Positions 1 to 64,000 of a stretch of DNA of 64,000 nt are shown one piece after another. Origin of the DNA: Mizuhopecten yessoensis (lineage: Eukaryota); contig NW_018405752.1 of assembly GCF_002113885.1 (NCBI RefSeq), forward strand, positions 7,288 to 71,287, written 5' to 3'. Numbering within the stretch: the stretch's first letter is position 1; every line of letters starts with the position of its first letter. Under the pieces are notes generated by a model. The model saw only the letters and a program-made list of their open reading frames with translations, was not told the origin of the DNA and did not search any database. Position numbers and translations under genes: made by a program.

Positions 1-1500
1 TCTCTGTCTATAGCTGTGTTAACAGTTGTGTAGCTGTCCCTCCCTTGTCTTTAGCAGTGTTAACACAGTCGTGTAACTGCCCCTCCCTTGTCTATAGCAG
101 TGTTAACACAGTCGTGTAGCTGTCCGTCCCTCGTCTATAGCTGTGTTAACACAGTCGTGTAGCTGTCCCTCCCTTGTCTATAGCAGTGTTAACACAGTCG
201 TGTANCCTCCCTTGTCTATAGCAGTGTTAATACAGTCGTGTAGCTGTCCCTCCCTTATCTATAGCAGTGTAAACACAGTCGTGTAGCTGCCCCTCCCTTG
301 TCTATAGCAGTGTTAATTCAGTCGTGTAGCTGTCCCTCCCTTGTCTAGAGCAGTGTTAACACAGTCGTGTATCTGACCCTCCCTTGTCTATAGCAGTGTT
401 AATACAGTTGTGTAACTGTCCCTCCCTTGTCTATATCAGTGTTAACACAGTTGTGTAACTGTCCCTCCTCTGTCTATAGCATTGTTAACACAGTCCCTCC
501 CTTGTCTATAGCAGTGTTTACACAGTTGTGTAACTGTCCCTCCCTTGTTTATAGCAATGTTAACACAGTTGTGTAACTGTCCCTCCTCTGTCTATAGCAG
601 TGTTAACACAGGCGTGTAACTGTCCCTCCCTTGTCTATAGCAATGTTAACACAGTCGTGTAACTGTCCCTCCTCTGTCTATAGCAGTGTCAACACAGTCG
701 TCTAGCTGTCCCTCCCTTGTCTATAGCAATGTTAACACAGTCGTGTAACTGTCCCTCCTCTGTCTATAGCAGTGTTAACACAGTAGTGTAGCTGTCCCTT
801 TCTTGTCTATAGCAATGTTAACACAGTCGTGTAACTGTCCCTCCCTTGTCTATAGCCGTGTTAACACAGTTGTGTAGCTGCCCCTCCCTTGTCTATAGCA
901 GTGTTAATTCAGTTGTGTAACTGTCCCTCCCTTGTTTATAGCAATGTTAACACAGTTGTGTAACTGTCCCTCCTTTGTCTATAGCAGTATTAACACAGTT
1001 GTGTAGCTGTCCCTCCCTTGTCTACAGCAGTGCTAACACAGTTGTGTAGCTGTCCCTCACTTGTCTATAGCAGTGTTAACACAGGCGTGTAACTGTCCCT
1101 CCCTTGTCTATAGCCGTGTTAACACAGTTGTGTAGCTGTGCCTCCCTTGTCTATAGCAGTGTTTACACAGTTGTGTAACTGTCCCTCCCTTGTCTATAGC
1201 AGTGTTAACACAGTCGTGTAGCTGTCCCTTTCTTGTCTATAGCAATGTTAACACAGTCGTGTAACTGTCCCTCCCTTGTCTATAGCTGTGTTAACACAGT
1301 CGTGTAGCTGTCCCTTTCTTGTCTATAGCAGTGTTAACACAGTCGTGTAACTGTCCCTCCCTTGTCTATAGCAGTGTTAACACAGTTGTGTAGCTGTCCC
1401 TCCTCTGTCTATATCAGTGTTAACACAGTTGTGTAACTGTCCCTCCCTTGTCTATAGCAATGTTAACACAGTTGTGTAACTGTTCCTACCTTGTCTATAG
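1..1500. repeat. 43-bp minisatellite (~35 copies) in EPRS intron 8
   Basis: Unit CTGTCCCTCCCTTGTCTATAGCAGTGTTAACACAGTTGTGTAA recurs every 43 nt with scattered substitutions. It contains the palindrome GTGTTAACAC and runs off the left edge. Confidence 0.97.
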
Positions 1501-1560
1501 TTTCTACATACAAGTGCCCTAAGATGGAAGATCTTCCTATATAGTTGTCACACTACATAC

Positions 1561-4500
1561 TGTTAGCACGATTCTTGGAATTTGCCCTCTCCTCTCTCTC
1601 CTTCTTCATGGTTTCCGGGTCTGTGTTGTCGGCGTACGCCTTTCCCTGACGGATGAGCTTCTCCCCCAGACTCAGGATCAGGTCGAAGTGGTCGGATGTG
1701 TGACTGAAGATGTCATACTTGATGCCTAACATAGCTACATCCTCCAAGATTACCTATAACATCAATGTGAAAATCTCCTTAGTCACAAACTACTCAATTT
1801 GCAACATCACAGAATACCTGACAAGTAATCAACTAAAACTATGATTCCATATTTTTTTTAATAATATAATGAGTGCTCGACCAGATAAAACACTGGACTG
1901 GTACTGACAGACATATCATAGTTTGTTTGTTTGAGTGGTTTTACATCTGCTTCACTACCAATAAGTAGTTCGGTTATCCAGAATCTTTAAATATCAACAT
2001 ATATAGAAATGTCCTGACATCATCAACAACACGCAGACATCAAATTGTTTGCTTTAACATATGTCATTGTAACAAACACAGCCACTAATTTGGGCAGAGG
2101 TTACTAGAACATTATAGACACCTATTAGCGGGAGATGAATGCCATAGTTTTCAAAATCATTGCTTGTGAAATAACAAACCATTTGGATTGATATATCTCG
2201 CCTGTGCCCCACTTTGACCATCAATGCTCATGTCAAATTTGGTTGGTCTAGCACTGGTACTTTCAGAGAAACGAACTTAACGCAAAAACTTAATGTGGAT
2301 TGAGATGCTGACAAAGTCAATGAACCACGAAAGGTAGGTTGCATCCAGCATTTGATGCACGGGTTGAGATGCACTACCTAAGATGCAACTATGGTCCAAG
2401 TTTGGTTGGTCTAGCACTTATACTTTCAGTGAAACTAACTTAAACGCAAAAACTTAATGTTGACTCCGCCATCGCCGGAAAAGCAACGCCTAAGTCTCGC
2501 TACCGCTACTTCGTGGCAGCGATACAACAATATTATTCCGCCTATTATTCATTAAATCTGTTTAAATATGAATCCTAGCATTTAAAGATGTATTTTACTC
2601 TCTCAAAGTCGGCGTCCTCCTTTGCTGGGTTGGTGTCGTCGAACCTCATGATGAGCTTTCCCTTGAACAGCTGTGCGTAGTGGTAATTCAGCAGGGCTGC
2701 CTTGGCGTGACCAATATGAAGAAATCTGTTGATAGACGTGAATTATCCAAAAATTCAAACACAACTGCTCAAAACTGGACATGATATTTTAAGAAAATAG
2801 TTAGGAGTCCTTTCATTATGTTTAAAAAAATTATATTACATACACGGTTCCATTAAAACATATTCCACGATGCATGGTAACACATGTCCTGGAGAATGTG
2901 TTTCGTTGAAACTGTTTTGCATACAATCCGAAATTTTAAAAAAATGCATTTAAATCCTTCTATCTATGTTAAAAAATGACACTGCAGACTTGAATTACAA
3001 ATTCTCTTGAAGGTTTCATTTCAGATACAAATTGTTTTTGCAAATCATGGAACACAAGGAACAGCAGATTTTGCTGGAATAAGTCAGATTTTTCTGGAAT
3101 AAGCCAGATTTTGCTGGAATAAGCCAGATTTTGCTGGAACAAGGTTTGTGTTTTCTATGATTACCAGTTCCATCAAGGAACAAATGCTGTTTTGAAACCG
3201 ATTTTCCAATCAGAAAATATACACATGTTTCATGTGTTCACAACTTACCCACTGGCCTCTGGTGGAAATCGAACCACCACTTTGCCAATCTCTGCTCCTG
3301 GTAGGTCTACAAACTTTCCCTCGTCTTTTTTCACCTGTAACATGTATTACAAATCATATGTAACATCAGTAACCATCACAGTCAAGCCATGTTAACCAGC
3401 CAAATCTGCCTACCTGTAGGAGACTGGATGATGCAAATGGCTAGCTATGTAACTGGTAGAGTTGTGAACAGAAGAGAGAAGTACTTCATGGTATTAATAT
3501 TTGCTGACAGTTTGTGTATTTAACTTCATGCTAGCTTTGGTGAACATGAATATTGCGAAATTAAATACCCTGCAGATTTTTTTTTAAACATATTTTACTG
3601 CTGATTTAGATAAGCAGTGGGATTGGGCACAAGTTGAACAACTTATATCAAGCCCTTTCCCCTTCAGATATTACAAACAATTCAGTAGTTATTTTTGAAT
3701 AGCCCTAATAGTATACATGTATATGTAAAGATATTACAGTAACTAATAATTAACTTCCACTCAATTACTTTCATTTCATTATTGATCCAAGGGAGCTGCC
3801 CAATCTTTCACCGACTTACACCAGTTTCAGACTTCTTCTTTCCTTGGGTCTGTGGTTTTGGTACAACTATCAAGGCAGACTTGAACGGCTCTTGATCGGA
3901 GAGGAACCGGAAATAACGGGTCACATTCACTGGTGCTGCATCCCTCGCCATTAAATCATACCACAGTTTGTTGACTGTGGAAAGGAATATCTTTGTTAAT
4001 CTCATATATCCAATATATATAACTATTACGTCGCATACTATTTGTATAGCTTTAGCAAGACTCAAGCAACCAAACATTAAGCCCTGGTGATAAAACTTCA
4101 CTGTGGTAAAATTGTTTAAAACAGAAAATAGACAGTATGTCTTTCGAGACATTAATATTAAAACAATTTTTAATCCCCTACAACTGTTCTAACTTACATT
4201 AAATGACTGAATTAATGAAAGATTATTTTTCAATATACAGATGTTTACCGAAATCACGGAAAATTTGGAATGTTACTTCCTGTAAGCAAAACTGCATGTT
4301 TGGGAATAAGATAAGAAAGACTATAACAGGGAAGGGAATTAGATATTTGATATCTGAATATGTTTTTACCATGTAGTGCCTCCCAGACAGCAAAATCAGC
4401 AACGGTAAGACCATGACCAACAAGGAAAGTGACCAGGGTCAACCTCTCCTCCAGGTACTGCAGGGCCGCGGAGAACTCATTTGCACAGGATAGGTGACCT

Positions 4501-7500
4501 GTCGCAAACGTCATCCAGTGGTCCACCTGCGACCAAACAAATAACATCATCTTAAAGATACAGCATACCTAACATACTATACTTGTGATCTAAGCTCTCC
4601 TTCAAGGCTTATCAAACAGAAATCTTTGTGAAGATAATGACACGAGCAACCGGATGACAACAGAGATGTTTGAGTGATCCCAGTGTGTCGCCTTAACCTT
4701 TTGCTTTGCAGGCGACACTAAAAAAATAGCTGTTAACAGCAAAGATGAGGTTCTTTATCCAATGTTCACAGGGATCAGTATTCTTTATTAAAAAACACTC
4801 CATTTTTTCAACAAGTGTAACACAAAAAGTCGAGACATATCTGGAGCATTGAAATTGTCCAATGCTGGTTGATTTAGGACACTGGACCAATCAGGGCAGC
4901 CATCTTATTGGTGCACATTACAAAACCAATGCAAAGAAAACGTGGTGATACATGAATTGATATATCAAAAATACAGGAACCATTGTTGGTCCATTTTAAG
5001 ACCAAGGCACACAGTAAGTCAAACCTAAGAACTGTCATGATCAGATTACGCACATAAACAAATATGAACAAAAAACAAACCTCTGTTTTCTGTAAAACAG
5101 ATTCTCCTTGCAGTCCCACATCTGGGAAAGTTCTTGCCAGGAAGCGACAAATGGAGAAATTGCTTGTAAATGATACATTTCTGTAAAAAAATCAAAATGA
5201 CATTTTATCATCCTTAGTTCTACAAATTTCTGGCATGATTATTTCGGGCAAGGAAATAATTCATAAAACATAAAGTCTTTAACAACGACATGCAAGGCTC
5301 AGTACAATAGTAATGAAAATGCTTCTCTATTATTTGCTCTAAAAGGTTAGCTTGCATACAAAATTATAAAGTCGTTATAAAAATGTTCTTATGTTACTTA
5401 TTCTTCATCATCATTTTATAATACATGTTCAGTTGTACATACAATAAAATGTACAGTAAAGGTGTAATGGAAACCTATCATTCTATATTAATACTTATAA
5501 TTACCCTCCAACATCAAGTGAATTGCTGTTTCCTATTTCTGTAGTTACTGTTTTCCCGCGAGACTTCACATACAGGGCAGATAGGTACGCAGCTAAACAA
5601 AAAGAAACAATAGGGAAAAATACATTTATACAGCCATATTAGGAATATACAAAATGAAATTCATACATTTTGTCCACCTTATAGTCAAATTCAAATTAAC
5701 AAAATGACTGCCTGATTCCAGGAGATGAAAACAATTTGCCACCAACAGTGTAATTGAACACATGATTAATACACAACATGTTAGATACATTAATATTGTA
5801 TGTAAGGGATAAATCACGAGTTGGTGTTGGATCAGCCAGTGAAAGCACTACCTGTCAAGGCCACGGCTGAATGCTATTGAATAAGCGAATAGCTGTATTG
5901 AACCCTTTTAAAACTGGTTTTATATAGATCTTTATGGTCAGGGCTTTCAGTGGTCCCTGTGCATTTGAATTTAAAAGCCAAATGAAACTTTTGCCTGAAA
6001 TTAAAGAGGCGAAACAATAGACTTGTCCTTTCCAATCCAAGAATCAAAGCTCATACCTAAAGTGTCTAATGAAAGCCCAAGTGGTACATGTAATAACAAG
6101 AATCAAACCGAATTGACTCACTTGTTAGTGACACTAAAACCTCTTTTGTTTAAATATTTATAATTAAATGTAAAACTACAGGTACCTCTGTACCGTTATA
6201 TATATTTGATAGTTATATTGATAATTTTTGTTATTTATAATATATAGGTATTGTTTTCACTTACTCCAAATGCAGTAACAGAACTATGTTATTAACAATC
6301 TAGCAAGAATTATATTGGTGAAATGGTGTTGTGTTGTCAAAAATCCATAGACACTTGCAATTGAGAGTATGTTTTTGATTCCACAGTGGGAGTTTTGACT
6401 CTTGAATTTAAAACGACCCTTCAAATTTCAGAGAATTGTGAAAATCCCCATTCTTAATATAAACTTCATTTCATTTCCAATTGCTTTTACAGTATAAAGC
6501 ATTTTTGTTGAAATAGAATTTGGAAATAAGATTTACAACTTATATATATTTATCTCCAGAAATCCCCATGCGTCAAACTTTATTTTCCACTTAAAAACTC
6601 TAATACCTTTACAACGTGTTTTAAAATCATCGCATGCTATGATAATATATAAGCGCATGCAAAGTTTGAATCACCACCGAAAGCTGCCCGACGGAACCAG
6701 TATACCATATTTGGTTTTAGCACAGGAGCCTGAAGTTCTGTCAAAAAATTAATAATAACAATAAAACAAAAAAATACTTATAATATGCTAAAAAAAATAA
6801 GCATTTTATAGTGTTTTTTTTGTATTACTGTTATGGGTCCTCCTTAAAAGCGTCTTCAACCGACAACAAGCAGATCTTCAAGTGACAACAAGCGTCGCCA
6901 GACAAAATCTTCAAAAATGCTGAATAAAGTAAGCGACATCAGAAGATATGTTGTTAATATGACTATAATACACCTCTGTACCAAATTTCAATTTGATATT
7001 TGATAAAATGACCGAGTTATGTCGAATTGAATTTTTATGATCACTGCGTGGCACATGTGTGTATTCGCATGTAAAGTGAAGAAATCGTCGCCAGATAATA
7101 ATTATAAAAACTTGCTAGAAAAAGCGTCATCAGAAGATATGTTATAAGTTAGACTTTTATTGATATATATTCCAAATTTCAGCTCGATATTTGAAAAAAT
7201 GATCGAGTTATGATTAATTTATTATTACGATCGGCGGCGTGGCATACGTGTGTGAATAGAACACTACAGATCGTAAAGCGTCTTCAGACAATATCTCTAA
7301 TATTAACCTATAATGTAAGCGACATCAGAAGATATGTTATTCATATAACTATGATACACCTTAAGGTCATAGGAGTGTATTGCTAAACGGAAATAGGAAC
7401 TACATCCCTAGTTGAAAATCCAATGTCGGGAGACAGTATCATAATTTCCACATATTCTAATGTTTAATATTAAACTGATGAATATTGTATGTTTATTATT

Positions 7501-8276
7501 GACAGAACAGTGTTTTCTTTCAATACTAAAGTATTTGAAAGCAATCCAGGCATTTATTCAGTTGTTTTTTAATCAATGAGTCACATGTGTCCATTTTTCT
7601 GTACTTCAGGAAACCGGCTACCTATTTCACTACTGTGAAGTTTTTCAAGAACGATAACTCTTACATGCAATTGCTATGTGTATATATAGTTTTATTATAA
7701 AATGTCAATTTTTAATCGTTTATAGATAATTAATTTGACACAATGTCAGCATTAATGAAATTGATATACATTAATGCAAAACTAATCTATGTCAGTATCA
7801 TTTTTATTGACAAAATATTGTGCGTTTCATTTTTTTCAAAATTCACTCCTTTTTACATAATTTTCCATTTAAAATCCTTAAAATTCTGACAACCTTAATT
7901 TTTTTGTGGCAAAACAAATTCTTTTCTTCAAAGCAATATAACTACAAAATTTGAAGAAACAATTGTATTGGCGACACAATCCTATTACCTTAATACCAAA
8001 TTTCAAATAGATATTTGAATAAATGACTGAGTTATGATGATTTTGATTATTACGATCGACGGCGTAGCACACGTGTGTGAATAGAACTCTACAGATTGTG
8101 AAGCGTCTTCAAACTATATCTCTGAACTTAATCGAATAAGTAAGCGACATCAGAAGATATATTAATTTTTGACAGAACTTCAGGCTCCTGTGTTTTAGGA
8201 GGTGATATTTAACACATTCATTATTATTCTTACCTAACGCTGGTCTGTCCTTCTGTATAACAACCTTGTACGACAT
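1561..8276 (-). CDS. EPRS1: Bifunctional glutamyl-prolyl-tRNA synthetase, exons 1-8 (GST-like domain and start of GluRS catalytic domain); 3' part presumably left of the window
   Basis: Exons read manually, all GT-AG and phase-consistent: 8276-8234 ([14 protein letters not shown]), 5592-5505, 5180-5081, 4526-4370 (VDHWMTF...TVADFAVW), 3974-3820, 3334-3249 ([23 protein letters not shown]), 2725-2599 ([13 protein letters not shown]...RFDDTNP; class I HIGH motif), 1753-1561. No frameshifts or stops. Confidence 0.95.
2200..2532 (+). mobile_element. Non-autonomous Helitron/Helentron-like (HINE-type) remnant
   Basis: Two related internal units (TTTGGTTGGTCTAGCACT...AACGCAAAAACTTAATGT) followed by a terminal GC hairpin (CGCTACC...GGCAGCG) and ACAACAA. 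Family assignment is by resemblance only. Confidence 0.4.
3065..3144. repeat. 20-bp tandem repeat x4
   Basis: CAGATTTTGCTGGAATAAGC units. Confidence 0.9.
6721..8192. mobile_element. Non-autonomous DNA transposon with CAC-terminal TIRs in EPRS intron 1
   Basis: TIRs CACAGGAGCCTGAAGTTCTGTCAAAAA (6721) and TTTTTGACAGAACTTCAGGCTCCTGTG (ends 8192), flanked by the direct repeat TTTTAG on both sides. Internal ~190-bp tandem units. Confidence 0.88.
7365..7989. mobile_element. Nested TTAA-targeting non-autonomous element (Kolobok-like, GG...CC termini)
   Basis: TTAA|GGTCATAGGA ... TCCTATTACC|TTAA interrupts one internal unit of the host element, whose sequence resumes after 7993. Confidence 0.75.
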
Positions 8277-8279
8277 TAT

Positions 8280-8490
8280 ATCGCTATCAAACGACGAAAT
8301 TATTAGAAAATGCGACGAATCGCCAGCTTATAAGAACCTTATAAGTAACCGGCTAACCTTAGACCTATTTACAATTTACATGTGGTTTCATCAGCCCGGA
8401 AGTAGTTTGCTAATCACAAAGCGAATAGCGGATGCGACCCATGAATTCCGGAAATAGAAGAAGCTTGCATACGTGTTACGTCAGAAATCT
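8280..8490. promoter_or_regulatory. Probable EPRS promoter region
   Basis: Immediately upstream of the ATG and locally CpG-rich, with ETS-type CCGGAAGT (~8396) and TTCCGGAAAT (~8446) and a CRE-like TTACGTCA (~8476). Confidence 0.5.
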
Positions 8491-8670
8491 TTTTTTTTCT
8501 AAACAGATATAGGTCAGATATCATGATACTTGGGCTGATCAAATCAGGGTAAGCATGTTTTAGCGTTCCAAATCTATTTCAATAACCCAACATAATGAAG
8601 GTTAGTCTGTGCAGTTTTGAGGGGATATAATAGACCTAACGTCACAGTACCCAAATCGGGACACTTGAAG

Positions 8671-8695
8671 CAGAGACGTATATATTACGTCTCTG
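8671..8695. mobile_element. 25-bp palindromic micro-insertion with 7-bp flanking duplication
   Basis: CTTGAAG|CAGAGACGTATATATTACGTCTCTG|CTTGAAG. Confidence 0.6.
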
Positions 8696-9777
8696 CTTGA
8701 AGCAAAAAGGCACAAGAAATTTCCATGCTGAACAAAGAAGTATTTTTAAATTGAAAATATTGATTTAAAGATGCTGATATACCAATAACACATTATAATA
8801 TATGAACTTTATTTACTGTCACTTAGGGTTACAATCACAGTTTTAAAACTCGTCACAGCTAACATTGTAATTGGCAATGCATTTTCAGTCCTACTGCAAT
8901 TGGATTGCATGACGTTAATATATGTATGTTTCCATTGGATATTTTTATAGTGTTAAGTGCTTAAAACATTATATCCAGATAGTACCGGAACTCTCTATGT
9001 AAAATCCATGGATATGTTGGACATGCATACACTGTACCTTTAAACTAATTGGAATCTTCCAAAGCCTCCACAAAAATGAATTGGCTACGGATGTGTTAGG
9101 GCTAACGTAGAGAACAACTTCGACGAGAAAATTCGGATGTGTTTTCTCCAGTCCGACTGGTTCCGGACAGTTGAGCGCCGAAGTTATAGTAGGATATTAA
9201 AAAAATACGTTATACTATGTAAAGGCGAAGACAATTATCTACAATTTTATGAAATTTATCTATACATTTCCGACCAGTTGTTATACTCGCAGAGAGAAAA
9301 ATAAATGAAAATTTTAACAGTACTTTTTAGATGACATACATGTATTTTTAAAACGCCATTCACATAAAAAGAAAATGAGAAAACACGGGGTCAAATAAAC
9401 TACGGAAATGTTAGATCAACAAGAAAATAATGACAGTAAAAATATAAGTATATTTCCAACGAATTTGATTTTTTTTCACGAAAAGAGTGAACATTTTAAG
9501 GAAAGATAAATAAACCCATCACGATGTTACACAAATAAAATTTTGCAAAATAATAACAATTTTTTATTTATAAAAATGTTTTGAACACTTTGGCTTATCT
9601 TTAACCATGTCAATTGGCACCAATTCGGGTTGGCCCAGTTGTTTCTGCTGGGTTATTGTTTTGAGGTAGGGGTGTAGATTTATATAATTAATTTTAATTT
9701 GTTTCACTGTTCTATGACGGTGACGACGCCAGCTCTCTACCTGATTTCACCACTGTTAAAAATAGTAAAATGTATTT

Positions 9778-10245
9778 CACCCACACTGGACCACAGGTAC
9801 CTAAGACTATTTGTTACACCCACACTGGACCACAGGTACCTAAGACTATTTGTTACACCCACACTGGACCACAGGTACCTAAGACTATTTGTTACACCCA
9901 CACTGGACCACAGGTACCTAAGACTATTTGTTACACCCACACTGGACCACAGGTACCTAAGACTATTTGTTACACCCACACTGGACCACAGGTACCTAAG
10001 ACTATTTGTTACACCCACACTGGACCACAGGTACCTAAGACTATTTGTTACACCCACACTGGACCACAGGTACCTAAGACTATTTGTTACACCCACACTG
10101 GACCACAGGTACCTAAGACTATTTGTTACACCCACACTGGACCACAGGTACCTAAGACTATTTGTTACACCCACACTGGACCACAGGTACCTAAGACTAT
10201 TTGTTACACCCACACTGGACCACAGGTACCTAAGACTATTTGTTA
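9778..10245. repeat. 39-bp minisatellite, 12 identical copies
   Basis: CACCCACACTGGACCACAGGTACCTAAGACTATTTGTTA x12 = 468 bp; no substitutions seen. Confidence 0.98.
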
Positions 10246-10283
10246 CAGCTATATTTGGACCTCAACTAAGGTTTTCAGAGTAA

Positions 10284-10329
10284 TAGAGTTTAGATCGACT
10301 TTCGGAAAAAATGACTCTCCCAATACTCG

Positions 10330-10370
<41 letters not shown>

Positions 10371-10472
10371 CAAATACTATTTTCAACTTGTAGGGTATAC
10401 TATGTATATATATATGATCACTTGGGGTGTCTTTTTTTTTTTTTTTTTACCGAAAGTCGATCTAAACCCCTA
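10284..10472. mobile_element. Small MITE-like element enclosing an (AT)n microsatellite
   Basis: Perfect 18-bp inverted repeats GTTTAGATCGACTTTCGG (10288-10305) and CCGAAAGTCGATCTAAAC (10450-10467); (AT)n at ~10333-10367. Confidence 0.65.
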
Positions 10473-10506
10473 CAACATGTAAAATTACTTTAAACATCTT
10501 GGTGTT

Positions 10507-10638
10507 TGTAAAGTTTTACTCTGTCTTGATAAACATATTGTGACTCTAAGATGGAGAAATTAAAGTGGGGTTCATACAAGGGGACGTAATTGAGATAACA
10601 AGGTTGCACAACAGTAAACAATTCCACATATCGTAACA
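10507..10638 (-). repeat. 3' LTR of the gypsy element (internally deleted)
   Basis: Follows the PPT on the minus strand, TGTTACGATATG...AAAACTTTACA; lacks ~60 bp present in the 15171-15360 copy. Confidence 0.9.
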
Positions 10639-11012
10639 TCTCCCTTCTTTTAAGTCTTTATTCTGTATCATCAGCGATAACAATAATGCTCACCTTAAAG
10701 TTAATGTCTTAAATTTGCTCCATTCTATTACCAATGGATAAGTGGAGTAACTGTTTAAATGTTCAACAATACTAACTATTTCAATAACTCACATGTACGT
10801 ATAAAGTTTATGATAAATAATTCACAATATAGTTTGACACAATAGAATCAATGCTTTGGACCATAAACAAATAATATCTTATCAATATGTCATGTTATTA
10901 TGAATGATGTAATCACATCCTTGATATATTTTATAAATTCAGTTCATCAAAGGTGTACGTCTGTACATTTAGTTAACACAAAATGATCACATAGATTGTT
11001 TGATATTTGGTT

Positions 11013-14000
11013 TCACCTGGCGACCAGAGCGAGTGATGTAAACAGAGTCATTCGATAAACGATGTGGAGAGTTTGGAATGAGTAGTTCAGTTTTAAACAT
11101 CTTGGGAGATTCGGGTCGCGTTTGGGGGTCTGGTTTCTGTGGGGTTTATGGTTTCTCTGGTAAAGTGATTTTATTTTGTGTGATGGAAAATGCGTAAGGA
11201 TAACTGGAGCTTCATGTTGGTTATAGTCTAAAGCTGTTTCCTTAGTTTTAAGAATATGATATCTGTTTCTGCGATATACACCTCCATCAGGTTTGTGTAC
11301 AGTGTAAGATCTGGCATTTTCCTGTTTTGTTACTACTGCAGGTTTCCATCTACCATCACGTTCAATCCTAACAGTCTCGCCTACATCTAGTTGATTTAGA
11401 GACTTTGAAGACTTGTCATGGTAGTATTTCTGTCTATACTTCCCTTCCCGTGTTTTCTGTGTGTTTAGTGATGTATTTACGGTCACAGGTTTAAGCTGTT
11501 CTGATGATAAAGGGAGAACGGAACGTAGGCGACGACCCATCAGTAGCTAGGATGGCGAGAAAACGGAGTCGAGGGGGGTTGTACGGTATTCTAGTAGGGC
11601 AATATAGGGGTCTCTACCATCAGCCTTATAGCTTTAGTAAATAGACGTTTGATAGTCTGGACAGTTTTCTCTGCTAAACCGTTTGACTGGGGGTGGTGTG
11701 GACTAGAGGTTTCGTGGTTGAAATCCCAAGTTTTTGCAAACTCCCGAAATTTCTCGCTGGAGTATTCGGGACCATTGTCAGAGATAATTTTCTCTGGTAT
11801 ACCAAACCTCGAGAAGAGTTCTTTAAGTTTGGATATGACAGCTGCACTGGTAGTGGAGGAAAGTTTTGAGACCTCAAAATAGCGACTGTGATAGTCTACA
11901 ACGACTACAAAACCCTGATCATTCCATGCACAGAGATCAGTGGCGACTATCTGCCATGGTCGTGCAGGTATCTCGCGGGGTAGCATGGGTTCTTTCGCGT
12001 TCGAATTTCTCAACTCTAAACACGTAGGACAGTTTAGGACTAATTCAGAAATGTCTGAACTTAAGCCAGGCCAAAACATGATATCCTTGGCTCGACTACG
12101 ACATTTCTCTACACCCATGTGACCAGAATGTAGCAGATCTAACATGACTATTCTCAACCCTTTGCGTATGATTGTTCTTGTGCCTTTGGAATTGATACCA
12201 TGGATGACTGTCATTTCATCTCTAATGTTCCAATATTCAATGATAGACAACAGACAGTCTCTCCGTTGATCTGGCCAACCATCTTGAATACTTAAGTAAG
12301 GGTGACCATTTGGGGGTCAGCCATATCATGCTGTCTGATTTCGTCCATGCGACGAGAGCTTACAGGTAAATTGGACATGACGGTGCGGACTTGGACATCC
12401 ATACCTTCTGAGAGTTCAGGGTAAGTATCGGGCATGAACGTTCTAGACAAGGCATCTGCCACACGAATTTGTTACCCTGGAACGTGTCTAACACTGACAT
12501 TGAAGTTTAGCAATTTCAGCATCATTCTCTGCAGGCGTGCGGGAGCTGCACCGATAAGCTTTTTGAGAATAGACTCGAGGGGCTTATGGTCAGACTCGAC
12601 ATCGATGAGTCTCCCAAATAGTGAAAACGCTTACAAACATATAAAATTGCAAACATTTCCTTTGATATTTGTGCATATTGAACTACTGAAGGGGTCAAGG
12701 ACTTTGATGCATAAGCTACAGGTTTACCGTGTTGTAGTCGCTGGCGCCTAGACCATACTTTGATGCATCAACTTGTAGGGTAACAGGTTCATCAGGGCAA
12801 AGTATGCTAACACAGGACTCTGCGTTATGAGGTTTTTCACTTTCTGAAATGCCTCCATTTGTGGGCTTTCCCATACAAACTCCATGTCTTTTGGTAAAAG
12901 ACTTCTTAAGAGGTTTGTTACCTGGGACAGGTTTGGGGCAAACTTAGCAAGATAGTTTATCGTGCCTAGTATTGTCACTAGCTAACCTTTGTCACGTGAT
13001 GGTTTCATGTTACGCACTGCAGCCACCTTTTCAGGGTCAGGCTGTAGTCCTATCTCGGTCAGTAGGTGACCAAAATAGCATACACTAGTGACACCTACCT
13101 CCAGTTTGTCATCATTGAGCTGTATACCTACTGATCTGGTTCTGTCTAGTACTGCTCACAGGTTCTCGTCAAGCTCATGTCTGGTCTTGCCAGACACTAG
13201 TATGTCGTCTACTATGGCATTGACACCAGTCAAGCCTTCATAACTGCTATCAATTACACGCTGGAATTCATCCTTGCGGTCTGAACATCAAAGGGCATGT
13301 GTAGAAAGCGATACCTACCGACGGGCGAGTCGAAAGTGGTAAGTAGTGATGAATCATGGTCTTGTTTCAGGGCCCCATAGCCTGAACGTGCATCGAGCTT
13401 CGTGAAATAACGTGCTCACGTGAGATCTGACAGTATCTCCTCTAGGGTCTTCATTGGGTAATGGGGACGATTTATGGCCTTATTTAGACTTTGATGGTCT
13501 AAACATACTCTCAACTTCCCTGAAGCCTTTTTTACGACTACAAGGGAGTTGACCCATGGTGTAGGTTCATTTACCTTAACTATGTCCTCAGCCTGCACCA
13601 TTCGCTCATACTCAGCCTTGAATTTATCGCGAGTGGCTATTGGTACTTTACGAGGGGGGTTTACAACTGGTTGTACACCCGGGTTAACGTGGAAAGTACA
13701 GTTACCTGGACACTGACAAATGCCTTTAAATACGTCCGAGTATTCACACATGACATACTTCTTGTCAAGTGGTAGGGCGGATTGGTTTGAAGTGACTTAC
13801 CTTGAGCATGTTGGAGTTCTGTGGTTAGCAAGTGGGTGTGGCTACAAGGGGTAGGGTTTACAGCATATATCAACTTGATAAGCTGTTGGTTTAAAAAAGC
13901 CTGGAGATCTAAGATGGGGGTAAGTGCAGTATTGGTCACATATATTTCTGCAGTTTCACGTTGATTTTATACATAATCTGCATATCACAACAACCTAGGG

Positions 14001-15037
14001 TTCTGATTGGTGAGCCATTGTATGAATGTGTGCTTGGGGTATGCATGATCAAGTATGTGTAAAGGTATGACATTTACCTGTGTTCCTGTGTCTAATTTAA
14101 ACGTGACAGCCTTTTTGTGGGGTCCAAACTCAAGGTCAACCAGTGCTTGGTCTTGGGGGTGGGACATGGAGTGGATTGTGCGTTTATAACATCAACATAA
14201 AATTCATCCGAATCTATACCCAATGACTCTGATTCACTCTCTTCAGATACACAAGTAACAGACCTACAATTAGAACCAAAGAGAATTTCTTTTTGCATTT
14301 CAAACACTGTTCACCCTTTGCTGGGCATTTAAAGTTGTGTTTCAATATTCTTCTCTTCTTTGTTGATCACGAGAGTTCTGTGTATAATGTGAACTATGTA
14401 CACGTGCTGAACGTGAGTCCCGGGTCGGGCGAGTGTCTCTGGCTCTCCCTGTCTTTCTGTTAGAGTCTGTCCGTACGGCGTGTATGGCGGTATCTGACGT
14501 CGACGATTCTGGTTGCATGGTCCGGAGCTGTGTCAAGGCGTACTCGCACCCTTGTCCAATCGTAATGGCTTTATCTAGGGTCAGTTCATTACCATCGTTG
14601 ATAAGCTTCTCGAGTACATTCTGGGACGTTACACCGAATACGATGCGATCTCTTATCATTTCGTCCGCGTTTGTAAAAGTACATGGCTTTGCCGACATTC
14701 GTAGTTTGATGACAAACACGTGTAATGGTAATGCACTTTGGACAATGTTATTGGATTTAAATTTGGTGAACACAACGTTAGCTTTAGGCTGTTCGTACGT
14801 TTCAAACTTTTCGTAGAGTGGGGTCAGTAATTTCTCTTCTTCTTCAGTGAATGTCCACGTGCTGTATATGTCTCTTCCTCTTTGACCAATCCATAGAAGG
14901 ATGTATGTCCTTTGTACTATCTTTCAGAAGTCCGGTGAAAATAAGATCAGCGGGCTGCTTGAACTTTTTCCAATCTTCCGGCAAGTTGTTTGAATTCCAG
15001 AGTCCATCTGGGGCGCTTGGATACCTGACAAGGCCAT
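11013..15037 (-). pseudogene. gag-pol polyprotein remnant with multiple stops and frameshifts
   Basis: Gag (MIRDRIVFG, LTLDKAI; Zn-knuckle remnant CPAKGEQCLKC), protease FKLDTGTQVNVIP, RT (KLRVCLD...HYPMKTLEEIL; AIVDDILV), RNase H region, integrase (HSGHMGVEKC..CPTC; IVATDL; SDNGPEY; SNGLAEKTV). Confidence 0.93.
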
Positions 15038-15170
15038 TGTCAGTTCTTGTTCTGACACCATGTAAAGTTTTACTCTGTACTGGTAAACATATTGTGACTC
15101 TAAGATGGAGAAATCACAAACACGTGAAGTCACGCTGATGATACAGAAGAAAGATTTAAAAGAAGGGAGA

Positions 15171-15360
15171 TGTAACGATATGTGGAATTGTTTACTGTTG
15201 TGCAGTCTTGTTATCTGAACTACGTTCCCTTGTATGAATGATTTCCGGGACTCCGTGGAGGACCTTACTTGAACAAAAGATGTCTGCGTGACTTCACATG
15301 TTTGTGATTTCTCCATCTTAGAGTCACAATATGTTTACCAGTACAGAGTCACACATTACA
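15171..15360 (+). repeat. Full-length LTR in inverted orientation, preceded by its own PPT
   Basis: AAAAGAAGGGAGA|TGTAACGATATG...ATTACA; homologous to 10638-10507 but on the opposite strand. Confidence 0.9.
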
Positions 15361-17684
15361 GTGTTAATTTGTTATCGTCAGTTTTGTAGTCATTTCCTGT
15401 GTTGGCTAGTGTTTCGCAGACGTCATTCACTTATCAAATGTCAACAGCTAGAGTGTTCACAATTATATTGTTTTCCAATTTGTGAAAAACTACAAATATT
15501 CTTGAAGTAAAATACCCTTTTTTAAAGTTTATTTCTCGTCGTTGACAAGCAAATTTAATTTAGGACTACTACTGCGACACGAAACAGACGGAAGAAAGGC
15601 TGCTTTAAACACAAGGGCCCCAAATGGGCCTACATCGCTCACCTGGTATAAATCTCACACTTGAAACCTTAAAAGTGATCTAAAATAAAGCTACAGTCAA
15701 AATATTTATAACAAATAAGAATCAAGACATTCTATTTATCTGTCACCCAAATTGCATTCATATCGACTGTATACTGCACCTGACAACAGTTCAATGCAAT
15801 GGTAGAATCGTTGGACTATATAGTCATATATTTCCATTCTTGATGTTTGTTCTGTACATGAATCTACGAAGTGAAAACAACTGCCATTTGACCATGAATA
15901 AACTATGAATACAACGATTCTCGTGCAACCGGTCAGCTGCTTTCACACACAATGACATTATTGCGCATAATGTAATAACGTAGTTGCGAGAAATAATAAT
16001 AAACATTACAAAAATCATAGCTTTTTTAATTGTGGTTCACCGTAATGTAATGTCTCTTCGAGACACTATGTGGTCAGCTTCAGTGTGACAAGACAAACAC
16101 TGTGCAGCTAGTATAGCAGTACAATTGCCTTTGATTTAGTTAGTTAGAACTTCTAACAAGTTTTCAGTCCATCTCATATTTATGAAACTGACTACATTGT
16201 AGTTTTTATAAAAGGCGGTTCGAATGAAAACGAGTTTTTAGGTTACCATCGTTAAATATCAACTTTACAGAATAATTAATAGTTAAACATTTCATCCACG
16301 CTTGACATATGACTTTGAGGACGCAACATTACTGGAATTTTACCTAAATTCACAGAGGGGGAGGCTTAATCTTCCGGAACACCTGGTCTTTTTCATGGCT
16401 TTATCCTTTGCAGGGATCTCTATGTAAAACTATTATTTGTTTATATTGTGCCATTATTTAATCGATTTTAAGTCTGAATTACCGATTTTTTTACTATTCT
16501 GAATTCCTTATTGTTGTTTGTATATATATAATGCGGGTAGCTAGTGGACAAATCCCCGATAACTGGTTGAAGTCAGTGAAGAATTCTCGGCTCAGAGAAT
16601 CGAGCTCACGGGAACATTAAATAATTACACCTTCAAAATATAATTACTTATTCCAATATGTCTTTCCAAACATGCCAATAGGTAGAATTTGGTTGGATAT
16701 TATTACTCAGCAATGGTTCAGTAGTTCAATTATTTAATCTCCCGAGCTTGCTTGTCAGATTTTTTTAGACTCAGGGCAATGAACCTATGTAAAGCCAAGC
16801 CTTCCCGTAATGTGTTTTCTTCGATGTCTTTTTAAATTGCATATTAATCACTATTGGCGGACTCACAGCTTTGTCGAAGTTGTTAAAGTCTTGCGTGAAA
16901 ACTGTTAATATTTTTCTACGCATCCGTTTGATCGACAAAATGTGTGTAAACTTTGAAATTTTTGTCTTTCTTTGGCGAGAAGCACCTTGTGTATTCGTCA
17001 GCGGTAGATTTATTTAAGCAATGCATGCTTTAGCAAATGTTGTTACAGTCCTATAACACGCATTGCTATTGATGACAAACTTTATAAAACCCTGCCGTAA
17101 GTTTGTCAGCAAAAGAAATGTGTGTTATAGGACCATAAAAATATTTGCCTAAAATATTCATTATATATTTACATTTTGATAGAGTAGTTGCTTTTTATTT
17201 TCTTATTTCGAACAGTTTTCTGAACAGCAAATTAAGATGACGTTACAATAGCAAATGTTGTCATTAGTCTAACCATTCTAGGCCAAATTAAGCCGAACCT
17301 CAAACTAATTGCAAAAGAAACTTTTTATTCACTATCATAATCCATAGTGTGTGGTTAAACACACATACAAATTCGAAAACACAGAAAAATGGGAAAGGTT
17401 TATATTTGAGGGTCAAAGGTCACAATAGCTATTTGTTATATACAGATATCTATTGACAATATGATGAAATAGATACAGACAGACAGACAGACAAACAGAC
17501 AGAGCAATATACACAAATGAAAGCAAAATAATCAAATAAAACACTTCATTGTGTTTATTAAAATAGTATTATTTGGGACGAGTTGACTTATAACTATGAC
17601 ATTAAATCAGATTTGTTAGATCAGAGTAATATATTGTAATTATGGAACATTCGTAAAACGTTTTTAAAACGTGTTAATATAAAA

Positions 17685-17778
17685 CTTTAAGTTGCATGAC
17701 ACCACATAACATACAAAGTACAGAGGAATGGGATTTGGAAACAAGTTGAAATAACTTTTATAAATCTGTTTCCGAAAA
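17685..17778 (-). mobile_element. Short 3'-end fragment of the same LINE family as 53693-57720
   Basis: TTAAGTTGCATGACACCACATAACATACAAAGTACAGAGGAATGGGAT...AAACAAGTTGAAATAACTT matches ~53718-53810. Confidence 0.8.
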
Positions 17779-18329
17779 CGTCAAATGTATCTCGAAGTCG
17801 AATAGTAACACTAGTTTTCAGACAATATATCGTCTAACTGCTTTGGACGAGATGACTTATGCCGATTCCAAGCGATCAAGGTATCAGAATGACAGTTCCC
17901 AAAATGGATCACCAAACGGTAATTTTATGCATTCATTGTAAATTCAGAGAAAGAATAATTTTCATGTAGGTTTGTAGCTGTTCTTACCAACTAAATTAGG
18001 ACCATGGGCTCACGTGAGATATTTATAGAACATTCTGACGTCACCAATTAGCGTTTCCGGTTTTTGCAAATATCTTACACTTGAAATGAACATTTGTGAC
18101 ACCATTTGAGCATTTTTAATGGGTTTTAAAATTTCAATGAATATTATAATTTCTATAGGCTTTATTTATTCCTATATTGTGAAAGAGGGTGCATAGTCCT
18201 CGCACGCGCCATATTTTAACAACGTTACCAAAACATTCAACTTTCAGTCTGAAATACGTTTTCTATTTGACCTCGAAAACTAATCATATGTAGACAAAAA
18301 AATGTCCTCATGCATGAAAACTAGCGTTT

Positions 18330-19300
18330 TTTTAAAAACACAATGTAGAGATATTAGAGTTTTTAAGTGGAAAATAAGGTTTGAAGCATGGGGATGTCTG
18401 GAGATGGGTTTATATAATTGTAAATCTTATTTCCAAATTCTATTTCAACAAATATGTTTTGCATTAAACATTTATACTGTAAAAGCAATTGAAAATGAAA
18501 TTAACTTTATATTAAGTATGGGAATTTTCACATTTCCCTGAAATTTGGAAGGGTCGTTTTAAATTAAAGAGTCAAAACTCACACTGTGGAATCAAAAACA
18601 TAATCTCAAGTGTCCATGGATTTTTGACAACAGAACGCCATTTCACCAATATAATTCTTGCCAGATTGTTAACATAGTTCTGTTTCTGTCTTTTGAGTAA
18701 GTGAAAACAATACCTTTATATTATAAATAACAAAAATTATCAATATAACTTTCAAATATATATAACGGTACAGAGGTACCTGTAGTTTTATATTTAATTA
18801 TAAATAATTAAACAAAAGAGTTTTTTTTCCCCAAAGTTTTAGTGTCGTTTACAAGTGAGTCAACTAAGTATGTTCTTGTTATTATATGCCAATATTTTCA
18901 CATACCATTTTGGCTTTCATTAGACACGTTAGAGTATGTTCTGGTTACACCAGAGCCTGAGGGAGCTTTGATTCTTGGATTGGAAAGTACAGGTCTATTT
19001 GAAACGTTTCGGCTCTTTAATTTCTGGCAAAAGTTTCATTTGACTTTTAAATTCAAATGCACAGGGACCACTGAAAGCCCTGACCATAAAGATCTATATA
19101 AAGCCAGCTTTAAAAGGGTTCAATATAGCTATTAGCTTATTCAATAGCTATTGGCTTTTGATAGGTAGTGCTTTCACCACAGGTACTAGCCTCGTCTGTC
19201 AATTATAGGTGTATTGACAGACGAGGCTAGTACCTCTGCTTTCACCGCTGGCTGATATTGACCAAACACCAACTTGTGAATTATCCATTACATCTACAAA
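18330..19300. repeat. Inverted copy of an EPRS intron-1 segment (~5800-6625)
   Basis: Collinear reverse-complement match, e.g. ACGGTACAGAGGTACCTGTAG (~18764) vs CTACAGGTACCTCTGTACCGT (~6176). Confidence 0.9.
19179..19237. mobile_element. 59-bp hairpin MITE with 9-bp TSD
   Basis: GCTTTCACC|ACAGGTACTAGCCTCGTCTGTCAAT-9nt-ATTGACAGACGAGGCTAGTACCTCT|GCTTTCACC. The homologous site at ~5835-5850 is empty. Confidence 0.85.
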
Positions 19301-20089
19301 GTAATCAAGAAGATGTTGTGGAAAGGTAATTAAAAACCTTTTCTTTTCTTAAGAAAACATCATGGTTCATTATGTTGAATACTGATAAATTTAAACATTT
19401 GTCCATCAGCTGTATAAGCCCAAAAGGCAGGGTCAACGCCTATAGAGATTTAACATTAGCGTTGGCCCCTGCTTGGAATTTCAAAACAAGATAAGCTTAA
19501 ATCAGGAACAGTTAGTTTCAGAATTCATTTGATGACAAATGGGACGCCCTTACCTGACACCTGTGTGGGTATTAAAGGTGCGGTAATATTATTGGTCATA
19601 GAGCATTTAAATAACACAATTACTATACAATTATATCACCATCGTGTGTAACATTTTCCTACTATTATTTTGATTCCGAGTATTACACTATTTCAAGAAA
19701 GAATTGTTCTTTATATTTACGATTTAAGCAGAAAGTATGTGAAATTTTATTACTAATGACAAAATTACCATTTTTGACACATTAACTTACATAGTTCTAA
19801 AACTAGTCTTACTTACTTACTTTCTAACTTGCTTTAAAGTTGGCTTCCAATAATACCTTTCAACATCAGTAATTTCAAAACAATTGACAACCGGAAAATT
19901 TGTCATATAACACTTTTTGGTTAAAAAAGAAAAACATAGCTTTCTTTCCACTTTTCCTTTAACTTGTGTTTCCTCATCACCAAAGGTCCTTGGGTGTTGA
20001 TATTTGGCAAATAGGTTGTTCATGTGATTGGATTTAATTTTTCTACACGCTGATTACCTTCGTAAGTAGTTGGATCAAAAAAAGTTTAT

Positions 20090-20659
20090 TACTTGGAAAT
20101 TGTTGAGATCCCCACTGTATAACAATATATTCAATTGTATAAAGTATAAAGAGAAGAATGCACATTTGCTTCCAGGATGGCCCTAGGGTCTAGCTCCATC
20201 CTTGGAGACATAGTCCTTGGGCCATAACTTTAAAACGGTTGAGATCCCCACCCTATAACCATATATACAAATGCTGAGTATAAAGAGATGAATGCACATA
20301 TACTTCAAGGATGGCCTTGGGGTTTGCCCCACCCTTGGAGACTTAATCCCTGGGTCATAACTTCGAAATGGTTTAGATCCCCACCCAAAACTATATATAC
20401 AAGTGTTGGACATAAAGAGACGAATGCAGTCATGACATTAGAATTGATCCCAGGGTCTGCCCCACCCTTGCAGACTTAACTCCTGGGTCATAACTTAGAA
20501 ACGGTTGAGATCCCCACCCCAAAACTATAAATACAAATGATGGGCATGAAAATATAATACAGATATGCTACATATTCCATTGGATCTCATTTGGAGAATA
20601 TTTTGCCATAATTGCTTAGATATCCAGGTGAGCGATACAGGCCCTCTGGACCTCTTGTT
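20090..20659 (-). mobile_element. Helentron-associated (HINE-type) element with internal tandem units
   Basis: Terminus AACAAGAGGTCCAGAGGGCCTGTATCGCTCACCTGG (minus) resembles the terminus at ~15608 (plus). Internal repeats of GAGATCCCCACC...ATATACAA. Confidence 0.55.
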
Positions 20660-21659
20660 AAAGGGTTGAAATGAAAACATACTTTTTGGATGCACAATGT
20701 CAGGGGGCAGTTACTTTATATGTAAACTTCCGTTGAAATTAGCACCACAGTTTTGGAGGAGTTGTCTGGACAACTGTTTTTCAACAAAGGGCTATATCAA
20801 AGGTCAGATTAAACAATTAATACCTGAATGCACAAAAACAGGTGGCAGTTACCATATACGAAAACTTTCGTTGAAATTGACACCTTAGTATTGAAAGACA
20901 TGTCTGAAAAATAATACCTGGATGCACAACTTCAGGTGGTAGTTATCAAATCTGGAAAATTTTCTTGAAATTGTTCCATTACTTTAAAAGGAGTTATAGT
21001 GTATAATGGTTTTTACTATTAAGATTATTATATTGTTTTTATATAATTGCATATCTTTGTCTATAATATAATCTCAACCTTATGTAGTTGTCCAAAGAAA
21101 AGATTACTTCGGAAGAATACATATTCATGAGTAATTAGTGCTGCACATAACTTTAAAACATGTGTAATATAATTAAGTGTTTTGATATGTATTGGTAGTG
21201 TCATAATAAACATTGATAATCAATTCTCCATGAATAAGGGAAATTGGGTATTGATCATGTTTGGCATGCAAAAAAAGTACTTTACCGGTTTTGATATCAC
21301 AAGCAAATGATTCTGTAGACAGAATATATAGGTGGAAAGTTTTTAAAGAAGTATGAAATATAGACTACCATTGTAACTATATAGTCAAGTTGACAATGTT
21401 GGTTATGTTTTAAATTTTGTTAAATTTTTGCATCTTTTTCTGATTAAAAGTGCCACTAAGCTTACTTCATGTGTACCAATAGAACATATTTAGTATCAAA
21501 ATAACAGTAATTTTATACATTGTACACTATCATAATTCATTTTCAAAATAACATTTGCCTGTGACATTTATCTGTCATTTTGTTAAGATACCCCGTCACT
21601 CAACCTGGTGTTATGCAAGGAGGTCCACTTCGGTTATCAGTAGTAATTATAAATAAAGG

Positions 21660-21898
21660 TGTTGAGATGACATGTGCTTCACTTTCTATGTTTTTCACAC
21701 AGGTGTGGAAATGACAGGTGCTTCACTTTCTATGTTTTTCACACAGGTGTGGAAATGACAGGTGCTTCACTTTCTATGTTTTTCACACAGGTGTTGAGAT
21801 GACATGTGCTTCACTTTCTATGTTTTACACAAAAGTGTGGAGGAGACAGGTGCTTCACTTTCTATGTTTTTTCACACAGGCATGGAGATGACACACAG
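21660..21898 (+). repeat. 44-bp tandem repeat (~5 copies) built from the exon-9 splice acceptor
   Basis: GCTTCACTTTCTATGTTTTTCACACAGGTGTGGAAATGACAGGT at 21676, 21720, 21764, 21808 and 21852. Confidence 0.9.
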
Positions 21899-26618
<4,720 letters not shown>

Positions 26619-26673
26619 GAATCAGATGTTTCATTTATAGCATGAAAAAACCCTTTACAGTCTGTATTTATTA

Positions 26674-26860
26674 CAGTCGACCATCTGTATTAAATGACCA
26701 TCTGTTTTATGCGACCACTTTTTATTCCTCCCAACCGTTTTTACTATGTACTTTAATTGTATTAAGCGACCATCTGTCTAACGCGACCAGCGACCACCCA
26801 AAATGACCCCAAAATTACGTTAAATGACCACATTTGATACATTTTAGCGACCATGTTTAA
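26674..26860 (+). mobile_element. Terminus of a Tc1/mariner-pogo-like DNA transposon (one end only)
   Basis: TA|CAGTCGACC followed by repeated GCGACCA(T/C) motifs; no partner TIR found in the window. Confidence 0.5.
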
Positions 26861-28039
26861 CGAAAATTTACCAAACGATCGTTGAAATATTTGTGTAACC
26901 TCCAAATTTGCGACCGTCACCACATTTGACGAAGGGCTAATTCATGATCTTTTTAACAAGTTCAATGAATAAATTTGAAAAAAATTTCCAAACAGTAATT
27001 TTTCTAACCGCCGATATTGATGATTTAGCAGGGAAAATACGGACTGATATTTATCGCAGTCGAGCAAAACCATTTTGATTGCGTGAGAGTCCTGCTAGGC
27101 AATGTAACCTTTAACCCTACGATATCCTCCATCTGATTGGATGAAGTACACTGGCGGGTTTTCATTCTTGAAAAAGGATCTGTTGACAGATGTTTACGAC
27201 AGCACTCTCATGCGAAATTATTATTAATTATCAGCACAACTGCGCACTAAATATGTTTATGTAGCATACATATCGTTTCTAATTCCTCATCAATATTAAA
27301 CGCCTTTTATAACATCCCTGAACTTCTCAACGATACTAACGACAACAATATTTTTTTTAAACTGGATTCTCTTTCCAATTTCCATCGTAAACTAAAGGCA
27401 TAATACACGTGAACCCATTTGTTGGACCAACACAGGAAATGCTATCATTTCAACAACAATATATTTCGAAACAAGTTTAGCTTAAATAATGGTAATTACC
27501 GAAAACACAATCGTGTAAGTTGAGAACTTCAACAAGTCTCCGTCGATCTTTTGTTCTGAGTGTAATGACATTTATTTTCAAACACTCTTTAGTCATTTAG
27601 AACAAACTTGATATTTTAGCTCGTTTTGTCCTACGCCATTTGAAGTTAACTCAAAGTACAAACTTTTCCTGGCTCTGACCAGCGATGAAAGGTATTTTCC
27701 CTGTAACAACAGTGAAGGTTTAAATACAAGTAGAGAGCAGTGATGATGAACATAAACAAAGAGGGTATATATCGGTTAAAAAAAAAGACATCTTACTTTA
27801 ACTAGGCAAAAGGAAAAGAAACATTGATTTTTTTTGTTCGTTTGAAAATAATACGTTTATAAATTTAGACTCAATAGAGGTTTTTTTTAATAATGGGGCG
27901 AATTTGTATCGACCTTTTTTATCAATACGAAACGATAAGTAGAAGTGAAAAAGTAAACATGATTGATATCTGTCAACAATGTTCAGTTACAACACTGCAG
28001 AAACGGCAGCTAAAATACCGCCTACGAATGATTAGTTTT

Positions 28040-28175
28040 GGGCAAACATTTGTCCGTTGTTGAGCTTCCGTTGGACGAACTGGACAGATGAGTTAGAAGC
28101 ACGTCAACAATACAAATACCCGTCGCCCAGCTCACGCAGACATTTCAGGAGGAGTGGGATAACGACCATATACAG
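28040..28175 (+). mobile_element. Tc1-like transposase C-terminal remnant (mirror copy at ~59885-60005)
   Basis: Translates to LDELDR*VRS...AQLTQTFQEEWDN, similar to the Tc1 WDELDRRVR...LQEEWDNI region. Confidence 0.4.
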
Positions 28176-28335
28176 GTTAATTGGTGTATGGTATAGAGGG
28201 TTTATAAACATCATATAGTTCTCTATGATTATACACCCAACCTTTAGACAGCCTTGACATAGTTCATCTAGTAACAATAACACAACTTCAGTCGTAATAA
28301 TATGATAACTAATTCGTAATAACGAGATCGCTTAA

Positions 28336-29739
28336 GGTGGCTCCACACTTTCGCAATTAAGCAGCAATATTCGTTGAAACTTTCATATAATGATTATGCA
28401 ACTATGTAGAGTTGATTTTATGAAAATCTAAACATTCCGATAGTTTGGGGACTTTTTTGGAAAAATACCAAAAAATTGAATTTTCGTCAATTTTAATATT
28501 TTCCGTGTTTTTTTTGTGTGTGGCATTGCTCGGAACAATAACAACAATAATAAAATGAAGAGAAGCATTTCTAATTAACCCTACAAATATTTTATTTATC
28601 GCAAAATATGTAACACATGTTACACAGAGTGCTTTTTATTGAATTTGTACGGATAAAAGTGATTATCTACAAGCTAAAAGCAAACAGGACACAAAGATCT
28701 AAATATATAGAATGGGAAATTGAACAAAATATACATAATGGCTTTATAAATAATTTATTTTACATTTTACAATCACTTTGATCCGGGTGAGAGTTATCTT
28801 CCTTGAAAAAAATCGGAACTTTTTGCAGAGAGATGACATTAACTATCAATTTATTGTTCTTTAATGGAACCAAATTACCGTCAGTCATGTACACTTTGGA
28901 CATCATTCCACAGTCCGCTAACTCACGGTATATTTATTATTACATAACAGGTACATATGTGACCAGAGGCTATCGCATGGTATGCCGTTCTCACGTGCAC
29001 TCACACATGCATTTCATAGGTATCTTGATATTTTACAAAACATTATTTTCACAGAGTAAGTAGACTTCATTTGTAAACACGATTTAATCGACAAGGCGAA
29101 ACTCCTTCAACAGCGAAAATCGTAACGACCTCGAGCTTATGAACTCGTGTAAGCACGTGATATGCACATGTGAGGTTAGTACGTCCGCATTCCATGTGTT
29201 ACCTATATAACCTTCTTGAGGTCGTCTGGTCTCATGTCACTGTCTTCCCGTGAGTCTGTTTATGTCTATGAATTGGAAAGTTTTATTCCTGAAGTACGTG
29301 TGATTATACATTTCGGGTGTTGACATATCATCGGCACGCACGTGCACTATTGTTTACCAGGGGCCTGTTCGTTTATGCGGAACAACCGGTTTGACCGTTT
29401 ATAAATGTAACAACTTCGGGTATAAATCCTTGTGGACCTGCAAATGTGTATGCAGGCCTTGCAAGGTTTTTTCAAGGCTCGCCTGAAAGCAGCATCAGAT
29501 TACTAGGTCCGACCTTATTTAATAAACGAACATCAGTGGTCCGATCGGTTTGACCGTTTAAACGAAATCGGCCCTGGTTTTACTATAATTTGCACTACGA
29601 TATCGAATGCCCGATACGCAATACGGAAATGACGATACGGTGTACATGCACTTTTCGACCAAGATAATTGAGTCCGAGCTTTACTTTTTCCGGAAGTACG
29701 TCACAAAAATGGACGCTGATGACGATGTGTGGAGCCACC
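28336..29739. mobile_element. TTAA-targeting non-autonomous DNA transposon (Kolobok-like)
   Basis: TTAA|GGTGGCTCCACAC ... GTGTGGAGCCACC|TTAA. An uninterrupted version of the host repeat is at ~31900-31980. Confidence 0.85.
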
Positions 29740-32700
29740 TTAATTCGCAATATCGAGATAACGTAACTCGTAATAACGAGATTAGAACTCGAAACACCAA
29801 AATAATGATACTCGTGAAAAAAGACATGGAGTCCCTCGCAAGAACAAGACAACTTAAATCGTAATAACGAGGTAAATTGTCTGGTTATAACGATATATTT
29901 TTATTTTTGTATGTTACTACAACCGGCTATCGTATATTTCATATTTCATGGTCACCGTGTCATTATTTAAGATTTATGCAGCTTTGTTTATGTCTAAGAT
30001 TTCGTTTACTGTGTCATTATTTCTAGGATTTCGTTTACTGTGTCATCGGTCTAAGATTTAGGTCAATACGTCATTGTTTAAAGCACAATGATTTGGATGT
30101 CAATTGAACACTTTATACAGACATACCTGAAGTGAAAGAGGATAAACACCTTTTACATAAAAGAAAAATAGGGATTAATGTTTTACAGTACATTACCTTC
30201 AAACTGTAAAACGGGTTCAAATAGGATTATTTTCAAATCAGTCGATACCACACTTAAAACAAGAACAAGTCTTATCAAAAAGACTTTTCCTATTTCGTAT
30301 GCAACTCTGTTTGAATTTTTGAGGATAAATAACTGCTATATAATATGATTCTATTTTTACAAAATGTATTCATTTGTAAAACAATCGAATGTTTCGAAAT
30401 GTTTAGAGATATCAGTATTGACCATTTAAGTTTTGCTTTCTGTAGCTTTCACCATTGGTGAACTAAAGATAGTTATGGCTAATCGCTAATCGAAATCCCG
30501 CACAAACTCATAGCAAAAAATCTAAGTAACGTATTTCAACACTATGTAAATGTAAAACCGTGCGTAGAGTGATTTATCTTAATAGATAAACATTGTTATA
30601 AATTGGCTTTGCATGCATTTAACGTGTGATATAGAAAGTACCATTGATTATGTTTAAAGCATGTCAAGTTTATTTATGGCAACATTCGTGTAATACCAAG
30701 TGACACTTTATATTTAGTTCATGATCAGTTTACCAAGCTTTCTGTTTTGTTAGAAATCTCAAATTTCAGTACAGCGTATTCTTAAAAACGTTAAGAACTC
30801 TTGGTTCATAAGAATAAAAAATAAATCGGCGAAAAAGTTGCAGAAATGCCACGGTCGTAATGTCAAAATTCTGTCGAAGTTCTTCCACAAAAATCTACAA
30901 AATTGTTGTTAACGAACAAAAGGTATGTGGACAATATCATCCTCGAAGTCCTTTTTTTTTTGCTGTCAATCAATCTCAATAGAATAATTATCTGCTTTTG
31001 TAAGCTTTCGTCAGAGGAGATCGAAATCTCAAAGCAGAGATAAAATTATTCAAAAATTGTAGACAAATACGAAACCCGGTGTATTGTTTCTACTATATGA
31101 CAAGTCAAAACGAATCTCACTTTACCTTTATTACAGTGAATGACTAGAGCACGATTATATTAGTATCGTGAGTAACTATCGTGAATGGTATTGATGTTTC
31201 ATCGTATAAGGCGTACTAGGATGTTTTAATTTCCTAGTGTATAGAATACCGAGTAATTCTTGCCGGAGTATTATGCACTCCAATTAAAGCTGATTTAGTT
31301 AATTCGTCTTTTTAATTCTGTTCAGTCAATTGAATATTATTGTGAAAGACTTGTGTCATATTCAACGATAAACTTCGTTCATGATAGGCATTTAACATAT
31401 TTAATAAGACATTTTATGTCGATACAAGCAATCATAAAACTTGTAGTGATGCAAAACTTGTTTCCTTATGCAAATGTAGAAAGGTGTCAGAGATGTCCCT
31501 ATCAACGCATACATTGTCGTCCAAATGCATATACATATTAATTTAATTCCAGTTTTATCACATCAAGTAATTAGCTTACCAGGCACTAAAATAGATTGAT
31601 GCATGTATGTGTAAAGAGGAAGAGCGGGTCATTAGCTATATGTGATGTTTTTGATGTGAGGAAGTGACATGACTTGGATTTGACATAGATTCACATGTTT
31701 GGTGTTGTCAATAAAGCAGAAGATGCCTACCCATTAAATATAGCGAGCACACTATTATTATTGACTAATAACAGAAAAGCTGCAGAACGAACTTGGTTTT
31801 AGCGAACGTTTTACTGATTAACAATATCAAATGAAAAACAGATGTAAAAATATAAAATAATGATTGCTATCTGTCAACATAAGTCGTAATACTACGATAA
31901 CTTAGTCGTAATAACGAGAGCGCTTAATTTGCAATATCGAGATAACGTAACTCGTAATAACGATATCAGAACTCGAAATACTCGTGGCAAAAGACATGAA
32001 CAGAACATTCAAAAGGTTTCCGTGAAAAGCATTCCTTTGTTCATATTGTGCAATAGTTATATCGATTTTGAGTTAGGATTATGGTTTTATTGACACTTCG
32101 GTATTCTTTTGTTGTTTTCTTGCCTACGTATCCTGATCTATATATAGATAAGGGGGATAGGGGGAGTGTCATAAAGGAATACTATCCTATGGCAGATATT
32201 AAATTTGATATACCTTTGTCGATAGCAAAATAAGCACGTTCAGCTATGTCAACTTACCAGAGTTGACCAATCGATATAAACAATTGAGTAAAGGGAAGTT
32301 CAGGTATAGCATTGAGTGTGAGTTATTGATGAGCTGGACAGCTACCGGGTATGAGACCCCAAACGTAGTTTCGCACTGGGAGCTAGATAGTAGATAAACT
32401 AAACTCAGGTCTTCACAGGGATATTACGGTATTTCTAAAAAAAAACTGCAGCGACACTAATTTACACAATGCAAAACATTATTCAAGATTGAAGTACTCC
32501 CATTTGCTCATTAAACGAAGGTTCGCGTAATTCTGTTGTAGACCTGATGGAAAAGATTAAAATGTATATTTGGGCATCTGAATTTGGAGTGTTCTTTGTC
32601 GATATTCTTATTTAGTCAAGTTATAAAATATATATAAAGTTTCATCCTCATGACGTGTTTAAATATGGAATTTCGATATATTTTTACGCAGTTCTAAATG

Positions 32701-33239
32701 ATGAGAAACACGACTACATTCGTATTGGTGGAAGTATTTCTTTGGGATGTATCACTGCATCAGTATGTTTTATACATTTTATTGAATCAAATGAGGATTG
32801 ACTAGGGTAGAAATACTGAGATTCTCCCACGAGATTCGCCTCCAAGATCATCCGGCGCCATATAAACAGAAAATCAGTATATTTACACTTTCTGATAGAC
32901 TTTTGACTCTCTCCACCAAACCTTTAAAAAAACAAATAAAATTGATTCTTAGAACAAACTTGATATTTTAGCTCGTTCTGTCCTACGCCATTTGAAGTTA
33001 ACTCAAAGTACAAACTTTTACTGGCTCTGACCAGCGATGAAAGGTATTGTCCCTGTAACAACAGTGAAGGTTTAAATACAAGTAGAGAGCAGTGATGATG
33101 AACATAAACAAAGAGGGTATGTATCGGTTACAAAAAAGACATCTTACTTTAACTAGGCAAAAGGAAAAGAAACGTTGATTTTTTTGTTCGTTTGAAAATA
33201 ATACGTTTTTAAATTTAGACTCAATAGAGGGAATGATGT

Positions 33240-33660
33240 CCCTCACCACCACCACCGAATTCAGTATATGTCCCTGTTATTATGTGTGTGTTTTTTTAAC
33301 TCTAAAATGATCATATCAAAAAAAGCAATGTAGAGCGCCTTAAATAAAGAGAGCACCACCACCACCAAATTCAGTATATGTCCCTACTATTATGTGTATT
33401 TGTTATTCTATAACAATCATGTTATATAAGTATTGTAGAGCACCATGAAAAAGAGAGCACCGAACTAAATGTATCTATTATTATGGGGGGGCGGGGGTTG
33501 TTGTTACTCTTAAACGACCATATTTAAATTAAAGCTTTTTAACTATATGGAGCATCACCATCGCCATCACCGAACTCAGTATGTGTCACTGTTTTGACAT
33601 GTTTTGTAACTCTAAAGCGATTATATTATATAAGCAATTGAAAGCGCCTGAATTACAGAG
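33240..33660. repeat. Degenerate ~105-115-bp tandem repeat upstream of Rho gene A
   Basis: About 4 units of CACCGAATTCAGTATATGTCCC...AGAGCACC; about 2 units in arm B (~51170-51375). Confidence 0.65.
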
Positions 33661-33898
33661 AACACAAAACTGACGTTGTATATTACGATAGTAATACGTA
33701 TGTTATATGATATTCTTAGACATATCCAGGCTCAAATCAACATAAATGAAGCTGGATTAAATTGATATGACGCGTCTACGTAGTGAGTGCAAACATATAC
33801 CTGGATAAACGTTGATTTAACATACATTACCTGTATTTTCTTATCAAACTGTAACGATATATGAACACATCTGTTTGCCGCAACTAAATAGCTAGTTT

Positions 33899-33945
33899 CT
33901 GATTGGCTGTCTGTGGTCCAGAAATAGATAAGGTACATATAATGC
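33899..33945 (+). promoter_or_regulatory. Putative CCAAT box (reverse) and TATA-like element of Rho gene A
   Basis: CTGATTGGCT at ~33899 and TATAAT at 33938-33943, about 80 nt upstream of the ATG. Position conserved in copy B, where it reads TATAAAA. Confidence 0.5.
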
Positions 33946-34020
33946 GATAATCTCATTCCTCACTTTCATTTTAATACAACACTCTGTAGTGGAAGTACTA
34001 TACTAAATTTAATACTCACT

Positions 34021-35896
34021 ATGGTTAATGCAAGTAAACCTGTTAGTTGTACTCTCGTTGGCGATGGAATGGTTGGGAAGACATCTATCGCTCTCAGTTT
34101 TATCGGAAAACAGGCGGAAGAAAATTATGTGGCTACAGTATTCGAAAACTATGCAGGTAATAATCGTGACACTAATATAAAAGTTAAGGGTTTGCGTGGT
34201 GTCCAGGCGGGGTTTCAATATGTATCGATGAGTTTAAATTCTTTAAATGTATAATTCTTTAATATGCATGTGAATTAGATATGTTCAATTGTCGAAATGT
34301 TAATGTATATTTGTGTTAATCAAACTATGATATTTTCTTGTTTTGAAAATCTCTATAATATATAATATCAGAACTTCTCTGTAATAGAACATGACTTGTA
34401 TAACAGTTTAGTGTATAACTGATATCGAATTAAGTGGCAAAGGTAATAAATGTTTATTAGGACACTAGCTATGTTTCCTGTGGTAACTGACACCCGGGAC
34501 TTTTTTTTCTTCTATAATCAATGTTGAAACAAGTGTTTGAATTGTGATACTAGTAAAATAAAATAATTAATATTAAAATAATATAAGTCCTTTGTTATAT
34601 AAATAAGCTATTACAGCCATTAGTTGTGTTTTATATAAATTATGGAATGATATATTATATACGTTAACATTACGCTTGCTTTGTTTTTTCAGGAGGCACC
34701 TCAGTTGCCGGCGAGCAATATACTGTCAGCATCTATGATCCTGCAGGCAAGGTAAGCATCTTCACACATAACTGATCAACATCAATATATGTATCTTTAT
34801 ATAATGAATATAAAAAAAAACTAATCTTGTTAATCACAGGTATAGAATTCGTAATTTCTCTTCTTTATTCCTTAAGTATGAAAACAAAATAGATACGAAA
34901 GTGTAAAATGTATTTCAAAGCAAAACAGGTTTTAAAAGAAATTTATAAGGGGAAAACTTATTTTCGTCAAAGTTGGCCTAAAAACACAATTTTATTAAAA
35001 CTTTTATAAAGATAAATCAAAGAATTTGTAATAGAAAATTGGTAACATTATTAATAAACATATATTATCAGTGTCACTTATTTACGCTGGTTATATGATC
35101 ATACATAGCACGTGGTCATCTTAAGTTTAGATTTTATTATCATAAATATGGTGATAATAGTATCAGTTCGGCCTTGTTAACCGCTCAAACACTGAACGTT
35201 AAATTCATTACATTTTTATAATCACTTCAAAATATGTATTCCATAAGTAATAACGACAGTATGGTCCAATAAAGGAACTAGACTAGATCCAAAAAAAATT
35301 GTTGAATGCGTATTAGTTTATGTAACTAAATTACTAATTTGAAAAGTTGCTCTCTTATCAAATCATTGAACCTATCGTGAAAGAGGACTTTAATGTTGTA
35401 TATACATATATTTATTCATATAACATATCTCTATTTCAAACTTAACAAATATGACTAATACAAATCACATTACCTTTTCTAAAGCACTTGAAACTAATTA
35501 TAAAACTTTTGTTTTTTCCAGCATGACTATGCCAGTATGAGAGTCTGCACTTACACAGACTGCGAGGTGATTCTCATGTGCTACAACGTAAGCGATCGAG
35601 ACTCATTTGACAGCATCGCCTCATTTTGGCTACCGGAAGTAAGGAAATTTAGGGGCACCAAATCTACAGTCATTCTCGTAGCCACACAGACGGATACCCG
35701 GAATCCGGATTCCGACTCGTCAGTTAGTACAGAAGAAGGAGAGAAGTTGGCAAGGGAAATAAACGCTGGGGGATATATGGAAACCACTACCCAAAATTAC
35801 GATAGTGTTAAAACTGTTTTCGAAAAGGTAGTCACGTGTGCTTTAAAATGCAGGAAGAAAAAAAAAACACTCTTCAAAAAGATCTCTCGTCGTTAA
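34021..35896 (+). CDS. Atypical Rho-family (Cdc42/Rac-like) small GTPase, copy A, 189 aa
   Basis: Exons 34021-34156, 34693-34751, 35522-35896 (GT-AG, in frame). G1 GDGMVGKT, switch I YVATVFENY, G3 DPAGK, G4 TQTD. Polybasic tail, no CAAX. PolyA signal AATAAA at 36478-36483. Confidence 0.93.
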
Positions 35897-37429
35897 ACTA
35901 TCGGATATGAGGATATGAAGAACATTAAAACAATAGCAGCTATCCAGATGATTGGGAAAAGACAGAAGAAAAAATGAACAAAAATGTCTTTCAAAGACCT
36001 GTAGGACTTTCTTCATGTTTTGATGAATAGTTCGTCAAATGGACTTAACGAGAACGATACATGGGTGTTTTGAATTTTTGAAATAAAAGTCCCAGACTTT
36101 TTCAGATGGCAACGAAATAACACTGTGATGATCATTTGTAATAATAAGTACGATTCATGTCAGTGCATATAGTTTCAATAACTATAAAAACCCATTTGCG
36201 AATCGGAATATGTGATAATAATTTTGTATTTTCTTATCTCTATTTATTAATGACGATGTCGAATTTGAAATCATATTGATGACATATTCCGACCAAATGA
36301 ACTTCTGTATTTTACGTGAGACAGTGCTGACAATCCAGTATTTTTTTTATATACGTTTACATTATTGACAATGATGATATTCATCTGATTGATTTTGTTA
36401 CAAAGAGTATGTGCAATATTTGTTAAAAGTTTATTTTTACATGAACATAGCTGCTGGCCAGCACAACGAGTAAAGTCAATAAAACATTGAATTTGGATTT
36501 CTTTGTTTTGTGTTTTCCTTCCGAAATGTACCCAACAAGATCACACCAATGAATTGAGACTGTATGTAAATAAATTATAAATGTTTTTGTTAGATGAAAC
36601 TATGTTATATTTTCTAATTTATAGAGTAAACACCAATTACTATATTAACATTAATGCTTCTTCCTCTACGTGATTTATGAAATGGTCATGATAACACGTC
36701 ACCAATGAGAGGTAAAGGTAGAAACGATACATAGTATTCACTCCACGCATATATACAATTCTTCTGTAGCCTCGTTATGGATGGTCATATTTTGTCAACA
36801 GATACTTTGACGTTATGAAGAGCTTTTGGCAATACATTGACGGAGATGTTGTGAATTGTTCAGAAAAAGTAAGATGGGATGATACTGAAATATGTTGGCG
36901 GTAAGCGAGTGGGCAAATGAAACGAGGGTAAATCAAATGTATAACGAAGATATTATAGAAAAAATTAATATCTAACGACCGACTAAAAAACTAGCTACTT
37001 TCACCCTTCACATAGCTTTTCATGTTTATTTCAAAAGAAGAACAACTTCGTAACGTCACAATAACATGTCATCACACTACAATAGTAACGTGACATGACG
37101 AAGTACACAAGATTGGTGGACATACTAGCGGCAGACTTTTACTGTGGCCTGTTGAGAATTGGTTTTAATATTTTGATTAATTGGTCTTCTTTCTTTTCTC
37201 TTATAATAGTGTGTGATGAAAATAACGTATACAAAGGTAATAAATAGAGGATATTAAATGGTGTCTTCAGTAAAAACAAATATATTCCACGAATGTGGCT
37301 AATATTTTGATATTAAAAAATATAAAAATATTAGCCACACAAACGATGTCTTTGCGTTGTTATGTTTGGTAGGATATATCATTAAATATGTGCATTATGG
37401 TTTTGTTTGTTGTCACTACCCGGGTTCTC

Positions 37430-37650
37430 GATGTAAGGACGTGATATTACTTGGATTTGACCTTGATTTACGTGGCGGGTGTCGTTGTTGAAGCAGAAGA
37501 CGCTCACCCTCTAGGAACACCTGGTCTTATTCTCCCTGCTTTCTTTTTACAAGCGACTCCATGTTAATATTATTTTTGTTTATCCAAGTTTTATCGATTT
37601 TGGGTTCGAATAATTGTGTTGTTGACACTTTGGCTTTTTCCTGTTGTTTT
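37430..37650 (+). repeat. Dispersed short repeat, probably a Penelope-associated terminal repeat
   Basis: CTTGGATTTGACC...GAAGCAGAAGACGCTCACCCTCTAGGAACACCTGGTC; related copies at ~16330-16500, ~31670-31735, ~46130-46340, ~47130-47340 and ~52380-52580. Confidence 0.55.
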
Positions 37651-38039
37651 TACAAACATGATTTATGACACAACATATCATAAGTATAAGCTATTAAATG
37701 ATAAACGTTTGACAAACACATGTGATTATACCTATACAATTTGGTAATTTATACAGAACGCCATAAGGGATATACACTGTACCATACATTATTTTTTTGT
37801 TTTTCTATGACTCATTTGGTGATGCCAGGAACTAAATGGATGGAAATCAAAATTGGTATAAACTAACAGATTACATGTATACAGTTATGTTGTACATGAT
37901 TGACATTGTTCCTGGAATTTATTTTTTTATTTTCATAAGAATTCCTTCAATTATCGCATACTCAATGAGTCTCCATGGGAGATAAAACAAATGCCAGCAG
38001 CAGGTGTTGACAAAGGCAGCGAAGGAACAAGCTTGTGGT

Positions 38040-38525
38040 GATAATAACACGAGACAATAACACGAAAATAATAGCACAAGACAATAACACGAAAACAATA
38101 ACTAAAGACCCTGCTATCAAAACAATATCGCTAGATCATCTGATCAAAACATTGACACTTAAATTTGAGAAAAAAAAACAATAAACTTAATCAAAATACC
38201 AAAACAATTACAATATACCATAATACCAAAACAATGATACCAGACCAGGATACCAAAACGATAACACTTTACTCTGAGCCAAAACAATATACTAGCCCAA
38301 AATCCTAAAATAATTTAAGTCAAAACCAGAGCAATAGCACTAGATTCTAAGACCAAACGATATACCAACTCAATTACACTATACTATTAGACCAAAACCA
38401 TAACACCTTTTTTTTAATCTCTGATACCAAAACAATATACTAGGCGAACATAACAAAACAATTACAATATATCATGAAACAAAATCAATAACACTAAATA
38501 CTGAGGCCAAACATATAACACAAAA
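38040..38525. repeat. A/C-rich degenerate short-period tandem repeat
   Basis: Repeated (ACC)AAAACAATAACAC-like units; only the first ~90 bp are retained in arm B (46625-46715). Confidence 0.7.
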
Positions 38526-38744
38526 CTGTGCTTATAAGATAATGATTCTACATCAAGAAGTTTTCAATTATCTTGTTTAATTGGAATTCAGTACTTCAAG
38601 TGATTATTTTAAAATCATATTTCTATGGTTTTCATAAGTAATATGAGATTTCAAGTATTTTCCTGATTTTCGATAGACGAAAACCAACAAACAAATAAGC
38701 TTCTGCATTGCAATATTTCCGAATACCAACTAATGATAAGGATA

Positions 38745-39540
38745 CGGACCTGCCTCGTTTGTATTGGATTCCAAGATTTCGTAAGAATCTTTTATAAACA
38801 ACGTTTTATCGCTGTCTCTTCCAGTTACTCAACCAAGCCATTAACTAAACGTCCCACTACTATTTCCAGAACCACCAAATCAGGGTTACAGTCGTATTGG
38901 GATACTGTAAACTCAGGACGTGGAATAAACTACATGTGGATTTTCGTAAAAAAAAATCTTCTATCGAAACATTTGACCTTTCAACTCTTTACGCAACCAT
39001 ACATCATACCAGACTTGAGGAATGCATTCGTTCTCTTTTTATGAGAGCTTTCTTTTCATAGAAGGCCGAACGGCGATATAAATATATGGTTGTAAATTAG
39101 TTTGGAGCACATTTTGGGAATAGCACAACAAATACAAAATAAAATACAGGGAAGACGATATTGTGAGAATGAGTTTATGGTGTACAATTTCTAAGTTTAG
39201 TTCGGTTTCAAGATTCTCCAGCAGACTGTAGGCGTTCCTATGGGAACATACTGTATCCCTCCTCTGGACGAAGGTTTTTTCATATGAATCTGAATTTCAA
39301 ATAAGCTTATCAGGACTGGTAACAAAACCCTAGGCAAGTACATCAATTTCACATTCTGTTTTATCGACGATGAAAAACAAGAAATCCATTGACCACATCG
39401 ATCGTATATACCCTCCAGAGCTTGAAATCAGAGACACATCACAGACTCTTCTACTTCAGCCGCCTTCCTCGATCTTTACTTACAACATGACAAACAGGGA
39501 CGGCTTACTACTAAGCTATACGATAAGTAGGACGACTTAT
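38745..39540 (+). pseudogene. Penelope-like retroelement reverse transcriptase remnant
   Basis: Frameshifted motifs LPRLYWIP...YKQRFIA...STKPL, TFDLSTLYATI, QQTVGVPMGT, INFTFCFIDD, IYPPELEIRDT. A downstream part (FDFPIVNFPFL) survives in arm B at ~46400-46620 minus. Confidence 0.8.
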
Positions 39541-40389
39541 AATGGTCTCCATTTAAATCTTTATGTCTTAATATTTTGTAATAGTTTTATCGATTTTGGG
39601 TTTGAATTTTGGTTTTGTTAACACTTCGGTATTGTTTTTATTGTAGGGGAGGTCGGCCGGGGGAAAAGGCAGCGCTCGTTTTGTTGTTGTCCTGCATCTA
39701 ATGAATATGTTAATATTTTTCATTATTCATGTTTGATGTTTGATTGAACATAACATCAAAGTCAGTATTGCCTACGTGTTGGACAATGCATAAAGTATCG
39801 TGACAAGAAAGACAACTCGAGCTTTATTTCATATGTCTATTTCTAACGAATCATAAAGCACGAGTTTATTGCGCGGACGAATATATTCACGAGTTCGCGG
39901 AGCGCAACGAGTGAATAAATACGTCCGCGCAATAAATGATCGTGTGTGTGGTCTTGCTTTTATCACATACCTTCAGTATTTGGTAGAGATCGATGGCTTT
40001 TCTGCATTATCATTTGAAGCTGTCAGTATGTTACACGTTTGACTGTAAAAAAAGTAGCAATTCCGTTTCAAAAAGTTCGCATAACTAGAAGCGTGATCAT
40101 GATTTTCTTTCTACCCTCTCAAAAGTAATTTTACATTAGAGTTTTCCACGACATTTTTTCGTTCAATGCCCAGCCAACTAAACTGCTAAGATCCTTAAAG
40201 ATGTAAATATTAGCTCAAAAACAAAAATATCAGGGGTGGCCGAACTTGCCCCGGTTTACCGTATATAGATTTTTGTATCATTGATGATCGGTAAAAATGT
40301 ATTCACAATATATTTTTAACATCAATGACGCCATTTTCTTCCAGTTAAAGCTAAAGTAGACATTTGTTCTTGTGCGTAACGTATATGAT

Positions 40390-40600
40390 GGGTCGGGTAG
40401 CGCAGTGGATAGCGCGCTCGTCTTCACCAAGATGGCCGGATTCAATCCCGGTCACCTTCCCGACCACGCGGGTTTTCTCCGGATACTCCAGCTACCTCCC
40501 ACATTAAGAATTAAATCCTCTGCGTGCTTCCGTAAGGGCACAAAAAGAATGATTGAGATAAATTTGGGAAAAAACTGTTTGGTAATTACTATAGAAAAAG
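40390..40600 (+). mobile_element. tRNA-derived SINE with V-domain-like core
   Basis: A-box TAGCGCAGTGG, B-box GGATTCAATCC, core GGGTTTTCTCCGGATACTCCAGCTACCTCCCACA. Confidence 0.7.
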
Positions 40601-43600
40601 TCTATATTACATATTTGACAATTAGTCTAAGTAAATGTATAGAGATGTAGGTTAAAAAAGAAATTAAAAAAGAAAACAATGTAATACTTTAATGTAACTG
40701 AGATCGTCGTTATATTGATATGTAGTCTCAAGCACTGTTCCATCCTGAAACAACGTATTGAATATCAAATTTTGTAACTGTCACCGAGGTTTGACAGGTT
40801 ATGATGCCAAATAGAATTTAACAGTTTCTGTCTGTAACTAGTTATAATTCGGCACGCGTTGTTTAGAAGGGCGTTGAACTCGGGTTGGTTGTCTGGAAAA
40901 TTATTGTTAATTTCGTCATAAATGCATTAACCATTGTTTCTTTTACGAGTGGTGATGCATACATAAATTATGTAAAGTCTATAACAAGACTTTCAAAAAT
41001 GTGAATTTTTTCGTTCATATTCAACAAATGGAAATCAAAAGCTGATGAAATGTTTAGATGATAAAAACATAAATGTACACTTTGACCTATTGGTTTAATG
41101 CCGGCTCTTTTTGAAGATATCTCCCGGTAAAAATATTAACAGAACCTGGTTGATGACAAAAAGGATCTCCAGAAAATATCCCCATTTTCACTTTTTGTGC
41201 CGTGACAAAAACTGAAATAAAAATAATCTTGAAGCGCCGACAAAGAGATAAATGCAACGGGCATCAGTTCCAGAATTTTCCGGTTATTTTTCATCCTTCC
41301 GGAAACAACCGATGAAGGCCGATGGATTGTGACGTGTTTGTGACGTCATAGTATGATAATCTCCGAACAAAGTTTGCCTGTTAGTAGCAGATTTTATGTG
41401 AATGACTTTTTGATTCAGAATGTATATTAGTTTTTATCTCAATAAACAAGTAATAAAACATGAAGATTGTTTTCACTATTTGAAAATGTTCGTGTATGGG
41501 TTGAAACACAGTTGTCTTTGCTTCAAGAATGCACTTCCTTTTTCCCCACTGGACGTCTACTTCCGGACTGAAAAAAATAAAGGCAAAGTGTAGCAAGGGG
41601 AAACAACTCTGTTTACGCACGCATGTGTTACCATAAAAGAGCTTCGATCGGGCGCCTTCGGCTACGCTCTTATTACAAATGTGTTTGTTTCTTCTGCAAT
41701 TTGTTTGAGGTAATATGTTTTACGGCACGGCCGTTAGTGAGGGCGGAGCCAGGTTGTACTGTTAATGTATCGGAATATCGGAACTGTACTCTTTCAAGCA
41801 TTGCGTAATGTGTTAAATCACTAAATCAGACCTACATGTATCGCTATACAGTGTATATAACAGTTAAGTTTCCTTTCTTGATTTCTTTTTTGGCTGACGA
41901 GATGTTTGATATCTTGAAGTTTTCCGCCTAGGCGTATGATGACATGACATTAATGTGAGAATGCGAAAGGTTCATTAGACTATATAAGTATTTAAATTTG
42001 CACCTCTTGAATCAATTACAAAAATCAAGTGCAGCATATTCTAGAAAGACATTGAAATAAAACATATTAGGAAGGATATTGTTAATCATGTATAATAGCA
42101 TAGTTATCTGATATCCACGAAAAGATATATACATATATATATATGAATATATCTTTACAAATAAGCCCTTTGGATTACTTCAAACTTAACTTCAATGATT
42201 TATAAATATTGCATCCAGAGATAATTTATGCAAAGTATTTTACAATTGTTTTTGTGCTTTTTATGTGTAAAAATTAATTTGTTCAATGCTATAAAACTGG
42301 ATTTATATGAAGTTTCTATTAAAATAAGAAGCATATGCGAAATCACAATTTTTGTCATTTTTCAATACCCATCATTGCAGTCAAGAGAGTCAATAGATCT
42401 ATATATCATATATATATTGTGGATGAATACATTTGTTTCAGCAACTTACTGACTATATGCTTTATATGTCTCTGCTTTATTATAGTTTTAGCAATAGAGA
42501 AAATGTATTGTTTCCTCAATTAGAAATTGAATTAGTTCAGCACATAAATATATATTTTTTAATCGTCCAGATTTGTAAAACAGCAGATTTTCTTTTATGA
42601 ATAAAAAAATAGCTGTGAGATAGTAATCAAAAATTAAAATGTTACAGTATGGATTCAATTTTTTTCTTCAGTCTATTTTTTTTATGAAAAATATCAATAA
42701 AAAAATTCTTATGAAAATACTTGTATGTTTTTTTATCCTATCATTTTGCTTCACTGTGAAAAAATCCCTTTTTGTTGACAACCAGCACGCTGTTTTGTTG
42801 ATATTCCGTTTTCTAAATATATACCACTGCAATCTCTACCCAGACTTGTCGTAGGGAGTGCAAGGACCGTAACTCTGCGTGACTCTGCGTGATAGTCTCG
42901 TTCAACCAGACTCTTGTTGTCTGCGCAAGCGTCTGATTGAACGAGACTACACTGCCGATACAATAATTTTTCGACCATTCAGAACTAGAGCAATGTAGCC
43001 GGTCAAGAGAATTTACATCTTTAACCAAATCAAATATTTGAGTATCCTATAGTTAGATATAATTTTTAAATCTTACAAAAATGTAACGTTTGTTCGAGAT
43101 TCGGCAAACGAGAACTTGTTTAGAGATCATGATGGCGGAGACTACAGCGCGTGCGACTGGCGGCCATGTTAAGACAAGTTTTTCAGTTCCATAGGTATTG
43201 TGAATAATCTTTATTTTTCTTACATACGTGTTACCTATAGGATGAGCTTCGCTCTCACGGGCCCTTCGGGCCCGTGAGAGAGCTCCGCCCTCTATAATGG
43301 TAGAATGGTTAGACTATATAGTCTTCTATTTACATTCTTGATGTTTGTTCTGTACATGAATCTACCAAGTGAAAACAACTGCCATTTGACCATGAATAAA
43401 CTATAAATACAACGATTATCGTGCAACCTGTCAGCTAATTTCACACACAATTACAAATTATATTATTGTGCATAAAACCGTTTCTGAGAAGAGTTATCTC
43501 GCCTTCTCCGAGATAACGTAGTAGCGAGAAATAATAATAAGCATTACAAAAATCATAAATGGTGCACCATTGTACTATTATTATTATTTTTTATTTAAAA

Positions 43601-44119
43601 TTTAAAAAAAACATATTTATACCATTGTCATATTAAATACTGACTTCCGACTCGCAATCGGTTCCTCGTGGTCAAGACCTACTTTCTAACACCCAAACGT
43701 CCGGTTGGGTAAACTCCGTGACAGTTTACCCTGAGAACTTTGTAATGGCACAGCACACTTCATCCATCGATTTATCATCATTTACATCAGCAGGTGTTTT
43801 TGGTAAACAGCACAGGTGTGCTGGATGGTTACTATGCAATCGTTACCACTCGGTCATTTCCGTAACCGAAATGAAAGTAATATCAAGTGTTGGTTGTTAT
43901 CAGATTCTAGATAATCAGCTGATCGGCGGAAGTTCAACTTTTGAAGTTTGTGTGTAGGCTGGAGTTCTGTCCGATGCTAGTATCAAAAATGATAAATTTA
44001 CAAAAAGTGTTGTAACTTTTTTTTATTGTAGTTCACCGTAATGAAAATATATGAATTGAATGGATTTTTCCATGTACATTGCGGCAATGAATAGCAGTAG
44101 CTGATCTCCATATCTTCTG

Positions 44120-44357
44120 AGGAGCGCTTTAATGTATTTGAAAAAAATCCATTCAAACCCTATATGTGTTATAAAAATAAAACATCAAGCGTTCACCAAT
44201 TCTAGCACTGCCAAACCACGTACTCATTTACAGCTGAGTAGATTGGAACAAGCAGAGCAAAGTATCTTGCTCAAAGATACAACACAGTGCCGTGACTCGA
44301 ACCCGCAACCCTTCGGTCGTGAGTCCGGCGTCCTACCACTAGACTGCCGTGTCCCCT
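44120..44357 (-). mobile_element. tRNA-derived SINE (same family as 62433-62789)
   Basis: Minus strand GGGGACACGGCAGTCTAGTGGTAGGAC...GGGTTCGAGTCAC, then core TACTCAGCTGTAAATGAGTAC. Confidence 0.8.
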
Positions 44358-44951
44358 AGTTTATCACAACTGTTTTTAAACTGTGTTAACCACTATGAAT
44401 TGATCAACAAGAAATCACACTGTTTAATAAAATAAGGGTGCTGAAAAAAATTCACAGCTCACTGTCTCCATGCCACGGCATATACAGGCGATGTTAAAGT
44501 AACCTTTGTGTAGTTGGTACATACATGAATGCACTAATGTCTACGTAAACGTCATCGTGAGTGAGAGGTTTTCATTAGATGAGTGTATTGCACGGACCTT
44601 TCGTCCACTTCCCTGCACGTATCATCCAACTCCCCAGTCCTAACTCACTCTTCACTCATCGCTCGGACAGAGCTGTTCATATGCATAACAGCCCTGGTAA
44701 GTATTTGTCTATGTCTTTGTGTAACTTACATCATGTAATATACAATAATTGTTGCCCATTGTCAGTATAGACCGTAGCTATTTCTACTGTATATTTCCTG
44801 TGTTCCTGTCAAATGTCTAAGTCTATATATTGTATGTTGTAGGCTCCCTTTCTGTATATAACGAACCATTAGAAAGAAGAAACGAGTCTGTTTTGTTGTT
44901 AGACTGGAATACTCTGTTACAATCCAACATGGCGCCCCAATGTAACATAAC

Positions 44952-45201
44952 TGGAAATTAAATGAGTTTGTTTCCAAAAGCGAAATTTGATATAGATTCC
45001 ATGAACTTAACTTCTACTTAGGGTTCAATTTAGATGACGTCAGTAATCACGTGATTCAGTCTTCAGAGTCTGTAACACGAATTCTCATACTTCAACTGGG
45101 TGGGGAAAACCCCGGGTCGGGCAATTGAACCCTAAGTAGAAGTTAAGTTCATGGAATTTATATCAAATTTTGCTTTCGGAAGAAAACTCATTTAATTTCC
45201 A
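44952..45201. repeat. ~79-bp inverted repeat with ~92-bp spacer
   Basis: 44952-45030 is the near-perfect reverse complement of 45123-45201. Confidence 0.85.
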
Positions 45202-48200
45202 ATTCCATGAACTTAACCTACGTAAGGTCCAAATGAGATTTCAGAGATGAGATTCGTGTTACGGTAATACTCAGATACATTGTGTACAGAAATCAGAAAT
45301 CAATACATAATTTAAATTGTAACTGTATGTTTTTCTATTTACAGGTAATATATACATGTGCATGATCAGCCCATAAAGTTAACAGTCTTATGATCATGAT
45401 CTATTGGCAGTGCGCTTCAGCAATATCCCACTGCTAACACTCAATGCACTGTCTGTTGGTATGTTCGAACACTGAGCTAGTCCCGTTGTCACATACTGTC
45501 GTTACAATAATACAGCCAACACCTCTTTCAATTTCAATTCACCCAGCTCGTTTACATTCCAACCGCATCGTGACCTGATCACCTGATGATCTTAGCCGCT
45601 GCACAGCCGTTGCTTATCGGTCAGCTACCTTCGCGAACACGGACTAACTTTTTGTAACTTAAATACATCACTGGTTATTCACACGGCGTTTTTGTATTTT
45701 ACGTGAAAAAAAACTACTTCTTCTTAATTTTATAAGATTGAAATGCATTTTTTTAACATTTACGTGGGTATGAAACACAGTTCCGTTCAAACATATTCTC
45801 CAAGATGCGAGAACGCGAATCTTGGAGAATATGTTTGAACGGAACTGTGTTGCATACCCTAATAAATGTAAAAACAAATATGCATTTTAAACATTAAACA
45901 ACAACATTTGCCTTCTCAATGAATGGCATTATAGTCATATGAAATAAAGCTCGAGTTGTCTTTCTTGTCACTATACTTTATGCATTGACCAACACGTAGG
46001 CAATACTGACTTTGATGTTATGTTCAATCAAACATGAATGATGAAAAATATTAACAGATTCATTAGATGCAGGACAAAAACAAAACGTGCTCTGCCATGT
46101 ATCCCGGCCGGCCTCCCCTACAATAAAAACAATACCAAAGTGTCAACAAAAACAAAATTCAAACTCAAAATCGATAAAACTCTTGCAAAATATTAAAACA
46201 GAAAGATTTAAATGGAGACAATTAAAAAAATGCAATGAGAATAAAATCAGGTGTTCCAGAAAGTGTAAGAATCTTCAGATTCATCGACGACATATCCGCC
46301 ATGTAAATCTAGGTCAATTCAAGTAATGTCACGTCCTCACATCGGGCAGAGACAACAAAACCACAAGGCATTGCATATACATCTTTCACGGAAGTCAAGA
46401 TTCTCGGAGCAAGCTCTTGAGAACCGAATCAACTGCGACATAATAGCACCGTAAATAGGGGGATACACGTCTGTTACTATAAAGAAAGGGAAAGTTCACA
46501 ATCGGGAAGTCGAAGTCGTTCTACTTATCGTATAGTTTAGTAGTAAGCCGTCCCTGTTGGTCATGTTGTAAGTAAAGATCAAGGAAGGCGACTGAAGTAG
46601 AAGAGTCTGTGTCTCTGATTGTCTTTAATTATTGTTTTCGTGTTATTGTATTGTGCTATTGTTTTCGTGTTATTGTCTCGTGTTATTGTTTTCGTGTTAT
46701 TGTCTCGTGTTATTATCACCACAAGCTTGTTCCTTCGCTGCCTTTGTCAATACCTGCTGCTGGCATTTTTTTTTTTTTTTATCTCCCATGGAGACTCATT
46801 GAGTATGCGATAATTGAAGGAATTCTTACGAAATAAAAAACAAAATTCCAGGATCAATGTCAACCATGTACATCATAACTGTATACATGCAATCTGTTAG
46901 TTTATACCAATTTTGATTTCCATCCATTTAGTTCCTGGCATCACCAAATGAGTCATACAAAAACAAAAACAATATTGTATGGGACAGTGTATATCCTTTT
47001 TGGCGTTCTGTATAAATTACCAAATTGTATAGGTATAATCACATGTGTTTGTCAAACGTTTATCATTTAATAGCTTATACTTATGATATGTTGTATTATA
47101 AATCATGTTTGTAAAAACAACAGGATAATACCAAAGTGTCAACAACACAATTATTCGAACTCAAAATCGAGAAAACTTGGATAAACAAAAATAATATTAA
47201 CATGGAGCCGCTTGTAAAAAGGAAGCAGGGAGAATAAGACCAGGTGTTCCTAGAGGGTAAGCGTCTTCTGCTTCAACAACGACACCCGCCACGTAAATCA
47301 AGGTCAAATCCAAGTAATATCACGTCCTCACATCGAGAACCCGGGTAGTGACAACAAACCCGCCAATGCACATATTTAATGATATATCCTACCATACATA
47401 ACAACGCAAAGAAGACGTTTGTGTGGCTAATATTTTGATATTTTTCAATATCAAAATATTAGCCACACTCGTGAAATATATTTGTTTTTACTGAAGACAC
47501 CGTTAAATATCCTCTATTTATTACCTTTGTATACATTATTTTCATCACACACTATTCTAAAAGAAAAGAAAGAATACCAATTAATCAAAATATTAAAACC
47601 AAGTCTCAACAGGCCACAGTAAAAGTTTGCCACTAGTTTTGTCCACCAATCTTGTGTACTTCTTCATGTCACGTTACTATTGTAGTGTGATGACATGTAA
47701 TTTTGACGTCACGAAGTTGTTCTTCTTTTTAAATAAATATGAAAAGACATGTGAAGGGTGAAAGCAGCTAGTTTTTTAGTCGGTCGTTAGATATTATTTT
47801 TTTCGATATCATCTTCGATATACATTTGATTTACCCTCGTTTCATTTGCCCACTCGCTTACCGCCAACATATTTCAGTATCATCCCATCTTACCATTTTT
47901 TTGAACAATTCATAACATCTCCGTCAATGGATTGCCAAATGTGTTTTCATAACGTCAAAGTATCTGTTGACAAAATATGACCATCCAGAAGGCTACAGAA
48001 GAATTGTATATATGCGTGTAGTGAATACTATGTATCGTTTCTACCTTTACCTCTCATTGGTGACGTGTTATCATGACCATTTCATAAAACACGTAGAGGA
48101 AAAAGCATTAATGTTAATATAGTAATTGGTGTTTACTCCTTACATACAGTCTCAATTCATAGGTGTGATCTTGTTGGGTACATTTCGGAAGGAAAACACA

Positions 48201-48823
48201 AAGACAAAGAATTCCAAATTCAATGTTTTATTGACTTTACTAGTTGTGCTGGCCAGCAGCTATGTACATGTAAACAATAAACTTTTAACAAATATTGCAC
48301 ATACTCCTTGTAACAAAATCAATCAGATAAATATCATCATTGTCAATACTGTAAACGTATATAAAAAAAATACTGGATTGTCAGCACTGTCTCACGTATA
48401 ATACAGAAGTTCATTTGGCCGGAATATGTCATCAATATGATTTCAAATTCGACATCGTCATTAATAAATAGAGATAAGAAAATACAAAATTATTATCACA
48501 TATTCCGATTCGCAAATTATGCTAATGGGTTTTTATAGTTATTTAAACTATATGCACTGACATGAATCGTACTTATTATTACAAATGATCATCACAGGTT
48601 TATTTCGTTGTCATCTAAAACAATCTGGGACTTTTCTTTCAAAAGTTTAAAACACCCATGTATCGTTCTCGTTAAGTCCATTTGACGAACTATTCATCAA
48701 AACATGAAGAAAGTCCTACAGGTCTTGGAACGACATTTTTGTTCATTTTTTCTTCTGTCTTTTCCCAATCATCTGGATAGCTGCTATTGTTTTAATGTTC
48801 TTCATATCCTCATATCCGATAGT

Positions 48824-50775
48824 TTAACGACGAAAGATCTTTTTGAAGAGTGTGTTTTTCTTCTTTCTGCATTTTAAAGCACACGTGACTACCTTCTCGA
48901 AAACAGTTTTAACACTATCGTAATTTTGGGTAGTAGTTTCCATATATCCCCCAGCGTTTATTTCCCTTGCCAACTTCTCTCCTTCTTCTGTACTAACTGA
49001 CGAGTCGGAATCCGGATTCCGGGTATCCGTCTGTGTGGCTACTAGAATGACTGTAGATTTGGTGCCCCTAAATTTCCTTATTTCCGGTAGCCAAAATGAG
49101 GCGATGCTGTCAAATGAGTCTCGATCGCTTACGTTGTAGCACATGAGAATCACCTCACAGTCTGTGTAAGTGCAGACTCTCATACTGGCATAGTCATGCT
49201 GAAAAAAACCAAAAGTTTTATAATTAGTTTCAAGTGCTTTAGAAAAGGTAATGTGATTTGTATTAGTCATATTTGTTAAGTTTGAAGTAGAGATATGTTA
49301 TATGAATAAATATATGTATATACAACATTAAAGTCCTCTTTCACGATAGGTTCAATGATTTGATAAGAGAGCAACTTTTCAAATTAGTAATTTAGTTACA
49401 TAAACTAATACGCATTCAACAATTTTTTTTGGATCTAGTCTAGTTCCTTTATTGGACCATACTGTCGTTATTACTTATGGTATACATATTTTGAAGTGAT
49501 TATAAAAACGTAATGAATTTAACGTTCAGTATTTGTGAGGTTACCAAGGCCGAACTGATACTATTATCACCATGTTTATGATAATAAAATATAAACTTGT
49601 GATGACCACGTGCTATGTATGATCATATGACCAGCGTAAATAAGTGACACTGATAATATATGTTTATCCTAACTCTGGTTATCTTTCCAAGTAATTGACA
49701 CCTAAAAATATTTTTTTTTAATAATGTAACCAATTTTCTATTACAAAGTCATTGATTTATCGATATAAAAGATTTAATAAAATTGTGTTTTTAGGCCAAC
49801 TTTGACGAAAATAAGTTTTTCCCTTATATATTTCTTTTAAAACCTGTTATGCTTTGAAATACATTTTACACTTTCGCACTTTCGTATTTATTTTGTTTGT
49901 ATACTTAAACCATAAAGAAGAGAAATTACGAATTCTATACCTGTGATTAACAAGATTAATTTTTTTATTTATTATATAAAGATACATATATATTAATGTT
50001 AATCACTTATGTGTGAAGATGCTTACCTGGCCAGCAGGATCGTAGATGCTGACAGTATATTGCTCGCCGGCAACTGAGGTGCCTCCTGAAAAAACAAAGC
50101 AAGCATAATGTTAACGGATATAAAATATCATTCCATAATTTATATAAAACACACGTAATGGCTGTAACAGCTTATTTATATAACAGAGGATTTAAATTGT
50201 CTATATTTTAATAGCATCACAATTTAAGAACTTGTTTAAACATTGCTTATATAATAAAACAAATCCTAGGTGTCACAGTTACCACAGGAAACATAACTAG
50301 TGTCCTAATAAACATATATTACCTTTGACACTTAATTCGATATCAGTTATACACTAAATTGTTATAAAAGTCATGTTCTATTACAGAGTAGTACTGATAT
50401 TAGATATTATAGAGATTTTCAAAACAAGAAAATATCATAGTTTGATTAACACAAATATACATTAATATTTCGACAATTGAACATACCTAATGAACATGCA
50501 TATGAAAGAATTATACATTTAAAGAATTTAAACTCATCGATACATATTGAAACCCCGCCTGGGCACATGTACCCACACCAACTTCGTGCTTTGACAACAC
50601 GCAAACCCTTAACTTTTATATCAGTGTCACGATTATTACCTGCATAGTTTTCGAATACTGTAGCCACATAATTTTCTTCCGCCTGTTTTCCGATAAAACT
50701 GAGAGCGATAGATGTCTTCCCAACCATTCCATCGCCAACGAGAGTACAACTAACAGGTTTACTTGCAGTAACCAT
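48824..50775 (-). CDS. Atypical Rho-family (Cdc42/Rac-like) small GTPase, copy B, 189 aa
   Basis: Exons 50775-50640, 50085-50027, 49198-48824 (GT-AG, in frame). G3 DPAGQ; five amino-acid differences from copy A. PolyA signal at 48232-48227. Confidence 0.93.
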
Positions 50776-53700
50776 GATGAGTATTAAATTTAGTATAGTA
50801 CTTCCACTACAGAGTGTTGTATTAAAATGAAAGTGAGGAATGAGATTATCGCATTTTATATACCTTGTCTATTTCTGGACCACAGACAGCCAATCAGAAA
50901 CTAGCTATTTAGTTTCAGTGTGGCTAGGCTTTCCGCGTAGCGGCAAACAAATGTGTTCACATATCGATACAGTTTGATAAGAAAAATACAGGTAATGTAT
51001 GTTAAATCAACGTTTATCCAGGTATATGTTTGCACTCAATACGTAGACGCGTCATATCAATTTAATCCAGCTTCATTTATGTTGATTTGAGCCTGGATAT
51101 GTGTAAGAATATCATATAACATACATTATGTATTATAATCGTAATATACAACGTCAGTTTAGCGTTCTCTGTAATTCAGGCGCTTTCAATTGATTATATA
51201 ATATAATCGCTTTAGAGTTACAAAACATGTCAAAACAGTGACACATACTGTGTTCGGTGATGGCGATGGTAATGCTTCATATACTAAAAACCTTTCATTT
51301 AAATATGATCGTTTTAGAGTTACAAAAAAACACAATAACAGGGACATATACTGAATTCGGTGGTGGTGAGGGACATCATTATTTTATCATATAAAGTCAT
51401 CTAAATTCGCTCACTTATTAAAACAACCTCTATTGAGTATAAATTTATAAACGTATTATTTGCAAACGAACAAAAAAATCAATGTTTCTTTTCCTTTTGC
51501 CTAGTTAAAGTAAGATGTCTTTTTTTTAACCGATACATACCCTCTTTGTTTATGTTCATCATCACTGCTCTCTTCTTGTATTTAAACCTTCACTGTTGTT
51601 ACAGGGAAAATACCTTTCTGTTTATATGGCGCCGGATGTTCTTGGAGGCAAATATTGTGGGAGAACCTCAGTATTTCTACCCTAGTCAATCCTCATTTGA
51701 CTCAATAAAATGTATAAAACATACTGATGCAGTGATACATCCCAAAGAAATACTTACACCAATACGAATGTAGTCGTGTTTCTCATCATTAGAACTGCGT
51801 AAAAATATAACGAAATTCCATATTTAAACACGTCATGAGGATGAAACTTTATATATATTTTATAACTTGACTAAACAAGAATATCGACAAAGAACACTCC
51901 AAATTCAGATGCCCAAGTAGACATTTTAATCATTTCCATCAGGTCTACAACAGAAATACGCGAACCTTCGTTTGATGAGCAAATGGGAGTACTTCAATCT
52001 TGAATAATGTTTTGCATTGTGTAAATTAGTGTCGCTGCTTTTTTTTTTTATAAATACCGTAATATCCCTGTGAAGACCTGAGTTTAGTGTATCTACTATC
52101 TAGCTCCCAGTGCGAAACTACGTTTGGGGTCTCATACCCGGTAGCTCTCCAGCTCATCAATAACTCACACTCAATACTATACCTGAACTTCCCTTTACTC
52201 AATTGTTTATATCGATTGGTCAACTCTGATAACGTGACATAGCTGAACGTGCTTATTTTGCTAACGACAAAGGTATATCAAATTTAATATCTGTCATAGG
52301 ATAGTATTTCTTTATTACACTCCCCCTATCCCCCTTATCTATATATAGATCAGGATACGCAGGCAAGAAAACAACAAAAGAATACCGGAGTGTCAACAAA
52401 ACCATAATCCTAGCTCAAAATCGATAAACTATGGCAAAATATGAACAAAGGAATGATTTTCACGGAAAAGTACAATGAGAATAAGTCCATGTGTTCTGGA
52501 AGAGTAGGCATCTTCTGCTTTATCGACAACACCAAACATATGAATTTAGGTCAAATCCAAGTCATGTCACTTCCTCACATCAAAAACATCACATATAGCT
52601 ACTGACCCGCTCTTCCTCTTTACACATGCATGCATCAATCTATTTTAGTGCCTGGTAAGCTAATTACTTGATGTGATTAAACTGGAATTAAATTAATATG
52701 TATATGCATTATGACGACAATGTATGCGTTGATAGGGACATCTCTGACACCTTTCTACATTTGCATAAGGAAACAATTCTATCAAAGTTTTGCATCACTA
52801 CAAGTTTTATGATTGCTTGTATCGACATAAAATGTCTTATCAAATATGTTAAATACCTATCATGAACGAAGTTTATCGTTGCATATGACACAAGTCTTTC
52901 GCAATAATATTAAATTGATTAAACAGAATTAAAAAGACGAATTAACTAAATCAGCATTAATTGGAGTGCATAATACTTCGGCAAGAATTACTCGGTATTC
53001 TATACACTTGGAAATGAAAACATCCTAGTACGCCTTATACGATGAAACATCAATACCATTCACGATAGTTACTCACGATACTAATATAATCGTGCTCTAG
53101 TCATTCGCTGTAATAGAGGTAAAGTGAGATTCGTTTTGACTTGTCATATAGTAGAAACAATACACACAAAACATAAATGAACATGAACTATATATAAAGT
53201 GTCACTTGGTATTACACGAATGTTGCCATAAATAAACTTGACATGCTATAAACATAATCGATGGTACTTACTATATCACACGTTTAATGCATGCAAAGCC
53301 AATTTATAACAATGTTTATCTATAAATATAAATCACTCTACGCACGGTTTTACATTTACATACTGTTGAAATACGTTACTTAGAGTTTTTGTTATGAGTT
53401 TTTGCGGGATTTCGATTAGCCATAACTATCTTTAGTTCACCAATGGTGAAAGCTACAGAAAGCAAAACTTAAATGGTTAATACTAATATCTCTAAACATT
53501 TCGAAGCATTCGATTGACGGTGAACATAATTTTACAAATGAATACATTTTGTAAAAATAGTATTATATTATATAGCAGTTATTTATCCTCAAAAATTCAA
53601 ACAGAGTTGCATACGAAATAGGAAAAGTCTATTTGATAAGACTTGTTCTTGTTTTTAGTGTGGTATCGACTGATTTGAAAATAATCCTATTTAATATAAA

Positions 53701-54047
53701 CTTTATTTCATTCCAAATTAAGTTGCATTACATCACATAACATACAAAGTACAGAGGAATGGGATCCGGAAACAAGTTGAAATAACTTATATAAATCCGT
53801 TTTCCGAGAATTTATCTCATTAATTTAAGGCATGATGGCATAGTTACTGAATTCTATGGAAAGCAATATAAACACTTAAAACAGTAGCTAACTTTTAAAC
53901 ATAGTTCAAGGGATATTTGAAATGAGAGTAAAAGAAAAGGGGTACAGGGGGAGGGGGGGGTGGGGGTATAGATGCCCGTGCCAAAAAGAATAGAAGGAGA
54001 AGAAATAGGTGATGTGAAACAAAGGATCGTTGTATAATGAATAGAAC

Positions 54048-55631
54048 TTAGTCAAATCTTTCAGAATGGATGATGACGTTTTGTACAGATGAAAAATTTA
54101 AGGCATTTTCGTCATCTGTAAGCTCATTATTCCCGAACAAAAGTAAATCAGTTGAGAGTGGATGATTGATTTCGTTAAATGTATGCAACCGTAGTTGAGA
54201 AAAAAGACAACAATGTAATAGATAATGTTCATTGGTTTCATTTGCTTGCATGCAAGAACACAGAGGACTATCAATTAGATTTCTCTGGTATAGATAAAAC
54301 TTAAGGGAACTACACTCCATTCTTAATCTAGCATGATGTATCTGCCCAAGTCTGGTACCATTAAAGTAGAAATTTTTAATTTTGTTAGAGGGCTTGCGTA
54401 GATAGGTTTTAAGTTTATAGATTGAAGGGTCGTTCTTGACATAGTCAGGCAAGGAGTTCCAGATACTGATGGCAGATGGCAAAAAGGATTTATTATAGAG
54501 ACTCGTATGACTAACTAGTGGACGAAAATTATTTCCCGTGCGAGTATCATGGTTGTGGTAATTACGGTTACGCTGAGGTAGAATATCGAGAAGATATTGA
54601 GGAGCCAGACCATGAACCATTTTGTGGAAAAGAATAAGCTTGTGCTGTTTACGTCTTTCCTCAAGGGGAAGCCAACCTGTTTCAGTATACAGTTTAATTC
54701 TACTTGTGAGTCTAGTGCCGCCAGTGACTATGCGTGCTGCTTCTAATTGAAGATTTTCTAATAATTCAGATTGAGCTTTAGTAAGGCAGTCCCATAAGAT
54801 ATCGCCATAGTCTAATATAGGTCGAATAAGAGTGTAGTACATAGTTTGGAGACTATACCTGTCCAAAGAGAATTTAAATTTACGTAAGATATTTATTTTA
54901 GGTGAAATCTTAGATATCAAATAACTGATGTGTTCATTCCAATGACCATTTCCAGAGAGAAAAATACCTAAATGCTTGTGTGTAGCAACTTCAGAGATGT
55001 TAGTATTGTTCATATTTAAGGGAGGATGAAACGGTTTAATGGTTTTTCTACTAATGAGCAGGGTTTCTGTTTTGGATGGGTTAAAATTTACTAACCATCT
55101 TTGCGACCAGTTATGAAACTTATTAAGGTCACTATTAAGAATATCTGCGCTGACTCTAGGAATATCAACGGTTACGTAAAGAGAGGTGTCATCAGCGAAT
55201 AACTTTATTTTAGCTTGTATATCTTTAACAATGTCATTTATATATATCAAAAATAAAAGAGGTCCAAGAATTGAGCCCTGTGGAACACCAGCCTTAACAT
55301 TTAACCAATTTGAATTTTTACCATTGATGACAACTCTCTGCTTTCGATCGGAAAGATAATTTTCAAACCAAACTAATAGCGAATTTCGAATCCCATAGCT
55401 GGATAATTTACAAAGAAGGCCTTTATGCCAAACTCGATCGAAAGCTTTGCTAATATCACAGAAGACCATACGTATTTCCTTACCATTGTCTAAGGCTAAA
55501 TATATATCATGAATGATCGCAAGAAGTTGATTTGATGGTGAGTCACCGTGCCTAAACCCAGATTGATGGGGGGATAGGAGGGAGTGAGTGTGCAAGAAAT
55601 TGTAGACATATTTGAAGACACATTTTTCCAT
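54048..55631 (-). pseudogene. LINE reverse transcriptase domain (largest surviving ORF2 fragment, 527 aa)
   Basis: ORF track translation has canonical non-LTR RT motifs but is cut off from the endonuclease part by lesions. Confidence 0.9.
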
Positions 55632-57247
55632 TAATTTACCAACGATCGATAGCAGTGATATAGGTCTGTAATTAGTTAATATAGACTTGTTATTTTTTTA
55701 TGCAAAGGGGTGACGTTAGCAAACTTCCATTCAGATGGGAATAACCCAGATCTAATTGACCTGTTAAAGAGATTTCTTAAGGGGACACATATGATATTTA
55801 CTGATTCTTTAAGAAGACGAGGATTTACCAGGTCAGGACCAATGGCCTTAGAACAGTCAGTGGTAAGAATAGCATCTCTGACATCATTAGCTGTGATGTT
55901 AATATCAGATAAGGAATTATTACATTCGTCGTTAATGTTAGGGAGATTTACATTGGAATCATCAACTGTAGACTGGGCACAAAAGAAGTCATTAAATAAG
56001 CAAGCTTTCTCAAAGTCATCTGAGACAGTGCTATTGTTAAGAAGCAATGGTGGTATACAAAATTTACCAGAGTTAGGTAATAGTTGCTTTACAGTTTTCC
56101 ACCATTGTTTAGCACTAATGTTGGAAGGTTTGCGAAGTTCGCTACATAAATTAGAAAAATATGTTAATTTGGCGTGCTTGATTGTGTTAACACATTTGTT
56201 ACGAAGTCGACGAAACTTTGCCCAGTGAGCTTCAGTAAGGGTACGCTTGGCTTTTGTATGAGCGCGCTTACGTTTACGAATTAATCTCCTTATTTCGTTT
56301 GATAGCCAAGGGGGTCCATTAGATCTGATGGTTATTTTTTTATTCGGAATACAAGATTTAGCAATAGTAAGTAAAATATCTAAGAAATTTTTGACAGCAT
56401 CATTAATATCATCAAAAGCACTCAATAAATTCCAGTTAACTGAGCTAAGTTTTTCCCTAAATAAATCGTAATTTCCTAGGTCAAAAAGTCAAACGTTTCG
56501 CTTAAACACCTGCTGCACTGGCTTTGAAATATTAAAAGACCAGTAAATTGGACAATGGTATCTAACCGGTTGGTCAAGGAAGCTTTATTCAACATAACAG
56601 TTATTAATAAGGTTATTACTACTAGTACAGACTATATCTAACAATGACTCCGAGGCTTCTGTATAAAAAGTTGGTGATTCAACAAGCTGAGTTAGATTAA
56701 AGGGAGCAAGTATATCGCGTAAGTGGGAAGAATGGTGGTCTACTAGGGCATTTGCATTGAAGTCTCCGGTTATCACAATATGAGAGATGCCTGTATTCTA
56801 CGCTTTTTCTATAGAATGCGAGATATGAGACCATATGATGACAGGAGAGTTTGGAGGCCGATAAAAAATACCATATAATATTTTCTCTGAACCAAGTACA
56901 ATTTCTAACCAGACACATTCAATGGTAGCTATCTCTATATCTGATCTTCTTTTTGCAGGAATATTATATTTTACATAAACCGATATACCACCGCCCATTC
57001 GATCAGGTCTACAGTAGCAGAATGGGTCAGAATATCCAGGCAGGGTAAGGTCAGATGAGATATCATTTAAATTTAACCATGTCTCAGTAAAGGATAAAAT
57101 TGTTATATTACTTAACTCGGTGTAAAGAATATCAAGTTTTTGTTTGAGACTTTGAACATTAAGATGGACAAATGAAAAATTACTGACCGCATCGAGCTGG
57201 ACATTAATATTCGAAAATATAGATGAGGAAGATGAGCTAGAAGACAT

Positions 57248-57300
57248 GGGACCAGGATTGAGTTCTATATCTCCAGATAACAACAAATGCCAATAGTCCA
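57248..57300 (-). other. 2A-like (StopGo) ribosome-skipping peptide at the LINE ORF2 N-terminus
   Basis: DYWHLLLSGDIELNPGP matches the D(V/I)ExNPG-P consensus directly upstream of the APE domain. Confidence 0.8.
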
Positions 57301-58236
57301 AAGCACGACGTAGAGATATAGATAATTTATCAGTAGCGGACATGATAGAAGAGGAGATGAATTTAGCACTTATGTAATGAATATCAGGGTTGTATTTGAA
57401 GCTTTTGACGCTAAGATGGACGAAAGAATACCTACCGTTACAGAACTGGATACTTGAAGAGGAAGTAGAAGCAATTGATTGAACGGTAGAAGTAGAAAAG
57501 TGCTGTGAATTTAACTCAATGTCACCCGAAAAATACCAGCTGATCAATGCATAATGTATTGATATAAAAGTAAGTAATTCTGCTAAAAAGGATGCGAAGT
57601 GGTAACATGAACTGCTACGGAACGACTCCCTGAGTGATGTACTAATATTATGTAAATAAGACGTAAAAACATATAACAAAAGTAAGAGTAATGCCATACA
57701 TAACATGTCGGGAACGGTCACGTTTTACCGTTTGAAGGTAATGTACTGTAAAACAGTAACCCCTATTTTTCTTTTATGTAAAAGGTGTTTATCCTCTGAC
57801 CTATATTATGATGCCTTTGTCAGTCGTTCACTTCAGGTATTTCTATATAAAGTGTTCAATTAACATACAAATCATTGTGCTATTGACCTAAATCTTAGAC
57901 TGATGACACAATAAACGAAATCCTAGAAATAATGACACAGTAAACGAAATCTTAGACATAAACAAAGTTGCATCAATCTTAAATAATGACACGGTGACCA
58001 TGAAATATGAAATATACGACNAGGTGACCTTGAAATATGAAATATACGACAGCCGGTTGTAGTAACATACAAAAACAAAATATCGTTATAACCAGACAAT
58101 TTACCTCGTTATTACGATTTAAGTTGTTTTGTTCTTGCGAGGTACTCCATGTCTTTTTTCACGAGTATCATTATTTTGGTATTTCGAGTTCTGATCTCGT
58201 TATTACGAGTTACGTTATCTCGATATTGTGAATTAA

Positions 58237-59713
58237 GGTGGCTCTACACATCGTCATCAGCGTCCATTTTCGTGACGTACTTCCGGAAAAAATACAGCTC
58301 GGACTCAATTATCTTAATCGAAATGTGCATGTACACCGTGTCGTCATATCCGTATTGCGTATCGGGCATTCGATATCGTAGTGCAAATTATAATAACACC
58401 AGGGCCGTTTTCGTTTAAACGGTCAAACCGATCGGACCTCTGTTGTTCGTTTATTAAATAAGGTCGGACCTAGTGATCTGATGCTGCTTTCAGGCGAGCC
58501 TTGAGAAAGCCTTGCAAGGCCTGCATACACATTGGCGGGTCCGCCAGGATTTATACCCGAAATTGTTACATTTATAAACGGTCAAACCGGTTGTTCCGCA
58601 TAAACGAACAGGCCCCTGGTAAACAATAGTACACGTGCGTGCCGATGATATGTCAACACCCGATATCGAGATTTTACCGGGAAATGTATCATTACACGCA
58701 CTTCAGGAATAAAGCTTTCCAATTCATAGACATAAACAGACTCACGGGAAGACGGTGACATGAGACCAGACGACCTCAAGAAAGTCATATACAAAATGTA
58801 GGAAACACATGGAATGCGGACGTATACCGACCTCACATGTACATATCACGTGCTTACACGAGTTTCGCTGTTGAGGGAGTTCGCTCTGTCGATTAAATCG
58901 TGTTTACAAATGTAGTCTACTTACTCTGTGAAAATAATGTTTTGTAAAATATCAAGATACCTATGAAATGCATGTGTGAGTGCACGTGAGAACGGCATAC
59001 CATTCGATAGCCTCTGGTCACATATGTACCTGTTATGTAATTATAAATATACCGTGATTTAGCGGACTGTGGAATGATGTCCAAAGTGTACATGACTGAG
59101 GGTAATTTGGTTCCATTAAAGAACAATAAATTGATAATTTTGATATCATATTTTTGATTTATTTCCATCATTTTTGTTATATGTAAACAGAGACAACTGT
59201 CACTGTGTAAATGTCATCCCTCTGCAAAAAGTTCCGATTTTTTTCAAGGAAGATAACTCTCTACCGGATCAAAGTGATTGTAAAATGTAAAATAAATTAA
59301 TTATAAAGCCATCGTGTATTTTTTATTCAATTTCCCATTCTATATGTATAGATCTTTGTGTCCTGTTTGCTTTTAGCTTGTAGATAATCACTTTTATCCG
59401 TACAAATTCAATAAAAAGCACTTTGTGTAACATGTGTTACATATTTTGCGATAAATAAAATATTTGTACGGTTAATTAGAAATGCTTCTCTTCATTTTCT
59501 TATTGTTGTTATTGTTCCGAACAATGCCACACACACAAAAAACGGAAAATATTAAAATTGACGAAAATTCAATTTTTTGGTATTTTTTCCAAAAAAGTCC
59601 ACAAAATATCGGAATGTTTAGATTTTCATAAAATCAACTCTGCATAGTTGCATAACCATTATATGAAAGTTTCAACGAATTTTGCTGGTTAATTGCGAAA
59701 GTATGGAGCCACC
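58237..59713. mobile_element. Arm-B copy of the TTAA-targeting (Kolobok-like) element
   Basis: TTAA|GGTGGCTCTACAC ... GTATGGAGCCACC|TTAA; reverse complement of 28336-29739. Confidence 0.85.
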
Positions 59714-62432
59714 TTAAGCGATCTCGTTATTACGAATTAGTTATCATATTATTACGACTTAGGTTGTGTTATTTGTTACTAGATGAACTATGTCAAGGCT
59801 GTCTAAAGGCTGGGTGTATAATCATAGAGAACTATATGATGTTTATAAACCCTCTATACCATACACCAATTAACTTGTATATGGTCGTTATTCCTCTCCT
59901 CCTGAAATGTCTGCGTGAGCTGGGCGACGGGTATTTGTATTGTTGACGTGCTTCTAACTCATCTGTCCAGTTCGTCCAACGGAAGCTCAACAACGGACAA
60001 ATGTTTGCCCAAAACTAATCATTCGTAGGCGGTATTTTAGCTGCCGTATCTGCAGTGTTGTAACTGGACATTGTTGACAGATATCAATCATTGTTTACTT
60101 TTTCACTTCTACTTATCCTTTCGTTTTGATAAATCAGTAAAAAGGTCGATACAAATGTCCAAGCTATGTAGTTTATGCGTTCTAAGTCAATGAAAATATT
60201 TTACACGAGATTTAAAATAGTAAAATGACATAAAAGAAAAAAGAATTGGTTTTACAAAATCAATATTCAGTGTTGTTATCAAATACAAACCTTTTTATCA
60301 AATCAACTTCATTTTTCGGACAGTTTAAACCATTGGATTTTTGTCGAGAATTCAGGGCCTGACCTTGAGCGTAAAAATAGGGGCATTATCAGTAGTGCAA
60401 AAAATCGGGGGTTTATCAGAAGAATACAAAAATTGGGGCCTGATCAGGAGAGTAGTCGAAAGGAAATATGACATCTAAAATAATAATCATTCTTTTATCC
60501 GATCAAGGATATACGTAGGTCACTTATGGTGGAAGAAACAGTGAGCAAGTCTTGACTGGTAAGCACTGAAATCCCTAAACATATCGGAGCACTCCATGGA
60601 TGGGGTTCATCCTTTTACAAATGATTCAATTCATCTGTTAATAATGCTTTACGAAGTCATCTTCTATGATATTCTTAACTTAAGAAAGCTGTGATAATAA
60701 TTTTAAGGTGAATGTGTCTTAGAAAGTTATGACACTAACTATTTTATACTATTGTGTGTTTCTTATAGATATATAAATTTATAATGTAATTCATAGTTAA
60801 CACATGCGTCTTACTAACAAGAGAATCATGTGGAAGATAAGCCCATGGCTAAACATGTATCTATCTTCAATACAGAATGTCTATTATTATTATTATTATT
60901 ATTATTCTATTTTGACGTCATAGTCAATTGGCAGTTGTTTCCCCAATCGGAAACATGATGACGTCACATATGGTTTCTAGATTAACCATATGAATTGTAT
61001 GGGAGGAAAAGGTCACCTAACCCGTGATGGATGATTATCATGTTTCTCGAACTCGATTTAATTAATTTTTGAACTGTGACGATGAAGATATTTGAATCTG
61101 TTTTATAGTTTGGCGTTAATGATTTGTAAAACATAAACACTCACGCTTTATGAGATACATACGTATGACGTGTGACGTATGGAATACTGTCTTTGCCTCA
61201 CGTTTACCTTTGTAAACTGTGAACATGACCTCCAATATGCTTCCTACGTTTGTATCTAACGAGTGACCACTTAACATAAAAACGTCGTTGTTCTTTAAAT
61301 CAATGACGTTGTGACCTAGATAGTCATTGATGACACAGTTACCTTAATCTTAGACTCATCACACGGTGACCTAAGGAATTTATCTAAACTGTTAAAAAGC
61401 CGTATAGTGCTACACACAAAAATAAAAAGTATCCTCATATTACAAGTTAAACTACTTCGTTATTAGGGTTTGAATCATCTTGTTATAGCAATGTGTTACC
61501 GCGTTATTACGAGTTACGTTATCTCGATATGATTATTAAGTTATGTTATTTCGACAGAAGCTGTGTCGTTATTTCTAGTTAAACGTCGCTACTAGTACTA
61601 TTATACATGTACTATTGACGCAACTATCATACTACTTACACTTCAGCTATATAATATGCTACTAACGTTCCACTAACTACACAACACAAGCAAACTTAGT
61701 CATCAGTTAGAATTCTTTTAAAGCACTGATACCAACGTTTGTTTACAGGGCCCCGTGTATATGACCCTTACACAGACACCTGTTGCAGAGAATCCATATG
61801 GTGGGTCACGTATATGTCACTGATACGAATATAGCAGGGGAATCGAATTCCCGTTAATTTTCACAGTTTCCGCAGGTGAAAGACAAACATAGACGCAGAA
61901 GCATGCGTCATTACATATGTCAGTTTCAAAAGTGTTAATGTTAAAGTTAATTATCTGCAAAATTCAAAACAGATTAAAAAATAAATATCTCCCAATGACT
62001 TTGAATAAGATTGTGACTACGAACAGTTGACTCACTATTAACACTATCAAAAAACAATTTGAAATATGAACTCTTTTATGAACTCTTTTAAACAAATCCG
62101 AGCTTCTCTAGGTCGACGGGATAAGCCACTTGATATTAAAAACAAAAATACAACAACAACAAAACAATAAAAAAACAATAAAACAAATGAAGACCGTTTC
62201 AATGTCATGGACATTGAAAACGTTATCTGAACCAAAATTTACGTCAAAATATGTTGTATTTATTTAACTGAACTCAATTATAATATATACCATCATATAA
62301 GTATCTATTAAATGTCAGTTAAACTATGTTTTGAAAATGCATTAAAAAATCAAACACATAGCTGAACTTAAATTACTGATAATAGAATCAGGTTTGTTAT
62401 TGAAGCATTGGAGTTCCTATAAGAACTAATTT

Positions 62433-62789
62433 AGGAGACACGGTAGTCTAGTGGTAGGACGCCGGGCTCGTGACCGAAGGGTTGCGGTTTCGAGTCACGG
62501 CAAGGTACTGTGTGAGCAAGATACTATACTCCGCTTGTTCCAGTCTACTCAGCTGTAAATGAGTACGTGGTTGGGTAGCGCTAGAGTTGTTGAATGCTAG
62601 CTGCTAGCGCCGAAATGGCAGCTCCGGCTGTATGCTTCCCGGGGGGTTGAGGAAGATAATCGCTGGCTGCAAAGGCCCCATAACCACGCATGATAATTTG
62701 TGAACTGCTTTGAGACAACCTACGAACTAGGTTTTGATAAAGCGGTATATAAGAACCTCGAATTATTATCAATATTATTATTATTATTC
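62433..62789 (+). mobile_element. tRNA-derived SINE, near full length, with (ATT)n tail
   Basis: A/B boxes TAGTCTAGTGG and GGTTTCGAGTC, core TACTCAGCTGTAAATGAGTAC, tail AAAGCGGTATATAAGAAC...(ATT)n. Confidence 0.82.
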
Positions 62790-63322
62790 ATGACATGTAC
62801 CACCACTAGGCGTAGCTTTATCTGTTGACAAAGAGAAATCGTACGTTGAGTATCTCCGTATTATTTGAATGGGAGTTACCTCCCCTGTACGGTGTGATCA
62901 GACGCAGAGTAGGTTTATAAAAAAGCATTTGATGTGCTTTGCTTAAGAGAGCAATGATGACTGGAGGTTACTTTATATTGAGTTTGTAATTCGATTTTAC
63001 GTGACCTTTGATGGCGTTTTTGCAGTAGACTGCAAACTGAAACTTATAAGAATACAGTATCGAATGAACAATGTTTTAAGGCAAATTCGTAGTTTTGTTA
63101 GCCCAATTAATTATTCAAGAAATCCCCAATTTCGAACAGGCACTTCTGAATTCGGGGGTACCTGAATGCGAAATTTGGGAGAATGCTTCGTAAGGAGCTT
63201 CCTTGTACATATTACAGATGATAACACAGATGTAATCGTTTATACATGCAATATAACATAATTAGTGAAGTCAACATACGAGTTGACTTTTTTGATAAAT
63301 TGAAACCTACAATGCCCATAAT

Positions 63323-63324
<2 letters not shown>

Positions 63325-63390
<66 letters not shown>
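63325..63390. repeat. (AG)n microsatellite
   Basis: About 33 AG units. Confidence 0.98.
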
Positions 63391-63392
<2 letters not shown>

Positions 63393-63620
63393 CAACTTAT
63401 CGTTTCGATTTAATGGTTTCTTTCGAGTTCATTTATCTCCGACTTTATCCCGTATAATTTAAGGAAGATGTGTCGAAGTTTAATGACTAAGAAAAGTGAA
63501 ATGGTTCATTATTTATAGATACTTAACGTGCAGAGTTACCAAACACTGACGAAATACAGTTGATCCCTTACCAAGTTTTTCATATTAGCCTTCCTGCTCA
63601 AATAGCTAAATTCCCGCTTC

Positions 63621-63692
63621 AATTGGGAACCGTCGGAACTTTCCGTAAACGAGAAAATGGGCGTTTACGTAAAGTGCCGACGGTTCCCGATT
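63621..63692. repeat. 72-bp imperfect hairpin (micro-MITE-like)
   Basis: GGGAACCGTCGGAACTTTCCGTAAACG-10nt-CGTTTACGTAAAGTGCCGACGGTTCCC. Confidence 0.7.
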
Positions 63693-64000
63693 GCTTTAGC
63701 TTGTGTTTCAAGAAAACTTCAAAATCTGTAGACTTAAAAACTGTTGGCTATTTGCAAAACAAATATGCATTAAGTCTACTCTATACGTTATATTGAGTCA
63801 AGTAACGGTTGGAGAATTCAAAACATGGTGGGAATCATGAAACGTTTTATCGGGTCTGCCGAAAAAAAGGACGGGCGAAAGAGTGGACGGAATTTAAGAC
63901 GCCATATTAGAATGTTAGTTCAATTTTTTTTTTTTAATTAGTGCTAAGCGAAATGAAATTAGCCGTCAACAGGGGTCAAATTTAAATTTATGGGTGGTTA

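What the first reader, a model, noticed from the sequence alone, without database searches (positions are those of the whole stretch)
34021..50775. Convergent paralog pair of atypical Rho GTPases differing at the catalytic Gln61 position (K vs Q)
Seen: both copies are intact 189-aa genes differing at only five residues (N3T, K65Q, PEV/PEI, KKKKT/KKKNT, ISRR/IFRR). One difference is the last codon of exon 2: AAG in copy A (34749-34751, DPAGK) vs CAG in copy B (50029-50027, DPAGQ). Established: this is the Ras/Rho Gln61 catalytic residue, and Q61K/L substitutions impair GTP hydrolysis and lock the protein on. Inference: a recent duplication produced one switchable and one potentially constitutively active paralog side by side. 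Two further differences fall in the membrane-binding tail.
Basis: partly seen in the sequence, partly recalled or inferred. Interest (0 to 1): 0.8.

Follow-up and report, generated by a model that had tools for sequence, protein, structure and literature searches.

The report
Scallop Rho-like gene pair, K versus Q
The Yesso scallop carries two nearly identical, tail-to-tail copies of an unusual Rho-type switch protein, and one copy has replaced the glutamine needed to turn the switch off with lysine; the change is real and transcribed, but its effect on the protein is untested.

Summary
The window is Mizuhopecten yessoensis scaffold NEDP02002425.1. Copy A (+, 34021-35896) and copy B (-, 50775-48824) are intact three-exon, 189-aa genes, already public as XP_021352819 and XP_021352841. 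They differ at exactly the five residues listed. Residue 65 aligns with RhoA Gln63.

New here:
- The genes lie in a 12-kb inverted duplication that is about 95-97% identical throughout.
- All five amino-acid changes, K65 included, arose in copy A. Copy B keeps the ancestral sequence.
- dN/dS between the copies is 0.17.
- AAG is present in another individual's DNA and in a spliced RNA contig. Copy B is also transcribed.
- S187 was seen only in the reference.
- Ylistrum balloti has the same convergent pair next to the same neighbouring gene, with a gene-conversion tract. There the other positional copy carries His at this site. The pair is therefore probably old and was homogenised, not recently born.
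- The proteins belong to a mollusc-wide Rho-like clade with no CAAX box and no insert helix. This clade is absent from the published bivalve Rho census.

That copy A is locked on is a reasonable but untested inference. Interest is moderate.

The parts
34021..34156 (+). Copy A exon 1 (codons 1-45 plus 1 nt; P-loop GDGMVGKT, switch I YVATVFENY; N3)
   Evidence: Pfam Ras, E 1.5e-5. An A-type RNA contig (X15, record 9) and an A-type DNA contig (X1, record 1) cover it.
34693..34751 (+). Copy A exon 2, ending in codon 65 AAG (Lys) at 34749-34751, followed by a gtaagc donor
   Evidence: AAG is present in X2 DNA (record 24, no differing letter) and in a spliced X15 RNA contig.
35522..35896 (+). Copy A exon 3 (codons 66-189 plus stop; V105, TQTD, ETTTQ, K180, S187)
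   Evidence: Pfam Ras, E 2.5e-18. X1, X2 and X15 contigs show V105 and K180 but F187.
50640..50775 (-). Copy B exon 1 (T3)
   Evidence: The B-type RNA contig X19 record 15 carries 34028 A>C, which gives T3.
50027..50085 (-). Copy B exon 2, ending in codon 65 CAG (Gln) at 50029-50027
   Evidence: The X19 RNA contig carries ...GGCCAG joined to exon 3 and is spliced at both introns.
48824..49198 (-). Copy B exon 3 (I105, N180, F187) plus stop
   Evidence: Copy B is identical to P0001 / XP_021352841.
27918..39840 (.). Left arm of the inverted duplication, carrying copy A with about 6 kb upstream and about 4 kb downstream
   Evidence: Identity is about 0.95-0.97 in most of the well-aligned 300-nt windows.
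45931..60133 (.). Right arm of the inverted duplication, carrying copy B and interrupted at about 53692-57721 by an arm-specific insertion that holds a reverse-transcriptase ORF
   Evidence: PF00078 product at about window 54048-55631, minus strand.
39841..45930 (.). Unique 6-kb spacer between the arms; no ORF of 120 aa or more
3235..8432 (-). Exons of the neighbouring glutamyl-prolyl-tRNA synthetase (EPRS) gene, used as the synteny anchor showing that copy A is the EPRS-proximal copy
   Evidence: tblastx is collinear with the Ylistrum EPRS exons that lie head-to-head with P0003.

Best explanation
This is a genuine convergent pair of paralogous genes in the arms of a 12-kb inverted duplication in the Yesso scallop genome. 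Both encode a 189-aa member of a mollusc-wide clade of Cdc42/Rho-like small GTPases that has not been described. The clade has the Rho core fold but no insert helix and no CAAX box. Its last helix runs into a basic-hydrophobic tail (ALKCRKKKxTLFKKIFRR), which probably binds membranes without a lipid anchor.

Copy B keeps the ancestral sequence, including the catalytic Gln65, so it should hydrolyse GTP and cycle. Copy A, the copy next to EPRS, acquired every polarisable change. These include Q65K at the residue that positions the attacking water. By analogy with Ras Q61K/L, RhoA Q63L and the natural Rnd/RhoH proteins, Q65K should strongly reduce intrinsic and GAP-stimulated hydrolysis, leaving copy A mostly GTP-bound.

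Shown here: gene structure, the duplication, polarity of the changes, purifying selection, presence of AAG in other individuals, and transcription of both types.

Inferred: the loss of hydrolysis, membrane binding by the tail, and the idea that the pair is an old one homogenised by arm-to-arm gene conversion.
For: Structure and identity of the genes.

The duplication is real:
- The arms have defined inner and outer ends that run into unrelated unique sequence, with no N gap at the boundaries.
- Only one arm carries a retrotransposon insertion.
- A-type and B-type contigs both occur in two independent DNA runs (records 6/7 and 25/26).
- Ylistrum balloti has the same layout: EPRS, then a copy on one strand, then a copy on the other.

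Residue 65 is RhoA Gln63. The AlphaFold model has pLDDT 88. Its best structural matches are RhoA and the insert-less EhRho1, with TM 0.8-0.9.

Polarity: the orthologues carry T/I3, Q65 (one has H), I105, N180 and F187, and they match copy B at 5 of the 8 synonymous sites.

Selection: dN/dS is 0.17, P = 0.002 against neutrality.

Conservation of Q: all but four (E, H, H, K) of the nearest bivalve sequences keep it.

Expression: a spliced K-type contig in X15 and a fully spliced Q-type contig in X19.

Effect of position-61 changes: Rho proteins mutated at position 61 are GTPase-deficient, and the Rnd/RhoH proteins are natural GTPase-deficient Rho members whose GTPase cannot be stimulated by GAPs (PMC6321241).
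Against: - No biochemical data exist for any member of this clade.
- Both copies have Pro at the Thr58 position and ETTTQ in place of the ECSAK G5 box, so nucleotide handling may already be unusual in copy B.
- Across the wider clade the position is variable (Q, E, H, K, L), so hydrolysis may matter less here than in classical Rho proteins.
- All changes, synonymous ones included, sit on copy A (10:0). Selection on the protein does not explain this.
- In the only run with K-type RNA, intron 1 of copy A is partly covered and no exon 1-exon 2 joint was seen. A complete K-type mRNA is therefore not demonstrated.
- Only contigs, not raw reads, were available, so neither copy number by depth nor allele frequencies could be measured.
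Confidence: 0.55

Rival explanations
1. Copy A is a redundant duplicate drifting under relaxed constraint, at an early stage of decay. Q65K, N180K and F187S would then be slightly deleterious or neutral hits with no new role, and the protein contributes little.
For: Every polarisable change is on copy A and none is on B. The changes hit a catalytic residue conserved in the nearest subclade and a hydrophobic tail position conserved across the clade. Copy A's TATA-like box differs from B's canonical TATAAAA. Intron 1 of copy A appears retained in the one K-type RNA run.
Against: The ORF and all splice sites are intact. dN/dS is 0.17 (P = 0.002). On the A branch alone there are 5 non-synonymous against at least 5 synonymous changes (P = 0.047). 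K-type RNA is present with intron 2 spliced. S187, the most damaging-looking change, is only a polymorphism.
Confidence: 0.25
2. K65 does not lock the protein on. In this clade hydrolysis would not depend on the cis glutamine, for example because a dedicated GAP supplies the catalytic residue in trans as RapGAP does for Rap (own knowledge). Alternatively the altered G5 box makes both proteins fast-exchanging or weak nucleotide binders. Either way A and B would be functionally equivalent.
For: Across representatives of the wider clade the position holds Q, E, H, K or L. The other scallop members found on the same scaffold or chromosome as the pair carry E or K. Both copies carry ETTTQ instead of ECSAK, and DPAG instead of DTAG.
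Against: In the subclade closest to A and B, all but four sequences (E, H, H, K) keep Q, which argues that the residue is used. The remaining catalytic set is intact in both copies: the P-loop Gly16 and Lys20, Thr39, Asp61 and Gly64.
Confidence: 0.15
3. The two 'paralogs' are the two haplotypes of one locus, wrongly assembled as an inverted repeat. K and Q would then be alleles.
For: The assembly comes from a heterozygous bivalve. Arm divergence of about 4% with indels could be allelic. Contig depths (A-only about 10-12, B-only about 17, shared about 22) fit either model. Copy number could not be measured because only contigs were served.
Against: The arms end in four different unique sequences and have no gaps at their ends. 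Both types occur in two unrelated individuals. An independent assembly of another scallop genus has the same convergent two-gene layout beside EPRS.
Confidence: 0.05

Closest known systems
Human RhoA / Cdc42 (classical Rho GTPases)
   Same: These are the best sequence matches (E 3e-33) and the best fold matches (TM 0.8-0.87). Shared features are the P-loop, the switch I threonine, DxxG(Q), and a Cdc42-type TQxD G4 box.
   Different: Only 35-38% identity. Nine residues are missing where the Rho insert lies and no insert helix is predicted. There is no CAAX box. The G5 box is ETTTQ. Pro replaces Thr58 and His replaces Glu62.
Rnd1-3/RhoE and RhoH (natural GTPase-deficient atypical Rho proteins)
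   Same: Copy A departs from the residues that Rho proteins need for GTP hydrolysis: it has lost the catalytic Gln at the position-61 equivalent. Rnd and RhoH proteins are GTPase-deficient and are not stimulated by GAPs (PMC6321241). Rnd3 is among the fold matches (1gwn).
   Different: Rnd and RhoH proteins are prenylated through a CAAX box and are old, separate subfamilies. Here the change is a single recent substitution in one of two copies that are 97% identical. The Gly12 equivalent is kept.
Ras Q61K/L/H and Rho Q61L/Q63L mutants
   Same: The same position and, for Q61K, the same residue. These mutants are GTPase-deficient and constitutively active (PMC6321241; the Q61K oncogenic allele is own knowledge).
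   Different: Those are somatic or engineered mutations in canonical switches. This is a germline, transcribed gene copy in an atypical background.
Entamoeba histolytica EhRho1 (PDB 3reg, 4dvg)
   Same: A Rho-family protein among the best fold matches (TMt 0.90-0.93). That EhRho1 lacks the insert helix is own knowledge.
   Different: Unrelated lineage and 35% identity. This match says nothing about the K/Q issue.
Published bivalve Rho census (Li et al. 2015, PMC4669188)
   Same: It covers the same species and the same superfamily.
   Different: [quoted passage not shown] It does not include this 189-aa clade.

Membership tests
Rho family of small GTPases | Ras-superfamily G domain with P-loop GxxxxGK[ST], switch I Thr and G3 DxxG | tested here: met
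   Pfam Ras PF00071 on exons 1 and 3 of both copies. GDGMVGKT, YVATVFENY and DPAG are present in both.
Rho family of small GTPases | Closest sequence and fold relatives are Rho/Rac/Cdc42 proteins | tested here: met
   All 60 best PDB sequence matches are Rho-family proteins. The best 50 Foldseek matches are all RhoA, RhoB/C/D, Rac, Cdc42, Rnd3 or protist and fungal Rho proteins.
Rho family of small GTPases | Rho insert helix between G4 and G5 | tested here: not met
   There is a 9-residue gap against RhoA at the insert. The model has no helix of 4 or more residues in 121-134.
Rho family of small GTPases | C-terminal CAAX (or CCxx) lipidation box | tested here: not met
   The two proteins end ...KKIFRR and ...KKISRR. 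Sequences showing the clade's GDGMVGKT-type P-loop and basic ...LKRxFxR-type tail have no CAAX box.
Rho family of small GTPases | G5 box [C]SA[KL] | tested here: not met
   ETTTQ in both copies and ETT(I/T)Q in the other scallop orthologues. More distant clade members have ECSA.
GTPase-deficient atypical Rho proteins (Rnd/RhoH type) | Non-canonical residue at the Gly12 and/or Gln61 equivalent | tested here: met
   Copy A has Lys65 at the Gln61/63 equivalent. Copy B has Gln65. Gly16, the Gly12 equivalent, is kept in both.
GTPase-deficient atypical Rho proteins (Rnd/RhoH type) | No measurable GTP hydrolysis; constitutively GTP-bound | not testable with these tools
   This needs recombinant protein assays.
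Mollusc CAAX-less Rho-like clade (operational, defined here) | GDGMVGKT P-loop, short insert, His after residue 65, tail ALKxRKKKxxxhxxhhxR, restricted to bivalves and gastropods | tested here: met
   Alignments. The taxa are Magallana, Mytilus, Potamilus, Sinanodonta, Mercenaria, Mya, Dreissena, Solemya, Tegillarca, Aplysia, Haliotis and Lottia.

The most novel reading that the evidence does not exclude
The convergent pair is an old, positionally conserved module of scallop genomes, and gene conversion keeps the two copies alike. Against that homogenising force, one member has lost the catalytic glutamine independently in at least two lineages: Lys in the EPRS-proximal copy of Mizuhopecten and His in the EPRS-distal copy of Ylistrum. 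This would mean selection repeatedly favours having one cycling and one hydrolysis-dead version of the same GTPase side by side, as a built-in constitutive partner or competitor for shared effectors and GAPs.
Probability: 0.15. Interest if true: 0.6.

Novelty: new member of a known kind. Interest (0 to 1): 0.42.

Why it matters
If the K copy really is hydrolysis-dead, the pair is a natural, near-isogenic experiment. The two proteins are 97% identical, are transcribed from near-identical promoters, and differ at the catalytic glutamine. That is a clean system for asking what a locked-on Rho-like protein does in an animal, and how such atypical GTPases (Rnd and RhoH in vertebrates) arise from cycling ancestors.

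The work also flags a mollusc-wide Rho-like clade, with no CAAX box and no insert helix, that the published bivalve Rho census missed. It gives an example of concerted evolution in an inverted gene pair. None of this overturns current understanding, because natural substitutions at position 61 in Rho proteins are well known.

Tried and rejected
1. Depth-based copy number. Every run served was Logan contigs, so depth is one figure per contig. The stretch laid also lay wholly inside an arm. The depths seen (A-only 10-12, B-only about 17, shared about 22) fit both paralogs and alleles, so this test failed.

2. Reading haplotypes from the long exon 3 contigs of X1, X2 and X15. They look like A/B mosaics. 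I treat phasing beyond 31 nt as unreliable because contig building drops one branch at each variant. I used only variant combinations that lie within 31 nt (35854-35866-35886).

3. Patchy gene conversion inside the M. yessoensis arms. Sliding identity is about 95-97% in most well-aligned windows and shows no clear conversion patches. No evidence was found in this species. A tract was found in Ylistrum.

4. A second copy, or EPRS, downstream of the Argopecten orthologue. Nothing was found within 10 kb, so Argopecten could not date the duplication.

5. The TQTD G4 box as an anomaly. Rejected, because Cdc42-type Rho proteins use TQxD (own knowledge) and most clade members have it.

6. Literature searches for this clade or this pair found only the 2015 census, which omits it.

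7. The joined three-exon model was never typed or assembled. Exons were searched separately by reference. Full-length work used the database proteins P0001 and P0006, which the tools returned and which equal the models.
Full report
**What is there**

The window is part of Mizuhopecten yessoensis scaffold NEDP02002425.1 of assembly GCA_002113885.2. Window position 1 is record position 7288.

Copy A lies on the + strand, with exons 34021-34156, 34693-34751 and 35522-35896. Copy B lies on the - strand, with exons 50775-50640, 50085-50027 and 49198-48824. All introns are GT..AG. Both copies encode 189 residues without a stop.

I searched the exons separately by reference (Pfam Ras family on exons 1 and 3 of both copies; word search with exon 3). 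I never joined the exons myself. The searches returned two public proteins, P0006 (XP_021352819, OWF50809) and P0001 (XP_021352841, OWF50810). These are identical to the spliced models of A and B, and I used them for all full-length work.

The coding sequences differ at 13 of 570 nt. Five differences change the protein: N3/T3, K65/Q65, V105/I105, K180/N180 and S187/F187.

**Is residue 65 the catalytic glutamine?**

Yes. In the phmmer alignment to RhoA (E 3e-33), DPAGQ of the scallop protein sits on DTAGQ, ending at RhoA Gln63.

An AlphaFold model (pLDDT 88) has the Rho core fold. Its best matches are RhoA and EhRho1, with TM 0.8-0.9. EhRho1 lacks the insert helix (own knowledge).

The C-to-A change sits at position -3 of the exon 2 donor, where both letters fit the MAG|GT consensus (own knowledge). 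Splicing therefore does not constrain it.

**What kind of protein is it?**

It is Rho-like by sequence and fold, but it fails three textbook Rho features:
- Nine residues are missing at the insert and no insert helix is predicted.
- There is no CAAX box. The last helix (158-188) runs into the basic-hydrophobic tail ALKCRKKKxTLFKKIFRR.
- The G5 box is ETTTQ instead of ECSAK.

The TQTD G4 box is normal for the Cdc42 branch (own knowledge).

Relatives with the same P-loop (GDGMVGKT), short insert and tail occur across bivalves and gastropods, often as gene clusters. The 2015 census of bivalve Rho genes lists nine Yesso scallop genes of 192-707 aa and does not contain this clade (PMC4669188).

**The duplication**

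The genes lie in inverted arms, 27918-39840 and 60133-45931, separated by a 6-kb unique spacer. Substitution identity is about 95-97% in most of the well-aligned 300-nt windows. The right arm alone carries a 4-kb insertion with a reverse-transcriptase ORF.

The arms end in four unrelated unique sequences, and there are no N gaps at their ends. A-type and B-type contigs both occur in the DNA of two independent individuals (35062-35270). Together with the synteny described next, this makes a haplotype mis-assembly unlikely. I put it at about 5%. Copy number by read depth could not be measured, because only contigs were served.

**Age of the pair**

In Ylistrum balloti, an independent assembly shows this order: EPRS on one strand, P0003 (Q65) head-to-head with it, P0002 (H65) convergent to P0003, then a 197-aa paralog.

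In the window, EPRS exons lie at 3235-8432 on the - strand, collinear with the Ylistrum exons. Copy A is therefore the EPRS-proximal copy, the positional match of P0003. Copy B is the positional match of P0002.

The Ylistrum copies are 84% identical in protein. At the nucleotide level they differ at about 18-27% of sites in the 3' half of exon 3, and their exon 1 regions are 77% identical. Yet the last ~90 nt of intron 2 plus the first ~190 nt of exon 3 are virtually identical, with 1 difference in about 280 nt. That is a clear gene-conversion tract.

The simplest reading is an old convergent pair that undergoes concerted evolution. The M. yessoensis arms would then have been homogenised, or re-duplicated, about 4% divergence ago. 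'A recent duplication' is therefore only one of two possibilities, and I think it the less likely.

The non-Gln residue sits in different positional copies in the two species, K in the proximal and H in the distal. It requires different single-base changes from CAG, so the two losses are independent.

**Polarity and selection**

The orthologues in Ylistrum and Argopecten carry T/I3, Q65, I105, N180 and F187. All five protein changes therefore arose on copy A, and the tree gives copy B a zero-length branch.

Five of the eight synonymous differences are also derived on A, none is derived on B, and three are ambiguous. This 10:0 asymmetry (two-sided P about 0.002) is not explained by selection on the protein. 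I leave it as unexplained. Part of it comes from variants private to the reference copy A, described under the reads evidence.

For the pair, dN/dS is 0.17 (dN 0.011, dS 0.068), P = 0.002 against neutrality. On the A branch alone, 5 non-synonymous against at least 5 synonymous changes gives P = 0.047. Copy A is still under purifying selection, though the support is modest.

In the bivalve subclade nearest to A and B (D[ST]AGQH with switch I VATVFENY), all but four sequences keep Gln; the exceptions carry E, H, H and K. Across the wider clade the position holds Q, E, H, K or L, and the other scallop members found on the same scaffold or chromosome carry E or K.

**Reads evidence (one call allowed; contigs only)**

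- DNA of X2, an independent 2025 study: record 24 covers 34706-34851 with no differing letter, so the AAG codon and the two A-type synonymous sites beside it are present.
- X15: a 913-nt contig joins ...GGCAAG at 34751 to 35522 across intron 2, so K-type spliced RNA exists. The same run has A-type contigs inside intron 1 and none showing the exon 1-exon 2 joint. A complete K-type mRNA is therefore not shown.
- X19 (RNA): an 816-nt contig spliced at both introns carries T3, ...GGCCAG (Q65), N180 and F187, so copy B is transcribed.
- Fixation of the other differences: in X1, X2 and X15 the variants 35854A, 35860A, 35866A and 35886T occur together within 31 nt. A copy-A haplotype with K180 and F187 is therefore real. 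The reference's 35563C, 35854G and 35886C (S187) were seen in none of the four other runs, and 35677C was not seen in X1, X2 or X19 (X15 shows no difference there). X1 and X2 carry G at 35639 (V105), because all of their listed differences are accounted for elsewhere.
- Net result: K65, V105 and K180 recur in other animals, and S187 looks like a polymorphism of the sequenced animal.

**Mechanism**

Shown: one copy has the full catalytic set and the other lacks only the glutamine.

Established elsewhere: substitutions at position 61 give GTPase-deficient, constitutively active Rho proteins, and the Rnd and RhoH proteins are natural GTPase-deficient Rho members whose GTPase cannot be stimulated by GAPs (PMC6321241).

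Inferred: copy A is mostly GTP-bound while copy B cycles. I give this about 0.55.

The rivals, with the weight I give each:
- Copy A is drifting under relaxed constraint (0.25).
- The clade does not rely on the cis glutamine, or both copies already handle nucleotide unusually because of Pro62 and the ETTTQ box (0.15).
- Assembly artefact (0.05).

**Verdict**

The genes are already in public annotation. Natural position-61 variants of Rho proteins are a known kind, so this is a new member of a known kind, sitting in a clade that has not been described. Interest is moderate (0.42). It would rise if the 'one cycling, one locked' arrangement proves recurrent and selected in scallops.

Noticed in passing
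L002:10774-11256 and L002:19389-19871 (Ylistrum balloti): The convergent Ylistrum paralogs share a virtually identical tract of about 280 nt (the last ~90 nt of intron 2 plus the first ~190 nt of exon 3). It is flanked by about 18-27% divergence, which marks a recent gene-conversion event between inverted copies.
   Followed up: yes
window 34157-34692 (intron 1 of copy A): In the one run with K-type RNA (X15), A-type contigs cover parts of intron 1 (34298-34477 and 34629-34692) at about half the exon depth, while intron 2 is empty. No exon 1-exon 2 joint of the K type was seen. The splice sites are identical to those of copy B. This may be intron retention or pre-mRNA.
   Followed up: partly
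window 35242-35279 (intron 2 of copy A): A stretch of about 35 nt has a contig depth of 356-475, against about 21 around it, in two DNA runs. Many different sequences flank it, so it is a fragment of a very high-copy repeat.
   Followed up: no
window 53692-57721, ORF at about 54048-55631 (-): A 4-kb insertion is present only in the right arm. It holds a 527-aa reverse-transcriptase (PF00078) product, so a retroelement inserted after the arms were last identical.
   Followed up: partly
window 33930-33945 and 50864-50850: The promoter-proximal regions are about 97% identical and share a CCAAT-type ATTGG box. Copy B has a canonical TATATAAAA, whereas copy A reads TACATATAA. This is a possible cause of different expression levels.
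   Followed up: no
window 3235-8432 (-) and 24628-26645 (+): Exons of the glutamyl-prolyl-tRNA synthetase gene lie upstream of copy A on the - strand. The public annotation also calls a separate 146-aa WHEP-TRS product on the + strand at 24628-26645, which may be a duplicated fragment.
   Followed up: partly
coding sequences of copies A and B (sites listed): Ten of the 13 coding differences, synonymous ones included, are derived on copy A and none is clearly derived on copy B. Four of the ten (35563C, 35677C, 35854G, 35886C) look private to the reference animal. The remaining asymmetry is unexplained.
   Followed up: partly
same scaffold as the window, outside it (P0235, P0237); L002:1-290; L004:522-1616: Scallops hold a cluster of related CAAX-less Rho-like genes. 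These include 187-aa DSAGEH and 189-aa DMAGEH types, and a 197-aa type with a degenerate G3 box (DCSSK). In this cluster only the A/B type keeps the catalytic Gln.
   Followed up: partly
L002:15673-15822 (+): A short fragment resembling the 3' part of exon 3 (46% over 63 aa) lies between the two Ylistrum copies. It is probably a pseudogene remnant.
   Followed up: no
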